Assembly (NCBI GenBank): GCA_018333715.1 | Contig: JAGXSW010000069.1 | Location: 1-36,571, forward strand | DNA: 36,571 bases | Reading direction: 5' to 3' | Origin: Syntrophaceae bacterium | Lineage (GTDB): Bacteria; Desulfobacterota; BSN033; UBA1163 | In this document: in pieces, positions 1-36,571 of the stretch | Layout of the letters: every line of letters starts with the position of its first letter | Position numbering within the stretch: the first letter of the stretch is position 1 | The notes under the pieces: generated by a model | Told to the model about the DNA's origin: nothing | The model's database searches: none | The model's input: the letters and a program-made list of their open reading frames with translations, nothing else | Made by a program: the position numbers and the translations under genes

Positions 1-321
1 AAAGAGGTCTATGGGGCAGACGGTGTCTCCTGGTCCCCGGAGGCCGAAGCCAAGGCAAAACGGCTCGAAGCCAACCCTGAAATGAAGGATTATACGACCA
101 TGATGGTCAAATCCCATCTGAGTCTCTCTCATGATCCAACCAAAAAAGGAGTGCCAAAGGGGTGGATTTTGCCGATCCGGGATGTCCTGGTCTTCTCCGG
201 AGCAAAGTTTCTCTGCCCGATGGCTGGAGCGATCAGCCTGATGCCCGGAACAGCCTCTGATCCTGCCTACAGAAGGGTCGATGTGGATGTCGAAACCGGC
301 AAGGTAAAAGGTCTCTTCTAA
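1..321 (+). CDS. fhs: formate--tetrahydrofolate ligase, C-terminal fragment (5' end outside window)
   Basis: Frame 1 is open from base 1. The tail ...[23 protein letters not shown]...[28 protein letters not shown] matches the conserved Fhs C-terminus. Confidence 0.9.
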
Positions 322-328
322 ACAGAAA

Positions 329-361
329 AGAGGCGCGGCAATGCTGCGCCTCTTTTTTTTT
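329..361 (+). terminator. rho-independent terminator after fhs
   Basis: Stem agaggcgc (329-336) / gcgcctct (346-353) with a 9-nt loop, followed by a T8 run (354-361), 8 nt after the fhs stop. Confidence 0.75.
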
Positions 362-380
362 AAAACATCCAAATGGTGTT

Positions 381-409
381 TTGCGCCACCGGGGAATAAA
401 GGTTATAAA
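381..409 (+). promoter_or_regulatory. candidate sigma70-like promoter upstream of acsV
   Basis: TTGCGC (381-386), 17-nt spacer, TATAAA (404-409). Sequence-only guess. Confidence 0.25.
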
Positions 410-484
410 TAAGGAACCCATGAAAAACCAGGACCAAAGGAATTTGAATTTTTCCTGGATTCCTGGATTCCTAATAGATTATCA

Positions 485-2476
485 ATGCCGAAGCATCTGA
501 TTACTTTTTACCCCGGCGCAAAGAAAATCTCAGTCGACGAGGGGGAGAACCTCCTCCAGGCCGCTATGGAAGCAGGAATCCACATCAATGCATCCTGTGG
601 CGGGAGTGGAACCTGCGGGAAATGCAGGGTCCATCTCCTGAATGGGATAACCGATTCTCCGAAACATCCTAAGTTAACCCCGTTGGAATATGATCAGGGA
701 GACCGGCTCGCCTGCCTCACAACCATTCGTGGAGACATCGATATCGAAATCCCTATCGAATCTCAGGTCGACAAATCGGTTCTTGAAATCAAGGGGGACC
801 GGGAGGCGCATCAATATCTTCTTTCTCCACAGGATATTTATCAGCTCGTTCAGGACTGGGAGGTGGACCCTCCCGTATTCAAGAAATCTGTCCAGCTTGC
901 CCCCCCTACTCTCAAAGACAATGTGAGCGACCTGACCCGCCTGACCAATGCTCTCGAGCGACAGCATGACATCCGTGGAATCTCCCCGGATTTCCGGGTC
1001 ATCATGAAGTTAAGCAGAATCCTGCGGGAATCCGAATGGAACGTTACAGCCACCCTTGTTTTGACGAGGAAAGGTTATAAACTGATCAATGTGGAGCCTG
1101 GAGACGCCACCCATCAGAACTATTCGATTGTGCTGGATATCGGAACGACAACCGTCTCCGGCCAGATTCTTGACCTGAATAGCTGTGTTGTCGTCGCCTG
1201 CCCGGATGGGCAATGCGATGGGTCTACCCTCTTCGCCCTTGCTGAGGCCTCGGATTACAACGCCCAGATCAGTTACGGAGAGGATGTGATCACCCGAATC
1301 GTCTATTCGCAGAGGCATGGAGGGCTGAAAAAACTGCAGGAAGTGGTCGTCTCTACGATCAATAAGATCATTCAAGAACTGCTTGAAATGAGCAGGATCG
1401 ATCGGTCTCTCATTTCCCACATGGTCATTGCCGGAAATACGACGATGACCCAGATTCTTTTAGGACTCGATCCAAAGTATATTCGAGAAGTCCCTTATGT
1501 TCCCACAGCCAACTTCATCCCGCCGGTAAGAGCGGTTCATCTCGGAATCAATGTTGACGACCACGTCCATGCCTACATCTTTCCAATGGTGGCAAGTTAT
1601 GTCGGAGGGGATATTGTGGCCGGAATCCTCGGTTCAGGAATCTTTCAGAGAGAACCGCTCACTCTCTATATGGATATCGGCACCAATGGAGAGATCGTTC
1701 TTGGAAATAAGGATTGGCTCGCCAGCGTCTCTTGCTCCGCAGGCCCTGCCTTCGAAGGCGCAGGGATTAAATTCGGAATGAGAGCTACCCGAGGCGCCAT
1801 CGAAGAGGTCAATATCAATCACCGAACCTATGAACCCATGATCCTGACGATCGGAAGGGCCAGGCCCATTGGCATCTGCGGATCAGGATTGATCGACACC
1901 GTTGCCGCCCTCCTCGGAACGGGGATGATTGATCCCAAAGGAAAATTCCGGAGAGACCTTCGAACGGGCAGGGTCCGGATGGGGCCGGACGGTTATGAAT
2001 ATGTCCTTGCCAAAAAAGAGGAAACAGCGATCCATGAGGATATTGCACTGACGGAGATAGACATTGAGAATTTGATCCGAACCAAAGCAGCCATCTATGC
2101 GGGCTGTAAAGTTCTTCTCGATAGCGTCGGATTGAGTTTTAACGACCTTGAACGGATGATCATCGCCGGCGGTTTTGGCCGCCATCTCGATCTGGAAAAA
2201 GCCATTCTCATCGGTCTGCTTCCCGAGATTGACATCGATAAATTCATCTTTGTGGGAAATGGGTCTCTGTTGGGGACAAGGCTCCTCTCCTTCTCAAAGA
2301 ACCTTCTGAAAGAGGCGGAACGAATCGCCCTGATGATGACCAACCTCGAATTGAGCAATCATCCCGCCTTTATGAATGAATTCGTTGCGGCGATGTTTCT
2401 TCCCCATACCGACTCTTCTGCCTTTCCCCTGGTGACGGAAAGGCTCCAAAATGATCAGTGCAAATTGCAAAATTAG
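485..2476 (+). CDS. acsV: reductive activator of corrinoid Fe-S protein (RACo/AcsV): 2Fe-2S ferredoxin domain fused to ASKHA ATPase
   Basis: N-terminal plant-type 2Fe-2S motif CGGSGTCGKCRV...ACLT, then a large actin-like ATPase body (DIGTTTV, DIGTNGE, AGGFG). Size (663 aa) and WL context fit. Confidence 0.85.
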   Translation: MPKHLITFYPGAKKISVDEGENLLQAAMEAGIHINASCGGSGTCGKCRVHLLNGITDSPKHPKLTPLEYDQGDRLACLTTIRGDIDIEIPIESQVDKSVLEIKGDREAHQYLLSPQDIYQLVQDWEVDPPVFKKSVQLAPPTLKDNVSDLTRLTNALERQHDIRGISPDFRVIMKLSRILRESEWNVTATLVLTRKGYKLINVEPGDATHQNYSIVLDIGTTTVSGQILDLNSCVVVACPDGQCDGSTLFALAEASDYNAQISYGEDVITRIVYSQRHGGLKKLQEVVVSTINKIIQELLEMSRIDRSLISHMVIAGNTTMTQILLGLDPKYIREVPYVPTANFIPPVRAVHLGINVDDHVHAYIFPMVASYVGGDIVAGILGSGIFQREPLTLYMDIGTNGEIVLGNKDWLASVSCSAGPAFEGAGIKFGMRATRGAIEEVNINHRTYEPMILTIGRARPIGICGSGLIDTVAALLGTGMIDPKGKFRRDLRTGRVRMGPDGYEYVLAKKEETAIHEDIALTEIDIENLIRTKAAIYAGCKVLLDSVGLSFNDLERMIIAGGFGRHLDLEKAILIGLLPEIDIDKFIFVGNGSLLGTRLLSFSKNLLKEAERIALMMTNLELSNHPAFMNEFVAAMFLPHTDSSAFPLVTERLQNDQCKLQN

Positions 2477-2508
2477 CAATGATCAATTAGAAATGTTACG
2501 TTAAATTT

Positions 2509-2548
2509 TTTTGGTTATTGGAATTTGGTGATTGGAATTTAATAAATT
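2509..2548. repeat. ATTGG-word array (ggttattggaatttggtgattggaattt); related copies in opposite orientation at about 19449-19515 and 25486-25515
   Basis: Direct reading. The reverse complement of 19451-19485 and of 25486-25515 shares ggttattgg and atttggtgattggaattt blocks. Confidence 0.7.
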
Positions 2549-2602
2549 AGAACCATGAAAAGACAACAAAATCATTACTAAATTTAAAAGGGGGATAAAA
2601 AG

Positions 2603-3490
2603 ATGACGGCAAAATTGATCAATGGCAATGAAGTCGCACAGCAGATTCGGGAAGAATTGAAACAGGAGGTAGCCCAGATTAAAGAGAAATACAATGTCAC
2701 GCCGGGGCTGGTGACCATCCTGGTCGGCGAAAGCCCGGCCTCCATCAGTTATGTTACGGCAAAACAAAAAACCTCCAAGGACTTAGGATTTTATTCCATT
2801 CAGGACAACCAACCTGAGAACCTCACGGAAGAGCAGTTGCTCAACCTGATCGACAAATATAATAAGGATCCGAAGATCCACGGAATCCTGGTCCAGCTTC
2901 CACTGCCCAAACACATCAATGAGACCAAAATTCTTTACGCGATTGATCCGAAGAAGGATGTGGACGGCTTTCATCCTGTCAATGTGGGAAAACTGATGAT
3001 TGGCGAGGCCGATTTCCTTCCCTGCACTCCGGCGGGCATTCAACAACTCCTGATCCGCTCCGGCGCCAAGATCGATGGCGCAGAGGTCGTTGTCGTTGGG
3101 CGGTCGAATATCGTCGGGAAGCCCATTACGAACATGCTCCTCCAGAAACAGAAAGGAGCCAACGCCACCGTCACGATTTGCCATACCGGCACAAAGGATA
3201 TGGCCTTTCATACGAAAAGGGCTGATATTCTTATTGTGGCGGCAGGTAAACCGAAGGCGGTCACAGCCGATATGGTGAAGGAAGGGGTCGTTGTCATCGA
3301 TGTGGGTGTGAACCGGATCGGAATGACTCCCGAAGGAAAGGCTAAACTCTGCGGCGACGTCGATTTCGACGGAGTCAAGGAGAAGGCGAGCGCCATCACT
3401 CCCGTCCCCGGCGGAGTGGGACCCATGACCATCACCATGCTGATGATGAATACGGTCAAGGCGGCCAAAGTGGCGGCAGGGATAAAATAG
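2603..3490 (+). CDS. folD: bifunctional methylene-THF dehydrogenase / methenyl-THF cyclohydrolase
   Basis: 295 aa. LVTILVGESPASISYV, HGILVQLPLP, VVVVGRSNIVGKP and PVPGGVGPMT are classic FolD motifs. SD aggggg lies upstream. Confidence 0.95.
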   Translation: MTAKLINGNEVAQQIREELKQEVAQIKEKYNVTPGLVTILVGESPASISYVTAKQKTSKDLGFYSIQDNQPENLTEEQLLNLIDKYNKDPKIHGILVQLPLPKHINETKILYAIDPKKDVDGFHPVNVGKLMIGEADFLPCTPAGIQQLLIRSGAKIDGAEVVVVGRSNIVGKPITNMLLQKQKGANATVTICHTGTKDMAFHTKRADILIVAAGKPKAVTADMVKEGVVVIDVGVNRIGMTPEGKAKLCGDVDFDGVKEKASAITPVPGGVGPMTITMLMMNTVKAAKVAAGIK

Positions 3491-3564
3491 TCGGATAGTC
3501 AAATAGTCGATTAGTCGTATAGTGAAAGACTAAAAGACTATGAGACTATATGACTCTAGGACTA
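3488..3564. repeat. beaded hairpin: 5 x TAGTC words (period 8) facing 5 x GACTA words (period 8)
   Basis: tagtc at 3488, 3496, 3504, 3512 and (tagtg) 3520. gacta at 3528, 3536, 3544, (gactc) 3552 and 3560. Symmetric about 3526. The first word contains the folD stop; the last ends 3 nt before ATG 3568. Confidence 0.85.
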
Positions 3565-3567
3565 ATC

Positions 3568-4317
3568 ATGAAGATTGCGGTCTCCGGCAAGGGGGGGACG
3601 GGTAAGACGACCATAGCCGCTCTGATTCTCCGTTACCTCCTCCAGAAAAACTACAAACCCATTCTCGCTGTCGATGCCGACCCCAACTCCAACTTCGGCG
3701 ATGCCCTTGGCGTGAAGGTGCAAAGCACGGTTGGAAAGGTTTTGGACGGTTTTTTAAAGGATAAAGAGAGCCTGGCGATGGGAGTGGTCAAGGAGTCCCT
3801 GATTGACTACAAACTCTCGGAGATCCTGGCCGAAGAGAAGGGTTTTGATCTCTTGAGCATGGGACAGGGAGAAGGACCGGGCTGTTACTGTTATCCCAAT
3901 ACCATCATCCGGAATTACATTGAAAAGCTCGCTTCCAACTATAAACATGTGGTGATCGATAATGAAGCGGGAATGGAGCACATCTCAAGGAGGACCAACG
4001 GGAGCCTCGATGTGCTCTTTCTGGTCTCCGATCCATCCATGAAGGGAATCAGGACCTGCAAGAAACTCGAAGACCTGGTCAGCGAATTGGGTTTAAACAT
4101 CAAAAAGACTTACCTGCTCATCAACAGGGTCTCACACGAGACTCCGCCTCAGATAGAGGAGGAGATTAAGAGATTGAATCTCAACCTTCTCGAAATCATC
4201 CCGGAAGACGAACATATTGTTGACTATGAACTGAGAGGGATCGCCATGCTCAATTTAGAAGAGTCAAGCCCCTCTGTCATCAAAATAACGGAGGCCATGG
4301 CAAAGATATTTCCATGA
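3568..4317 (+). CDS. cooC: CooC/AcsF-type Ni-insertion ATPase for CODH/ACS
   Basis: P-loop GKGGTGKTT at the N-terminus, CooC-type CxC motif GPGCYCYP, MinD-like fold. Start MKIAVSGKGG (3568) is preferred; ATG 3550 is possible. Confidence 0.85.
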   Translation: MKIAVSGKGGTGKTTIAALILRYLLQKNYKPILAVDADPNSNFGDALGVKVQSTVGKVLDGFLKDKESLAMGVVKESLIDYKLSEILAEEKGFDLLSMGQGEGPGCYCYPNTIIRNYIEKLASNYKHVVIDNEAGMEHISRRTNGSLDVLFLVSDPSMKGIRTCKKLEDLVSELGLNIKKTYLLINRVSHETPPQIEEEIKRLNLNLLEIIPEDEHIVDYELRGIAMLNLEESSPSVIKITEAMAKIFP

Positions 4318-4328
4318 AACCATAACCC

Positions 4329-4386
4329 GTAACTTAGCCCTTTAGGGATGAGTTTTCAGGGCTCCTGCGGCAGGGCCCTGAGTTAC
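4329..4386. repeat. REP-like multi-hairpin unit (outer stem gtaacttag/ctgagttac)
   Basis: 9-bp outer stem (one G-U) encloses the small hairpins ccctttaggg and agggc...gccct. Confidence 0.5.
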
Positions 4387-4446
4387 ATATTCGACAAAGC
4401 ATTTATCCTTCATAATTGAGGGATTACAAAAGTGAGACAAATTCCA

Positions 4447-4476
4447 TTGACAACCTTTTGTAAAAAGTTTTACACT
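4447..4476 (+). promoter_or_regulatory. candidate sigma70-like promoter for the acsE operon
   Basis: TTGACA (4447-4452), 18-nt spacer, TACACT (4471-4476), within a 292-nt non-coding gap. Confidence 0.3.
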
Positions 4477-4498
4477 TATTTGTGAAATATTTCGTTAA

Positions 4499-4593
4499 CC
4501 CCGTTAGAAATTCCAGCGGGGCATTAAGTCCCGCCGGAATAATTCTGAAATGTAACACCGCTGCAGAGCAGTGGGGCATTATTTCTAACGGGG
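4499..4593 (+). promoter_or_regulatory. structured 5' leader element directly upstream of the acsE SD
   Basis: Perfect 13-bp outer stem ccccgttagaaat (4499-4511) / atttctaacgggg (4581-4593) encloses two inner hairpins. SD aggagg (4599-4604) starts 6 nt after it. Confidence 0.4.
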
Positions 4594-4609
4594 TAAAAAG
4601 GAGGAACGT

Positions 4610-5482
4610 ATGATTTTAATTGGGGAAAATATTCAAATTCTATCAAAAGTCGTTTCCAATGCCCTGAAAGAAAAGGATGAAAAACCATTGCAGGAACTTG
4701 CAATCAAACAGGCCAAGGCAGGGGCTGACTACATCGATCTCAATATCGGTCCCGCAAGAAAAGACCCCGAAGTGATGAAGTGGCTTGCGGGGGTCATTCA
4801 GGAGGTCGTCAAAAAGCCCCTTTCGCTGGATACGACCAATCCGGTTGCCATGGAGGCAGGTCTCTCCGTATGCAAAATTCCCCCATTGATCAATTCCGCT
4901 TCCGGCAAGCAGGAGAGCAAGGAGAAGATGCTTCCACTGGCCGCCAAGTATAATTGTGATGTTGTCCTTTCGGTGTTGATCGATGCAGGAATACCAACCG
5001 ATTCCTCATCGAGAGCAGAGGCGATTATGGAGACGGTCGCCTATGCCAATGAGATTGGAATCCCCAATGAAAGGATCTGGGTCGACCCCATTATGATGCC
5101 CATCTCGGTCGATCAACCTCAGGTCGTTGAGCTTTTTGAGTTTATGAAGATCCTCCAGGATATCTGTCCGGGCGCCAAATCAACTCTGGGTCTTTCCAAT
5201 ATCTCCAATGGCACTCCTGAGCACTTAAGAGGGATATTAAACCGTATCTGCCTGGCGATGCTCGATCGATATGGCTGTTTTTCCGCCATTGTGGATAGCT
5301 TTGATGAGGAACTGGTAAAGCTCGCCAAGGGACAATTGCCGGACATCAAAAATTTGATCTACAGAGCCATGGATGAAGAGGTGGATACATCCAGCCTTCC
5401 AAAAAAAGAAACAGACATTGTCAAGACGGTCAACGTGATCATGGGAAGATCCCTCTACTCCCATTCGTGGTTGGAAACATAG
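4610..5482 (+). CDS. acsE: methyl-THF:corrinoid Fe-S protein methyltransferase
   Basis: 290 aa pterin-binding (DHPS-like) barrel: MILIGENIQ, DYIDLNIGP, SLDTTNP, LGLSNISNG. Strong SD. Confidence 0.9.
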   Translation: MILIGENIQILSKVVSNALKEKDEKPLQELAIKQAKAGADYIDLNIGPARKDPEVMKWLAGVIQEVVKKPLSLDTTNPVAMEAGLSVCKIPPLINSASGKQESKEKMLPLAAKYNCDVVLSVLIDAGIPTDSSSRAEAIMETVAYANEIGIPNERIWVDPIMMPISVDQPQVVELFEFMKILQDICPGAKSTLGLSNISNGTPEHLRGILNRICLAMLDRYGCFSAIVDSFDEELVKLAKGQLPDIKNLIYRAMDEEVDTSSLPKKETDIVKTVNVIMGRSLYSHSWLET

Positions 5483-5483
5483 T

Positions 5484-5553
5484 GACACGAATATCACGAA
5501 TAAAAACGAATGAAACGAATATTCGTGTGATTCGTTCTCATTCGTGCCATTCG
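5484..5553. repeat. palindromic word array: 4 x ACGAAT facing 4 x ATTCGT
   Basis: acgaat at 5487, 5496, 5506 and 5515. attcgt at 5521, 5530, 5540 and 5549. Spacer lengths 3, 4, 3 are mirrored on both arms. Centre is at 5520/5521. Confidence 0.85.
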
Positions 5554-5573
5554 ATAATAAAAAGGAGGCAAGT

Positions 5574-6476
5574 ATGCAACTCAACGATTTTTTTGAACCC
5601 TATAAGGGTGAAACTAAAGAGGTCGCCATCGGACCTTCAGGTAAAGCAGTGAAACTGGGCGGCGAGCAGACCCTGCCCTTCCATGCTTTTGAAGGAAAAG
5701 AGGGAGCGCCTGTTCGATTCGCTCTGGAAGTGTTTGATGCCCCTCCCGAAGGCTGGCCGGAACACCTCCGTTCCTCTTATGCGGATGTCCTCTCGGACCC
5801 CGTGGCCTGGGCGGATAAATGCACAAACCAATACGGCGCTGACCTGATCTCCCTTTATCTATCCAGTCTGGATAGCGAGAATGCTGATCCCACAAAAATC
5901 GCCGAAAAGGTGAAAGACATTGCAGACCACATCTCCGTTCCTCTCATTGTCCTGGGGGTTGGGGATAAGGATAAGGATGCAAAAGCCCTCGTCGAAATAG
6001 CCAGGGTCTGCACGGGCAAAAATCTCCTCCTCGGCCCCCTGGTAAAAGAAAATTATGAGGAGATTGCAAAGGCCGCACTGGAGGGAGGGCACAGTATTAT
6101 TCCTCAGAGCCCTCTCGACATCAATCTCTGCAAGGAACTCAATGTGAAATTGGCCAAGTTCTTCCCGAAGGAGAGGGTCGTCATCGACCCCTTATCCGCA
6201 GCCATCGGCTATGGAATCGATTACTCCTTCTCGATTATGGAGCGGGTCAAGCAGGTGGCGGTCATTCATAATGACGAAATGATGAAGGTCCCCATGGTTG
6301 CCAATATCGGAAAGGACTGCTGGAAGACAAAGGAGGCTAAGGAAGATAAAACTCAGGGAATACTTTGGGAAGCCCTGACGGCTTTCACCCTGATTTTAGC
6401 CGGGGCAAACCTTGTGATCATGCGGCACCCGGAGAGTTTGAAACTGGTCAAAAAATTAGTTTCTGGAAAGGAGTAA
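5574..6476 (+). CDS. acsD: corrinoid Fe-S protein small subunit (ACDS delta)
   Basis: About 300 aa TIM-barrel protein next to acsE and cdhA, similar to CdhD/AcsD. SD aggagg (5564-5569) favours ATG 5574 over the ORF-track start 5544. Confidence 0.85.
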   Translation: MQLNDFFEPYKGETKEVAIGPSGKAVKLGGEQTLPFHAFEGKEGAPVRFALEVFDAPPEGWPEHLRSSYADVLSDPVAWADKCTNQYGADLISLYLSSLDSENADPTKIAEKVKDIADHISVPLIVLGVGDKDKDAKALVEIARVCTGKNLLLGPLVKENYEEIAKAALEGGHSIIPQSPLDINLCKELNVKLAKFFPKERVVIDPLSAAIGYGIDYSFSIMERVKQVAVIHNDEMMKVPMVANIGKDCWKTKEAKEDKTQGILWEALTAFTLILAGANLVIMRHPESLKLVKKLVSGKE

Positions 6477-6479
6477 CCC

Positions 6480-8783
6480 ATGAGTAAAGGAGCTGTGAAA
6501 CAAAAGGAGATCAATAAGATTATCAGGGCGGAAGATAACTGGGAACCAGTTGGTCCAACCCCTATGCCGGAAATATCCGATTTGCGACGATGGGATATGC
6601 GGCTTTTGAAGACTTATAAACCTTTTTATGCCCCCTTCTGCGACGTCTGCTGTTTCTGCACTTACGGAAAATGCGATCTCACCGAGGATAAGAAGGGCGC
6701 CTGCGGCATCAATATCGCGGGCCAGCAGGGAAGATGGGGGTTGATGTTCTCCCTGATGGGATGCTCGGCCCATGGCGCCCACGCTCGCCATCTGGTGGAC
6801 TACCTCATCGAGAAGTACGGTGAAGATTATAAGATCGATCTGGGCGGCCAGGTGGATGTGGAAGCGCCCCATATGAGGACGGTCATGGGGCTCAAGCCGG
6901 AGACGCTGGGCGATCTTAAAAAGGGGATTGAATATGTGGAGAGGGGCATCATCCATGGTGTCTCAGCCACCCATATGGGACAGGAGGGAAGCGATCTTGA
7001 TTTCGAGTCCAAATCCATGCACATCGGGATGCTCGATCATGTGGCCATGGAGGTTGCGGACATTGCCCAGACCATTGGATTCAAGTTCCCAACCTCTGTC
7101 GCTGAAACGCCTCTTTCAGGCCTGGGTTGGGGTTCGGTTGACAAAGACAAACCCGTTGTCACCTGCGTGGGACATAATGCCGCAGTAGCGACGGTGATGA
7201 TTGACCATCTGATGAAAGCGGGCATATACGATCAGGTGGAAGTCACAGGGATCTGCTGCACGTCCCATGACAATATCCGGTATTCGGACAAGGCAAAGAT
7301 CATCGGGCCCCTTTCAAAACAGATATTTTTTCTGAAGACAGGGATTGCAGATCTGGTAATGACCGACGAACAGTGCGTGCGGTGCGATATTCCTGAACTG
7401 GCAAAAGCCACGGGCAGCGCACTGATCGCCACATCCGACAAGATTAGCTATGGTCTTGATGATATGACCCACAAGGAGGTTGATGAGATTGTCCGGCTGG
7501 TCGTGGAGGAGGGCAAACAGGTCTTGATCCGTGACGTGGACAAAGCAGGAGAAGTCGCTGCCAAAGTTCTTCCACTTGTCGCTAAAAACCGGAAGGACAA
7601 GAAAGTGATTGTCACAAAGGATATGGCGCAGGAATTGGCTCAGACCTGTAAGACCTGTCAACTCTGTGACCGGGTCTGCCCCAACTTCCTGAATATCTCA
7701 GACGCCCTTGCCGATGTGCAGAAAGGGAAATTTGACCTCATGAGCGCAGTCTTTGCAAGATGCGTGGGCTGCGGAAAATGTGAGCAGGAATGCGCAAAGG
7801 AAGTGCCCATCATCAAGATCATGCAGGCGGCAGCCTCCTGGGACACCTATAATATCAGAGTTGGAAGAGGGCCGATCCAGGACGTGGAGATCAGAAAGGT
7901 GGGGGCGCCGATTGTCTTAGGGACCATTCCGGGTATTATCGCCATTGTCGGCTGCTCCAACTATCCTGAAGAGATTGAGGAAGTCGCTGAAATCGCCGAG
8001 GAGTTTGCAAAGCGGAAATATATCGTCGTCCTTTCCGGCTGTGCCGCCATGGCCGCCGGGATGAAAAAGGATGCCGAGGGAAAAACCATCTATGATAAGT
8101 ATAAACCCGAGTTTGACGCAGGCGGTGTGCTCAATGTGGGAAGCTGTGTCGCTAATGCCCATATCACCGGAGCAGCCATGAAGGTCGCCAACATCTTCGC
8201 CAAGCTGCCGCTGCGGGCTAACTACGAGGTCATTGCCGACTATATTCTGAATCGGGTAGGAGCCGTGGGTCTGGTCTGGGGCTCTTACTCCCAGAAGGCC
8301 TTTACCATTGGAACGGGATGCAATCGCATGGGCATTCCTGTTGTCCTCGGTCCCCATTCTGCGAAATACCGGAGACTCTATCTATCGAGAAAGGAAGAGG
8401 ACGACTGGACCGTTATGGACGGAAGAAAGAAGGAACTCGTCAACACCGAGGAGCCTTCTCCCGAACATCTGATGGTCGTCACTGAAAGCAAAGAGCGGGC
8501 CATGATCACCCTTGCGAGGCTCTGTATTCGGAAGAACGATACCGCCCAAGGAAGGCAGATCAAACTGAATCACTACATCTCTCTCTATAAACAGCATATG
8601 GGTTCCCTTCCCGATGATCTGCAGAACTTTGTAAGGAACGACAAGGACATACCCATCGTCTATAAGAAAGAGGTGAGTGAATATCTGAAGACAGTGGGTT
8701 GGAAACCTAAACCCCTTCTCACCTTACCCACCTTTATCGGGACATATGAAAGCAATATCCCCATCGATGCGGTGGTTAAATGA
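6480..8783 (+). CDS. cdhA: archaeal-type CO dehydrogenase catalytic subunit (ACDS alpha)
   Basis: 767 aa. N-terminal Cys cluster FCDVCCFCTYGKCDL...GACGI. Internal 2x[4Fe-4S] insertion CKTCQLCDRVCP / CVGCGKCEQEC, typical of CdhA rather than the bacterial AcsA/CooS. Confidence 0.9.
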   Translation: MSKGAVKQKEINKIIRAEDNWEPVGPTPMPEISDLRRWDMRLLKTYKPFYAPFCDVCCFCTYGKCDLTEDKKGACGINIAGQQGRWGLMFSLMGCSAHGAHARHLVDYLIEKYGEDYKIDLGGQVDVEAPHMRTVMGLKPETLGDLKKGIEYVERGIIHGVSATHMGQEGSDLDFESKSMHIGMLDHVAMEVADIAQTIGFKFPTSVAETPLSGLGWGSVDKDKPVVTCVGHNAAVATVMIDHLMKAGIYDQVEVTGICCTSHDNIRYSDKAKIIGPLSKQIFFLKTGIADLVMTDEQCVRCDIPELAKATGSALIATSDKISYGLDDMTHKEVDEIVRLVVEEGKQVLIRDVDKAGEVAAKVLPLVAKNRKDKKVIVTKDMAQELAQTCKTCQLCDRVCPNFLNISDALADVQKGKFDLMSAVFARCVGCGKCEQECAKEVPIIKIMQAAASWDTYNIRVGRGPIQDVEIRKVGAPIVLGTIPGIIAIVGCSNYPEEIEEVAEIAEEFAKRKYIVVLSGCAAMAAGMKKDAEGKTIYDKYKPEFDAGGVLNVGSCVANAHITGAAMKVANIFAKLPLRANYEVIADYILNRVGAVGLVWGSYSQKAFTIGTGCNRMGIPVVLGPHSAKYRRLYLSRKEEDDWTVMDGRKKELVNTEEPSPEHLMVVTESKERAMITLARLCIRKNDTAQGRQIKLNHYISLYKQHMGSLPDDLQNFVRNDKDIPIVYKKEVSEYLKTVGWKPKPLLTLPTFIGTYESNIPIDAVVK

Positions 8784-9490
8784 AGACACTCATCATCTAT
8801 GACGGAGATTACGGCAAACGGTTCTGGGAAAACATCAGCCGTCATGCTCCAAAACAGTGGGAGGTCCAGGGGTTCCACTATTCTAAAAAGATCCCCCGTT
8901 TTGTCGAAGAGCTTTCCGATTACCTTCCGGGGGACCTCCCCAACTGCGATCTCCTGATCTCCGTTCAGGAGCAACCGGTCCTGGCTGAAATGATCCCCCT
9001 GTTTATAAAAAAGATGGGCGCCAGGGCTGTCATCGCTCCGATTGACAGCAAGGCTTACTTGACTTCAGGTTTGGCAAGACAACTTAAGAAGAAGCTCGAA
9101 AAAGATGGGGTTGAGCTCATCCACCCGATGACCTTTTGCACATTATCGGAGAAGATGTCAAAGAATGAGCTCATTCTGGAGTTTGTCAAATACTTTGGCA
9201 AACCGGAAGTGGAAATTGAAATAGAAAACGAAAAGGTAAAAAAGGTCACGGTCATCAAGGAAGCCCCCTGCGGGAACACGAGGTATGTCGCTGAACATCT
9301 CATCGGAACCCACATCAAGGATGCGGTGGAAAAGGCCGGCATCCTCCACCATAACCATCCCTGCATGGCCGCCATGGTGATGGATGCGGAAATTGGCGAC
9401 ACCCTGATGCATCATGCGGGGTTACAGATCAAGCTGGCCGTGGATGAAGCCATCAAAAAAACAGTGATTCGTGCCTGCACGCCGAAGTGA
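8780..9490 (+). CDS. uncharacterised Cys/His-rich protein inserted between cdhA and cdhB (possibly DUF166/COG1810-like)
   Basis: ATGA start/stop overlap with cdhA. 236 aa with motifs APCGNTRY, HHNHPCMAAM and LMHHAG. The N-terminus MKTLIIYDGDYGKRF reminds me of DUF166 proteins (recollection, unverified). Confidence 0.6.
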   Translation: MKTLIIYDGDYGKRFWENISRHAPKQWEVQGFHYSKKIPRFVEELSDYLPGDLPNCDLLISVQEQPVLAEMIPLFIKKMGARAVIAPIDSKAYLTSGLARQLKKKLEKDGVELIHPMTFCTLSEKMSKNELILEFVKYFGKPEVEIEIENEKVKKVTVIKEAPCGNTRYVAEHLIGTHIKDAVEKAGILHHNHPCMAAMVMDAEIGDTLMHHAGLQIKLAVDEAIKKTVIRACTPK

Positions 9491-9587
9491 CGGCGTTCCG
9501 GCACGCAGGCGTGAATCGTGATTCGTAACATCTTCAACGATTCACCCTTCACCCTTCACAACTCACAAAAGAAATGGAGGAGAAAAA

Positions 9588-10124
9588 ATGAGCTTACCAT
9601 ACTATCACGTCAACGTATTCACAGGGATTAAGTCGTGCAAGGTGATGGAGGATCCTCAAACCCTTGCCAAGATCGCCAAAAAGGCCCAGCGACCCCTTCT
9701 TGTTCTGGGGCCTAAATGCGGCGAAGTGAATCTCGGAGGAAAACAGCTTCTTGATTATGGCATCGAGATTGCGAAAACCCTTGGCGCTGCCATCTGTGCA
9801 ACAGCAAACATCAAGAAGAAGCTCCTGGAGGCGGGGGTGACGCCTGATTCCACTTACGATGCGGTCGAGATCATCAACCATCTTAAAGACTCTGATTGGA
9901 AGGGTGTTAAAAAAGAGGGAAACCATGATTTTGTCATGTTTCTGGGAATCAGACCGGATCTGGGAAATCAGGGATTATCCACACTGAAGCATTTCGCCGG
10001 CCATCTCAAGACCGCCACCCTGTGTAAATATGTCTTTCCCAACGCCAACTTCTCCCTTCCCAATCTGAAGGATGACAAGTGGAAAGAATATCTTGACAAT
10101 ATGATCCAGGGTTTAAAATCTTAA
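9588..10124 (+). CDS. cdhB: ACDS epsilon subunit
   Basis: 178 aa. The size, the position between cdhA and cdhC, and a Rossmann-like pattern (LLVLGPK...FVMFLGI) fit CdhB. SD ggagg. Confidence 0.7.
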   Translation: MSLPYYHVNVFTGIKSCKVMEDPQTLAKIAKKAQRPLLVLGPKCGEVNLGGKQLLDYGIEIAKTLGAAICATANIKKKLLEAGVTPDSTYDAVEIINHLKDSDWKGVKKEGNHDFVMFLGIRPDLGNQGLSTLKHFAGHLKTATLCKYVFPNANFSLPNLKDDKWKEYLDNMIQGLKS

Positions 10125-10162
10125 ATCTGAAAATAAAGAAGGAATAAAGAAAGGAGGAAAAC

Positions 10163-11365
10163 ATGTTTTCTGTCGATGTGGGACCTCAGTATGAAGGGGA
10201 AACCGTAAGAAAGGAAGATTTTCAAATTGAGTTCGGAGGGCCGAAGCATAAGTTCAAAGCGGAGCTGGTGACCGTCAAACCTGCCGCTGAAGTGGAAGAC
10301 GAAAAGATCGAGATCATCGGAAAGGACATCAAGGATTTTGAAGAGGGAGCGTCCGTTCCCATCTTCATTAAGATCGCTGTAGCCGGCGAGCAGCTCGAAA
10401 AAGATATGGAGCCCGTCTTTGAGCGCCGGGTCCACATGTATGTCAATTACATCGAGGGCTTCTGGCACATGGCTCAGAGGGACGAGATCTGGATGAGAAT
10501 CCATAAAGACAGTTTTAAAAAGGGCCTCAACTCCCTGGACGAGATCGGAAGGATTCTCGCAATGCTCTATAAAAATGAGCTTTCGATCATTGAAAAGATC
10601 CAGATCACTTTTATCACCGATCCTGAAAAGGTGGAAAAAGAAGTCCTTGAGGCAAGAGAGGTCTACAAGGCAAGGGATGACCGGCTGAAGGGAATCACCG
10701 AAGAAGAAGTGGATGAGTTCTATGGATGTTCTCTCTGCCAATCCTTTGCGCCCACCCATGTCTGCGTTGTCACTCCGGAGAGGGTTTCCCTCTGCGGAGC
10801 GATCAACTGGTTTGATGGAAGGGCCGCTTATAAGATGGACCCCGAAGGACCCCAGTTTGCCATCAAGAAAGGAGACCTTCTGGACCCGGAGAAATTTATC
10901 TACTCCGGAGTCAATGCCATCGTGGCAGAGAAGTCCCTTGGCAGCAATAGTGTATTCTGCCTCCACAGCGCACTGGAAAGCCCTCACACCTCTTGCGGAT
11001 GTTTCCAGGCCATCCTTTTTTATATCCCGGAGGTGGATGCCTTTGGTGTGGTTCACCGCGACTTTATGGGCGAGACCGTCACCGGTCAAAAATTTTCAGG
11101 CATCGCTGGAGAGGCCTCCGGTGGAAGGCAGAACGAGGGAATGCTCGGCCTGGCCATCTCTTACATGAAGTCAAAGAAATTCATTAAGACCGATGGAGGG
11201 TTAAAAAGGGTCGTCTGGCTCCCAAAAGGCATTAAAGAACAGATCAAAGATGTCCTCGATGAGGCAGGCATGTATGACAAAATTGCAACGGAAGAAGATG
11301 TGAAGAATGTGGATCAATTAACAGAATACATGAATCGAGTCGGACATCCCTGGGTAACAGGTTAA
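10163..11365 (+). CDS. cdhC: acetyl-CoA synthase catalytic subunit, short archaeal type (ACDS beta)
   Basis: A-cluster motifs CSLCQSFAPTHVCVVTPERVSLCG and SCGCF. At 400 aa it lacks the N-terminal domain of bacterial AcsB. Confidence 0.9.
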   Translation: MFSVDVGPQYEGETVRKEDFQIEFGGPKHKFKAELVTVKPAAEVEDEKIEIIGKDIKDFEEGASVPIFIKIAVAGEQLEKDMEPVFERRVHMYVNYIEGFWHMAQRDEIWMRIHKDSFKKGLNSLDEIGRILAMLYKNELSIIEKIQITFITDPEKVEKEVLEAREVYKARDDRLKGITEEEVDEFYGCSLCQSFAPTHVCVVTPERVSLCGAINWFDGRAAYKMDPEGPQFAIKKGDLLDPEKFIYSGVNAIVAEKSLGSNSVFCLHSALESPHTSCGCFQAILFYIPEVDAFGVVHRDFMGETVTGQKFSGIAGEASGGRQNEGMLGLAISYMKSKKFIKTDGGLKRVVWLPKGIKEQIKDVLDEAGMYDKIATEEDVKNVDQLTEYMNRVGHPWVTG

Positions 11366-11480
11366 TGGCCAATGACCAGTTTTCAATGATCAATTAGCAA
11401 TGGTCAATGATTGGTCTGTAAGAATCGGTTATTAAAATAATCAATGGTTATTGTCAATTGACCATTGATTATTGATTATT
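11366..11480. repeat. word-rich palindromic spacer (caatg/cattg, ggtcaat/attgacc)
   Basis: Includes a 10-bp perfect stem aatcaatggt (11439-11448) / accattgatt (11461-11470). Ends at the acsC SD. Confidence 0.6.
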
Positions 11481-11495
11481 TGAGAGGAGGATCTC

Positions 11496-12866
11496 ATGGC
11501 GCTTAAGGCTTCGGATATTCAGAAAAAACTGCCGGATGGCGGCAAAAAGAATTGCAAAGAATGCGGGTTCCCCACCTGTTTTGCCTTTGCAATGAAACTG
11601 GCATCGGGCGCAGTGACTGTGGATAAGTGTCCCTATCTGCCGGGCGAGATTAGAACAGAACTCGAAGAGGCATTGGCTCCACCCATCAGGCTGGTCACCA
11701 TCGGTGTGGGGGAAAATGCCATGAGTATTGGCGAGGAAGAGGTCATCTACCGACATGAAAAAACCTTTTACAGACCTTCCGGGATCGCCATCCTCATCAC
11801 CGACAAGGAAGATGAGGGAACCATCTCCGCTAAGATCAACAAGCTAAAGACACTCCAGTTTGACCGGGTGGGTCAGAAGCTGAAAGCGAATCTCTTCGCT
11901 TTGAAGTATGCGGGAAATGCTGAGAAGTATCTGGGCCTGGTAAAGAGGGCGGCCGCAGAAGGGTTTCCCATTATTTTAATCTGTGAAGACCTGGACACCC
12001 TGTTTAAAGCAAGGGATCTGATTGCAGATAAAAATCCCCTTCTCTACCCTATCACAAAAGAGAATCTGGATGCCGCTCTTCCGAAGATCAAGGCAAAACC
12101 TACGCCCATCGGAGTGAAGACCGGCGGAATTGAAGAAATCGTTCCCATCACCAAACGGCTCAAGGAAGAAGGCATTCTGGACATCGTCCTCGATCCTTCC
12201 CCTAAATCGTTGAAAGAGATGATCAGGGACTACACCCTTATCCGGAGGGCCGCCCTCAAGAAAACATTCCGGCCTCTGGGCTACCCCATCCTTTCTCTGC
12301 CCTGTATGCTCGCGGAAAATAAGATGGAGGAAATCCTTCTGGCATCGGCAGGAGTGATCAAGTATGCAGGCATCGTCGTCCTCTCCGATTTTGAAAAAGA
12401 GATGCTCTATCCTCTCCTTGTCTTAAGGCAAAACATCTTTACCGATCCGAGGGTTCCCCTTGCGGTGGAGCAGAAAATTTATGAAATCGGAACGGTCTCT
12501 ACCGAATCACCGGTGCTTCTGACGACCAATTTTGCGTTGACCTATTTTGCAGTGGCCAGTGAAATCGAAAATAGTAAAATTCCTGCCTATCTCTGCGTAA
12601 AAGATACGGAAGGTTTATGTGTGCTTGCAGCCTGGTCAACGGGAAAGTTTAGCGGAGACACGGCCGGGCCATTTCTCAAGAAAATAGGAGTCGGAGATAA
12701 AGTTAAGAATAAGAGGGTCATCATCCCTGGATTTGCCGCAAGGATCAAGGGAGAACTTGAAGAGGAATTACAGGGCTGGGAAGTGATTGTGGGTCCCCGT
12801 GAGGCAAGCGATCTGCCCGCCTTTCTTCCCCAGATGATTGAAAAATGGAAGAGTCAGAGCAAATAG
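11496..12866 (+). CDS. acsC: corrinoid Fe-S protein large subunit (ACDS gamma)
   Basis: N-terminal [4Fe-4S] motif CKECGFPTCFAFAMKLASG...DKCP. 456 aa. SD gaggagg. Confidence 0.9.
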   Translation: MALKASDIQKKLPDGGKKNCKECGFPTCFAFAMKLASGAVTVDKCPYLPGEIRTELEEALAPPIRLVTIGVGENAMSIGEEEVIYRHEKTFYRPSGIAILITDKEDEGTISAKINKLKTLQFDRVGQKLKANLFALKYAGNAEKYLGLVKRAAAEGFPIILICEDLDTLFKARDLIADKNPLLYPITKENLDAALPKIKAKPTPIGVKTGGIEEIVPITKRLKEEGILDIVLDPSPKSLKEMIRDYTLIRRAALKKTFRPLGYPILSLPCMLAENKMEEILLASAGVIKYAGIVVLSDFEKEMLYPLLVLRQNIFTDPRVPLAVEQKIYEIGTVSTESPVLLTTNFALTYFAVASEIENSKIPAYLCVKDTEGLCVLAAWSTGKFSGDTAGPFLKKIGVGDKVKNKRVIIPGFAARIKGELEEELQGWEVIVGPREASDLPAFLPQMIEKWKSQSK

Positions 12867-13315
12867 AGGAGATCTTCAGGAGGTTCCATCCGGAGAGAGA
12901 AAATTTACTCCTTCTGCTGCAAGAGATTCAGGAGAAAGTGGGCTACCTCTCAAGGGGGGCGATGGAGAGCGTAGCTCATTTTTTCCATCTCCCTCCTTCT
13001 GAAATTTTTAGCATTGTCACCTTCTACAATCAGTTCAGAAGAAAGCCCCCTGGCCGCGACCCCGTCCATGTCTGTCTGGGGACCGCCTGCTACCTCCTGG
13101 GGGGGAACTTAATCCTCGATGCCTTCTCAAGGGAACTCCATATCGAAAAGGGGGATACGACAGAGGATGGAAATTTCAGCCTCGATGCCACAGCCTGTTT
13201 TGGGTGCTGTAATGTCGCCCCTGTGGTCAAGATCAACAGCCAGATCTACCCTAAAATGACTCCGGGAAAGGTGGAGGAAGTCATCATCAACCTTCGGGAC
13301 AAGGATAAAAACTAA
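12845..13315 (+). CDS. NuoE/HydC-like thioredoxin-fold [2Fe-2S] protein
   Basis: CLGTAC...CFGCCNVAP motif. 156 aa. Overlaps the acsC 3' end by 22 nt. Confidence 0.85.
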   Translation: MEESEQIEEIFRRFHPERENLLLLLQEIQEKVGYLSRGAMESVAHFFHLPPSEIFSIVTFYNQFRRKPPGRDPVHVCLGTACYLLGGNLILDAFSRELHIEKGDTTEDGNFSLDATACFGCCNVAPVVKINSQIYPKMTPGKVEEVIINLRDKDKN

Positions 13316-13361
13316 GCAAGGTTAATGGGTTAGGGTTATGAAGCCCGTTTCGCATATTATT

Positions 13362-13454
13362 GGTCTTATAGTCTTATGGTCGTATAGTCGTATAGTTTAG
13401 AACAAAAAGGTTAATTGACTATTAGACTATCTGACTATAAGACTAACTGACTTA
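13362..13454. repeat. beaded hairpin of the TAGTC/GACTA family
   Basis: Left-arm words (ggtc, atagtc, atggtc, atagtc, atagtt) at 13362-13397 with period 8. Right-arm words (gactat x3, gactaa, gactta) at 13417-13454 with period 8. Ends 2 nt before ATG 13457. Confidence 0.8.
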
Positions 13455-13456
13455 AG

Positions 13457-15340
13457 ATGACCTATTCACAAATCAGAGATCAGGCAATGGAATTCCGCCG
13501 GGAGAAAATGGCCGGCGGGACGCCCAAGATCTTTATCGGGTGCGCCACCTGTGGGGTATCGGTCGGCGCGCTTGAGGTGGCGGAGGCATTTGAAAAAGAG
13601 CTCATCAAACATAACCTCCAGGGAGAGATTATCAAACTGGGATGCCTGGGAATTTGTTTTGCCGAGCCCCTCGTCTATATCACGAAGCAAGGCAACCCCA
13701 CGATCTGCTATAAAAATCTGAAACCGGAAGACGCTTTTAGGATTGTTTACAACTACCTGATTGAAGATGATCCCTGTTTCGATCTGGCCATTGGGACCCT
13801 GGAGATAAAAGAAGGGGGTATTCCCTATATCCCGGAACTTGAAAGATTTGAAAAGGAGGAAAGAATCATCCTCCGGTATGCGGGACTAATCGACCCTGAA
13901 GAGATCAGGGATTATATCGCCCTGGGCGGCTATGAAGCGCTGGACAAAGCCCTATCCATGGGAAAAGAAGAGATCATCGGCGAGGTGAAGCGATCAGGGT
14001 TGAGGGGACTGGGAGGCGCCGGCTTTTCTGCAGGGATGAAATGGGAGGAATGTCTCAAGGCAAAGGAACATCCCAAATATATTGTGTGCAATGGAGATGA
14101 AGGCGATCCAGGCGCCTTCATGGACCGGGTCGTTCTTGAGAGCTCTCCTCACCAGGTCATCGAAGGAATGGCCATTGCTGGCTATTCACTCGACGCCCAC
14201 CAGGGCTACATCTACATCCGTTCAGAATATCCTCTTGCCATCCAAAAGGTCAATCATGCCTTAATGCAGGCCAGGGAGCATCGTCTGCTTGGGAAAGATA
14301 TTTTAGGAAAAGGGTTTGACTTCGACATAAAGGTTTATCCTGGAGCAGGAGCCTTTGTATGCGGTGAGTCCACCGCCCTGATGTATTCGATCGAGGGAAG
14401 AAGGCCCATGCCAAGGGTCAGACCGCCTCATTCTGTTGAGAAGGGCCTCTTTCGTAAACCCACTCTCTTAAATAATGTCAAAACCTTCTCCTGTATCCCC
14501 CCTATCCTGCTGAAGGGGGCGGAGTGGTTTTCAAAAATTGGGACCCTCCATTCGAAAGGGACCACCGTCTTCGCCCTGGCAGGAAAGATCAAGGAATCGG
14601 GTCTGGCTGAGGTGAGGATGGGAACCACCTTAAAAGAGGTCATTTATCAGATCGGAGGAGGGATTAAAGAGGATAAAAGGCTGAAGGCGATCCAGGTGGG
14701 AGGGCCTTCAGGCGGATGTATTCCCGCTCAATATATCGATACGCCGGTTGACTTCGACTCCTTAAAATTTCTTGGTTCGATGATGGGCTCCGGCGGACTG
14801 ATCGCAATGGATGATGAGACCTGCATGGTCGATATGGCCAAATACTTTCTCACTTTCATGCAGAGCGAGAGCTGCGGAAAGTGCACCTTCTGCCGGATAG
14901 GAACCAAGCATCTTCTTCTCCTGTTAGAGGAGATCACAAAGGGGGAAGGGACCCTGGATCATCTCCGCCTTCTCAAAGAACTTTCAGAGGAGATCGTTGA
15001 AGGCTCTCTGTGCGGCCTGGGGCAAACCGCTCCAAATCCCATCCTCACCACCCTGAGGTATTTCGAGAGCGAGTATATTGCCCATGTCGTTGAAAAGAGA
15101 TGTTCGGCTCTGGTCTGCCGCGATCTGATCTCCTATCTGATCGTTTATGATAAGTGCTGGAGAAGCTGTGAACACTGCGTCCTCAAGTGTCCGGCAGAGG
15201 CTATTCATCCGGATGAGAAGAACATCAAGATCATCGACCAAACCAAATGTGTGAAGTGCGGGATCTGTCTGGAGGTCTGCCCCAGGGAATATAATGCTGT
15301 GATCAAGGTCTCACCAAAGATAGGTGTAGCTCAGGATTAA
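13457..15340 (+). CDS. NuoF/HydB-like NADH- and FMN-binding Fe-S flavoprotein
   Basis: N-terminal thioredoxin-like 2Fe-2S domain, RGLGGAGFSAG, CNGDEGDPGAF, ESCGKCTFCR, and C-terminal ferredoxin motifs CWRSCEHCVLKCP / CVKCGICLEVCP. Confidence 0.9.
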   Translation: MTYSQIRDQAMEFRREKMAGGTPKIFIGCATCGVSVGALEVAEAFEKELIKHNLQGEIIKLGCLGICFAEPLVYITKQGNPTICYKNLKPEDAFRIVYNYLIEDDPCFDLAIGTLEIKEGGIPYIPELERFEKEERIILRYAGLIDPEEIRDYIALGGYEALDKALSMGKEEIIGEVKRSGLRGLGGAGFSAGMKWEECLKAKEHPKYIVCNGDEGDPGAFMDRVVLESSPHQVIEGMAIAGYSLDAHQGYIYIRSEYPLAIQKVNHALMQAREHRLLGKDILGKGFDFDIKVYPGAGAFVCGESTALMYSIEGRRPMPRVRPPHSVEKGLFRKPTLLNNVKTFSCIPPILLKGAEWFSKIGTLHSKGTTVFALAGKIKESGLAEVRMGTTLKEVIYQIGGGIKEDKRLKAIQVGGPSGGCIPAQYIDTPVDFDSLKFLGSMMGSGGLIAMDDETCMVDMAKYFLTFMQSESCGKCTFCRIGTKHLLLLLEEITKGEGTLDHLRLLKELSEEIVEGSLCGLGQTAPNPILTTLRYFESEYIAHVVEKRCSALVCRDLISYLIVYDKCWRSCEHCVLKCPAEAIHPDEKNIKIIDQTKCVKCGICLEVCPREYNAVIKVSPKIGVAQD

Positions 15341-15346
15341 AAGAAA

Positions 15347-15410
15347 TGTAGCGTCGGCATTTATTGCCGACGAAAAGGATCATTCGCCCTCAATAAATGA
15401 GGGCGCTACA
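15347..15410. repeat. modular two-hairpin REP-like unit (outer stem tgtagcg/cgctaca)
   Basis: Inner hairpins are tcggca-tttat-tgccga and gccctca-ataaa-tgagggc. The reverse complement shares its first 27 nt with the copy at 25554-25610. Confidence 0.8.
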
Positions 15411-15413
15411 CTA

Positions 15414-15486
15414 CTTATCGTCGTATAGTCAGATAGTCTTTTAGTCAATGACTATAAGACTACGAGACTATAAGACGATATGACTA
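15414..15486. repeat. beaded hairpin of the TAGTC/GACTA family
   Basis: Left words atcgtc, atagtc, atagtc, ttagtc (period 8), 3-nt loop aat, right words gactat, gactac, gactat, gacgat, gacta (period 8). The variant pair atCgtc/gacGat is compensatory. Confidence 0.85.
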
Positions 15487-15498
15487 AAAGGAAACAAC

Positions 15499-16245
15499 AT
15501 GCCATCCATAATCATTGATGGTAAAGAAATAACAGCAGATCCCGGAGAGAAGATCCTCTGGGCCGCTCTCCGTTCGGGGATCTACATCCCCAATCTCTGC
15601 GCCACCGAAGGCGCTGAACTGCCATTCGGAGGATGCCGTTTGTGCATTGTCGAAGTGGAAGTCGGAGGCCGCAGGGAGATGCTCACCGCCTGTTCGGAAA
15701 CAGTCCGTGAGCGGATGAAAGTCTACGTCCATACGGAAAAGATAGCGAGGATGAGACGCACAGCGTTTGAACTCATCATGAGCGACCATCACATCGACTG
15801 CAAAAATTGTGCGAAGGGGAAAACCTGCGAGCTGATCAGGATTTCCTCCACTTTGAAGTGGAGCCTCCGGCCCAAAACCCTGAGGGGCCTTGTCCGTGAT
15901 CTTCCCGTTGACGATTCCCATCCTCTCTTCGCTTATGATCCGAAAAAGTGTGTGAAATGCGGAAAATGTGTTTTCGTGTGCCAGGGTCTCGGGAAATCCT
16001 TTCTCGATTTTGCCTATAGAGGGTTTGAGATGGTTGTCACGACGTTTGATCATCTTCCCCTCTCTTCCCTGGGATGCAAATCCTGCCTGGAGTGTGTGAG
16101 GGTCTGTCCCACGGGCGCTCTCTATCTTAAAGAGACCTCTAAAAACGTCATTCCGGCGAAAGCCGGAATCCAGCAACTTCTGACATCACCGGACCTCTGC
16201 TCTGGAGGTTCCCTTAAAGAGACCGGAGGCCTGGGAGATGGATAG
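15499..16245 (+). CDS. NuoG/HydA N-terminal-like Fe-S protein (2Fe-2S, His-ligated 4Fe-4S, 2x 4Fe-4S), no catalytic domain
   Basis: CATEG...CRLCIVEV...ACSE, HHIDCKNCAKGKTC, CVKCGKCVFVC, CKSCLECVRVCPTG. Only 248 aa. The last ~30 aa are encoded by a REP-like hairpin region. Confidence 0.8.
   Translation: MPSIIIDGKEITADPGEKILWAALRSGIYIPNLCATEGAELPFGGCRLCIVEVEVGGRREMLTACSETVRERMKVYVHTEKIARMRRTAFELIMSDHHIDCKNCAKGKTCELIRISSTLKWSLRPKTLRGLVRDLPVDDSHPLFAYDPKKCVKCGKCVFVCQGLGKSFLDFAYRGFEMVVTTFDHLPLSSLGCKSCLECVRVCPTGALYLKETSKNVIPAKAGIQQLLTSPDLCSGGSLKETGGLGDG
16150..16169. repeat. REP-like hairpin attccggc-gaaa-gccggaat inside the 3' end of the NuoG-like CDS
   Basis: Perfect 8-bp stem with a GAAA loop. 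The same stem (ttccggc/gccggaa) recurs at 31631-31670. Confidence 0.8.
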
Positions 16246-16642
16246 AGAGTTTTTAACCCTGAAGGAGATTGAAGGGGTGGTGGTTCATGATCTCTATCTC
16301 AAAAAAGAAGTGGCCAGGAGATCCGAGGCTTTTGAATATCTCGACGATGTGGAAAAGATGACGGATTACGTTGGCGGAGAGGTTGTGGTCTCCCCTCCTA
16401 TCCGGTGTGATTGGATGATGAAGAAGGTATTCTATCCGGGAGTGGAAGCTTATTTTCTCTATAACCGTAAAGACGAAGAGTTTCCTCCCTCCATGCAGGT
16501 CCTCTTTTCTGGAGGGAAGGCGAGGGAGTTAAAAGGGGATGACCTATCTGTTCTGGCCATCGCCACGATCAATCACATGATTCATTACATCAGGCTTTCC
16601 AATCCTGACAGGTCACTGCCGGAGATCTGCTCTGTGGTTTAG
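16238..16642 (+). CDS. small protein, DUF3786-like C-terminal core (tentative)
   Basis: NRKDEEFPPSMQVLFSGGKARELKGDDLSVLA resembles the DEEFP...LFD...EDL.VL core of DUF3786 proteins that accompany corrinoid/WL genes (recall). Overlaps the upstream gene by 8 nt. Confidence 0.5.
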   Translation: MDREFLTLKEIEGVVVHDLYLKKEVARRSEAFEYLDDVEKMTDYVGGEVVVSPPIRCDWMMKKVFYPGVEAYFLYNRKDEEFPPSMQVLFSGGKARELKGDDLSVLAIATINHMIHYIRLSNPDRSLPEICSVV

Positions 16643-16668
16643 TGACATTTTAAATAGGGAGTGAAAAA

Positions 16669-17700
16669 TTGGCGCAAAAAGATGTCTTAATCATCGGCGG
16701 AGGAATATCGGGAATGACAGTGGCAAAAGAGTTGGCGCAGTCAGGTGTTTCTGCCCTCCTGATTGAAAGAGATCCCTCCTTGGGGGGGCTTGCCGCCTCT
16801 TTCTGTTGTAAGGCTTCTGAATCCTGCAACAAATGTTTTGCCTGCGTGGCGGACAAGAGGGTTTTGGAGATCCGAAATGGGCCCTCCATTTCCATTCTCA
16901 CCCAAACCGAATTGACCGGCCTGAAAGGAGGGCCTGGAGCCTATAACGTCTCCTTGAAAAATGGAAAAGGGAGGATGGATATTGATGTCTCTGCCATCGT
17001 GATTGCGGCGGGAGTCGATCCTTTTGATGCCTCCCTGAAGGCCGAATACGGGTATGGCCGCTATAAAAATGTGATCACCGCCAGGGATCTGGACGAAATG
17101 CTCCGTCTTCGAGGAAAGCTTTTCTGTCCCTCGGACGGGAGACTTCCAAAAACTGTAGCCTTCTTCCAGTGCGTGGGAAGCCGGGATGAGTCCATCGGAA
17201 ACCTTTACTGTTCTCAGGTCTGCTGTGCCTATGCGCTCCGCCTGATCAAGGCGATCCGTTATCAATACCCCGAAACGAAGGCCGCCTTCCTCTATATGGA
17301 CATTCAGCCTGCCGGAGCCTCCTTTGACCAGTTTCTAAACTCCTGCCGGCAGGATAAAGGGATCCGCCTCATCCGGAGCCTTCCCTCAAAGGTCTATCAC
17401 TCTCCCCTCTCCGATGGTTTGAGGGTGAGATTCGTAGATCCTTTAAAGGGCGAGGTGGCGGAAGAGCCTTTCGATCTGATCGTCCTCTCCGTGGGATTGG
17501 TGTTGAGAAAAGATTCGAAATCACTCGCCAGGCTGTTTAATTTGAATTTCAATGAGGAGGGTTTTTTTGCGCCTCCGCCTGCCCAAACCGGCGTCTTCAT
17601 CACTGGGGCTTGCAGTGGACCGAAGGATATTGACCGTTCCATCATTCATGCAAAATCGATCGCCTGCACGGTTCAACAATATCTGAAAGGGAGGAGTTAA
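16669..17700 (+). CDS. hdrA: HdrA-like FAD/Fe-S protein, module 1 of a split tandem HdrA
   Basis: TTG start with SD gggag. LIIGGGISGMTVA, FFQCVGSRDE...CSQVCC, GACSGPKDI. ASFCCKASESCNKCFAC replaces the usual TFPTNDCSMCI motif. Confidence 0.8.
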   Translation: MAQKDVLIIGGGISGMTVAKELAQSGVSALLIERDPSLGGLAASFCCKASESCNKCFACVADKRVLEIRNGPSISILTQTELTGLKGGPGAYNVSLKNGKGRMDIDVSAIVIAAGVDPFDASLKAEYGYGRYKNVITARDLDEMLRLRGKLFCPSDGRLPKTVAFFQCVGSRDESIGNLYCSQVCCAYALRLIKAIRYQYPETKAAFLYMDIQPAGASFDQFLNSCRQDKGIRLIRSLPSKVYHSPLSDGLRVRFVDPLKGEVAEEPFDLIVLSVGLVLRKDSKSLARLFNLNFNEEGFFAPPPAQTGVFITGACSGPKDIDRSIIHAKSIACTVQQYLKGRS

Positions 17701-19416
17701 ATGGCTCGGATCGGTATATTCATCGATGGGATGGGAGGTTCGATCCCTGCCCCCTTTCGGGAAAAGATCGTTTCTGTCATCCGGGGACTCCCGGAGATTG
17801 CTTTCTCTGTTGAGGAAGAGAACCTCGCCTCTCCCGGGGCATTGCAAAGGATGGCTGAACATCTGAAGGCAGAGGAGGTGGATAGGGCGGTCATCCTCGG
17901 AGGAAGCCCCAAACTCTATGAGACTTCATTTAATAAATTTGGATATCCTGTTCTTCTCAATCCCTATCTCCTCACAGTGGCCAATCTGAAGGAACAGACC
18001 CTTCAGGCCGTGGCCAATGAAGAGGAGGCCGTTGAAAAAGCCCGAAAGATGATGATCAAAGCGATTCATCTGGCCTCTTCCTCCGGCCCCATTGAGTCCC
18101 GATCCCTTCCATTGACGCCCCAAACCCTGGTCATCGGAGGAGGAATTACAGGGATCGCCATCGCTCTTGCCCTGGCGCGATCAGGAATCCAGGTCTATCT
18201 CCTGGAGAAGGGGAAACATCTGGGCGGTAAGGCTTTGGAACTTCGCAGGTTTTATAACCGGCCCGAAGAAGTTCAGAAGTGGGTGGAGGAGAAGGTCTCC
18301 GAAATCAGCCGGAATTCCCGTATCACCGTGATCAGTGAAACAGAGCTGAAGCGGCTCGATGGCCATCTGGGCCGCTTCCAGGCAACAGTCCGGAAGGCGA
18401 ACGGAACGGAAGCGGTTCTCTCTCCCTCTGCCATCGTCGTCGCAACAGGATATGAAGTGGAACGAAACCGGAAGGGAATTTATGGCCACAGGAGTTTTAT
18501 CTCCTTTGCTGAAATGGAAACGCTTCTGGCCGAAAACGAGATCCCTTCTCTTCTCAGAAATGGGAAAAGGGTTGAATCGGTCGCCTTCCTTCTCGGTGAA
18601 GTCAATGGGGATGTGAAGATCGATTCGATCAATGCGGTCAAACAGAGCCTTCTCCTTCAGGAGGCATTCCAATGTCAGACAGTCATTCTCTGCAAGGACC
18701 TGAAGGTCTCTTCAGATGGAATGGAGCGGCTCTACCGGAGGGCGAGAGAGCGAGGCGCCCTCTTTATCAAATTTGAGGAGCCTCCGAAGCTCTCCATCGT
18801 CAACGGTCAGATTCAGGTCGATGTAAAGGACACGTCGGCCATTCGCAAGGAGGATGAATGGCCTCTCTCCATTCTTTCGGATCTCATTGTCCTGAGCGAT
18901 GCTCTCATCCCGAACCCTGAGACTGAAAATCTTTGCAGGATTCTCGGCCTCCATCGGGGAAACCGTGGATTTTTCATGGAGGATAATCCCCAGCTCCTCC
19001 GGGTGAGATCGAATCGAAGGGGAATCTTTGTGGCCGGGGGATGCCGGTTCCCGCAGGAAGTTTCGGAAACCCTGAACGAGGCAGGGGCAACGGCGCAGGA
19101 GGTGATCGCCCTTCTTTCAGGCGGGATTTATCCTTACGATCTTTCCGTCGCAGAGGTCGATCCCGAGAAATGCGCAGTCTGTCTCACCTGTCCCAGGCTC
19201 TGTCCTCATTCCGCGATCACTGTGGAGAAGTATGCGGAGAAGAATATCTATATCACTCCGGGAATCGGAGAAGGGGTGAAGTGGGGAGCCGCCAGAGTTG
19301 ACCCCGTTGCCTGTTATGGATGCGGAATCTGTGTCGGCGAATGCCCTGCAAAAGCGATCACGCTTCGCCATCAGCCCGATGAATTGATCTATGCCCAGAT
19401 GAACCTTAGTGATTGA
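17701..19416 (+). CDS. hdrA: HdrA-like FAD/Fe-S protein, module 2 of a split tandem HdrA
   Basis: ATG directly follows TAA (17698-17703). ARIGIFIDGMGGSI aligns with PRIGVFVCHCGINI of the fused paralogs. VIGGGITGIAIA. C-terminal CAVCLTCPRLCP / CYGCGICVGECP. Confidence 0.8.
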   Translation: MARIGIFIDGMGGSIPAPFREKIVSVIRGLPEIAFSVEEENLASPGALQRMAEHLKAEEVDRAVILGGSPKLYETSFNKFGYPVLLNPYLLTVANLKEQTLQAVANEEEAVEKARKMMIKAIHLASSSGPIESRSLPLTPQTLVIGGGITGIAIALALARSGIQVYLLEKGKHLGGKALELRRFYNRPEEVQKWVEEKVSEISRNSRITVISETELKRLDGHLGRFQATVRKANGTEAVLSPSAIVVATGYEVERNRKGIYGHRSFISFAEMETLLAENEIPSLLRNGKRVESVAFLLGEVNGDVKIDSINAVKQSLLLQEAFQCQTVILCKDLKVSSDGMERLYRRARERGALFIKFEEPPKLSIVNGQIQVDVKDTSAIRKEDEWPLSILSDLIVLSDALIPNPETENLCRILGLHRGNRGFFMEDNPQLLRVRSNRRGIFVAGGCRFPQEVSETLNEAGATAQEVIALLSGGIYPYDLSVAEVDPEKCAVCLTCPRLCPHSAITVEKYAEKNIYITPGIGEGVKWGAARVDPVACYGCGICVGECPAKAITLRHQPDELIYAQMNLSD

Positions 19417-19418
19417 TA

Positions 19419-19448
19419 GGGAGATGGGGAGATGGGGAGATGGGGAGA
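19419..19448. repeat. tandem 8-nt repeat GGGGAGAT (about 3.75 units)
   Basis: Direct reading, 2 nt after the hdrA stop. A complementary atctcccc lies at 19592-19599. Confidence 0.85.
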
Positions 19449-19588
19449 AAATTAATAACCAAACACCAAATTCCAATCACCAAATAAGCACCAATGTCCA
19501 AAATCCAAAATTTCAAACAAAACCATTTAGATCATTGGTAATTGGAATTTATTAACAGTATCATAATTGAATTGACATAAACATTGGA

Positions 19589-19662
19589 AAATCTCCCCTA
19601 CCCCTCTTTGCCAAAGAGGGGTAATTCCTCCCTTAGAAAAAGGGAGGTCAGGAGGGATTTTA
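19589..19662. repeat. purine/pyrimidine-tract multi-hairpin unit (short member of the aaaatccctcccc family)
   Basis: Outer pairing aaaatctcccct / aggagggatttt. Inner hairpins cccctcttt-gcc-aaagagggg and cctccctt-agaaa-aagggagg. Confidence 0.75.
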
Positions 19663-19687
19663 CAAATTAGATGAGTGGAGAGTTTAC

Positions 19688-20098
19688 ATGGTAAACTTTG
19701 AGCCTAAGATTGTGGCTTTTTGTTGTGACCAGTCCGGATATCCTGCCGCAGATATGGCGGGAGGTCTGGAACTCAACTTTCCCGGTAACGTTGAGTTCGT
19801 CCGGGTTCCTTGTGCGGGTCGAATCGAAACCCTCTATCTCCTGAAAGCGCTGGAAAGAGGAGCGGACGGGGTTCTGATCTTCGCCTGTTACGAAGAGAAC
19901 TGCCAATTCCTCAGGGGGAATCTCCGGGCAAAAAGCCGTCTCTCCTATGCCCATCGACTCCTGGAGAAAATCGGACTGGAGAAAGAACGAATCGAAATCT
20001 GCCATCTCGCCACCAATTGCGGCCCTAAGTTGGCGGAGACCCTTCACCGAAAATCGGAACAGTTGAAAAAACTGGGACCCAACCCGGCCAAAATATAA
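19688..20098 (+). CDS. mvhD: MvhD-like [2Fe-2S] electron-transfer subunit
   Basis: FEPKIVAFCCDQSGYPAADMAG...VRVPCAGRIE...GADGVLIFACYEENCQFLRGN. 136 aa. Confidence 0.9.
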   Translation: MVNFEPKIVAFCCDQSGYPAADMAGGLELNFPGNVEFVRVPCAGRIETLYLLKALERGADGVLIFACYEENCQFLRGNLRAKSRLSYAHRLLEKIGLEKERIEICHLATNCGPKLAETLHRKSEQLKKLGPNPAKI

Positions 20099-20102
20099 GT
20101 TC

Positions 20103-20236
20103 GGGAATAATGGAATGGTGGAAAGTTGGAATATTGGGAATACAAACAAATACAAAATATGAACGAAAGTCGCCTAAAGGAAGCGAAGCTTTCTTTACCC
20201 ATGATTCCAGTATTCCAATATTCCATTCTTCCATGT
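20103..20236. repeat. GGAAT/ATTCC word hairpin with a central small hairpin
   Basis: Left arm ggaat-type words at 20104, 20112, 20119, 20127 and 20136. Right arm attcc words within 20198-20236. Centre hairpin gaaag-tcgc...gcga-ag-ctttc. Confidence 0.7.
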
Positions 20237-20254
20237 TCTTTTTAGGAGGCATTC

Positions 20255-20926
20255 ATGATCAAGGCTGAACAGAAACCGTTGGAAGAGATTTTACTTTATC
20301 TTAAATCTTATGACAGAATCCTCTTGTCGGGGTGTGGGGCATGCGTCACCGTCTGCCAGGCCGGAGGCGAAAAGGAAGTGGGGCTTCTCGCTTCCGCTCT
20401 TCGGATGGCGAGAATGAAGATGGGAACCCCCCTCGAAGCGCTGGAAGCGACCCCTGCGCGTCAGTGTGAACCCGAATTTGCCGCCGAGCTATCGGAGACC
20501 GTTGAAAAGGTCGAAGCGGTCCTCTCCGTGGCCTGTGGAGTGGGTGTTCAGACGCTGGCGCGCCATTTCCCAAAGACTCCGGTCTTTCCGGGTGTCAATA
20601 CAACCTTTCTGGGTGAAACAGTGACCCACGGAGTCTGGGAAGAACGGTGCCAGGCCTGTGGAAATTGCATTCTCGAGAGGACAGGGGGCGTCTGCCCGGT
20701 CGCCCGTTGCGCCAAACAACTCTTCAACGGACCCTGCGGCGGCTCCTCGAAAGGGAAGTGCGAAATCAAAAGAGAAGCGGATTGCGCCTGGCAACTCATC
20801 TATGACCGGCTCAATGGACTGGGACAACTTTACAGGATGGAAGAAATCATCCCGGCCAGGCGATGGGGTGTCGAATCGAGAGACAGTGGATTAAGAAGGA
20901 TCGTGAGGGAGGATCTCAAAGTATGA
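20255..20926 (+). CDS. metV: MetV (methylene-THF reductase-associated Cys-rich subunit)
   Basis: LLSGCGACVTVCQAGG, CQACGNCILERTGGVCPVARCAKQLFNGPCGG. 223 aa, immediately upstream of metF. Confidence 0.85.
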   Translation: MIKAEQKPLEEILLYLKSYDRILLSGCGACVTVCQAGGEKEVGLLASALRMARMKMGTPLEALEATPARQCEPEFAAELSETVEKVEAVLSVACGVGVQTLARHFPKTPVFPGVNTTFLGETVTHGVWEERCQACGNCILERTGGVCPVARCAKQLFNGPCGGSSKGKCEIKREADCAWQLIYDRLNGLGQLYRMEEIIPARRWGVESRDSGLRRIVREDLKV

Positions 20927-21846
20927 AAGCTGGAAGCAATCTCGAAAATGTTTTATCAAAAGGCCTCTTTGCGGTGACAGGCGAACTGGGTCCTCCAAAG
21001 GGAAACGAAGTAAGCGTCATCAAACGGAAGGCGGACCTCCTGAGGGGTTATGTCGATGCGGTCAATGTCACCGACAATCAGACGGCGATTGTCCGGATGT
21101 CGAGCATTGCCGCCTCAAGCCTCCTTCTCCAGATGGGGATCGAGCCTGTGATGCAGATGACGACCCGTGACCGGAATCGCATCGCCATCCAGAGCGACCT
21201 CTTTGGGGCAACCGCCTTTGGCATCAAGAACATGCTCTGCCTCACCGGAGACCATCACACCTTTGGAAATCAGGTCGATTCAAAGAATGTTCACGATCTC
21301 GACTCCATCCAGTTGATCGACTGTGTTCGAACGATGAGAGATCAAGGAACATTGCTCGGCGGGGAGGAGAAGATAGAGGGGGAGATTAAACTCTTCATCG
21401 GCGCAGCGGAGAATCCTTTTGGCGATCCATTCGAGTTCCGGGCCATCCGTTTGGCCAAGAAGGTAGCCGCAGGGGTTGACTTCATCCAGACTCAGTGTAT
21501 ATATGATATGAACCGTTTCAAGGAGTGGATGAAGATGGTGAGGAATCTCGGTCTTCACGAAAAGGTCCATATCCTGGCCGGTGTGACTCCCCTTAAATCT
21601 GGAGGTATGGCTCGATATATGGCCAAGAATGTTTCGGGAATTATCATCCCGGATGAGATCATTGACCGGATTGTGAAAGCGAAGAAACCGGCTGAAGAAG
21701 GGATCAAGCTCTGTGTCGAGCAGATCCAGGAATTGAGAGAGATAGGAGGAGTTCACGGGGTCCACATCATGGCCATCGAATGGGAGCAGATGACGAGTCA
21801 GATCACGGAGATGGCTGGATTGTTACCCCGTCCCAAGGTAGCTTGA
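20923..21846 (+). CDS. metF: 5,10-methylene-THF reductase
   Basis: ATGA overlap with the metV stop. VTGELGPPKG, DAVNVTDN, LTGDHHTFGN. The ORF-track start 20863 lies inside metV. Confidence 0.9.
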   Translation: MKAGSNLENVLSKGLFAVTGELGPPKGNEVSVIKRKADLLRGYVDAVNVTDNQTAIVRMSSIAASSLLLQMGIEPVMQMTTRDRNRIAIQSDLFGATAFGIKNMLCLTGDHHTFGNQVDSKNVHDLDSIQLIDCVRTMRDQGTLLGGEEKIEGEIKLFIGAAENPFGDPFEFRAIRLAKKVAAGVDFIQTQCIYDMNRFKEWMKMVRNLGLHEKVHILAGVTPLKSGGMARYMAKNVSGIIIPDEIIDRIVKAKKPAEEGIKLCVEQIQELREIGGVHGVHIMAIEWEQMTSQITEMAGLLPRPKVA

Positions 21847-21902
21847 CGAAGAAATTTATAAAATATCAATGCAAATTGGAAAATTGGCATTGCAAAGTTG
21901 AC

Positions 21903-22028
21903 GGTCTCGTAAAATGTCCCGATCTGTCACCCTGAACTCGTTTCAGGGTCTCGTAAGTTCTTGATTTTATTAGATGCTGAAACAAGTTCAGCATGACATT
22001 TTTCCTGTTTCTTGACTTTTTACGAGAC
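21903..22028. mobile_element. MITE-like element with 12-bp terminal inverted repeats ggtctcgtaaaa/ttttacgagacc
   Basis: TIRs at 21903-21914 and 22017-22028. Internal hairpins accctgaa-ctcg-tttcagggt and atgctgaa-acaa-gttcagcat. No coding capacity. Confidence 0.6.
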
Positions 22029-22096
22029 CATCAAAGTTAGCATTGTGTTAAATCACTGCTAATTGATCAATTTGAAATGATCTTTGGAGGAAGCCC

Positions 22097-22969
22097 ATGA
22101 CATTCAAAGAACGTTTGGAATCGGGAAAGTTTGTTGTCGTCGCTGAACTCCAGCCCCCAAAAGGAATCGATCTCTCCGAGGTCCATGAACATGCGGAACG
22201 ATGGAGGGGCCGCGTGGACGCGGTCAATATTCCGGATCTTCAGAATGCCATCATGAGGCTGGGCTCCCTCTCGGTATGCGCCCTCCTGAAGGGAAAGGGG
22301 ATCGAGGTCATCTATAACCTCTCCTGCAGCAACCGAAACCGATTGGCCCTTCAATCCGAACTTCTCAATGTCTCTGCCCTTGGCCTGAAGAATCTCCTCC
22401 TGCTCCAGGGTGACCACCCCTCCATTGGAGATCATTTTGAAGCCCAGCCTGTCCTTGATCTCGATGTGATCGGCTTGCTCGGCGCCGCCAAACGCCTCCA
22501 GGAAGGCTATGATCTCATGGGCAACGATCTCAAAGGGAAACCCGTATTCTTTGTCGGTACCCAGGTCAATGCGGCAGCCAAAGGCCATATCCTTGACCTC
22601 GAGGTGATGGATATGGAAAAGAAGATCCGTCAGGGGGTCGATTTTTTCTTCACCGGTTCCATCTATGAACCAGGTCTTCTGGAGACCTTCGTCAAGAAGG
22701 TCGCCCATTTTAAGGTCCCCATTATCGTGTCCATCACCCTGCTCAAATCAGTCGGGATGGCCCGTTATATCAATAAGCATGTGGAAGGGGCGTCCATTCC
22801 CGACTCCGTCATCGATCTCTTGCTCAAGGCTTCGGACAAACAGAAAACGTGCATCGAAATTGCCGGAGATTTCATCAGGGCCGCGAAACCGCTCTGCCAG
22901 GGCGTTCAGATCATTCCCCTTGGATGGGAAAATCTGGTCCCTGCCCTTCTCGACCAGGTCGGGTTATAA
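22097..22969 (+). CDS. metF: second MetF-family methylene-THF reductase paralog
   Basis: VVAELQPPKG, DAVNIPDL, LQGDHPSIGD. 290 aa. SD ggagg. Confidence 0.8.
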   Translation: MTFKERLESGKFVVVAELQPPKGIDLSEVHEHAERWRGRVDAVNIPDLQNAIMRLGSLSVCALLKGKGIEVIYNLSCSNRNRLALQSELLNVSALGLKNLLLLQGDHPSIGDHFEAQPVLDLDVIGLLGAAKRLQEGYDLMGNDLKGKPVFFVGTQVNAAAKGHILDLEVMDMEKKIRQGVDFFFTGSIYEPGLLETFVKKVAHFKVPIIVSITLLKSVGMARYINKHVEGASIPDSVIDLLLKASDKQKTCIEIAGDFIRAAKPLCQGVQIIPLGWENLVPALLDQVGL

Positions 22970-22977
22970 AAAAAGAA

Positions 22978-24927
22978 ATGATGGCCAGGAAACTCTCTCC
23001 ATCGCAGAAAAAAAGAAAGCCGACTGAACGGCTCACCCTTGTCAACAAGAGGATCGAGTCCGGAATGTTCCATGCCATCGCCGAGCTGGGGAATGACGGG
23101 ATATTGGTATTCGAAGAAAACCATCGGATCGAATACGCTAATCGGGTGGCCTCTGAGATCACCGGATATTCGAATGAAGAGTTGCTGAAGATGACCGTGC
23201 TCTCACTTCTCGACACACCCGATCAATCATTTGTGGAGAATATCTTCATCCATCCCGAACGATATGGGGAAAAAACCTGCACCGAAGCCCATTTGATCAC
23301 CTCCGCCGGAGGGGTCAAGGAGGCTGAGGTCTGCATTGCCCTGACCGAAACATCACATGGGGTTCGTAAAGGCTACGCTTATCTCAAGGACATCACGGAC
23401 CGGAAAAATTTTGAAAGGGACTTAAAGGACTCCGAGGAAAAGCTCCGGAGGCTCTTCGAAAGGGTAAGGCATGGCCTCTTCATCAGTTCGAAGGAGGGCA
23501 GGTTTCTGGATTGCAACCAGGCCCTCCTTGACATGCTCGGTTATTCCGATAAAGAAGAGTTTCTCAAGATCGATATTGTAGGGGATCTCTATGTGAACCC
23601 TGAAGACCGAAAACTTTTCAGGGAGAGGACCGAGAGGGACGGCTATGTCAAAGATTTGGAAGTGGAATTCAAGAAGAAGAATGGGGGAAAAATTACGGTC
23701 CTGTTAACCGGCCATCCCATCAAAAATGAAGACGGAGAAATTATCGGTTACGAAGGAATTAACCTGGATATCACCGAGCGGAAACGGATTGAAGACGAGC
23801 TCCGTGAGGCCAATGAATTCTTCATGAATCTGATTGAGAGTTCCGTTGATAGCATTATCGCCGCGGATATGAAGGGCAATATTTTCATCTTCAATAAAGG
23901 AGCGGAGGCGCTGACAGGATACACGGCAGAAGAGGTCATTGGGAAACTTCACATTACAAAGATTTATCCGGAGGGCGTGGCCAAAGAGGTTATGAAGAAA
24001 CTCCGAAGCCCGCAATATGGCGGGGTCGGGAAATTTATACCCACTCAGCTTAATGTCGTCAATAAGTTTGGAGAAGAAATGTCAGTCCAGCTTTCCGCCG
24101 CCCTCATTTACAACGGAGCGGGCCAGGAGATTGCCAGTGTCGGCATCTTTACGGACCTGAGGCCCCGCCTGTTGATGGAGAAGAAACTTCAGGAGACACA
24201 CCTCCAGCTCGTTAGCTCCGAGAAGATGGCCTCTCTCGGAAAGCTGGCCGCAGGCATCGCCCACGAGATCAACAATCCTCTGGGCGGCATTCTCATCTAT
24301 TCCAGCCTGATGATGGAAGACCTCCCGGAGGAAGACCCCAAACGGGGGGACCTCGCCCGAATTGTCCAGGAGGCGGGGCGATGTAAGGAGATTGTGAAAA
24401 GCCTGCTCGAATTTGCCCGTCAGACCGAACCGAAGAAGGATCCCACGGATATCAACCGGGCCATCAACGACGGACTCTTCTTCTTGGTCAACCAGGCCCT
24501 CTTTCATAATATCCGGATCGTCAAGAGCCTTGACCCCTTCTTGCCCTTTGTGCGAGGAAATTCAGGCCAACTGAAACAGGTCTTTATGAACATCATCGTC
24601 AATGCGGCAGAGGCCATGCATGGCAATGGGACCTTAAACATCGCCACATCGCCCTCTCCGGATAGGAAAACCGTGTGGATTGAATTTGCGGACACGGGTG
24701 AAGGCATCCCCGAGGAGAATCTCTCCCGCATCTTCGACCCCTTTTTTACCACAAAGGACGTGGGCAAAGGGACCGGGTTGGGTTTAGCGACTTCATATGG
24801 AATTGTTCAAGACCATGGAGGAACCATCAATGTCAGGAGTAAAGTCGGTTTAGGGACGTCTTTTATCATCGAACTTCCCGTCCAATCCCAAACGCAACCC
24901 ATTCTGGAGGGACAATCCCTTCAATGA
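22978..24927 (+). CDS. cytoplasmic multi-PAS sensor histidine kinase
   Basis: Three PAS-like segments. H-box [12 protein letters not shown]-box [11 protein letters not shown]1 DTGEGI, G2 GTGLGL. No obvious TM segment. ATG lies 8 nt after the metF2 stop. Confidence 0.9.
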
Positions 24928-24940
24928 GGCGAGGTCGATA

Positions 24941-25480
24941 ATGAATTCAAATTCTCTTCTCTCGGAAGTGGCTCAGGTCAGCGGCGAAAAAGTGCAGGCT
25001 TGCTATCAGTGTCAAAAATGTTCGGCAGGCTGTCCGGTCGCCTATGCCATGGACATCCTTCCCAATCAGGTGCTTCGTCACATTCAATATGACCACAGGG
25101 AAAAAGTCCTCGGCTCAAAAACGATCTGGATCTGCGCATCCTGTTATGCCTGCAGCGTTCGTTGTCCCAATAATATCGATATTGCCCGGATCATGGATAC
25201 CCTGAGGGAGATTGCCAATCGATCGGGGATCAAACCGGGGGAAAAGGATGTCCCGGTCTTTCATTCCGTCTTCCTCGATACCATCAAATCGAAAGGCCGG
25301 ATCCACGAGCTGAGCCTTATCCTCCAGTTTAAAATAAAAACGAGAGACTTCTTCAAGGATGCTTCCCTGGGATTGAAGATGTACCGTAAAGGGAAGATCA
25401 AACTCTTTCCGTCCAAGTTCGGAGGGGGAAAAGAGATCAAGGAGATCTTCAACTCATTTGAGAAAAGGGAAGTGAAGTGA
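24941..25480 (+). CDS. hdrC: heterodisulfide reductase subunit C-like (2x[4Fe-4S])
   Basis: CYQCQKCSAGCPV and CASCYACSVRCPNNID. 179 aa. Confidence 0.85.
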   Translation: MNSNSLLSEVAQVSGEKVQACYQCQKCSAGCPVAYAMDILPNQVLRHIQYDHREKVLGSKTIWICASCYACSVRCPNNIDIARIMDTLREIANRSGIKPGEKDVPVFHSVFLDTIKSKGRIHELSLILQFKIKTRDFFKDASLGLKMYRKGKIKLFPSKFGGGKEIKEIFNSFEKREVK

Positions 25481-25485
25481 TGAAT

Positions 25486-25712
25486 CACCAAATTCCAAAC
25501 ACCAATAACCAAAATTTAATCCCCTCAGTTATGGGGAAGATTTTTATAATATATGTAGCGCCCTCATTTATTGAGGGCGGAGTCCGTCCCGACTAAATCG
25601 GGACGCTACAAAAAGAGTGTTTGGTTATTGGAGCTTATTTGGAGCTTGCCTGCGCCTGCCCTGCCTACCGGCAGGCAGGCGCAGGCAGGGAATTTGGTGA
25701 TTGGAATTTCAA
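25486..25712. repeat. nested palindrome complex between hdrC and hdrB
   Basis: Outer ATTGG-word arms (25486-25515 versus 25619-25631 plus 25690-25710) enclose a two-hairpin REP unit (25554-25610) and a GC-rich palindrome gcctgcgcctgcc...ggcaggcgcaggc (about 25648-25689). Confidence 0.75.
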
Positions 25713-25734
25713 TCATTGACCAAGGAGATAAAAG

Positions 25735-26586
25735 ATGAAAGAGGTTTCTTACTATCCTGGATGTTCCCTTCATGGGACTGCGAGGGAATACGATGAATCG
25801 ATTCGGGGCGTCTCCGAGCTTCTCGGCCTTCAGCTCCATGAGTTAGAAGATTGGACCTGTTGCGGCGCCAGTTCTGCCCACTGCACGGATGAAGCGCTGG
25901 CCATCGACCTCGCCGCCCGCAACCTTGCCATTGCAGAGAAGAGCCGGCGGGAGTTGCTCGTCCCCTGCGTGGCCTGCTACAGCCGTTTTAAGGTTGCGGA
26001 AAAAGAGGTCAAGGAACACTCCGCCAAACTTCGCTTCTCCTATCAGGGAAATGTTCCTATTCGTTACTCTCTCGACTTCTTCTGTGACGAATCGATTCTC
26101 GAACAGGTGAAGAAGAAACGAGTGAAACCTCTCAAAGGCCTCAGGGTTGTCTGTTATTATGGATGTTTGACAGTTCGGCCTCCCCAGTTGACCGGAATAA
26201 AGAAGTATGAGGATCCAGTGCATATGGACCGCTTGATGGAGATACTGGGCGCGGAACCCATCCCCTGGTCCTATAAGACTGACTGTTGCGGGGCCAGCCT
26301 GGTGATGACACGGACAGACATCGTCAGGAGATTGGGTGGGAAACTCCTCTCCATGGCAAAAGAGGCTGAGGCGGACTGTCTGGTCACAGGCTGTCCCATG
26401 TGTCACTCCAATCTCGATACCCGTCAGGATGAACTGGGCAAGGAGGTTGGAGATAATTTCGACATCCCCATCCTCTATTTTTCGGAGTTAATGGGGCTGG
26501 CTCTTGGCCATAAAGATGCGAAAAAGTGGTTCGGCCACCATATCACCGATCCAATTAAAGTGCTGAGTGCAAAGGGGTTAGTGTAG
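25735..26586 (+). CDS. hdrB: heterodisulfide reductase subunit B-like (two CCG domains)
   Basis: YYPGCSL, WTCCGASS, YYGC, TDCCGASL, CPMCH. 283 aa. Confidence 0.9.
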   Translation: MKEVSYYPGCSLHGTAREYDESIRGVSELLGLQLHELEDWTCCGASSAHCTDEALAIDLAARNLAIAEKSRRELLVPCVACYSRFKVAEKEVKEHSAKLRFSYQGNVPIRYSLDFFCDESILEQVKKKRVKPLKGLRVVCYYGCLTVRPPQLTGIKKYEDPVHMDRLMEILGAEPIPWSYKTDCCGASLVMTRTDIVRRLGGKLLSMAKEAEADCLVTGCPMCHSNLDTRQDELGKEVGDNFDIPILYFSELMGLALGHKDAKKWFGHHITDPIKVLSAKGLV

Positions 26587-26654
26587 CGAGAAAAAATCCG
26601 AAGCACGAAACAAATTCGAATGTTCGAAAATAAAAATGTCCCAAACAAAAAGTT

Positions 26655-26800
26655 TTGTAACATTTTAGCTATTTGAAAAAACTTCATAAAATCCCTCCCC
26701 ACCTCCCTTTGCCCTCCGGGTCAGAGACCGCTCTGGGTCGGAGACCAAAGGGAGGAGAAATACTTCCCTCTTTGAAAAAGGGGGACTGAGGGGGATTTAG
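26655..26800. repeat. copy of the aaaatccctcccc multi-hairpin element (left end homologous to 32542-32600)
   Basis: About 56 nt, ttgtaaca...cttcataaaatccctccccacctcccttt, are near-identical to 32542-32597. An extra nested hairpin sits in the first loop. No right TIR is seen. Confidence 0.75.
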
Positions 26801-26872
26801 GATTTGTTTCGAATTGGTCCTAAGAGGACGCTTCGCCCGATATTCGGATTTCGGATTTAAGTGAGGGAAATA

Positions 26873-29800
26873 ATGGTTGACAAAATCGGAGCTGTGATGG
26901 TCGTCGGAGGCGGAATCGCCGGGATCCAGGCTTCCCTCGATCTTGCTGAATCTGGTTTCTATGTCTATCTTGTGGAATCCTCACCCGCCATTGGCGGAGT
27001 GATGGCCCAGCTCGACAAGACCTTCCCGACCAACGACTGCTCGATGTGTATTCTCTCCCCTAAATTGGTCGAGGCCGGCCGTCACCTCAACGTCATGCCT
27101 CTCACCTATTCCGAGGTAGCGGAGGTCACGGGAGAACCCGGAAACTTCGAAGTGACCGTGAGGAAGAAACCCCGTTTCGTTGATCCTTCCAAATGCACGG
27201 GATGCGGAGAATGTCCTGAGGCCTGCCCGGTCCATATCAAGAGTCAATTTGACGAAGCCCTGGTTGACCGAAGAGCCATCTACCGCCCCTATGCCCAGGC
27301 CTTCCCAAATATCTTTACGATTGAAAAAGGGGAACGGGCCCCATGCGGCCTCACCTGCCCTTCCGGCATAAATGTCCAGGGTTATATCGCTCTGATCAGC
27401 GCCGGAAAATATAAGGAAGCCTTCTCTTTAATATGGGAGAACCTGCCCCTTCCCGGGGTCCTGGGCCGGATATGTCCCCATCCCTGTGAAAAGGAGTGCA
27501 ATCGCAAGGATCTGGACGAACCCGTAGCGATCTGTGAACTGAAACGATTTGTGGCCGATCAGGTTCACCCCGTTAGAAAGGATGGGGCTTTAGATCCCAC
27601 CATTTCCAAGAAAATAATAGATCATTCTTACCCATCCCTATCCAAAGAGGTAGGGAATTCTAACGGGGTCAAGACAGGACTTCCTGTGCAGAAGGAAGAG
27701 GCAAAGGAAGAGAAAGTGGCTGTGGTTGGTTCCGGGCCCGCCGGGTTGACCGCTGCAGCCTATTTGGCTCTAAAAGGATATCCTGTGACGATCTTTGAAG
27801 CCCTTCCTGTAACGGGTGGAATGCTTTATACGGGAATTCCTTCCTACCGCCTTCCGAGAGACATTCTGGCCGAAGAGATCAAGGCCATTCAGTCCCTTGG
27901 CGTGGAGATCAAGACCAACTCCCCCATCGGTCCCAACCTTACCATCGATGACCTCTTCCGGCAGGGATACCGGTCTGTCTTTCTCGGTGTGGGCGCCCAT
28001 CAGGATCAGAAACTGAACATTCCCGGCGAGGACAATCCGAATGTCATCCCGGGCGTTGTCTTCTTACGAAAAGCCAATCTTAATGAGAAGGTTGCGGTGG
28101 GGAAAAGAACGGCTGTGATCGGCGGAGGAAATGTGGCGATCGATGCGGCCCGCTCGGCCCTGCGTCTCGGTTCAGAGGAAGTCACGGTCATCTATCGCCG
28201 CTCGCGGGACGAGATGCCTGCCTATGAAGAAGATGTAAAAGAGGCGGATGAAGAGGGAATCAAATTCCAGCTTCTCGCCGCTCCCACAGAGATCATTCTT
28301 AAAGATGGAAAGATCTCCTCTCTCCGATGCATCCGCATGGAATTGGGAGAGCCGGATTCATCCGGGCGAAGAAGGCCCATTCCGGTTCAGGGCTCGGACT
28401 TCTCTATCGAGGCCGATACGGTCATCCCTGCCATTGGCCAGATGCCTGATCTCTCTTTCTTAAAAGGGACGGAGATTGAGACCACTCCCCAGGGAACGAT
28501 CAAGACCGATCCGACCACCTTCCAGACATCGAAGCAAGGAGTTTTTTCCGGAGGCGATGCGGTCACCGGACCCTGGATTGCCATTGAGGCCGTGGCCGCA
28601 GGCAAAGAAGCAGCCATCTCGATTGACCGGCATCTCAGAGGCAAAGACCTTCAGGAGGGAAGAAAGAAACCCGATATCCAAAAAGCTCGATTTGAAGAAA
28701 TCTATGCCGATCAACCCAAAGCCCCAAGAGCGCGGATGGAGACGGTCCCCCTTGAGGAGAGAAGAAGAACCTTTTCAGAGGTCAAGAAGGGCTTCACTGA
28801 ACAAGAGGCAAAAAGGGAAGCCCTCCGATGCCTCAACTGCGGGCTCTGCTCCGAATGTCTCCAGTGTGCGGCCATTTGCAAAGCAGGAGCCATTAACCAT
28901 CAGATGGAAGAAGAGACCGTCCGTTTCAGCGTGGGTTCGATCATCCTGAGCCCCGGCTTTGATGAATATGATGCAAACCGGCTGGCCCCTTATGGATATG
29001 GCAGGCTTCCCAATGTGATCACGAGCATTCAATTCGAACGGATTCTCAGCGCCTCAGGCCCTTTTCAGGGAAATCTGCTGAGGCCTTCGGACCAAAAAGC
29101 GCCCAGGAAGGTCGCCTGGATCCAGTGCGCAGGCTCCAGGGACATGACTGGAAATTGCGGAAATGAATACTGCAGTTCGGTCTGCTGCATGTATGCCATC
29201 AAAGAGGCGGTGATCGCTAAAGAACACCACCACGAAGTCGAGCCCACGATCTTTTATATGGATATCCGCGCCCATGGAAAGGATTTCGACGCCTACTTCG
29301 AGAGGGCGAAGAAGGAATACGGCGTCCGGTTCATACGCTCGATGGTTTCCCGGGTGGCCGAAAGACCGAAGTCAAAAAATTTGATCATCTCCTATGTGGA
29401 TCCCGAAGGTAAACTAAAAGAGGAGGAATTTGATCTCGTCGTCCTTTCTGTGGGATTAACCCCATCTCAGGGAGCAAAAGAACTTGCCTCCAAACTCGGA
29501 TTGGCGCTCGATCCCTATGGGTTCTGCAAGACAGAGGAGTTTTCTCCCCTTCAGACCAGCCGGCCGGGAGTCTATGTCTGCGGCGCCTTTCAGGGACCCA
29601 AGGATATTCCGGAGACCGTTGCCCAGGCAAGCGGGGCAGTCGCCGCCGCCTCAAGCCTCCTCTCCGATGTCCGCGGCGCCTTGACAAAGAAGAAGGACTA
29701 TCCTGAAGAGTTTGATGTGAGCGGGCAGAAGCCGAGGATCGGCGTTTTTGTCTGCCACTGCGGGATTAACATCGGAGGCGTGGTCAATGTTCCGGAAGTT

Positions 29801-31417
29801 AAGGACTACGCCCGGACGCTCGAGGGCGTGGTCTTTGTGGAGGAAAACCTCTACACCTGTTCTCAGGACACCCAGGAGAAGATCAAGAAGGCTGTCGAGG
29901 AGAACCAGTTGAACAGGGTGGTCGTGGCTTCTTGTTCGCCGAGAACGCATGAGCCCATGTTTCAGGAGACGATTCGGGAGACCGGCCTCAATAAATATCT
30001 CTTTGAGATGACCAATATCCGGGATCAGTGTTCCTGGGTCCATATGCGCCAGCCTAAAGAGGCTACGGAAAAGGCAAAAGAACTTCTCCGGATGGCGGTG
30101 GCAAAATCCCATCTCCTTCAACCCTTGAAAGAACCTCTGGTGGAGGTCATCAAAAAAGGCCTGGTCATCGGAGGCGGGCTCTCCGGAATGAAGGCCGCCC
30201 TGGGCCTGGCTCAACAGGGATTTGATTGCGCGCTGGTGGAGAGAGAACCGGAACTGGGTGGAAATCTCCGGCATATCCATCACACCATTGAGGGAAATGA
30301 TCCACAGGAACTTCTCCGTAAGACGATCAAAGAAGTTCTTGAAAATCCTCGAATCCAGGTCTTTATAAAATCAGAACTCAAAAACCTCAATGGCTATATC
30401 GGAAATTTTAAATCGGTCATTTCGACGAACGGAACTGAAAAAGAGGTCGAACACGGCGTGGTCGTTGTTGCGGTTGGGGCCAAAGAAAACACGCCGAAGG
30501 AATACCTCTATGGCCAGGATCCGAGGGTGATCACGCAGAAAGAACTCGAAGAGAGGATCGCCCTTCACGGGGAAGAGGTGAGCGGAAGCCGCCATATCGT
30601 CATGATTCAATGCGTGGGATCCCGAATTCCGGAACATCCCAACTGCAGTCGAATCTGTTGCTCTGTCGCCGTGAAGAATGCGTTGAAGATCAAAGAGAAG
30701 AATCCCGATGCAAAGGTAACCGTCCTCTATCGCGACATCCGGACCTACGGTTTGATGGAGAAATATTATACCCGGGCAAGAAATCAGGGGATCGAATTCG
30801 TTCAGTACGATCTCGACTCAAAACCTGATCTGAGCATCGCAGAAGGAAACCTCCTGCTTAAAATCAAAGACAAAATCCTTGGAGAAGAAGTCAGCCTGCG
30901 GCCCGATCTCGTTGTGCTGGCGAGTTCCATTTTGCCTTATGAGAATGAAACTCTGGCGAAGATGCTCAAGGTGCCTTTGACTGCGGACGGATTCTTCCTC
31001 GAAGCTCATATGAAACTCCGGCCTGTCGATTTTGCGACGGATGGGATCTTCCTGGCTGGATTGGCCCATTTCCCAAAGAGCATCAGCGAATCCATTTCTC
31101 AGGCCGACGCTGCTGTGGCCCGCGCCACTGCCGCCGTGGCCAAAGGATATGTGAGCGTGCTTCCGACCATCTCCGAGGTGGATCAGACGCGGTGTGTGGG
31201 ATGCGGCCTCTGTGAATTGCTCTGCCCCTTTAATGCGATTCGTGTGGTGGAAACCGAAAAAGGAAGTAAGGCCGAGACGATTGCGGCCTCGTGTAAGGGA
31301 TGCGGGGTCTGTAGCGCCAGTTGCCCGCAGATGGCGGCTACGGTTTATCATTTCTCCGATAAACAGTTGATTGCCCAGATCGAGGCTCTTGGCCCTGCAA
31401 AGGAGAAGGCCGCTTGA
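26873..31417 (+). CDS. hdrL: HdrL-type giant tandem HdrA with inserted GltD/NfnB-like NAD(P)H:FAD module
   Basis: VVGGGIAGIQASL, TFPTNDCSMCI. Then a GltD-type Fe-S N-terminus (CGLTCPSG...RICPHPCEKEC), VAVVGSGPAGLTAA and AVIGGGNVAIDAA, before the HdrA body resumes (WIQCAGSRD, VCHCGINIGG, second GGGLSGM module, C-terminal 2x[4Fe-4S]). SD gaggg favours ATG 26873 over GTG 26861. Confidence 0.85.
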   Translation: MVDKIGAVMVVGGGIAGIQASLDLAESGFYVYLVESSPAIGGVMAQLDKTFPTNDCSMCILSPKLVEAGRHLNVMPLTYSEVAEVTGEPGNFEVTVRKKPRFVDPSKCTGCGECPEACPVHIKSQFDEALVDRRAIYRPYAQAFPNIFTIEKGERAPCGLTCPSGINVQGYIALISAGKYKEAFSLIWENLPLPGVLGRICPHPCEKECNRKDLDEPVAICELKRFVADQVHPVRKDGALDPTISKKIIDHSYPSLSKEVGNSNGVKTGLPVQKEEAKEEKVAVVGSGPAGLTAAAYLALKGYPVTIFEALPVTGGMLYTGIPSYRLPRDILAEEIKAIQSLGVEIKTNSPIGPNLTIDDLFRQGYRSVFLGVGAHQDQKLNIPGEDNPNVIPGVVFLRKANLNEKVAVGKRTAVIGGGNVAIDAARSALRLGSEEVTVIYRRSRDEMPAYEEDVKEADEEGIKFQLLAAPTEIILKDGKISSLRCIRMELGEPDSSGRRRPIPVQGSDFSIEADTVIPAIGQMPDLSFLKGTEIETTPQGTIKTDPTTFQTSKQGVFSGGDAVTGPWIAIEAVAAGKEAAISIDRHLRGKDLQEGRKKPDIQKARFEEIYADQPKAPRARMETVPLEERRRTFSEVKKGFTEQEAKREALRCLNCGLCSECLQCAAICKAGAINHQMEEETVRFSVGSIILSPGFDEYDANRLAPYGYGRLPNVITSIQFERILSASGPFQGNLLRPSDQKAPRKVAWIQCAGSRDMTGNCGNEYCSSVCCMYAIKEAVIAKEHHHEVEPTIFYMDIRAHGKDFDAYFERAKKEYGVRFIRSMVSRVAERPKSKNLIISYVDPEGKLKEEEFDLVVLSVGLTPSQGAKELASKLGLALDPYGFCKTEEFSPLQTSRPGVYVCGAFQGPKDIPETVAQASGAVAAASSLLSDVRGALTKKKDYPEEFDVSGQKPRIGVFVCHCGINIGGVVNVPEVKDYARTLEGVVFVEENLYTCSQDTQEKIKKAVEENQLNRVVVASCSPRTHEPMFQETIRETGLNKYLFEMTNIRDQCSWVHMRQPKEATEKAKELLRMAVAKSHLLQPLKEPLVEVIKKGLVIGGGLSGMKAALGLAQQGFDCALVEREPELGGNLRHIHHTIEGNDPQELLRKTIKEVLENPRIQVFIKSELKNLNGYIGNFKSVISTNGTEKEVEHGVVVVAVGAKENTPKEYLYGQDPRVITQKELEERIALHGEEVSGSRHIVMIQCVGSRIPEHPNCSRICCSVAVKNALKIKEKNPDAKVTVLYRDIRTYGLMEKYYTRARNQGIEFVQYDLDSKPDLSIAEGNLLLKIKDKILGEEVSLRPDLVVLASSILPYENETLAKMLKVPLTADGFFLEAHMKLRPVDFATDGIFLAGLAHFPKSISESISQADAAVARATAAVAKGYVSVLPTISEVDQTRCVGCGLCELLCPFNAIRVVETEKGSKAETIAASCKGCGVCSASCPQMAATVYHFSDKQLIAQIEALGPAKEKAA

Positions 31418-31499
31418 TGAAAGATCCATTGCAAAATGAGCATTGCAAAATTAACAATGCAAAATGGATCTATTATTGCTGGGTAAATGGAATTTAAAA

Positions 31500-31670
31500 T
31501 GCACCTTTTCCGTCATGCCGGACCTGAGGAGCCTGCCCCGTACTTGATACGGGGGCATCCAGACGTCGTCCCGACGAAAGTCGGGAACCATTTCAAAGAC
31601 TTGGTCCCGGTTTTCACCGGGAACCCTGGATTCCGGCTGGAGTTTATCCCGATGAAAATCGGGGCCGGAA
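31500..31670. repeat. cluster of REP-like hairpins
   Basis: ccccgta-cttga-tacgggg (31536-31554), tcccgac-gaaa-gtcggga (31569-31587), tcccgg-ttttca-ccggga (31605-31622), ttccggc...gccggaa carrying a nested hairpin (31631-31670). Confidence 0.75.
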
Positions 31671-31781
31671 TGAAGACCTTTTTGAAAACTGTTAGTTTAT
31701 AAACAGACTCTAAATAACCATTATGAATTGCTAATTGCTAATTTTGCAATTTGCAATGATTATTAAATTAAGGCGCTGAAA

Positions 31782-32537
31782 ATGACGTTCGAACCCAAAA
31801 TCCTATCATTTCTTTGTAACTGGTGCGCCTATGCCGGGGCGGACCTGGCAGGCATCTCCCGTTTTCAGTACCCTCCCAACAGCCGCGTGATCCGGGTGAT
31901 GTGTTCCGGAAGGGTTGACCCCTCTTTCGTCCCAAGGGCTTTTCTTGCAGGATATGATGGCGTCATGATCCTCGGATGCCATCCCGGAGACTGCCATTAC
32001 CTGACCGGAAATTATCAGGCTGAGAAAAAAATTATCCTCACCCGGAAATTACTGGAGATGGCTGGAATCGGATCGGATCGGCTTCTCCTCGACTGGGTCT
32101 CCGCCGGCGAGGGGGAGCGTTTTTCTCAGGTGATCCGCCAGTTCGTCGAGAAGATTCGAGGCCTGGGCCCCTTCCCTCTCGATCAGGAGATGAAAGGGAA
32201 ACTCCATGCGGTCAAAGCCTCTCTTGAAGGGGAAAAGATCCGCTGGATGGTGGGCAAGGGGCCTGAACTCATGGAAAAAGAGAACGTCTATCACGAACAA
32301 CTTCCCAAAGAGAGATTGGATGCGGCGATCGAGACGACCATTCGTGATGAGTTGATAAAAAATCGAATTATCGCATTGGTGGAATCAAAACCCTTGCCTG
32401 CCGCAGAGATCAGTCAAACATTAAACCTTAAATTGAATGAGACGCTCTCCTTCCTGGTCTCATTGATTGGCGAAGGAAAAATCGGTTTCGATCCCTCGGA
32501 GGAGGGAAAAATTCCAAAGTACATACGAAACGTCTAA
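31782..32537 (+). CDS. mvhD: MvhD-like subunit with ~110-aa C-terminal extension
   Basis: FEPKILSFLCNWCAYAGADLAG...VMCSGRVD...GCHPGDCHYLTGN. The extension ends in a helix-rich segment IIALVESKPLPAAEISQTLNLKLNETLSFLVSLIGEGKI. Confidence 0.85.
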   Translation: MTFEPKILSFLCNWCAYAGADLAGISRFQYPPNSRVIRVMCSGRVDPSFVPRAFLAGYDGVMILGCHPGDCHYLTGNYQAEKKIILTRKLLEMAGIGSDRLLLDWVSAGEGERFSQVIRQFVEKIRGLGPFPLDQEMKGKLHAVKASLEGEKIRWMVGKGPELMEKENVYHEQLPKERLDAAIETTIRDELIKNRIIALVESKPLPAAEISQTLNLKLNETLSFLVSLIGEGKIGFDPSEEGKIPKYIRNV

Positions 32538-32541
32538 ATGA

Positions 32542-32732
32542 TTGTAACACTTCAGCGCTTTGAAAAAACTTCATAAAATCCCTCCCCACCTCCCTTTTCC
32601 AAAGGGAGGAGAAATGCTTCCCCCTTTGTAATCTTTTTCCTGTCAAAGACAGGCAAAAGGGGGATTGAGGGGGATTTAGGAAATGACGATATCTTGATAA
32701 GACCTCTTTTTCAAAAAACTAAAGTGTTACAA
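32542..32732. mobile_element. MITE-like element (191 nt) with ~27-nt imperfect TIRs around a purine/pyrimidine multi-hairpin core
   Basis: Left end ttgtaacacttcagcgctttgaaaaa. The reverse complement of the right end is ttgtaacactttagttttttgaaaaa. The core matches 26680-26800. Confidence 0.7.
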
Positions 32733-32786
32733 ATAATTTAGTTCATCGTTCATAGTTCATTGTCCATCGTCCGGAGTTTTTAACCT

Positions 32787-35700
32787 ATGGAAGCTGCAAG
32801 AGACTTATCAAAATCTAAAATAGATCAACCCATCGGGGCTGTCCTGGTCATTGGGGGCGGCATCGGAGGGATGCAGGCATCTCTCGATCTCGCGGATTCG
32901 GGCTTTTATGTCTACATGGTCGACAACTCCCCCACCATCGGCGGAGTGATGGCCCAGCTCGACAAAACCTTCCCCACCAATGATTGCTCCATGTGCATCA
33001 TGTCCCCGAAACTGGTGGAGTGTGGGAGACATCTCAACATCCGGGTCATCACGAATGCCGATGTAGAAGGCATTGAGGGTGAACCCGGCCGGTTCAGTGT
33101 CACCCTGACGAGAAGGCCGAGATATATTCACCTGGACCGGTGCACCGGCTGCGGTGAATGCGCCAAACACTGCCCGGTGACCGCCATTGATGCCTACAAT
33201 GAAAAGTTGAGCAGGAGGGCCGCCATCTATATCAAATATGCTCAGGCCATTCCCAAAGTCTATCTGATCGACCGCGAGCAGTGTATCGGATGCGGACTCT
33301 GCGAAAGGGTCTGCCTTGCGAAGGCAGTCAATTACGAAGAGAGCCGGATTGTTGAGAAGATCGATGTGGGATCGGTTATCCTGTCGCCTGGCTATGAGGT
33401 CTTTGATGCCCATCTCAGGCCTGAATTCGGTTATGGAGTTTATCCCAATGTCGTCACGAGCATCGAGTTCGAAAGGCTATTGAGCGCCACCGGCCCGCAC
33501 AGGGGCCATCTCCTGAGGCCCTCTGACGGAACGGTCCCTGAACGGATCGCCTTCATCCAGTGTGTCGGCTCCAGAGACTCCAATTGCGGAAATGATTACT
33601 GCTCATCCATCTGCTGTATGTACGCCACCAAGGAGGCCATCATCGCCAGAGAGCACGTCCACTTTGTTAAGCCCACTATCTTCTACATGGATGTGAGAGC
33701 CTACGGCAAAGGGTTCGATGCCTACTATGAGAGGGCGAAGTCTGAATATGGGGTCCGTTTCATTAAATGCATGGTCTCCAGAATCAGGGAACAGTATAAA
33801 ACAAAGAACCTCCTTCTCACCTATCTCAACGAGGGAGGGAATCTCGTGGAGGAGGAGTTTGAATTGGTGGTTCTTTCTGTGGGTATGGTCCCCTCAAAAA
33901 CGACCATGGAGATGGCGAAACAGCTGGGCGTGGAGCTGGATGGGTATGGATACTGTAAAACCAGGCCCTTCGAACCCACCTCAACCTCAAAGCCCGGAAT
34001 CTATGTTTGCGGCGCCTTTGAGGCGCCCAAGGATATCCCTGAAACCGTCACTCAGGCAAGCGGCGCAGTGGCCGATGCCACCGGCGCCCTCTCTAATGCG
34101 AGGGGAACCCTGGCTACGAAGAAGGAGTATCCGATAGAAGTGGATGTGGCAAGCGAAGATCCCCGCATCGGCGTCTTTGTCTGCCACTGTGGAATCAATA
34201 TCGGAGGCTTTGTCAATGTCCCTGCAGTCAAGGAGTATGCCCGCACATTAAAGAATGTGGCCTATGTGGATGAAAACCTTTACACCTGCTCGACCGACAC
34301 CCAGGAGAAGATTAAGAATGCCGTCAACGAGCATCATCTGAACCGTGTCATTGTCGCCTCCTGCTCTCCGAGAACGCATGAGCCCATGTTCAGGGAAACC
34401 ATCCGCGATGCAGGATTGAATAAATACCTCTTTGAGATGGCCAATATCCGGGATCAATGCTCCTGGGTCCATATGTCTCAGAAGAAGGAAGCCACGGAAA
34501 AGGCAAAAAATCTTGTCCGGATGGCAGTCGCCAATGCCAGGTTGATTCAACCGCTGGGCGAGATCGCCCTCTCCGTTACCCAGAAAGGATTGGTCATCGG
34601 AGGCGGTGTTGCTGGAATGACCGCCGCCCTCAAACTGGCCGAACAGGGATATGAGGTCTTTCTTATCGAAAAAGAGGCTCAGTTAGGCGGGAATTTGAGG
34701 AATCTTCACTACACGCTTGAAGGTGAAGATATCCAGGCCTTTCTGAAGAATCTGATCAACCGGGTGACAGGTCATCCTTCCATCCAGGTCATTACGAACG
34801 CACTGGTCGTTGACTTCAGCGGTTCCAAAGGCAATTTCTCAACAGGAGTCATGGTCGCGCCTACGATGTATTACCGGAAGATCGAACACGGAGTCGCCAT
34901 CCTCGCCACCGGCGCCGATGAGTGGAAACCAAACGAATATCTCTATGGGGAGGATCCCCGCATCCTCACGCAAATAGAACTGGAAAACCGGATTGCGAAT
35001 CAGCCGGATGAAATGGCCAGGGCGAATCAGATCGTCATAATTCAGTGCGTGGGTTCAAGAAATGAAGAACGGCCTTATTGCAGCCGGACCTGCTGTGCCA
35101 CAGCCATTAAAAATGGGCTAAAAATGAAGGAACTAAATCCCGGGGCCAACATCACCATTCTTTACCGGGATATGCGGACTTACGGATTGATGGAATCGTA
35201 CTATGCAAAAGCGAGAGATGAAGGGATTCTCTTCATCAGATATGAACCTGAGAAAAAACCATTGGTCAGTAAAAACGGACAGGAACTGACCGTCTCCTTT
35301 CTTGATCGAATTCTGAATGAGGAGATGGAGATCAAACCTGATCTCCTCATTCTCTCTTCGGCAACCATTTCAAGGGAGAATGAGGAGTTGGCAACCATGC
35401 TGAAGGTCCCTCGAACAGCAGAGGGATTCTTCCTCGAAGCCCATATGAAGTTAAGGCCGGTCGATTTTGCAACCGATGGCCTCTACCTGGCAGGGTCAGG
35501 ACATGGTCCGAAATTGATAAGCGAAAGCATCTCTCAGGCAAGCGCAACAGTCTCCCGGGCCTGCACCATTCTTTCGAAGGAAAAGATATTAGTCGGCGGC
35601 GTGGCGGCGATGGTGGAGGGGGAGCGGTGTGCGGCCTGTTTGACCTGTGTGAGGGTCTGTCCCTACAATGTGCCGGTGATCAATGCCAAGGGCGAGGCGG

Positions 35701-35843
35701 AGATTGATCTGGCCAAATGCAAGGGGTGCGGCAGCTGTGCAGCAGAATGTCCGGCCAGAGCCATAGAGCTGATGCACTTCAGAGATGGTCAGCTCTGGGC
35801 CAAGAGCCAGGCATTGATCTACAGCATAGAGCAGAGCGCATAG
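32787..35843 (+). CDS. hdrA: tandem (double-module) HdrA-like flavoprotein
   Basis: Same architecture as hdrL without the GltD-like insertion. Clearly paralogous; by eye roughly 80% identical in the VCHCGINIGG...RDQCSWVHM block. 1018 aa. Confidence 0.85.
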   Translation: MEAARDLSKSKIDQPIGAVLVIGGGIGGMQASLDLADSGFYVYMVDNSPTIGGVMAQLDKTFPTNDCSMCIMSPKLVECGRHLNIRVITNADVEGIEGEPGRFSVTLTRRPRYIHLDRCTGCGECAKHCPVTAIDAYNEKLSRRAAIYIKYAQAIPKVYLIDREQCIGCGLCERVCLAKAVNYEESRIVEKIDVGSVILSPGYEVFDAHLRPEFGYGVYPNVVTSIEFERLLSATGPHRGHLLRPSDGTVPERIAFIQCVGSRDSNCGNDYCSSICCMYATKEAIIAREHVHFVKPTIFYMDVRAYGKGFDAYYERAKSEYGVRFIKCMVSRIREQYKTKNLLLTYLNEGGNLVEEEFELVVLSVGMVPSKTTMEMAKQLGVELDGYGYCKTRPFEPTSTSKPGIYVCGAFEAPKDIPETVTQASGAVADATGALSNARGTLATKKEYPIEVDVASEDPRIGVFVCHCGINIGGFVNVPAVKEYARTLKNVAYVDENLYTCSTDTQEKIKNAVNEHHLNRVIVASCSPRTHEPMFRETIRDAGLNKYLFEMANIRDQCSWVHMSQKKEATEKAKNLVRMAVANARLIQPLGEIALSVTQKGLVIGGGVAGMTAALKLAEQGYEVFLIEKEAQLGGNLRNLHYTLEGEDIQAFLKNLINRVTGHPSIQVITNALVVDFSGSKGNFSTGVMVAPTMYYRKIEHGVAILATGADEWKPNEYLYGEDPRILTQIELENRIANQPDEMARANQIVIIQCVGSRNEERPYCSRTCCATAIKNGLKMKELNPGANITILYRDMRTYGLMESYYAKARDEGILFIRYEPEKKPLVSKNGQELTVSFLDRILNEEMEIKPDLLILSSATISRENEELATMLKVPRTAEGFFLEAHMKLRPVDFATDGLYLAGSGHGPKLISESISQASATVSRACTILSKEKILVGGVAAMVEGERCAACLTCVRVCPYNVPVINAKGEAEIDLAKCKGCGSCAAECPARAIELMHFRDGQLWAKSQALIYSIEQSA

Positions 35844-35845
35844 GA

Positions 35846-35922
35846 GAAATTAGGGACACTTCCCAATTTTTCGTATTAAGATAATTTTCCAATGATAAAA
35901 ATTGGGAAGTGTCCCTAATTTC
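35846..35922. repeat. perfect 26-bp inverted repeat with 25-nt spacer
   Basis: gaaattagggacacttcccaattttt (35846-35871) and aaaaattgggaagtgtccctaatttc (35897-35922) are exact reverse complements. Confidence 0.95.
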
Positions 35923-35942
35923 GCGAACTAACAGGAGAGGCG

Positions 35943-36419
35943 ATGGAAGCAATTCAGGAGACACGAGGCGCGAGTCACAAATCACCAGTCACCCGGTTTG
36001 AGCCTGAGATACTGGCTTACTGTTGTGAGCATTGAGCTTATAGCGCCGCGGACCTGGCAGGTTCGATGAGGCTATCGTATCCGACCAACGTGAAGATCGT
36101 GAAAGTTCCCTGTACTGGCAGGGTGGATATCCTGTTGATTCTCAAAGCCTTTGAATCGGGGGTGGACGGGGTCTATCTGGCAGGGTGTCTGGAGGGGGAG
36201 TGTCATTTCTTGAGGGGAAATCTCATGGCCAAAAAGAGGGTTCAGTATGTGAAGACACTATTGGACGAGGTGGGATTGGGTTCTGGCCGTGTGGAGATGG
36301 TCAACATGAGCTCAGCCCAGGGCCAGCGATTTGCAGAGGTGGCCAGAGAGATGACGGAGAAGATTCGGGTGTTAGGACCAAGCCCTGTCAAAAGATCGAA
36401 AGTCGAAGGTAGAAAGTAG
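35943..36419 (+). CDS. mvhD: MvhD-like subunit with in-frame TGA (36033-36035) read as selenocysteine
   Basis: SD aggagagg (35933-35940). The frame is continuous with the ORF-track ORF 36066-36419. The translation ...FEPEILAYCCEH-U-AYSAADLAGS aligns with CNWCAYAGADLAG of the 31782 paralog. Confidence 0.75.
36040..36075 (+). promoter_or_regulatory. candidate bacterial SECIS hairpin
   Basis: Lower stem atagc (36040-36044) / gctat (36071-36075). Upper stem cggacc (36049-36054) / ggttcg (36060-36065) with loop UGGCA. The upper stem starts 13 nt after UGA. Confidence 0.5.
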
Positions 36420-36479
36420 AGAGTGGAGAGTTAGATTCTTAACTACTTTCTACTTTCTACTTTCCACATTCCACCTTCG
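36404..36479. repeat. AGTAG/CTACT-type word hairpin overlapping the mvhD stop
   Basis: Outer pair cgaaggt (36404-36410) / accttcg (36473-36479). Left arm gtagaaagtagagagtggagag, right arm ctactttctactttctactttccac. Confidence 0.7.
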
Positions 36480-36494
36480 GGAGCGGAGGCGTAG

Positions 36495-36571
36495 ATGATT
36501 GTAGCAAACCGTAAGCCATTGGAAGAGATACTCACGATGCTCAAACCCTACAAAAAGGTCTTGCTTCTGGG
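36495..36571 (+). CDS. metV: second MetV-like gene, 5' fragment (runs off window)
   Basis: MIVANRKPLEEILTMLKPYKKVLLL parallels MIKAEQKPLEEILLYLKSYDRILLSG of metV at 20255. SD ggagg. Confidence 0.6.
   Translation, partial: MIVANRKPLEEILTMLKPYKKVLLL

Follow-up and report, generated by a model that had tools for sequence, protein, structure and literature searches.

Inverted arrays of 8-nt-spaced TAGTC/GACTA words fill gaps between operon genes and may act as mRNA hairpins

Three gaps between genes of a CODH/ACS (carbon fixation) operon are filled by facing arrays of a 5-nt word and its reverse complement, spaced exactly 8 nt apart and running from the stop codon of one gene to the initiation region of the next. 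The words are constrained, the spacers between them vary, the order of the two arms is almost invariant, and the elements come and go between close relatives. We tentatively read the arrays as slippage-grown, cis-acting mRNA hairpins that would mask the downstream initiation region and be opened by terminating ribosomes, a reading of their action in which we place somewhat less than even confidence.

Results

Anatomy of the arrays

Within the window, by which we mean the whole 36,571-nt stretch of DNA analysed, three intercistronic gaps (3488-3564, 13361-13453 and 15418-15486) each hold four to five TAGTC-type words followed by five GACTA-type words at a period of exactly 8 nt. A preliminary description had reported three such loci; all three are real, and its coordinates for loci 2 and 3, off by 1-4 nt, differ immaterially from ours. 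The pattern TAGTCNNNTAGTC, allowing at most one mismatch, matches the window 23 times, whereas shuffles give 0.55 ± 0.86 matches; 23 of the 23 lie inside the three gaps.

All arms are given on the forward strand. The 5' arm of locus 1 (3488-3524) consists of TAGTC at 3488, 3496, 3504 and 3512 and TAGTG at 3520, and is followed by the loop AAA (3525-3527), which a G.G mismatch enlarges to 5 nt. Its 3' arm (3528-3564) carries GACTA at 3528, 3536, 3544 and 3560 and GACTC at 3552, with an SD-like AGGA (3558-3561) inside the arm; the locus is symmetric about 3526, as had been claimed for it. Locus 2 opens with TGGTC (13361), TAGTC (13369), TGGTC (13377), TAGTC (13385) and TAGTT (13393) in a 5' arm spanning 13361-13397, continues through a 19-nt loop (13398-13416) and closes with a 3' arm (13417-13453) of GACTA at 13417, 13425, 13433 and 13441 and GACTT at 13449. 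In locus 3 the 5' arm is shorter (15418-15446; TCGTC at 15418, TAGTC at 15426, 15434 and 15442), the loop is AAT (15447-15449), and the 3' arm (15450-15486) has GACTA at 15450, 15458, 15466 and 15482 and GACGA at 15474. The GACGA word pairs with TCGTC, leaving the final GACTA at 15482 unpaired.

Across the three loci, 64 of 70 word positions but only 13 of 33 spacer positions are Watson-Crick in the hairpin register (Fisher's test, 5e-8), which bears out the earlier statement that the words are complementary and most spacers are not. Spacer pairing is at chance level (13/33 against a shuffled-spacer mean of 11.0, P = 0.27), and the arms are therefore not a simple inverted duplication, as had also been argued. 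Identity within the arrays is about 0.95 in the 5-nt core and about 0.57 in the 3-nt spacer, so that five of every eight positions are conserved. The predicted folds are strong, with RNA minimum free energies of -28.9, -39.4 and -30.7 kcal/mol for loci 1, 2 and 3 (z = -4.8, -6.5 and -7.0). In loci 2 and 3 a small number of spacers pair (TTA/TAA), and RNAfold there fuses some beads of the proposed structure of 5-bp helices separated by 3x3 internal loops into longer helices.

Anchoring at stop and start codons

Pfam assigns the flanking genes to FolD, a CooC-type ATPase, and NuoE-, NuoF- and NuoG-like proteins. Locus 1 lies between folD and cooC, and its final GACTA-type word ends 3 nt before the cooC ATG at 3568. 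The corresponding distances are 3 nt at locus 2 (nuoF-like ATG at 13457) and 12 nt at locus 3 (nuoG-like ATG at 15499), where an SD sequence, AAGGA, stands between arm and start. At the other end, the upstream stop codon is either the start of the 5' arm or contained in it: the first word supplies, as its TAG, the stop codon of folD (3488-3490), as it does in relative L126, and in L126 and L129 the nuoF ORF runs through the 5' arm and terminates at the TAG of the fifth word. In the predicted fold, considered here as a possible SD-masking RNA thermometer or translational-coupling hairpin, the 3' arm would occupy positions -4 to -40 relative to the start, with the upstream stop codon in the first helix.

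The preliminary description had placed the right arm at the downstream start or SD in each case, and this holds well beyond the window. Ten Pfam-validated genes of unrelated function have an array in the GACUA sense that stops 1-29 nt short of their start, and more than 20 Chloroflexota arrays, among the matches listed, adjoin downstream starts validated with Pfam. An SD-like GGAG is often made by the last spacer together with its word (L092, L051, L082, L015). The genes downstream of the arrays have no functional coherence. Random or intragenic placement was not seen: in a set free of selection for the word, made up of the window and of relatives retrieved by NuoF homology, every array is in a gap or reaches no further into a gene than its last codons.

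Familiar signals do not account for these positions. An intrinsic terminator was ruled out, as the terminator scan gave no terminator-like site at the arrays, whose stems are AT-rich and lack a T tail in place of the GC-rich stem and T-run expected. A sigma-70 promoter was likewise ruled out: the scan gave a single weak match (9/12) inside locus 1, and the regional count of 18 against 13.5 ± 3.5 in shuffles places promoter-like matches no higher than chance, with none specific to the arrays. Rfam returned no matches for the whole window at the gathering threshold, and a permissive search of the loci returned only noise, at E values of about 0.9 and above (Phage_DGR, E = 0.88; miRNA and snoRNA models). 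We know of no match between GACUA and the anti-SD sequence of the 16S rRNA 3' end; the host rRNA lies outside the window.

Other periodic words, polarity and distribution

Here the preliminary description needs amending: the TAGTC/GACTA arrays belong, as one family, to a wider phenomenon of words repeating every 7-8 nt. Inverted arrays of some such word are present in nearly all gaps of the window, and roughly ten distinct word families are represented. The forward-strand array at 20104-20234, for example, has the same 5+3 design built on another word, with five GGAAT(N3) units, a 55-nt centre and five ATTCC(N3) units, and fills the gap from the FlpD-like gene to the next gene. Periods in this lineage are 7 and 8 only. 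Per 100 kb, the window has 14-25 arrays, whereas distant loci have 0.5-3.2. Over all window hairpins, G.T oppositions are as numerous as A.C oppositions (37 each), and a general strand-specific RNA signature is therefore lacking. The same gaps also contain REPIN-like GTAGCG doublets with 5' GTAG, which agree in sequence with the definition of REPINs.

Among period-8 words, TAGTC is the most frequent in this Desulfobacterota-like lineage, whose nearest named relative is 'Deltaproteobacteria bacterium RBG_16_49_23' (NuoF identity 93%); an exact look-up showed no recorded copy of the NuoF protein encoded in the window. Arrays of the same design are found in many Chloroflexota (Anaerolineae) MAGs. 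Among the matches listed, the arms come in the order TAGTC then GACTA in 27 hairpins and reversed in one (binomial, 2e-7); loops range from 0 to 159 nt without mod-8 phasing, and arms of 5+5 units are commonest. A hairpin would be expected to lack phasing between its arms, whereas a phased protein filament coating duplex DNA would not. In the Chloroflexota, again among the matches listed, many arrays are single-armed and spacers within one arm are often alike.

The genome scan behind these counts, which gave at least 120 loci, selected for the word TAGTC itself, and sharing of the word across phyla is thus partly ascertainment, the word having been the search target. Many of the matches listed from outside the Chloroflexota are, moreover, exact 8-mer microsatellites that merely contain TAGTC. 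For both reasons we dropped the claim that TAGTC is a special word spanning phyla. A phage or mobile origin was also rejected, the hairpin pattern being present in only 2 of 2.9 million viral contigs.

Constraint and turnover among relatives

Comparison of orthologous arrays supports the proposal of selection on the words themselves. In the right arms upstream of nuoG-like orthologues, 0 of 25 word columns are variable as against 5 of 12 spacer columns (P = 0.002), and in the arrays upstream of coaD in the Anaerolineae L039 and L016 words are kept and spacers changed; word conservation with spacer drift, suggested earlier as a check, is thus what related genomes display.

As to pairing, the TCGTC/GACGA variants remain paired in the window, L126 and L129. 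Compensatory word changes between arms (5, against a permutation null of 3.1 ± 1.3) are not significant. Sense-oriented TAGTC hairpins have about 24 G.U-type variants to 11 of A.C type (P ~0.04), an excess that is only suggestive, because hairpins were oriented by their flanking genes and the simple ORF caller left many unoriented, some of which were assigned by eye. In L125 and L127 the left arm is down to about 9 nt and four to five right-arm words are intact. Such reduced left arms, together with the single-arm arrays, imply that pairing cannot be the sole constraint on the words.

Turnover of whole elements is fast. Absence from close relatives, which the preliminary description, if no expression difference went with it, had set against its own proposal, is found at two gaps: the folD-cooC element is missing in L121, L203 and L205, and the nuoF-nuoG element in L122 and L205. 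In general, relatives with 93-95% identical proteins have different elements or none at the same gaps. Any function must consequently be dispensable or replaceable, and the suggested tuning of individual cistrons does not hold as a gene-specific role. Unit number also differs between orthologous arrays. In L122 and L205 the palindrome has been deleted between short TTAT/CTAT homologies, and this empty-like site has microhomology only, with no visible target-site duplication. The nuoE-nuoF gap nevertheless folds strongly in nine of the ten relatives folded (z from -3.0 to -6.2), with at least five unrelated word sets; the remaining gap, that of L130, is short (60 nt) and folds more weakly (z = -2.3).

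Discussion

The anatomy, position, polarity, word constraint and turnover of the arrays are established by these results; their action at the RNA level is what we infer. We propose that the TAGTC/GACTA arrays are one family of dispersed 8-nt intergenic repeats, a Desulfobacterota/Chloroflexota counterpart of the cyanobacterial STRR, and that they grow, shrink and are replaced via unit-wise slippage and deletion across the palindrome. A convergent pair fills the gap from the upstream stop codon to the downstream ribosome-binding region, and in the polycistronic mRNA it is predicted to form a multi-register hairpin of 5-bp helices between 3x3 internal loops. The 3' arm, (GACUA-N3)n, would be the translation-initiation region of the downstream cistron, and the 5' arm, (UAGUC-N3)n, which has UAG in all three frames, may pair with that region and mask it weakly. 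When a ribosome terminates at or within the 5' arm, the base of the hairpin would open, so that translation of the following cistron is coupled or tuned. Protection of mRNA segments from RNases may be a further effect of the hairpin.

That the arrays have no function at all seems doubtful to us, even though much of their behaviour would suit it. They would then be by-products of lineage-specific 7-8-nt slippage and palindrome formation, or selfish palindromic repeats, persisting only in gaps, where they are harmless, with the stop-to-start placement a consequence of compact operons. Fast gain, loss and replacement at orthologous gaps of 93-95% relatives, differing unit numbers in orthologues and the deletion of the L122/L205 palindrome between its TTAT/CTAT homologies all agree with this, as do the many word families limited to periods 7 and 8, the equality of G.T and A.C in the window hairpins and the functionally incoherent downstream genes. 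Similar spacers within Chloroflexota arms are what recent unit duplication predicts, TAG in all frames would exclude the 5' arm from coding sequence, and slippage is the origin given for long simple sequence repeats (LSSRs) rich in heptamers (Mrazek 2007, as cited in PMC4679880). Neutral decay, however, predicts equal hits on words and spacers, whereas the words are about 95% identical and the spacers near random, a difference that recurs between orthologues (0/25 against 5/12 variable columns). The 27 to 1 polarity and the tight anchoring at start codons require an additional cause, and gap structure is retained despite replacement of its sequence.

The same constraint on words could reflect recognition units for a sequence-specific trans-acting factor, with the hairpin secondary. 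We consider this unlikely. The reader of the words might be an RNA-binding protein or the ribosome/S1 acting on (GACUA-N3)n in the initiation region, an oligomer that, like HutP or TRAP, acts on UAG-containing words, here those of the 5' arm, or a ribbon-helix-helix (RHH) type DNA binder coating 7-8-bp periodic boxes, as ParG, omega and MetJ do. Word identity is kept where the pairing partner is not (L125, L127 and many single-arm arrays ending at start codons), spacers drift as words are conserved, and word and architecture are common to two phyla. The order TAGTC then GACTA is unexplained by helix stability, because the duplex is identical either way. Against this, roughly ten word families in the window alone would each need a factor of their own, the arms are not phased with each other, the arrays are internal to operons, with any promoter-like site further upstream, and no candidate protein gene is linked to them. 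Near relatives have lost the element at orthologous sites, and the cross-phylum sharing is in part ascertainment, many non-Chloroflexota matches being plain 8-mer microsatellites. In a more specific form, the 8-nt-spaced TAGTC/GACUA words would be the modular operator of a candidate factor shared, perhaps horizontally, by Anaerolineae and the Desulfobacterota lineage. We regard the existence of such a factor as quite unlikely; it might be a translational regulator that binds RNA, a specialised interaction with the ribosome, or a DNA binder of RHH type.

RHH arrays comprise the ACTC boxes of ParG with their 4-bp spacers, the omega heptads and the 8-bp metboxes of MetJ, and are located at promoters or plasmid partition sites, beside the gene of the binding protein. 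They resemble the present arrays as short boxes in series, direct and inverted, with a 7-8-bp period, which the 8-bp period found here would match, and with conservation of the core only. The TAGTC arrays differ in lying inside operons at many unrelated genes with unphased arms, and no RHH gene was found among the window genes scanned. The RNA targets of HutP and TRAP present periodic UAG or GAG triplets in one arm of a regulatory hairpin, spaced 2-4 nt apart (period 5-7), in single specific operons of Firmicutes. Like our arrays, they have periodic words with UAG on the 5' side of an mRNA hairpin, and they provide a precedent for a protein that reads such words and controls folding, but the UAG spacing here is 5 nt (period 8).

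A further reading takes the arrays for miniature transposable elements whose TIRs are arrays of transposase-binding words moved by a transposase encoded elsewhere. The inverted architecture with its fixed polarity, the presence of one family at three gaps of one operon, the replacement of a resident GGTTA hairpin at 13320-13350 and the REPIN-like and MITE-like elements in the same gaps could each be understood in this way. We regard it as highly improbable nonetheless: copies have only the 5-nt word in common, their internal sequence, spacers and ends being different or undefined, and unit numbers vary. A 5-bp word is very short as a transposase site, the empty-like site of L122/L205 is without visible target-site duplication, viral contigs hold only two matches, and no transposase gene is present among the window genes examined. 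Assignment to the MITE class was rejected, given copies that share the word alone and an L122/L205 site with microhomology and no duplication. REP/REPIN elements are likewise palindromes located between genes, whether convergent or co-directional, and differ from strain to strain, but a REP is a 20-40-nt imperfect palindrome conserved over its full length and has a cognate RAYT transposase, whereas the TAGTC arrays have only the 5-nt word in common, a tandem substructure and no conserved 5' GTAG palindrome.

The hairpin reading that we favour has its closest published counterpart in the cyanobacterial STRR. These, too, are dispersed families of very short tandem intergenic units, include inverted arrays that could fold as hairpins between the cistrons of a single operon, and vary between relatives with structure kept; for the STRR hairpins between hupS and hupL, transcript stabilisation or translational coupling has been proposed (PMC2670836). 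The STRR differ in their units, near-identical 7-bp repeats in plain tandem, where the TAGTC arrays have a period of exactly 8, a 5-nt core with a free 3-nt spacer, fixed polarity and arms anchored at stop and start codons, and in their hosts, which are filamentous cyanobacteria in place of a Desulfobacterota-like lineage and Chloroflexota.

Similarly, TAACTGA repeats stand upstream of start codons in marine Beggiatoaceae, some Cyanobacteria and Bacteroidetes (MacGregor 2015, PMC4679880). The forward array lies a few nt from the start codon and overlaps the RBS (1-29 nt for the TAGTC arrays), the downstream genes are unrelated, the spread across phyla is patchy, and a translational role was proposed (PMC4679880). 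TAACTGA is, in contrast, an exact heptamer, found in 169 direct sets and one indirect; the forward orientation upstream of starts is there used for the same argument that would favour a factor here. The TAGTC arrays have another word (GACTA/TAGTC), period 8 and variable spacers, and in most cases an inverted partner arm beginning at the upstream stop codon; 27 arrays were counted with an inverted arm. TAACTGA itself occurs once in the three loci, by overlap, at about 13445-13451. Finally, LSSR and heptamer satellites such as the dispersed (GATAGRA)n of Chloroflexus aurantiacus (PMC6749651) are alike in that tandem units of 5-11 nt are in excess in particular lineages, one unit recurs at many loci and slippage is the presumed origin, but are direct and near-exact, and core/spacer structure, inverted pairing and stop/start anchoring are not reported for them (PMC6749651).

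The motif class had been called undescribed. In view of the published STRR, TAACTGA repeats and Chloroflexus satellites this cannot stand for the class, although our literature search found no description of the exact 5+3 inverted octamer architecture. For decades a few bacterial groups, often filamentous, have been known to contain STRR, TAACTGA repeats or heptamer LSSRs, with no function demonstrated, and to these the TAGTC family adds testable features, namely a 5-nt core with free 3-nt spacers, strict polarity, stop/start anchoring and presence in two phyla. For annotation, we note that the arrays supply stop codons, lengthen or shorten gene ends and lead start-codon calls astray, an example being the ATG at 3550 within the locus 1 array. 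Should a factor that reads the words exist, its targets would form a dispersed regulon of a new type; under the operator reading this regulon would be post-transcriptional and anchored at stop and start codons, with the other word families as parallel systems or as relatives that have decayed. If, as we tentatively propose, the hairpins couple or tune neighbouring cistrons, they would provide a general and rapidly evolvable setting of operon-product stoichiometry, here that of Wood-Ljungdahl enzymes.

Architecture and gene setting of the TAGTC/GACTA arrays

The TAGTC/GACTA feature is real. Reading of the window sequence places all three arrays where the preliminary description had them, each with two arms of 5-nt words separated by 3-nt spacers, on the forward strand. 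At locus 1 (folD–cooC gap), the 5′ arm comprises TAGTC words starting at 3488, 3496, 3504 and 3512 and TAGTG at 3520, the loop is AAA, and the 3′ arm comprises GACTA at 3528, 3536 and 3544, GACTC at 3552 and GACTA at 3560. Locus 2 (nuoE–nuoF gap) reads TGGTC at 13361, TAGTC at 13369, TGGTC at 13377, TAGTC at 13385 and TAGTT at 13393, then, past a 19-nt loop, GACTA at 13417, 13425, 13433 and 13441 and GACTT at 13449. At locus 3 (nuoF–nuoG gap), TCGTC at 15418 and TAGTC at 15426, 15434 and 15442 are followed, across an AAT loop, by GACTA at 15450, 15458 and 15466, GACGA at 15474 and GACTA at 15482. Allowing at most one mismatch, TAGTCNNNTAGTC matches the window 23 times against 0.55 expected, always within these three gaps. 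In the hairpin register the words are, as claimed, complementary (Watson–Crick at 64/70 positions) and the spacers are not (13/33 versus 11.0 with shuffled spacers, P = 0.27); folded as RNA, loci 1, 2 and 3 give z = −4.8, −6.5 and −7.0. Searches of the whole window and of the three loci found no Rfam family for the arrays.

Pfam confirms the FolD, CooC-type ATPase and NuoE-, NuoF- and NuoG-like proteins, which belong to an operon-like cluster that also includes RACo, AcsE-like, CdhA/B/C/D/E, MetF/MetV and Hdr/Mvh-like genes, all on the + strand. The window is one entire contig of 36.6 kb. Its NuoF-like protein shares 93% identity with its counterpart in 'Deltaproteobacteria bacterium RBG_16_49_23' and 83% with a protein from a 'Desulfobacterota bacterium'. 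We note that the CODH/ACS genes (5544–12866) are of the archaeal Cdh type, with an epsilon subunit (CO_dh, PF02552) and two CdhD-family proteins, on a contig whose closest named relatives are Deltaproteobacteria/Desulfobacterota MAGs.

The 3′ arm does lie at the downstream start, with 3, 3 and 12 nt between last word and start codon at loci 1, 2 and 3. At the other end, the TAG of the first word is the folD stop codon, both in the window and in the relative L126. In L126 and L129 (11865–11899) the nuoF ORF crosses the whole 5′ arm and terminates at the in-frame TAG of word five, the repeat thus coding for the final ~11 NuoF residues. With a TAG every 8 nt, any three successive words place one in each of the three reading frames. 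The arrays also interfere with gene prediction: an ATG at 3550, inside the locus 1 array, opens the longest cooC ORF, and the family-typical start (MKIAVSGKGG) lies at 3568; the database call of the NuoF-like protein is 610 aa, and the ORF from 13457 is 17 codons longer (13457–13507).

Periodic-word arrays throughout the window

The TAGTC arrays are one case of a genome-wide habit. Tandem Repeats Finder and direct reading reveal an inverted array pair of some 7–9-nt periodic word in nearly every intergenic gap: ACGAAT/ATTCGT (5488–5548), CAATGA/ATTGAT (11383–11480), CCAAA/TTTGG (19458–19540 and 25480–25700), GGAAT(N3)x5/ATTCC(N3)x5 (20104–20234) and GAAAGTA/CTACTTT (36410–36470), beside periodic arrays of GATGGGGA (19415–19448) and GTTCATC (32741–32770). 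Gaps with inverted or direct arrays are 452–472, 2510–2540, 5488–5548, 9510–9565, 11383–11480, 13320–13340, 19415–19540, 20104–20234, 21860–22080, 25480–25700, 26590–26860, 31427–31757, 32741–32770 and 36410–36470, with TTCGAA and CATTGCAAAATGAA as additional words; most arrays run from just past the upstream stop to just short of the next SD. A census of all 5-mer words found arrays at periods 7 and 8 and none at 6, 9 or 10, with densities of 13.7 and 24.6 per 100 kb, respectively, in the window, 6.7 and 8.1 in close relatives (L121–L132) and 3.2 and 0.5 at distant NuoF loci (L133–L200). GACTA/TAGTC is the commonest period-8 word of the lineage.

Other palindromes share these gaps. Two doublets of inverted 25-nt hairpins (15348–15409 and 25555–25609), each beginning GTAGCG (e.g. 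GTAGCGTCGGCATTTATTGCCGACG and GTAGCGCCCTCATTTATTGAGGGCG), are REPIN-like, with 5′ GTAG and two inverted REPs; such an element separates the nuoF stop from the TAGTC array in the window, L122, L125, L127 and L205 and is missing in L126 and L129. A GC-rich, MITE-like palindrome, AAAATCCCTCCCCACCTCCCTTT...GGGAGG..., is nested within periodic-word arms in three window copies (19590–19661, 26688–26790, 32575–32680), with more in relatives' other gaps, including upstream and downstream of nuoF in L123 and L203.

Occurrence in other genomes

Scanning a single genome per species for three period-8 TAGTC words returned at least 120 loci. About half of the matches listed are Chloroflexota, mostly Anaerolineae MAGs, and these carry the same convergent array pair with variable spacers. 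In other phyla, many of the matches listed are exact 8-mer microsatellites that contain TAGTC by chance, so TAGTC conservation across phyla is partly an artefact of the query. The facing arm and the polarity were not imposed by the query and are therefore informative: among the matches listed, the TAGTC arm precedes the GACTA arm in 27 cases and follows it in 1. Loop length there varies from 0 to 159 nt and shows no 8-nt phasing; arms of 5+5 units occur most often. Period-7 arrays of many words, for which the query did not select, likewise abound in the Chloroflexota loci (14 per 100 kb). In IMG/VR viral contigs the TAGTCx3...GACTAx2 hairpin pattern is nearly absent, with two matches (L201, 7673–7737; L202, 11107–11170).

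Anchoring recurs in the Chloroflexota matches listed, where arrays that read GACUA on the sense strand of the neighbouring gene stop 1–29 nt before its start codon. Ten of the downstream proteins have full-length Pfam matches from residues 1–32, which validates their predicted starts, and they span unrelated functions (amino-acid kinase, CoaD-type cytidylyltransferase, YbaB, Cas1, phosphofructokinase, ABC ATPase, HisA, ribosomal protein L1, CoaBC and ABC-3 permease). In several arrays (L092, L051, L082, L015) the final spacer and word make GGAG, and UAGUC-sense arrays immediately follow stop codons in L019, L073 and L106. In the Anaerolineales MAG locus L015 (261–281), a GACTA array and then AGGAG lie directly upstream of cas1. 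Carriers of long period-8 arrays, among the matches listed, are often filamentous (Anaerolineae; Saprospiraceae/Lewinella, L002, L038, L053, L062; cyanobacteria, L020, L045, L052), recalling the distribution of TAACTGA repeats in Beggiatoaceae, cyanobacteria and Bacteroidetes, possibly through coincidence or sampling.

Turnover at orthologous gaps

We retrieved eighty loci encoding NuoF relatives, twelve of them 81–94% identical, and two further contigs from exact look-ups. In the folD–cooC gap, L126 has the same hairpin as the window with one unit more and mostly the same spacers, and a direct (GAGTTCN)n array replaces it in L121 (306–375), L203 (330–385) and L205 (235–320). The CooC of L121 is 95.6% identical to that of the window. 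The (GAGTTCN)n arrays have 3–4 units and adjoin the SD, with a GC-rich hairpin inserted mid-array in L121 and L205; a relationship between the words AGTTC and AGTC is possible.

In the nuoE–nuoF gap, none of the relatives compared has the TAGTC hairpin; they carry GGTTAC/GTAACC, GGTTA/TAACC, GTTCAT/ATGAAC or CCCTCC/GGGAGG hairpins instead, and 9/10 of the gaps folded give z = −3.0 to −6.2 (the short, 60-nt gap of L130 gives −2.3). In the nuoF–nuoG gap the window, L126 and L129 each carry a left and a right arm; in L125 and L127 five words of the right arm survive beside a left arm of only about 9 nt, and in L122 and L205 all but the last 1.5 units are gone through a deletion between short TTAT/CTAT homologies. 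The TAGTC element is absent or replaced in several close relatives, and L126 keeps loci 1 and 3.

Constraint on the words and a working model

The proposal that the words themselves are constrained is supported: word positions are under a constraint from which the spacers are free. Across L125, L126, L127 and L129, 0/25 right-arm word columns vary versus 5/12 spacer columns (P = 0.002), and arrays upstream of coaD in Anaerolineae (L039, L016) keep words and change spacers. Such a pattern cannot arise from a slippage product by uniform neutral decay, which weighs against a functionless or selfish repeat of that kind; we regard a functionless or selfish repeat as somewhat less likely than the working model given below, and a MITE as very improbable.

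Pairing is a candidate constraint. In the window, L126 and L129 the TCGTC and GACGA variants still face one another, and the commonest word variants, TGGTC and TAGTT, retain G·U pairs. Compensated word pairs show no significant excess (5 versus 3.1 in a permutation null), G·T and A·C oppositions are equal over all window hairpins (37 to 37), and the preference of sense-oriented variants for G·U-type over A·C-type (about 24 to 11, P about 0.04) is weak, with orientation imperfect. Words are also retained with hardly any partner arm left (L125, L127, single-arm arrays), and helix stability cannot produce the strict TAGTC-to-GACTA polarity. Pairing by itself thus does not suffice: something recognises either the strand orientation of the words or their placement at stop and start codons. 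That a word-reading factor does so seems improbable to us. No promoter- or terminator-like signals were found at the arrays; the best sigma-70-like match of the region (4447–4476; TTGACA, 18 nt, TACACT; 10/12) falls within the 293-nt cooC–acsE gap. This gap contains GC-rich hairpins and no array of periodic words, and may therefore mark an operon boundary.

The likeliest working model, which we hold tentatively, is a transcribed intercistronic hairpin acting in translational coupling or transcript stability. The array pair would be transcribed as part of the operon mRNA and fold into a weak hairpin in which 5-bp helices alternate with 3x3 loops and several pairing registers are available, its 3′ arm being the initiation region of the next cistron. 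Because the 5′ arm starts at or includes the upstream stop codon, we propose that the terminating ribosome would open the basal helices masking the downstream SD and start. The fast turnover would follow from slippage by whole units and from deletions that span the palindrome.

The broad class is already described, as short-period dispersed intergenic repeats, some of them intercistronic hairpins or at start codons (PMC2670836, PMC4679880, PMC6749651); it takes in cyanobacterial STRR, TAACTGA repeats and LSSRs such as the (GATAGRA)n satellites of Chloroflexus (PMC6749651). The earlier impression of a motif without prior description holds for the specific architecture: literature searches found no account of an 8-nt unit in which a 5-nt core is conserved and a 3-nt spacer is free, of fixed TAGTC-to-GACTA polarity or stop-to-start anchoring, or of such arrays in Desulfobacterota-like and Anaerolineae genomes. 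The working model matches the role in translational coupling or transcript stability long suggested for the STRR hairpins between hupS and hupL (PMC2670836); a similar role in translation has been suggested for TAACTGA repeats (PMC4679880).

What the first reader, a model, noticed from the sequence alone, without database searches (positions are those of the whole stretch)
8780..9490. Unassigned 236-aa Cys/His-rich ORF translationally coupled between cdhA and cdhB
To my knowledge, in archaeal-type ACDS operons cdhB directly follows cdhA. Here a 236-aa ORF is wedged between them, and its ATG overlaps the cdhA stop (ATGA at 8780-8783), which suggests co-translation with the CODH subunit. It matches none of the five ACDS subunits or CooC. 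Its C-terminal half carries potential metal ligands (APCGNTRY, HHNHPCMAAM, LMHHAG). The N-terminus reminds me of DUF166/COG1810 proteins, a family once claimed to be an archaeal thymidylate synthase; this link is unverified recall. It could be a maturation or metal-handling factor, or an extra subunit of this CODH/ACS.
Basis: partly seen in the sequence, partly recalled or inferred. Interest (0 to 1): 0.65.

Follow-up and report, generated by a model that had tools for sequence, protein, structure and literature searches.

The report
DUF166 accessory gene inside CODH/ACS operon
The gene wedged between cdhA and cdhB is a real, conserved member of the poorly understood DUF166 family, already shown genetically in a methanogen to be needed for CO2 fixation by CODH/ACS, and it most likely helps build or service that enzyme's metal-sulfur clusters.

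Summary
A 236-aa ORF lies at 8780-9490 (+), and its ATG overlaps the cdhA stop (ATGA). The "thymidylate synthase" label has no support.

Close homologues sit inside cdh/acs clusters in at least 9 lineages, including ANME-1 archaea, at varying positions in the cluster. Natural fusions exist to a CooS-type CODH, to NuoE and to ferredoxin domains. A 2024 preprint showed that deleting the M. maripaludis DUF166 gene abolishes autotrophy, so the CODH/ACS link is already published.

Three cysteines (C120, C164, C195) are near-universal across the family, and H211 is common. The C-terminal domain weakly but consistently resembles IscU/SufU iron-sulfur scaffolds. Other family members sit beside SufCB, ferritin or Fur genes.

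My best reading is a U-type-scaffold-like maturation factor for the CODH/ACS clusters. That mechanism is inferred, not shown. The rivals are an electron-transfer subunit and a nickel chaperone.

Verdict: a new member of a known but biochemically uncharacterised family, of moderate interest.

The parts
8780..9490 (+). DUF166-family ORF (236 aa), the finding itself
   Evidence: ORF list. PF02593 E=2.5e-57, full length. 107 close homologues, all PF02593. AF2 model pLDDT 94.7, pTM 0.90.
8780..8783 (+). ATGA start/stop overlap with cdhA (likely translational coupling)
   Evidence: Sequence. The same overlap is conserved in L001-L012. Other lineages have 13-25 nt gaps with GGAGG-like sites.
8771..8775 (+). 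SD-like GGTGG, 4 nt upstream of the ATG, inside the cdhA coding sequence
   Evidence: Sequence. Function inferred.
8780..9148 (+). N-terminal alpha/beta (Rossmann-like) domain, residues 1-123, with a GxxGxR loop (G9, G12, R14) after strand 1. It ends at the invariant C120 (codon 9137-9139).
   Evidence: Secondary structure of the model. Conservation. No significant PDB fold match.
9149..9457 (+). C-terminal alpha+beta domain, residues 124-226, carrying C164 (9269-9271), H190/H191 (9347-9352), C195 (9362-9364) and H211 (9410-9412). Candidate IscU/SufU-like cluster-binding domain.
   Evidence: Invariant in the 36-sequence alignment and in the best DUF166 match of each of the 80 loci. C120 111/111, C164 104/111, C195 101/109, H211 84/104 among <50%-identity representatives. 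Domain model pLDDT 89.8. Foldseek top hits are mostly IscU/SufU, E 0.04-2, TM up to 0.55. hhalign aligns C164 with IscU C63, P about 1e-3.
9459..9550 (.). Lineage-specific palindromic insertion that supplies the ORF's last ~9 codons (including the non-conserved C233), its stop codon and part of the spacer before cdhB
   Evidence: Absent from L001-L003. Stable hairpins, z=-3.7. No T-run terminator. The core recurs in many metatranscriptome contigs with unrelated flanks.
6480..8783 (+). cdhA (CODH alpha subunit), upstream partner
   Evidence: TIGR00314 1041 bits; Prismane + Fer4.
9588..10124 (+). cdhB (epsilon subunit), downstream partner
   Evidence: TIGR00315 123 bits; PF02552.
3550..4317 (+). 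CooC/AcsF-type P-loop ATPase in the same cluster (Ni-insertion accessory protein)
   Evidence: PF01656 CbiA family. CooC homologues lie next to DUF166 in L035. The preprint reports a cooC2-duf166 operon in M. maripaludis.

Best explanation
The ORF encodes a DUF166-family accessory protein of the archaeal-type CODH/ACS. It is transcribed with cdhA and probably translationally coupled to it.

It has two domains. The first is an N-terminal Rossmann-like domain. The second is a C-terminal alpha+beta domain. Together with C120 at the domain junction, the C-terminal domain offers a Cys3(+His) site (C120, C164, C195, H211, with H190/H191 nearby).

I propose that this site transiently holds an Fe-S cluster or its building blocks, in the manner of U-type scaffolds (IscU/SufU/NifU). 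The protein would then deliver, assemble or repair the Fe-S framework of the CODH/ACS metalloclusters. The most likely client is the C-cluster of the Prismane-family subunit CdhA, and the protein would act alongside the Ni-inserting ATPase CooC.

Shown: family membership, conserved linkage to cdh/acs genes, the fusions, and the conserved Cys triad. Taken from the literature: the requirement for CODH/ACS-dependent autotrophy in M. maripaludis. Inferred: metal or cluster binding, the scaffold-like mechanism, the client, and the coupling of translation.
For: (1) Full-length PF02593 match.
(2) 33 of the 80 best genome loci have the gene inside cdh/acs clusters. They span Thermodesulfobacteriota, Bacillota, Coprothermobacterota, WS2, Dehalococcoidia, NPL-UPA2, Planctomycetia, Anaerolineales and ANME-1. 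The gene occupies at least 5 different positions in these clusters, which argues for selection on linkage rather than inheritance of a single arrangement.
(3) Rosetta-stone fusions. DUF166-CooS (TIGR01702, 712 bits) sits at the end of a cooC-acsE-cdhDABCE operon. DUF166-NuoE and DUF166-2x[4Fe-4S] ferredoxin fusions also exist. This resembles NifU, a U-type scaffold fused to a [2Fe-2S] redox domain (my knowledge).
(4) M. maripaludis: a clean duf166 deletion cannot fix CO2 and is complemented in trans. The gene is cofit at r=0.94-0.99 with the cdh genes and cooC2 (bioRxiv 10.1101/2024.03.05.583561).
(5) C120, C164 and C195 are near-universal in 111 representatives below 50% identity.
(6) For the C-domain model, about 35 of the top 50 PDB matches are IscU/SufU (best E 0.039; 4eb7_C prob 0.92, TM 0.53). 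hhalign's only alignment puts C164 on IscU C63 within the same strand-strand-Cys-helix-'G..x[DE]A' element.
(7) Non-cdh family members sit in SufC-SufB-DUF166 operons (6 loci). Others sit beside ferritin (5 loci), two Fur genes, or NifX-like and Mrp-like genes. In Methanococcales they lie near SufCB and HCP.
(8) Metatranscriptome contigs from ~90%-identical relatives span the cdhA/DUF166 junction.
Against: The IscU/SufU resemblance is not statistically significant. Foldseek E is at least 0.04. hhalign probability is 11-23%. There is no NifU_N Pfam hit even at E<=10.

Permanent fusion to NuoE or ferredoxin domains, and to CooS, would also suit a stable electron-transfer module.

Selenocysteine forms of the family exist (NF041372; PMC9312934, PMC1976440). 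These point to redox or Ni chemistry rather than a plain Fe-S ligand, and the Sec position could not be mapped.

The SufCB, ferritin and Fur contexts each come from a single clade, and they mix with arsenic-type genes (ArsP_2, LMWPc, FMN reductase).

Many Anaerolineae homologues have no informative neighbours.

The M. maripaludis protein sequence could not be retrieved, so orthology, as opposed to shared family, is untested.
Confidence: 0.45

Rival explanations
1. DUF166 is a stable redox subunit or adaptor. It would carry its own Fe-S cluster and wire the CdhA/CdhB CODH module to the NuoE/NuoF-like NAD(P)H module encoded downstream of cdhE. On this view it is an electron-transfer component, not a maturation factor.
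For: Fusions to NuoE (P0058-60; followed by NuoF, a NuoG/Fdh-like gene and CdhC) and to 2x[4Fe-4S] ferredoxin domains. NuoE and NuoF genes follow cdhE in nearly all bacterial cdh clusters that carry DUF166. In L013 and L017-L019 DUF166 sits beside NuoEFG. There is a fusion to CooS. Start/stop coupling to cdhA suggests matched synthesis.
Against: The archaeal loci with DUF166 show no NuoEF genes in the flanks scanned: ANME-1 L035 and the Methanococcales loci. M. maripaludis DUF166 pairs with cooC2 and is still essential for autotrophy. Purified archaeal ACDS is a five-subunit complex with no DUF166 polypeptide (established knowledge, not tested here). The SufCB, ferritin and Fur contexts do not fit a CODH-specific wire. 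The gene's position in the cluster is highly variable.
Confidence: 0.25
2. DUF166 is a nickel metallochaperone or storage protein, functionally analogous to CooT/CooJ/HypA. It would bind Ni at the Cys/His site and hand it to CooC/AcsF for insertion into the C- or A-cluster.
For: A His-rich motif (LHHNHPC) lies next to conserved Cys. The gene is adjacent to cooC in ANME-1 (L035) and forms an operon with cooC2 in M. maripaludis. Sec-containing relatives recall Ni-Sec ligation in [NiFeSe] hydrogenases (my knowledge). NikR lies ~8 kb upstream in M. igneus.
Against: H190 and H191 are conserved in only ~55-60% of family representatives, whereas the three Cys are near-universal. The SufCB, ferritin and Fur neighbours point to Fe/S rather than Ni. 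The fold hits are IscU/SufU, not known Ni chaperones.
Confidence: 0.15
3. DUF166 is a thiol/selenol-based redox or sulfur-relay protein, for example a partner of LMWPc/ArsC-type reductases or a SufU-like Zn-dependent sulfurtransferase. Its role in the cdh cluster would be to keep CODH/ACS cysteines or clusters reduced, as a reductive repair factor.
For: LMWPc lies immediately upstream in two Methanococcales genomes. An Isf-like FMN-reductase-LMWPc fusion lies immediately downstream in 6 deltaproteobacterial loci. Selenoprotein forms exist. The top Foldseek hits are SufU sulfurtransferases.
Against: There is no LMWPc gene in the window's cluster. There is no CxxC-type redox pair among the conserved Cys. 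This reading overlaps heavily with the best explanation and cannot be separated from it here.
Confidence: 0.1
4. The protein is a thymidylate synthase, as many database names state.
For: Only inherited names such as 'thymidylate synthase' on homologues.
Against: DUF166 was the only Pfam family reported at E<=0.01, so neither ThyA nor ThyX matched. No ThyA/ThyX fold appeared among the Foldseek matches listed. The genomic context is CODH/ACS, Suf or iron genes, never nucleotide metabolism. The M. maripaludis phenotype is specific to autotrophy.
Confidence: 0.01

Closest known systems
DUF166 protein MMP_RS05055 (MMP0976) of Methanococcus maripaludis (Day et al., bioRxiv 10.1101/2024.03.05.583561)
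   Same: Same Pfam family (PF02593). Encoded next to CODH/ACS genes and a CooC paralogue. Genetically required for CODH/ACS-dependent CO2 fixation, which is the function inferred here. COG1810 has the same phyletic pattern as cdhB in methanogens plus A. fulgidus (PMC1852104).
   Different: In M. maripaludis it lies in a separate, divergent cooC2-duf166 operon. Here it sits between cdhA and cdhB with a start/stop overlap, in a bacterium whose cluster also carries NuoEF-like genes. Many archaeal-type members carry an extra CxxC...CxxC insert that is absent here. I could not obtain its sequence, so identity and orthology are not measured.
U-type Fe-S scaffolds and sulfurtransferases: IscU, SufU, NifU N-domain (PF01592)
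   Same: A small alpha+beta domain with helix, beta-hairpin, Cys at a helix N-terminus, a 'G-x-x-x-x-[DE]-A' helix, a His-(x)-Cys before the C-terminal helix, and a 3 Cys + His/Asp ligand set. These are the best structural matches of the C-domain. Some relatives follow SufC-SufB, as sufU does in Bacillus. Fusion to redox Fe-S domains parallels NifU.
   Different: No significant sequence or profile similarity. The first Cys (C120) comes from the preceding domain/linker instead of the IscU C37 loop. There is an extra ~15-residue excursion between C195 and the last helix, and an additional N-terminal Rossmann-like domain. Not a member by any family model.
CODH/ACS nickel-insertion accessory proteins CooC/AcsF (and CooT/CooJ)
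   Same: Non-catalytic genes embedded in CODH/ACS clusters that are required for active enzyme. DUF166 repeatedly neighbours CooC.
   Different: CooC/AcsF are P-loop ATPases (PF01656), and the window has its own at 3550-4317. DUF166 has no P-loop model match and an unrelated fold.
DfsP, the DUF166 family (seleno)protein subfamily (NCBIfam NF041372)
   Same: Same superfamily. Alignment spans residues 4-225.
   Different: Score is 72 bits against a cutoff of 200. There is no in-frame TGA/Sec here or in any of the 80 loci. It is therefore a different subfamily.

Membership tests
DUF166 (Pfam PF02593 / COG1810) | Whole-protein HMM score above the gathering threshold, with full-length coverage | tested here: met
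   194.4 bits against 24.4. Residues 4-226 match profile positions 1-220 of 221.
DUF166 (Pfam PF02593 / COG1810) | Family-wide conserved residues (PxPFC, G.P, PCG, HHxxPC, DT.xH motifs) | tested here: met
   C120, G140, P142, P163-C164-G165, C195 and H211 are all present. Conservation measured.
DfsP selenoprotein subfamily (NCBIfam NF041372) | Score at or above the curated equivalog cutoff (200 bits); Sec or the cognate Cys at the DfsP site | tested here: not met
   72.1 bits. No in-frame TGA. The Sec position in DfsP could not be mapped.
CODH/ACS-linked DUF166 accessory gene (as in M. maripaludis) | Encoded in or beside a cdh/acs cluster with a CooC-type gene | tested here: met
   Lies between cdhA and cdhB, with CooC at 3550-4317 in the same cluster. 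33 of 80 homologous loci are cdh/acs-linked.
CODH/ACS-linked DUF166 accessory gene (as in M. maripaludis) | Required for CODH/ACS-dependent autotrophy | not testable with these tools
   Shown only for M. maripaludis by deletion and complementation.
IscU/SufU/NifU_N U-type scaffold (PF01592) | Sequence or profile match to the family model | tested here: not met
   No NifU_N hit at E<=10 for 19 C-domains. No IscU/SufU in the PDB profile search. hhalign probability 0.6-23%.
IscU/SufU/NifU_N U-type scaffold (PF01592) | Shared fold with three Cys (+His/Asp) converging on one site | tested here: inconclusive
   Foldseek: about 35 of the top 50 hits are IscU/SufU, but E is 0.04-2 and TM 0.37-0.55.
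ACDS structural subunits CdhA-E and CooC | Match to any subunit or CooC family model | tested here: not met
   Only DUF166 matched in Pfam. NCBIfam gave only DfsP (72 bits, sub-cutoff) and one far-sub-cutoff hit to an unrelated model, and no Cdh or CooC model.
Thymidylate synthase (ThyA PF00303 / ThyX PF02511) | Family model match or ThyA/ThyX fold | tested here: not met
   Pfam returned only DUF166 at E<=0.01. No ThyA/ThyX appeared among the Foldseek matches listed.

The most novel reading that the evidence does not exclude
DUF166 is a previously unrecognised, very divergent U-type (IscU/SufU-like) scaffold fused to a Rossmann-like domain. It would be dedicated to assembling the non-cubane metal-sulfur clusters of Prismane-superfamily enzymes: the CODH C-cluster in CdhA/CooS and possibly the hybrid cluster of HCP. 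If so, it is the missing Fe-S-framework step that precedes CooC-dependent Ni insertion.
Probability: 0.25. Interest if true: 0.8.

Novelty: new member of a known kind. Interest (0 to 1): 0.45.

Why it matters
CODH/ACS is the core enzyme of the Wood-Ljungdahl pathway and one of the oldest carbon-fixing machines. Nickel insertion by CooC is understood. As far as I know, how the unusual Fe-S frameworks of its C- and A-clusters are built is not.

DUF166 is a small family: 551 clusters at 50% identity among 1.84 billion representatives. It is almost unstudied, and it is genetically essential for autotrophy in one methanogen.

This survey shows three things. The gene is embedded in cdh operons across bacteria and archaea. 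It is fused in nature to CODH and to redox domains. It also sits elsewhere beside SufCB, ferritin and Fur genes. Together these give a concrete biochemical hypothesis that can be tested.

If the hypothesis is correct, co-expressing DUF166 could also help heterologous production of active CODH/ACS. This particular window adds only one more instance of a common arrangement.

Tried and rejected
- PDB sequence search with the protein and with the C-domain profile found nothing relevant.
- Foldseek with the full-length model gave only noise: KaiC and Rossmann-type proteins, TM<=0.32.
- Pfam at E<=10 on 19 C-domains gave only DUF166.
- I tried to locate the selenocysteine position of DfsP-type relatives. 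There was no in-frame TGA in the 80 loci. Truncated database fragments showed no pattern at the Cys positions. The selenoprotein papers give no motif, and a literature search for 'DfsP' found nothing.
- I tried to obtain the M. maripaludis DUF166 sequence. The third protein search, seeded with a Methanococcales member, returned only Methanocaldococcus, Methanotorris and Methanothermococcus proteins.
- A profile search with distant members (A2) mostly re-found close relatives.
- The promoter/terminator scan of 4300-13500 found nothing above the shuffle expectation, so it supports nothing either way.
- A literature search for cdhA + cdhB + 'thymidylate synthase' gave no papers.
- Rejected: a spurious ORF (deep conservation) and thymidylate synthase (no family or fold support).
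- Model coordinates are not exposed, so Cys/His distances and a complex with CdhA/CdhB could not be examined.
Full report
OBSERVATION.
The ORF is real. It runs from 8780 to 9490 on the + strand and encodes 236 aa. Its ATG at 8780 overlaps the cdhA stop as ATGA, and a GGTGG lies 4 nt upstream. The neighbours are unambiguous: cdhA (TIGR00314, 1041 bits) upstream and cdhB (TIGR00315, 123 bits) downstream.

The window as a whole is a complete Wood-Ljungdahl gene cluster. In order it carries RACo, FolD, CooC/AcsF, AcsE, CdhD, CdhA, the ORF, CdhB, CdhC and CdhE. These are followed by NuoE-, NuoF- and NuoG-N-like genes, DUF3786, HdrA/MvhD-like genes and MetV/MetF. The closest public relatives are Thermodesulfobacteriota/Deltaproteobacteria MAGs (L001 at 95% and L002 at 94% protein identity), and the sequence occurs in subsurface metagenomes.

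WHAT IT IS.
The whole protein matches Pfam DUF166 (PF02593) at E=2.5e-57 over 220 of 221 profile positions. It matches the NCBIfam selenoprotein subfamily DfsP only weakly (72 bits against a cutoff of 200).

The family is small. A profile search of 1.84 billion representatives found 551 clusters. No member has a solved structure detectable by sequence.

AlphaFold2 gives a confident two-domain model (pLDDT 94.7). The N-terminal domain is a Rossmann-like alpha/beta domain. The C-terminal domain is an alpha+beta domain. The full model has no meaningful PDB neighbour.

CONSERVATION.
In 36 homologues down to 34% identity, the following residues are invariant: C120, C164, G165, H190, H191, C195, M199, D207-H211 and G214. 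The best DUF166 match in each of the 80 genomic loci keeps C120, C164, G165, H190, H191, C195 and H211, with single substitutions only at M199 and D207. The second tandem copies in L013 and L019 carry H211R, and the L013 copy also H190S. The motif around H211 was used to find those loci and is therefore biased.

Among 111 full-length representatives below 50% identity, C120 is present in 111/111, C164 in 104/111, C195 in 101/109 and H211 in 84/104. H190 and H191 are present in only about 55-60%.

H193, H212 and C233 are not conserved. The ORF's last ~9 codons, including C233, come from a ~95-nt palindromic insertion that the closest relatives lack.

GENOMIC CONTEXT ELSEWHERE.
A scan of one genome per GTDB species found 351 loci encoding relatives. 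I examined the best 80 by tblastn with the window's proteins. Thirty-three of them place DUF166 inside cdh/acs clusters. These come from:
- Thermodesulfobacteriota
- Peptococcaceae and other Bacillota
- Coprothermobacterota
- WS2 (Psychracetigena)
- Dehalococcoidia
- NPL-UPA2
- Syntrophomonadaceae
- Planctomycetia
- Anaerolineales (with bacterial-type acsA/acsB)
- the archaeon ANME-1

The position in the cluster varies:
- cdhA-DUF166-cdhB, the commonest arrangement, about 20 loci
- cdhB-DUF166-cdhC
- acsE-DUF166-cdhD
- cooC-DUF166-cdhA, in ANME-1
- beside NuoEFG, sometimes as tandem paralogues

Linkage that survives this much rearrangement indicates a functional tie. The ATGA overlap itself is conserved in the 11 orthologous loci L001-L012. 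Other lineages have 13-25 nt spacers, mostly with SD-like purine-rich (GAGG/GGAGG-type) sites.

Metatranscriptome contigs from ~90%-identical relatives span the cdhA/DUF166 junction. This is consistent with co-transcription, although DNA carry-over cannot be excluded and the contigs are not from this exact organism.

FUSIONS.
- P0215 is DUF166 fused to a complete CooS-type CODH (TIGR01702, 712 bits). It sits at the end of a cooC-acsE-cdhD-cdhA-cdhB-cdhC-cdhE operon in which cdhA and cdhB are adjacent.
- P0058-60 are DUF166-NuoE fusions, followed by NuoF, a NuoG/Fdh-like gene and CdhC.
- P0179 and P0195 carry a C-terminal 2x[4Fe-4S] ferredoxin domain.

OTHER CONTEXTS OF THE FAMILY.
- Six deltaproteobacterial loci share ArsP_2 - SufC - SufB/D - DUF166 - (Isf-like FMN reductase + LMWPc).
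- Five Anaerolineae loci have a divergent ferritin gene next door. One Aerophobetes locus is flanked by two Fur genes. Another is followed by MerR, a NifX-like protein and an Mrp/MinD-Fer4 ATPase.
- In two of the three Methanococcales genomes examined (L090, L091) the gene follows an LMWPc gene. All three have a Prismane-family gene within ~6 kb upstream (full-length, HCP-sized in L090 and L092; a fragment in L091). L091 also has SufC, SufB and an FMN reductase in that span.
- Two other archaeal contexts place it beside glutamate dehydrogenase.
- Many Anaerolineae copies have no informative neighbours.

LITERATURE.
'DUF166' as a whole word occurs in only four held papers.

The key one is a 2024 preprint (10.1101/2024.03.05.583561). 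In M. maripaludis the DUF166 gene MMP_RS05055 lies in an operon with cooC2 next to the CODH/ACS operon. It is cofit with all cdh genes at r=0.94-0.99. A clean deletion cannot fix CO2 and is complemented in trans. The authors propose an accessory role without a mechanism.

COG1810 was earlier listed, alongside cdhB, as specific to methanogens plus A. fulgidus (PMC1852104). Selenocysteine-containing members are catalogued (PMC1976440, PMC9312934, PMC13188914).

MECHANISM.
A separate model of the C-terminal domain (pLDDT 89.8) retrieves IscU/SufU scaffolds as about 35 of its top 50 PDB matches. The best E is 0.039. A. fulgidus IscU 4eb7_C has probability 0.92 and TM 0.53, and human ISCU reaches TM up to 0.55. 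None of these is individually significant.

Profile-profile comparison is likewise weak (P about 1e-3, probability 11-23%). Its only alignment, however, places C164 on IscU C63 within the same strand-strand-Cys-helix-'G....[DE]A' element. The order of elements also parallels IscU: helix, hairpin, Cys, two helices, His..Cys, C-terminal helix. The difference is that the first Cys (C120) comes from the domain junction.

This picture combines with the SufCB, ferritin and Fur neighbourhoods. It also fits the NifU-like logic of fusing a scaffold to a redox Fe-S domain (my knowledge of NifU and of the IscU-ferredoxin partnership). On that basis I favour a U-type-scaffold-like maturation factor. It would assemble, deliver or repair the Fe-S framework of CODH/ACS clusters together with CooC (confidence about 0.45).

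Rivals:
- A stable electron-transfer adaptor between CODH and the NuoEF-like module (0.25). The fusions favour it. The archaeal loci, which show no NuoEF genes in the flanks scanned, and the five-subunit composition of purified ACDS disfavour it.
- A nickel chaperone (0.15). The His-rich motif and the CooC adjacency favour it. The weaker conservation of the His residues and the Fe/S-type neighbours disfavour it.
- A thiol/selenol redox or sulfur-relay protein (0.1).
- Thymidylate synthase (about 0.01), supported only by inherited names.

LIMITS.
Model coordinates are not exposed, so the geometry of the putative site and any CdhA/CdhB interface were not examined. The Sec position in DfsP forms and the M. 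maripaludis sequence could not be obtained. Each non-cdh context is essentially one clade.

VERDICT.
The gene is a new member of a known, biochemically uncharacterised family whose link to CODH/ACS is already published. The arrangement seen here is the common one in bacterial archaeal-type cdh clusters. Interest is moderate (0.45). The value lies in the now-testable scaffold hypothesis rather than in this particular locus.

Noticed in passing
window 9459-9550: A ~95-nt palindromic insertion is absent from the closest relatives (L001-L003). It rewrites the last ~9 codons and the stop of the DUF166 ORF. It folds strongly (-47.8 kcal/mol, z=-3.7) and has no T-run. Its core (9468-9513) appears in many metatranscriptome contigs with unrelated flanks, which suggests a dispersed REP-like element.
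   Followed up: partly
window 12845-16245: NuoE-like (overlapping the cdhE stop by 22 nt), NuoF-like and NuoG-N-terminal-like genes follow cdhE. NuoE and NuoF genes follow cdhE in nearly all bacterial archaeal-type cdh clusters surveyed. This implies an NAD(P)H-linked module dedicated to this CODH/ACS.
   Followed up: partly
window 16238-16642: A DUF3786 gene closes the cdh-nuo block. It is conserved at the same place in the L001-L012 and Dehalococcoidia loci. It is another uncharacterised CODH/ACS-associated family.
   Followed up: no
window 11436-11473: A 38-nt hairpin-forming inverted repeat (15 pairs, G-T pairs allowed, around an 8-nt loop: AATAATCAATGGTTA...TGACCATTGATTATT) lies in the cdhC-cdhE spacer. 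It could be an operator or an RNA element.
   Followed up: no
L094 8001-10637 (also L095): A natural fusion of DUF166 to a full CooS-type CODH sits at the end of a cooC-acsE-cdhDABCE operon. In that operon cdhA and cdhB are directly adjacent.
   Followed up: partly
L023, L024, L027-L030 (e.g. L027 4848-9672): A conserved operon ArsP_2 - SufC - SufB/D - DUF166 - (Isf-like FMN reductase + LMWPc fusion) occurs in deltaproteobacterial MAGs that have no cdh genes nearby.
   Followed up: partly
L090 8571-9783; L091 2849-9783; L092 1-6735: In two of three Methanococcales genomes (L090, L091) DUF166 directly follows an LMWPc/ArsC-like gene. All three have a Prismane-family gene within ~6 kb upstream (full HCP-sized in L090 and L092, a fragment in L091). 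L091 also has SufC, SufB and an FMN reductase in that span.
   Followed up: partly
L051, L052, L057, L067, L072; L041 6639-9466; L034 1439-3963: Some Chloroflexota DUF166 genes are divergently paired with ferritin. One Aerophobetes copy is flanked by two Fur genes. Another is followed by MerR, a NifX-like protein and an Mrp/MinD-Fer4 ATPase.
   Followed up: partly
L013 8001-9446; L019 8001-9577: Tandem DUF166 paralogues lie next to NuoEFG in Bacillota cdh clusters. One copy has H211R (and H190S in L013), which hints at a heterodimer with one degenerate site.
   Followed up: no
L086 4247-6253; L089 6735-9113: Two unrelated archaeal DUF166 genes (Bathyarchaeia, and a 370-aa N-terminally extended form) each sit next to glutamate dehydrogenase on the same strand. 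This is unexplained.
   Followed up: no
Alignment A2 (e.g. P0183, P0192, P0215, P0233): Many distant, mostly archaeal-type DUF166 proteins carry an extra CxxC...CxxC(R) insert in the N-terminal domain. The window protein lacks it. The Anaerolineae clade instead has CCGC or VCGC in place of PCGN at C164.
   Followed up: no

Follow-up and report, generated by a model that had tools for sequence, protein, structure and literature searches.

A Bfu-type NuoEFG-like trio and a Moorella-kind HdrA-MvhD-MetVF block side by side in a Wood-Ljungdahl gene cluster of an uncultured Desulfobacterota bacterium

Type-2 (HydABC-type) members of the Bfu family, including the solved Wor-Bfu and the predicted Codh-Bfu, possess a BfuA cut to an Fe-S relay of ~247 aa, and an additional enzyme from a neighbouring gene provides their third reaction (Schut et al., 2022, PMC9304861; PDB 9mqx). 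The Codh-Bfu prediction concerns CooS-type CODH of Firmicutes, whose genes lie there between bfuB and bfuA (PMC9304861). The class II benzoyl-CoA reductase Bam[(BC)2DEFGHI]2 of Geobacter metallireducens combines a HydBC-type NADH/ferredoxin input (BamGH) and a short NuoG-like BamI with an MvhD-like adaptor, BamF, and with BamE, whose two HdrA-like TrxR units include just one that bifurcates; the complex has a tungsten enzyme and BamD/ETF as its outputs (bioRxiv 10.64898/2026.04.10.717634). As for methylene-THF reductases (MTHFRs), type IV / 6S, the MetFV-HdrABC-MvhD system of Moorella thermoacetica and Sporomusa ovata, is encoded in one block by acs genes, and in type III, the MetVF-RnfC2 enzyme of Acetobacterium woodii, the input to MetVF is a NuoF-related NADH/FMN subunit. 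An earlier note on the DNA studied here had named the RnfC2 and HdrABC types as the known systems; this list was incomplete, since a NuoEFG-linked "X-type" MTHFR, with a NuoEFG homologue upstream of metFV, was proposed in 2021 for Dethiosulfatarculus sandiegensis, Desulfobacterales and Chloroflexi (Yi et al., 2021, PMC8515935).

Gene content and domain architecture

The window (the whole stretch of 36,571 nt analysed here) is derived from an uncultured member of the Desulfobacterota, kin to the MAG RBG_16_49_23. ORF and Pfam analyses confirmed the gene inventory that had been claimed for 12845-21846, namely NuoE-, NuoF- and short NuoG-like genes (the trio), a DUF3786 gene, two HdrA-like genes, mvhD, metV and metF, all on the + strand. 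The end of the cluster at 21846, in contrast, did not hold, as the conserved HdrA1A2-MvhD-MetVF block runs on through the genes at 22097..26586 (75-98% identity in the loci L086-L088 and L092-L123), and the HdrL-like, MvhD, fused tandem HdrA and second MvhD genes carry the conserved stretch on further downstream. The final gene of an archaeal-type cdh set (cdhA-cdhB-cdhC-acsC) located upstream of the trio, acsC, indeed overlaps the NuoE-like gene by 22 nt, and this overlap is kept in L001 and L086. A RACo gene stands at the head of the cluster. The features are as follows.

11496..12866, +, acsC/cdhE, corrinoid iron-sulfur protein (CFeSP) large subunit (Pfam CdhD, E 8e-88; FeS PF04060)
12845..13315, +, BfuC / NuoE-like, [2Fe-2S] thioredoxin-like subunit (PF01257, E 2e-44)
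13316..13456, +, intergenic hairpin in which TAGTC/GACTA units recur every 8 nt (D1 repeats; I7 and I13 inverted repeats; RNA folding at -47.9 kcal/mol, z -5.6)
13457..15340, +, BfuB / NuoF-like, FMN- and NAD(H)-binding subunit, 627 aa (PF01512, SLBB, PF10589)
15341..15498, +, three intergenic hairpins including a second periodic TAGTC/GACTA palindrome (RNA fold -59.8 kcal/mol, z -8.6)
15499..16245, +, short BfuA, NuoG/HydA N-terminal-like, 248 aa (Fer2_4, NADH-G_4Fe-4S_3, Fer4)
16238..16642, +, short DUF3786 protein, 134 aa, trio-clade-specific (PF12654, E 1.4e-8)
16669..17700, +, HdrA1, 343 aa, TrxR-like FAD core of HdrA (5odc_A, E 5e-63)
17701..19416, +, HdrA2, 571 aa, with HdrA N-domain, TrxR-like FAD domain and C-terminal 2x[4Fe-4S] domain
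19688..20098, +, MvhD-like [2Fe-2S] adaptor (PF02662, E 4e-39)
20255..20926, +, MetV, Fe-S/zinc-ribbon subunit of MetVF (PF12225, E 1e-36)
20923..21846, +, MetF, methylene-THF reductase (PF02219, E 4e-41)
22097..26586, +, MetF2, PAS histidine kinase, HdrC-like and HdrB-like proteins (Pfam)
26861..36419, +, HdrL-like protein (1518 aa), MvhD fusion, fused tandem HdrA3 (1018 aa) and MvhD3

The trio was assigned to the Bfu family, as had been proposed, because its Pfam domains are exactly those by which InterPro defines the HydABC-type family, its NuoF-like protein matches solved BfuB/HydB chains over the full length, and a stand-alone BfuA of 247 aa has already been solved (9mqx_A). The full-length matches (9n5u_B, E 2e-199; 7t2r_B, 8a6t_B, 7p5h_B and 9mqx_B) spanned E values of 1e-199 to 1e-168, whereas complex I NuoF, which is devoid of both the N-terminal [2Fe-2S] and the C-terminal 2x[4Fe-4S] extension found on the window's protein, reached only ~1e-103. 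The Cys ligands and FMN/NADH motifs of the NuoF-like protein were invariant across relatives, and the NCBIfam RnfC model matched it weakly (58 bits versus a cut-off of 246). The NuoE-like protein scored under the NCBIfam NuoE cut-off (138.5 versus 141). The 248-aa protein, whose top PDB matches were the N-termini of HydA and FdsA, has a cofactor set of one [2Fe-2S], one His-ligated [4Fe-4S] and 2x[4Fe-4S] clusters; in agreement with the earlier description, Pfam detected its three Fe-S domains only and no catalytic domain. Judged from these sequences, the trio is a bona fide type-2 BfuCBA whose BfuA carries no catalytic domain. It shares the BfuB/BfuC domains and cofactors of type-2 systems, would likewise obtain its third reaction from an enzyme encoded next door and, like Codh-Bfu, has CODH genes within its cluster, but it differs in its putative partner genes, an upstream archaeal-type cdhA-cdhB-cdhC-acsC set, and in the added DUF3786 protein. 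The resemblance to RnfC2 lies in the NuoF-related subunit, but RnfC2 is a single subunit with neither NuoE/NuoG partners nor HdrA/MvhD.

The short DUF3786 protein spans only positions 68-174 of the 176 in the profile, and its short relatives comprise 61 clusters, nearly all of 134 aa (a few of 97-137 aa), with identities of 50-100%. Its structure was predicted with a pLDDT of 94.5, and comparison of this model with the PDB yielded no fold match.

HdrA1 has the architecture of sHdrA (6tjr_A): the ferredoxin domains are absent, a CxGSRD...CSxxCC [4Fe-4S] motif is present, and Arg and Asp occupy the positions of K409 and E356. In HdrA2, homologues of which (~571 aa) number in the hundreds, the N-domain has lost its cluster cysteines, and the FAD domain is without the Cys motif yet bears Lys/Glu at the K409/E356 positions. 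The split tandem HdrA described earlier was revealed to be two true separate genes, divided by a TAA stop (17698-17700) with an ATG immediately after; selenocysteine read-through joining them was ruled out because the separating codon is TAA. The MvhD-like protein matched the VhuD-like NCBIfam model under its cut-off. As for metF, the start most likely lies at 20923, within an ATGA overlapping the metV stop by 4 nt, and a start at 20863 was disfavoured by this overlap and by the 307-aa length of relatives. The assignment of these genes in the earlier note was right, and they constitute a Moorella-like MTHFR module. As in Moorella and Sporomusa, MetF, MetV, MvhD and HdrA-type genes form one block by acs genes, and HdrC- and HdrB-like genes occur inside the conserved block. 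Unlike in those organisms, two genes take the place of HdrA, one for a core of 343 aa and one for a degenerate copy of 571 aa, HdrCB lies 3 kb downstream behind MetF2 and the PAS kinase, and the 1518-aa HdrL with its GltD/NfnB-like NAD(P)H domain follows HdrCB.

Synteny of the trio and of the HdrA block

The trio clade, defined by NuoF identity of at least 70%, comprised 10 distinct loci. As a neighbour of the trio, acsC was found in all ten and DUF3786 in nine. Downstream stood the HdrA block (four loci), a different MetF set (two) or POR (one), and the remaining three had no Wood-Ljungdahl genes there or, in L091, acsC-acsE. This last locus is a compact unit, nuoE-nuoF-nuoG'-DUF3786-acsC-acsE, with no CODH genes, and its acsC is of another type (57% to that of bacterial type). 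In L004, acsC and the trio are set apart in a separate operon that faces the remaining acs genes. Adjacency of nuoE to acsC extends to L008, L172 and L173. Deeper relatives (60-63% identity) are archaeal-type cdhABC-acsC operons ending in nuoE-nuoF, with no Hdr or MetF gene nearby: L172 (63%) reads cdhA-DUF166-cdhB-cdhC-acsC-nuoE-nuoF between housekeeping genes on both sides, L173 (60%) reads cdhABC-acsC-nuoE-nuoF-cooC, and both are devoid of BfuA and DUF3786. L008 (57%) combines a complete cdh cassette with the trio and with a DUF3786 gene of full length, and in L007 Bfu genes bracket the cdh genes. A nuoEF pair beside CODH/ACS has been mentioned in passing for NPL-UPA2 (PMC6305446). The constant acsC adjacency, the presence of the HdrA block at only 4 of 10 loci and the nuoE-nuoF ends of the deeper cdh operons thus indicated that it is the CODH/ACS-corrinoid protein cassette with which the trio moves.

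Upstream DNA was visible for 16 orthologous HdrA1-HdrA2-MvhD-MetVF blocks, and was occupied by the trio in four, by bacterial-type acsA-acsB-acsC-acsE without the trio in seven, and by other neighbours in five. Co-occurrence of the trio with hdrA-mvhD-metVF, as envisaged in the earlier note, was therefore not borne out: an adjacent trio is absent at 12 of 16 HdrA blocks, the HdrA block is absent at 6 of 10 trio loci, and the two separate freely among relatives. Between the window and the trio-less loci, the block proteins are 76-92% identical, as against only 42-50% for the ACS genes, with the break in relatedness exactly at DUF3786|HdrA1. The spacing at this junction is 26 nt in the window and 80-181 nt in relatives; that from acsE to HdrA1 in trio-less loci is 80-298 nt.

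In a neighbour-joining tree (constructed without support values), the window's NuoF fell in a clade that is mostly ACS- or DUF3786-linked, the exceptions being L006 and L087, with corrinoid-system and CooC/DUF3786 neighbours. X-type systems, represented here by L020, L157, L154, L134 and L164, resemble the window in having NuoE/NuoF-like genes on the same strand, upstream of an HdrA-type gene, MvhD, MetV and MetF. Unlike in the window, however, their NuoG-like domain forms one protein with a tandem HdrA that belongs to the HdrA3 paralogue, neither DUF3786 nor acsC adjoins, MetV is only 55-62% identical, and their NuoFs lie in other clades of the tree. Such fusions of a NuoG-like N-terminus to tandem HdrA occur as single ORFs in L020 (1091 aa), L053 and L070, and those of L020 and L157 are flanked by NuoE-NuoF and MvhD-MetV-MetF. 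They are orthologous to the window's HdrA3/HdrL, encoded in 26861..36419 (~52%, versus 28-31% for HdrA1/HdrA2), and their MvhD matches MvhD3.

Possible coupling of the two modules and rival readings

We consider it somewhat probable, and the best explanation, that two separate evolutionary and probably functional Wood-Ljungdahl modules stand side by side, an ACS-linked Bfu unit and an MTHFR of the Moorella kind. The analysis established which genes are present, their domains and cofactor motifs, and the synteny counts; every electron path given below, and the choice of the trio's partner among the ACS components, we infer. Module 1 (12845-16642), consisting of BfuC, BfuB, the Fe-S-relay BfuA and the clade-specific short DUF3786 protein, would be the partner of the cassette ending in acsC. 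In BfuB, the FMN would be the site for NAD(H) and the extra clusters the site for ferredoxin, and the BfuA clusters would relay electrons to the CODH/ACS-CFeSP machinery or away from it, with some putative ACS component as the partner; a low-potential CO2/CO step, or the CFeSP cluster, would thereby be tied to NADH and ferredoxin, like in the predicted Codh-Bfu. Module 2 (16669-21846, continuing to ~26586) would be the methylene-THF reductase, in which a heterodimer-like HdrA1/HdrA2 pair takes the place of an HdrA homodimer, MvhD acts as adaptor, MetVF forms the catalytic high-potential output, and HdrCB-like genes follow 3 kb downstream. Against this reading stand the trio-HdrA juxtaposition, maintained across five lineages (NuoF identity 81-93%) with the short gap in the window, the lack of an obvious donor module for MvhD/HdrA1A2 within module 2, and the finding of no AcsC::NuoE or other trio-ACS fusion among 150 AcsC representatives, in which AcsC was fused with AcsE only. 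The acsC synteny could also stem in part from general clustering of Wood-Ljungdahl genes.

The mixed-design NADH-dependent MTHFR advanced in the earlier note would correspond to a single Bam-like complex. In it, BfuCBA would oxidise NADH, alone or along with reduced ferredoxin, and electrons would pass through BfuA and MvhD to the HdrA1/HdrA2 flavin, which would bifurcate them to methylene-THF via MetVF on the high-potential side and to ferredoxin or a different acceptor on the low-potential side, with the reverse during acetyl-CoA oxidation. The module assignments and the feasibility of coupling stood. The window encodes each part type of BamGHI-BamF-BamE in identical order, on one strand, and the arrangement is kept in L086, L092, L093 and L097; by analogy with the BamB-I structure (10.64898/2026.04.10.717634), where an MvhD-like adaptor connects the HydBC-type module with a fused HdrA dimer, one of whose FAD domains bifurcates while the other is structural, and with the L020/L157 fusions, coupling of a Bfu unit to HdrA-MvhD is physically possible, and the X-type proposal (PMC8515935) points the same way. 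The specific link of the trio to this MTHFR did not stand, as co-occurrence fails, acsC and DUF3786 are the constant neighbours, and the window's NuoF groups apart from the X-type NuoFs. Furthermore, trio presence tracks the type of ACS cassette rather than the MTHFR block, the DUF3786-HdrA1 spacing in relatives is the same as that behind acsE in trio-less loci, and both the fusions and BamB-I involve other paralogues than the window's. In Bam, moreover, the HdrA units form one polypeptide instead of two genes, the output would be MetVF only in the window, whose MvhD has no selenocysteine, and synteny does not tie the window's trio to its HdrA units. A hybrid reductase is hence possible but rather doubtful, and the gene neighbourhoods indicate that the trio belongs with the upstream CODH/ACS genes.

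Alternatively, the trio and DUF3786 may serve the corrinoid proteins instead of CODH, delivering low-potential NADH/ferredoxin electrons to the AcsC [4Fe-4S] cluster or a RACo-type activase for Co(II) -> Co(I) reduction. The gene nearest the trio is always acsC and never cdhA, L091 manages without CODH genes, the trio of L006 (58%) adjoins an MtaA-like corrinoid methyltransferase, a B12-binding protein and a RACo-like activase, and RACo heads the window's cluster. Reactivation, however, is an occasional repair that RACo already serves, so that a three-subunit NADH/ferredoxin enzyme seems oversized; nuoEF stands at the cdhABC-acsC end in L172/L173 despite the missing BfuA and DUF3786, neither fusions nor structures lend support, and the DUF3786 fold gave no informative match, which leaves this role improbable. 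The trio might also work without a fixed partner, given that in its sister clade (L009-L017) the nuoE-nuoF-short nuoG operons all stand isolated amid housekeeping genes, with no redox neighbours. That it is a free-standing soluble NADH/ferredoxin-linked oxidoreductase, placed near Wood-Ljungdahl genes by co-regulation only, seems still less probable, for the Bfu scheme requires a third redox partner where BfuA has no catalytic domain, and the adjacency to acsC recurs in varied gene orders and with varied acsC types, exceeding what co-regulation needs.

Gene content of the Wood–Ljungdahl cluster

The window was found to hold a single large Wood–Ljungdahl cluster, in which every substantial ORF lies on the + strand. 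The genes flagged in the earlier note were all found in place, including the 22-nt overlap between acsC and the NuoE-like gene, and the conserved gene block extends past 21846.

Genes of the cluster in order (coordinates, strand, product)
5' part, +, RACo, FolD, CooC, AcsE, AcsD
cdh cassette, +, archaeal-type CdhA (767 aa, ferredoxin insert), DUF166, CdhB (epsilon), short CdhC, AcsC (11496-12866)
12845-13315, +, NuoE-like protein (BfuC)
13457-15340, +, NuoF-like protein (BfuB)
15499-16245, +, short NuoG-like protein (BfuA; gene nuoG')
16238-16642, +, short DUF3786 protein
16669-17700, +, HdrA1
17701-19416, +, HdrA2
19688-20098, +, MvhD
20255-20926, +, MetV
20923 (most likely start)-21846, +, MetF
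3' of the flagged genes, +, second methylene-THF reductase-like gene (MetF2, 22097-22969), PAS histidine kinase, HdrC-like and HdrB-like proteins (24941-26586)
3' end (26861-36419), +, HdrL-like protein (1518 aa), MvhD fusion, fused tandem HdrA (HdrA3, 1018 aa), further MvhD (MvhD3)

The split of the tandem HdrA described in the earlier note was borne out, the two genes being truly separate with a TAA followed by an ATG between them; selenocysteine read-through joining HdrA1 and HdrA2 was ruled out, since the stop codon is TAA. The nearest named relative was the Rifle MAG 'Deltaproteobacteria bacterium RBG_16_49_23' (NuoF 93%, DUF3786 87%). Most of the region was present in just three DNA runs, all 2017 subsurface metagenomes, and at most 10% of its words occurred in other DNA runs; the sequencing-run search found no RNA run holding the region. 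An Rfam search of the window returned no family, and a promoter/terminator scan gave counts not above those of shuffled controls, with no terminator-like site between the DUF3786 gene and hdrA1.

The DUF166 gene (8780-9490) lies between cdhA and cdhB, and occupies the same place in nearly all archaeal-type cassettes seen (loci of relatives L001, L002, L086, L089, L090, and L172), being absent from those of L008 and L173. An antisense ORF of 230 aa (15484-16176, - strand), located wholly inside the NuoG-like gene, is very likely spurious.

Domain architecture of the NuoEFG-like trio and the HdrA pair

Since the domains of the NuoE-, NuoF- and NuoG-like proteins are those by which BfuB, BfuC, and a minimal BfuA have been defined in the literature, this trio was assigned from sequence to the Bfu modules. 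BfuB carries PF01512 (Nuo51 FMN), PF10531 (SLBB), PF10589 (NuoF [4Fe-4S]), and Fer4 families; BfuC, encoded directly upstream, is of the thioredoxin-like [2Fe-2S] NuoE type (PF01257, E 2e-44); and BfuA combines 2Fe-2S and 4Fe-4S ferredoxin-type domains (Fer2_4, NADH-G_4Fe-4S_3, and Fer4_7). The NuoF-like protein aligned along its whole length (residues 13-615) with BfuB/HydB/NfnB chains of known structure (E 2e-199 to 1e-168), whereas complex I NuoF matched the core alone (~135 to ~549) and lacks both the N-terminal [2Fe-2S] and the C-terminal 2x[4Fe-4S] extensions present in BfuB. Its cluster cysteines and FMN/NADH motifs were invariant across relatives. The 248-aa BfuA aligned to HydA residues 5-212 and corresponds to the Fe-S relay at the N-termini of HydA and FdsA; a tungsten oxidoreductase complex of known structure includes a stand-alone BfuA of 247 aa (9mqx_A).

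Identity as respiratory complex I NuoEFG was rejected, as all three proteins scored below the NCBIfam cut-offs (NuoF TIGR01959, 451.9 vs 558.65; NuoG TIGR01973, 103 vs 470; NuoE, 138.5 vs 141) and the window holds no nuoA-N membrane-arm genes. The earlier note had named a consistent tie of the trio to a hydrogenase or formate dehydrogenase (FDH) in relatives as an observation that would speak against its proposal; no such partner was seen in the trio's own clade, and BfuA versions with an H-cluster or molybdopterin were found solely in relatives at ~50% identity.

The short DUF3786 protein is nearly always 134 aa long (61 clusters). Its structure model was confident (pLDDT 94.5) and found no match among PDB folds, the best Foldseek hit (E 0.24) being uninformative. 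The invariance of His17, Asp18, Cys57, Trp59, and Cys131, together with a nearly invariant His113, hints at a metal or cluster site.

HdrA1 (343 aa) consists of the thioredoxin-reductase (TrxR)-like FAD core alone with a CxGSRD...CSxxCC cluster motif, an architecture as in sHdrA (6tjr_A), and HdrA2 (571 aa) comprises an N-domain that has lost its cluster cysteines, a TrxR-like domain devoid of the Cys motif, and a C-terminal 2x[4Fe-4S] domain. The motif of bifurcating HdrA (TrxR-like FAD domain plus CxGxRD...CSxxCC [4Fe-4S]) is present in the former and absent from the latter. At the positions of the flavin hallmark, namely Lys409 and Glu356 at the flavin N5 (M. thermolithotrophicus numbering), HMMER alignments placed Lys/Glu in HdrA2 and Arg/Asp in HdrA1. 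Taken together, the two proteins resemble BamE of class II benzoyl-CoA reductase (Bam), a fused HdrA dimer in which one unit is bifurcating and the other structural. As in Moorella-type methylene-THF reductases, metF, metV, mvhD, and hdrA stand in one block, which was kept in more than 20 loci; the HdrC-like and HdrB-like genes keep their position behind MetF2 and the PAS kinase, and either HdrA1A2 or HdrL may be their partner.

With the 3' end included, the cluster holds three HdrA-type systems, each large HdrA being followed by its own MvhD. HdrL corresponds to an HdrA3 into which a GltD/NfnB-like NAD(P)H module has been inserted, and in other lineages an HdrL or HdrA3-like protein directly precedes MvhD-MetVF (L135, L141, L153, and L162; L137-L169). 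A second methylene-THF reductase-like set was observed at L001 (13174-17577), L089 (13088-17437), L119, L121, and L123, comprising MetF', a 221-aa protein with a weak NarI/cytochrome b-like match, a Fer4_8/17 HdrC-like protein, a cytochrome c3/c7, MetV', and MetF2, of which the window retains MetF2 alone; this set is a possible methylene-THF reductase linked to quinone or cytochrome.

Genomic linkage and predicted role of the trio

Gene contexts were gathered by opportunistic sampling, through exact-protein look-ups of NuoF and HdrA2 homologues, a genome scan, and a metagenome scan with MetV, and neighbours were classified by tblastn with the window's proteins as queries. Among the matches listed in the genome scan, relatives reached at most 58% identity, and the close relatives came from the exact-protein look-ups. 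Within the trio's own clade (NuoF at least 70% identity; 10 distinct loci), acsC adjoined the trio at every locus and DUF3786 at nine. The genes downstream varied: the HdrA block followed in four loci; MetF', a NarI-like protein, an HdrC-like protein, cytochrome c, MetV', and MetF2 in two; and pyruvate:ferredoxin oxidoreductase genes in one. The remaining three held no Wood–Ljungdahl gene downstream or, in L091, acsC-acsE within a compact nuoE-nuoF-nuoG'-DUF3786-acsC-acsE unit, whose acsC differs in type. In L004, a separate operon holds acsC together with the trio.

The same neighbourhood recurs in deeper relatives. L172 (63% identity) carries cdhA-DUF166-cdhB-cdhC-acsC-nuoE-nuoF with housekeeping genes on both sides, L173 (60%) carries cdhABC-acsC-nuoE-nuoF-cooC, and L008 (57%) combines a complete cdh cassette with the trio and with a DUF3786 of full length. 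At L006 (1-9125; 58%), the nearest species-representative relative of the trio among the matches listed, genes for an MtaA/URO-D-like methyltransferase, a B12-binding corrinoid protein, and a RACo-like activase come next after the trio. In all, cdhA-cdhB-cdhC-acsC lies directly upstream of the bfu genes in the window, L001, L002, L008, L086, L089, L090, L092, L093, L097, L172, and L173. The 150 best representatives contained no AcsC::NuoE fusion, nor any other fusion that would tie the trio physically to ACS proteins; their long forms are AcsC::AcsE. In a neighbour-joining tree of NuoF (no support values), the window's sequence grouped with trios that are mostly linked to ACS or DUF3786; this clade is sister to stand-alone trios without such links and lies apart from both the hydrogenase-/Nfn-type BfuBs and the NuoFs of systems with a NuoG::HdrA fusion. 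A BamGHI-like context for the sister-clade trios was ruled out, as they are flanked by housekeeping genes.

The earlier note had suggested that the trio and HdrA/MvhD/MetVF may be one reductase of mixed design. The gene order behind this proposal stands, with nuoEF(G) directly 5' of the hdrA/mvhD/metVF genes as in the NuoEFG-linked 'X-type' methylene-THF reductase (Yi et al., 2021; PMC8515935), but conserved co-occurrence failed from both sides: the trio preceded only four of the 16 orthologous HdrA1-HdrA2-MvhD-MetVF blocks with at least 3 kb visible upstream, just as the block followed the trio in only four of the 10 trio loci. Seven of the 16 blocks were preceded by bacterial-type acsA-acsB-acsC-acsE without a trio and five by other neighbours. 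Between the window and the trio-less loci, the block proteins are 76-92% identical and the ACS genes just 42-50%, so that relatedness breaks exactly at DUF3786/hdrA1, and DUF3786 and hdrA1 stand no closer together in relatives (80-181 nt) than do acsE and hdrA1 in trio-less loci.

The single-reductase reading nevertheless draws on the juxtaposition of trio and HdrA in five lineages, and on a NuoG-like N-terminus fused to tandem HdrA in a single ORF in L020 (1091 aa), L053 (1081 aa), and L070, flanked by NuoE-NuoF and MvhD-MetV-MetF in L020 and L157, an arrangement that is very probably the X-type. Moreover, a cryo-EM preprint (10.64898/2026.04.10.717634) showed BamGHI, the MvhD-like BamF, and the fused-HdrA-dimer BamE to form one confurcating-then-bifurcating machine. 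The fusion proteins, however, are orthologous to the window's HdrA3/HdrL (~52%) and MvhD3, not to HdrA1/HdrA2 (28-31%), and their NuoF clade differs.

We read the region as two modules, in which the trio and DUF3786 would work with the CODH/ACS-CFeSP cassette, and HdrA1/HdrA2-MvhD-MetVF would form a separate Moorella-like reductase. In this reading, which we favour, the FMN of BfuB would be the site for NAD(H) and its extra clusters the site for ferredoxin, and BfuA would exchange electrons with the clusters of Cdh/AcsC, the direct partner being either CdhA or the AcsC cluster. The effective CO2/CO potential could fall between NADH and ferredoxin because CO would be kept very low inside ACS, the rationale given for the predicted CODH-coupled Codh-Bfu (Schut et al., 2022; PMC9304861). 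It is possible, though doubtful, that the trio and DUF3786 constitute a physically attached bifurcating NAD(H)/ferredoxin module of the archaeal-type CODH/ACS-CFeSP complex in bacteria ('Cdh-Bfu'). Like Codh-Bfu, the window has Ni-CODH genes and bfuABC in one cluster. In Codh-Bfu, predicted in Firmicutes, a CooS-type CODH lies between bfuB and bfuA (BfuB clade 49), whereas here the CODH lies upstream of bfuC, belongs to the archaeal CdhA type, and has an epsilon subunit. The neighbours seen in L006 and L091 (acsC, corrinoid, and RACo genes) leave a role of the trio in corrinoid reactivation conceivable. For the separate reductase, HdrL, with its NAD(P)H domain and its place in the same conserved block, is a candidate donor. 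That Cdh-Bfu also passes electrons to MvhD/HdrA1A2-MetVF in this lineage, placing both Wood–Ljungdahl branches on one hub, is considered quite improbable.

The carriers that feed the CO2/CO step and the methylene-THF step decide energy conservation on the Wood–Ljungdahl pathway, and have been debated for decades. If Cdh-Bfu is true, half of the CO2-reduction electrons in acetyl-CoA synthesis would come from NADH and, in reverse, acetyl-CoA oxidation would yield NADH and reduced ferredoxin; a Bfu on archaeal-type CODH/ACS would alter the assumed ferredoxin/ATP balance of many subsurface Desulfobacterota and Chloroflexi. Four kinds of input module were seen before MvhD-MetVF, namely the split HdrA pair, the fused tandem HdrA, HdrL with its NAD(P)H domain, and NuoEF with the NuoG::HdrA fusion, the last being the better candidate for the long-sought NADH-dependent bifurcating methylene-THF reductase. 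Both module types are of known kinds, and NuoEFG-linked methylene-THF reductase (PMC8515935) and nuoEF beside CODH/ACS (PMC6305446) have each been mentioned before without analysis. The consistent placement of Bfu-type NuoEF(G') and DUF3786 inside bacterial archaeal-type cdh operons, and their separability from the Hdr-MetVF block, appear undescribed in the searchable literature.

Two neighbouring arrangements were also observed. In L173 (GCA_020724525.1, 1-3680), the cdhABC-acsC-nuoEF-cooC operon is directly preceded by a separate gene set, an FDH-type Bfu, which encodes a fused NuoE::NuoF, an Fe-S protein, and an FdhA whose N-terminus is NuoG-like. In L087 (6330-8220), the NuoEF-CooC-DUF3786 genes are separated from hdrA1 by an HD-domain gene and, in opposite orientation, a CAP12-PCTIR TIR-domain gene; hdrA1 likewise follows an HD-domain gene in L099 and L101.

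Intergenic repeats and hairpins

Long, imperfect palindromes were observed in the intergenic gaps at 3482-3572, 5488-5553, 13363-13453, 15412-15494, 19451-19550, 20111-20233, and 25483-25709. They are built of short units at an 8-nt period, which vary by gap (TAGTC/GACTA, ACGAAT, TGGAA/TTCCA, and GGAAT-type), and fold into strong hairpins (z -4 to -8.6). The closest relatives, L092, L093, and L097, share such palindromes, whereas more distant relatives lack them; a role in the stability or processing of intercistronic mRNA is possible.

In addition, an exact 26-nt hairpin element occurs as inverted copies at 15385-15410 (nuoF-nuoG' gap) and 25554-25579 (hdrC-hdrB gap). A 59-nt direct repeat (92% identical) lies 5' of hdrL (26655-26713) and of hdrA3 (32542-32600), with its complement upstream of mvhD (19626-19662). 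Right after hdrA3, a perfect 26-bp inverted repeat (35846-35922) gave an RNA fold of -41.8 kcal/mol (z -9.9).

Follow-up and report, generated by a model that had tools for sequence, protein, structure and literature searches.

A single in-frame TGA at positions 36033–36035 raises the question of whether the DNA analyzed here, a stretch of 36,571 nucleotides from a Syntrophaceae bacterium that we call the window, encodes a selenoprotein whose N-terminus has been lost to gene prediction. Selenocysteine (Sec)-containing MvhD and VhuD proteins, with the domain PF02662 and a CxxU motif, are a catalogued prokaryotic selenoprotein family, and few bacterial groups are as rich in selenoproteins as Thermodesulfobacteriota. 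An earlier note, made from the letters of this DNA, had proposed that a Sec-type MvhD lies hidden behind the TGA and had mentioned such proteins in Methanococcales and sulfate reducers. The literature confirms that they occur there, and the proposal is supported by conservation of the TGA, a hairpin linked to it, the fit of that hairpin to a bacterial Sec insertion sequence (SECIS), and the ordinary use of TGA as a stop elsewhere in the window. We consider it highly probable, judging from the comparisons below, that positions 35943–36419 encode one 158-residue MvhD-type [2Fe-2S] adaptor selenoprotein, with UGA read as Sec by means of the downstream hairpin.

A single TGA interrupts an MvhD reading frame

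Read directly from the sequence, the frame opened by ATG 35943–35945 runs to TAG 36417–36419 on the forward strand, and TGA 36033–36035 is its sole interruption. The full coding sequence (35943–36419) translates as 158 codons, of which codon 31 would specify Sec within the motif C28-E-H-U31. A Shine-Dalgarno-like aggagagg (35933–35940) places its GGAG core 5 nt 5′ of the ATG; start codon, ribosome-binding site, and lone TGA are thus all as the earlier note described them. The program-made ORF list does begin the gene at ATG 36066, as had also been said, and this codon (36066–36068) encodes Met42, an internal residue that ORF callers treat as the first.

Translation across the TGA gives ...RFEPEILAYCCEH[TGA]AYSAADLAGSMRL... 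With Cys in place of the stop, this read-through protein matches Pfam PF02662 (FlpD/MvhD, methyl-viologen-reducing hydrogenase δ subunit) over positions 1–123 of 123 (E = 7e-48), and its score of 162.1 bits, against a curated cutoff of 22.3, places it within the family. It also matches six solved MvhD/VhuD chains in the PDB, with E values from 1e-34 to 4e-39. The five conserved Cys/Sec columns of PF02662 (C-x-x-C/U, P-C-x-G, G-C, and x-x-x-x-C-H) are all filled, by C28, U31, C57, C82, and C87. An ORF begun at Met42 lacks approximately the first 19 positions of the profile, including two of the conserved Cys columns. The N-terminus MEAVQE... is common to the window protein and the Cys-type homologs P0018, P0064, and P0070, and the equivalent of Met42 lies internally in full-length homologs (…AADLAGSMRL…).

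Two further mvhD genes in the window, both on the forward strand, align in register with this one. At the column of TGA 36033, the paralog at 31782–32537 has TGC (31824) and encodes a 251-aa protein with a C-terminal extension, and the paralog at 19688–20098, which encodes 136 aa and belongs to a second hdrA-mvhD-metV-metF cluster, has TCC for Ser (19733). The alignment therefore bears out the claim that three paralogs carry Cys, Ser, and Sec at one position. The Ser-type paralog retains the other four conserved Cys residues.

The TGA occupies a cysteine column in relatives

We fetched DNA for 80 species-representative genomes (Genome Taxonomy Database) carrying the closest homolog; their labels include Thermodesulfobacteriota/'Deltaproteobacteria', Syntrophales, Syntrophorhabdales, Syntrophobacterales, and Acidobacteriota. 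At the column of the window TGA, 76 of the 80 loci have TGA and three have TGC; one locus had no match to the motif by which the column was found. As a control set, metagenome loci were retrieved by querying with aligned Cys-type proteins, which yielded 37 further TGA-type genes and 26 Cys-type genes that encode the same peptide, AADLAG(S/T)M. Pooling and de-duplicating the genome and metagenome genes left 111 TGA-type genes, 28 Cys-type orthologs, and 14 paralog copies.

The sequence ahead of the TGA behaves as protein-coding DNA. Across 77 distinct genome sequences, the 12 codons 5′ of the TGA are kept at the amino-acid level as FEPxI(L/V)A(F/Y)CC, with F, E, P, A, C, and C invariant, and the same codons vary synonymously (four Pro codons, four Ala codons, and two Cys codons). 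Because the peptide is invariant while its codons vary, this segment must be translated in the frame of the TGA. The 28 Cys-type orthologs, some 70 full-length database proteins, and MvhD chains from the PDB have Cys where the TGA stands; one archaeal VhuD chain, 9sfi_K, shows X (Sec) there. The alignment of orthologs, with TGA in 76 of 80 genomes, agrees with the claim that the TGA falls on a Cys/Sec column of MvhD. A neighbor-joining tree indicates at least about six independent switches between Sec and Cys.

Database homologs divide by identity to the window protein. Those at 64–78% identity are full length (about 140–180 aa) and read ...CCxxC-AYxAADLAGSMRL..., and every entry at 87–96% identity starts MRL[SN]YP, at the Met equivalent to 36066. 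The prediction that standard ORF callers miss this N-terminus holds for all database proteins at 87% identity or more.

A hairpin built from frozen synonymous sites follows the TGA

A short way downstream of the TGA, codon choice is almost fixed. Codons +5 to +10 (GCG GAC CTG GCA GGT TCG) show almost no synonymous change among the 77 distinct genome sequences: GCG, GAC, CTG, and GGT each occur in 77 of 77, GCA in 72 of 77 (the rest being GCG), and TCG in 74 of 77. The Ala codon at +4, in contrast, is free, with GCG in 26, GCT in 26, GCA in 18, and GCC in seven. These codons, which specify A-D-L-A-G-S, hold a putative SECIS core on the forward strand (36049–36065), the 17-nt hairpin CGGACCU-GGC-AGGUUCG with seven base pairs and the loop GGC. 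It starts 13 nt after the UGA, with 20 nt between UGA and loop. Within the hairpin, each synonymous base forms a Watson-Crick pair with a first- or second-position base that does not vary, and the first loop base, G, is a synonymous position too.

The motif GCGGACCTGGC[AG]GGTTC is present in all 111 distinct TGA-type genes and in none of the 28 Cys-type orthologs encoding the same peptide (Fisher p = 5.6e-30, the sequences being related and not independent). It is likewise missing from all 14 paralog copies; in the Cys-type 251-aa paralog, the A-D-L-A-G codons vary among relatives and form no hairpin. On both strands of 1.55 Mb of fetched DNA, 120 of 120 copies of the motif sit exactly 13 nt 3′ of a TGA. 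The fixed 7-bp hairpin has a mean energy of −6.7 kcal/mol in TGA-type genes versus +2.7 kcal/mol in Cys-type genes, and each Cys lineage in the neighbor-joining tree carries two to eight mismatches to the hairpin core. Substitutions seen in the hairpin are an A-to-G change giving U·G (five sequences) and loss of the terminal C-G pair (13 sequences).

The case for the hairpin rests on this fixed codon choice and on how Cys-type genes differ from it. Since the hairpin is invariant, there was no compensatory covariation when we looked for it among the aligned TGA-type genes. Single-sequence folding energies did not differ significantly from those of shuffled sequences (z = −0.53 and −0.38), so that energy by itself makes no case for the hairpin. 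Searches of Rfam with the whole window at gathering thresholds, and with positions 35990–36120 at E up to 10, returned no SECIS or other family, which is unsurprising because bacterial SECIS elements are poorly covered by sequence families. The published bacterial SECIS model calls for a loop of 3–9 nt, a stem of 4–16 bp, a G in the first two loop positions, a UGA-to-loop distance of 16–37 nt, and a minimum free energy of −7.5 kcal/mol or lower. The window element has the loop GGC, a stem of 7 bp, a distance of 20 nt, and a local fold of −15.4 to −15.9 kcal/mol (the 17-mer alone reaches −6.9).

The earlier note had drawn a two-tier hairpin (36040–36075, forward strand) beginning 13 nt after the UGA, two figures that do not agree with each other. 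This structure folds in the window sequence, and its upper tier, 36049–36065, is the conserved element and has the 13-nt spacing; the lower tier (36040–36044 with 36071–36075) begins 4 nt after the UGA and is not conserved. RNAalifold keeps the upper hairpin as the sole structure and no lower stem, and alignment column 18, like the outer columns, is free to vary; we rejected the lower tier as a conserved part, and it appears specific to the source lineage. A lower helix that includes the UGA itself (alignment columns 4–10 with 40–46 in 111 sequences) was also discarded, since its 75.6% pairing was not above shuffle controls and showed no real covariation. The broader suggestion, of SECIS-like spacing and a hairpin retained in relatives, is upheld by the fit to the model and by the 111 of 111 TGA-type genes.

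Other MvhD orthologs have a second Sec site, whose hairpin differs from this one but shares its apical CCUGGNAGG, and either of two MvhD columns can hold Sec.

Selenocysteine accounts best for the UGA

What the comparisons establish is that UGA, hairpin, and surrounding gene order are conserved. By analogy with the established bacterial mechanism, a ribosome arriving at UGA 36033–36035 would meet an mRNA hairpin (36049–36065) that recruits SelB·GTP·Sec-tRNASec, and Sec would be inserted at the UGA in place of termination. Recruitment of SelB by the hairpin is what we infer from this mechanism.

Genes for the Sec machinery were sought as well: selA, selB, selC, and selD do not occur in the window or in the approximately 1.5 Mb of fetched flanks, and ARAGORN found no tRNA-Sec in the window or in 82 loci. 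When E. coli SelA, SelB, and SelD were compared with all loci by tblastn, the only matches fell in the GTPase domain of SelB, and we set them aside as TypA/BipA. Relatives carry other signs of Sec decoding. Two loci (L022 and L076) contain HdrA-type genes with a TGA on their CxxC/U site and a conserved hairpin of their own. A third locus, L042, which has the same TGA-type mvhD, encodes a selC*-type tRNA (63.7 bits to the Rfam tRNA-Sec model, discriminator U73, anticodon GCA) adjoining YedE- and YedF-like genes, a selenium-linked locus. We considered this long tRNA as a tRNASec(UCA) and rejected it in favor of a selC*-type tRNACys(GCA). The Sec genes at L022 and L076, together with the L042 locus, lend indirect support to the view that the lineages of these relatives decode Sec.

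The selC* tRNA also bears on a different outcome, in which the UGA is read as Cys, always or at low selenium, through a selC* tRNACys(UCA) and a SelB paralog. Such a tRNACys(UCA) is able to insert Cys at an opal Sec codon, and selB* lies next to selC* in some Syntrophobacterales and Desulfobacterales (Mukai et al.; PMC5389517); the selC*-type tRNA at L042 is a further point in favor. The anticodon of that tRNA, however, is GCA and not UCA, and it would not read UGA. All genomes that carry selC* have a complete Sec apparatus (PMC5389517), and neither selC* nor selB* was seen in the window. UGA and SECIS are kept together in more than 100 lineages even though the one-base change to UGC or UGU has been taken at least about six times. 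Because this switch to Cys is freely available and yet UGA and SECIS persist, Sec itself appears to be selected, and we give a Cys reading only a slim chance. A scheme of dual use, in which the codon would specify Sec when selenium is present and Cys by way of the selC* tRNACys and a SelB paralog when it is not, strikes us as improbable too, with a small chance of being right. Were it true, the apical CCUGGNAGG common to the two alternative MvhD Sec sites would be a docking signal for both factors.

Insertion of Sec must also be weighed against the annotation found everywhere in databases, according to which the gene starts at Met 36066 and the TGA either ends a separate upstream ORF of 30 codons or lies in a stretch that is not translated. 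ORF callers place the start there without exception, and ATG 36066 is invariant. The protein so defined, though, would lack the first β-strand as well as two of the five conserved PF02662 Cys columns, and the equivalent Met is internal in all full-length homologs. No Shine-Dalgarno sequence stands ahead of 36066, where the hairpin covers the region. In addition, the 30 upstream codons are kept as protein, with synonymous change free in the 111 sequences, and match the N-termini of Cys-type proteins. We regard a start at Met 36066 as very unlikely.

A pseudogene, or a sequencing or assembly error that makes the TGA a nonsense mutation, is next to impossible: a single in-frame stop within a domain would look alike in one sequence, but the identical gene with its TGA is present in four independent assemblies and the TGA recurs in 111 distinct orthologs, with no frameshifts, with purifying selection on both flanks, and in a conserved operon context. 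Equally implausible is a genome-wide reassignment of TGA to Trp or Gly (genetic codes 4 or 25), which could draw on the W at this column in database entry P0076; the DNA beneath that entry has TGA, the W is an artifact of the genetic code used by the caller, and homologs have Cys at the column, never Trp or Gly. TGA is the stop codon of nine of the 27 window genes, three of which have a second stop directly after it (TGA-TAG once and TGA-TGA twice). All TGA-ended genes and upstream in-frame TGAs in the window were examined for other read-through or selenoprotein candidates, and none was credible. TGA has not been reassigned, since it ends these nine genes and no other gene in the window needs read-through.

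Gene neighborhood and predicted role of Sec31

The whole window is a Wood-Ljungdahl/CODH-ACS cluster, with two hdrA-mvhD-metV-metF modules, hdrB/C-like genes, and an HdrL-like fusion of 1518 aa. Directly upstream of the TGA-containing gene, and ending 100 nt 5′ of it, lies an hdrA-type gene (32787–35843, forward strand), whose 1018-aa product has two flavin/NAD-binding domains and ferredoxin-like Fe-S domains, with Pfam and NCBIfam HdrA matches. A PF02662 protein would be expected beside, or fused with, an HdrA-type flavoprotein, and the window mvhD has one adjacent; this HdrA is the expected redox partner. Downstream, on the same strand, metV (DUF5981) begins at 36495 and is cut by the window end at 36571 (translation MIVANRKPLEEIL...). 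A contig resembling the source, L081, has the order hdrA (1018 aa), mvhD, metV, metF, and an HdrC-HdrB fusion. This arrangement recurs in relatives: an HdrA-like gene stands directly upstream in 67 of the 69 TGA-type loci with enough sequence, and the gene is followed by metV and metF in 62 of 63.

MvhD is described in the literature as a [2Fe-2S] adaptor that feeds electrons to the flavin of HdrA. Its neighbors, a fused HdrA on the upstream side and MetV, MetF, and the HdrC-HdrB fusion on the downstream side, suggest that the window MvhD would be the subunit that relays electrons in an Hdr-coupled methylenetetrahydrofolate reductase encoded in a Wood-Ljungdahl gene cluster.

In such a protein, Sec31 would take the place of the fifth conserved Cys, beside the [2Fe-2S] cluster. 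The earlier note had put the TGA on a cluster-ligand Cys of the CxxC motif, and this label is doubtful. Sec31 is most likely a fifth, non-ligand, redox-active residue, because PF02662 has five conserved Cys columns where four ligands are needed, because the Ser-type paralog keeps the other four Cys residues, and because a preprint statement on Sec19 of BamF, described below, points the same way. Sec31 would probably serve as a redox-active selenol, possibly by way of a selenenylsulfide, for which Cys82 would be the evident partner, and so aid electron transfer between the cluster and the HdrA flavin.

Comparison with known adaptors and SECIS elements

The closest parallel in archaea is VhuD, the δ subunit of the F420-non-reducing hydrogenase of Methanococcales (PDB 9sfi_K / 9t1s). 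It shares the PF02662 fold with the window protein (E = 6e-39 over 131 residues), the Sec at the same column (…C-x-x-U-G/A-Y-x-A-A-D-L-A-G), and the role of a [2Fe-2S] adaptor toward HdrA. The two differ in several respects. Besides this Sec, the Methanococcus maripaludis structure shows another at the AG-C column, which in the window protein is filled by Cys82; the SECIS of archaea is in the 3′-UTR, whereas that of the window gene is embedded in the coding sequence, the usual bacterial arrangement; and VhuD partners with a [NiFeSe] hydrogenase or Fdh rather than with MetFV. Against the NCBIfam VhuD model NF045873, the window protein scores 159.5 bits where the cutoff is 215, and it is a relative of archaeal VhuD outside that narrow family.

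Among bacteria, Desulfobacterium autotrophicum HRM2 has four Sec mvhD genes (MvhD1/2/3/5), each next to hdrA or hdrL. These resemble the window gene, by description, in belonging to Thermodesulfobacteriota, in their in-frame UGA, and in following hdrA/hdrL; their neighbors include dsr, fdh, and mvhAG loci, as opposed to metVF at the window gene. In Geobacter metallireducens, BamF of the class II benzoyl-CoA reductase is an MvhD-like [2Fe-2S] adaptor docked to BamE, a fused double HdrA. A preprint describes Sec19 of BamF as corresponding to a Cys that is near the cluster and forms a regulatory disulfide in methanogen MvhD. By position, not by alignment, this residue would occupy the column of Sec31, since a Sec at residue 19 only fits the N-terminal CxxU site. 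In length BamF resembles the Cys-type 251-aa paralog in the window and not the Sec gene, and it serves the reduction of aromatic rings, while the context of the window MvhD is methylene-THF reduction.

The gene set hdrA, mvhD, metV, metF, and hdrCB, in a Wood-Ljungdahl context, is also that of Moorella thermoacetica, whose MetFV-HdrABC-MvhD methylenetetrahydrofolate reductase (Mock et al. 2014) is summarized in PMC6085437, which makes no mention of Sec in the complex. These genes, metF, metV, mvhD, hdrA, and hdrB/C, are encoded together in the window and L081 combined, although HdrA is of the 1018-aa fused form and HdrB and HdrC are fused at the window-type locus, unlike in Moorella. We take the Moorella MvhD to be of the Cys type.

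In common with the E. coli fdhF-type SECIS and the bSECISearch consensus, the hairpin lies in coding sequence shortly after the UGA and has a small apical loop that opens with G-G, on an upper stem of 7 bp. It differs from the fdhF-type element in having no sequence similarity to it and no bulged U, and its loop is 3 nt (5 nt if the closing U-A pair opens). A size of 17 nt and a spacer of 11–13 nt are reminiscent of the minimal fdhF element.

Consequences for annotation and for the MvhD family

Sec-containing MvhD proteins have already been documented in D. autotrophicum, as BamF in Geobacter, and in Methanococcales, and the window gene is a further member. A selenoprotein of this kind is to be expected in a group of selenoprotein-rich anaerobes, and the practical value of the finding is in annotation. 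All close database relatives are stored as N-terminally truncated ORFs of about 117 residues that lack two conserved Cys/Sec columns, and one cluster of such truncated entries has 405 member sequences. Because relatives are stored in this form, reconstructions of the Wood-Ljungdahl and Hdr-MetFV pathways in Syntrophales-like and Acidobacteriota metagenome-assembled genomes carry a broken subunit. The 17-nt hairpin, written in wobble positions and matched perfectly to the TGA state, is an unusually clean natural SECIS signature and could flag such genes automatically. For the family, the fact that Sec can stand at either of two MvhD columns bears on how [2Fe-2S] adaptors hand over electrons to a bifurcating flavin.

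Misannotation of Sec-type MvhD and the accompanying MvhD forms

Sec-type members of the MvhD family are subject to a systematic annotation error in protein databases. Among publicly deposited proteins, every close homologue (P0002, P0010, P0023, and others) starts at the internal methionine (Met42, 36066 in the window), and a single cluster of proteins cut at this residue has 405 members. For one relative (protein P0076, DNA locus L167), the TGA is instead rendered as W in the database protein.

Two further forms of this [2Fe-2S] adaptor are encoded in the window. An MvhD of 251 aa (31782-32537), bearing a C-terminal extension of ~120 residues, follows an HdrA/GltD-like fusion of the "HdrL" type (26861-31417, 1518 aa); this order resembles HdrL-MvhD of D. 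autotrophicum, and the pair also recalls the elongated BamF adaptor of Geobacter. The third paralogue (19688-20098) has Ser (TCC, 19733-35) at the column occupied by Cys or Sec in the others and retains the other four conserved Cys residues. Its gene is part of a second module, hdrA(split)-mvhD-metV-metF, in which HdrA is encoded by two abutting ORFs, the first (16669-17700) ending in TAA and the next beginning with ATG at 17701.

Inverted repeats at the two ends of Sec-type mvhD

Between hdrA and mvhD lies a perfect inverted repeat with 26 bp arms and a 25-nt spacer (35846-35922), ending 10 nt upstream of the mvhD Shine-Dalgarno sequence. Its arms are kept in a different species (locus L001). 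In L083, the spacer is the exact reverse complement of that in the window, and in L001 it is also flipped, with a few substitutions; the loop thus exists in both orientations among strains. The element may act as an RNA hairpin, as a processing site, or as a hotspot for recombination. A second, imperfect repeat (36392-36479; 33-35 nt, 80-82% complementary) spans the final mvhD codons and stop and reaches toward metV, a region in which MvhD orthologues differ in C-terminal tail length.

A selC*-type tRNA and probable Sec-type HdrA in relatives

Approximately 6 kb downstream of Sec-type mvhD in locus L042 is a tRNA of ~92-99 nt (L042:16233-16324), adjoining YedE-like (Sulf_transp) and YedF-like (Se_S_carrier) genes. 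Despite matching the Rfam tRNA-Sec model at 63.7 bits, it has anticodon GCA and discriminator U73, features that place it among the selC*-type tRNACys molecules reported by Mukai et al.

In HdrA-type genes of two relatives (L022:17720 and L076:17351), the motif FPTNDCS(M/I)C has TGA in place of its second Cys, with an identical downstream hairpin, CUGGUCG-AGGU-CGGCCGG. Both window HdrA genes encode Cys at this column (27047 and 32994), and neither has a hairpin of this type.

A second Sec column in MvhD

In eight MvhD orthologues (L085:897, L088:1702, L092:1702, L099:1702, L102:1702, L126:1696, L152:1690, and L123:1693), TGA stands at another column, AG-[U]-LEGECHF, whose window counterpart is Cys82 (codon 36186-36188). 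The second Sec of archaeal VhuD occupies the matching column. Six of the eight share a site-2 hairpin, AUUUCCU-GGA-AGGAAAU, from which the folds at L123 and L126 differ. Apical CCUGGNAGG occurs in both this hairpin and the predicted site-1 SECIS (36049-36065), hinting at a common SelB recognition motif and suggesting that the two Sec-bearing columns of MvhD are functionally coupled. Seven of these orthologues combine Cys at site 1 (36033-36035 in the window) with Sec at site 2, and L123 alone has Sec at both.
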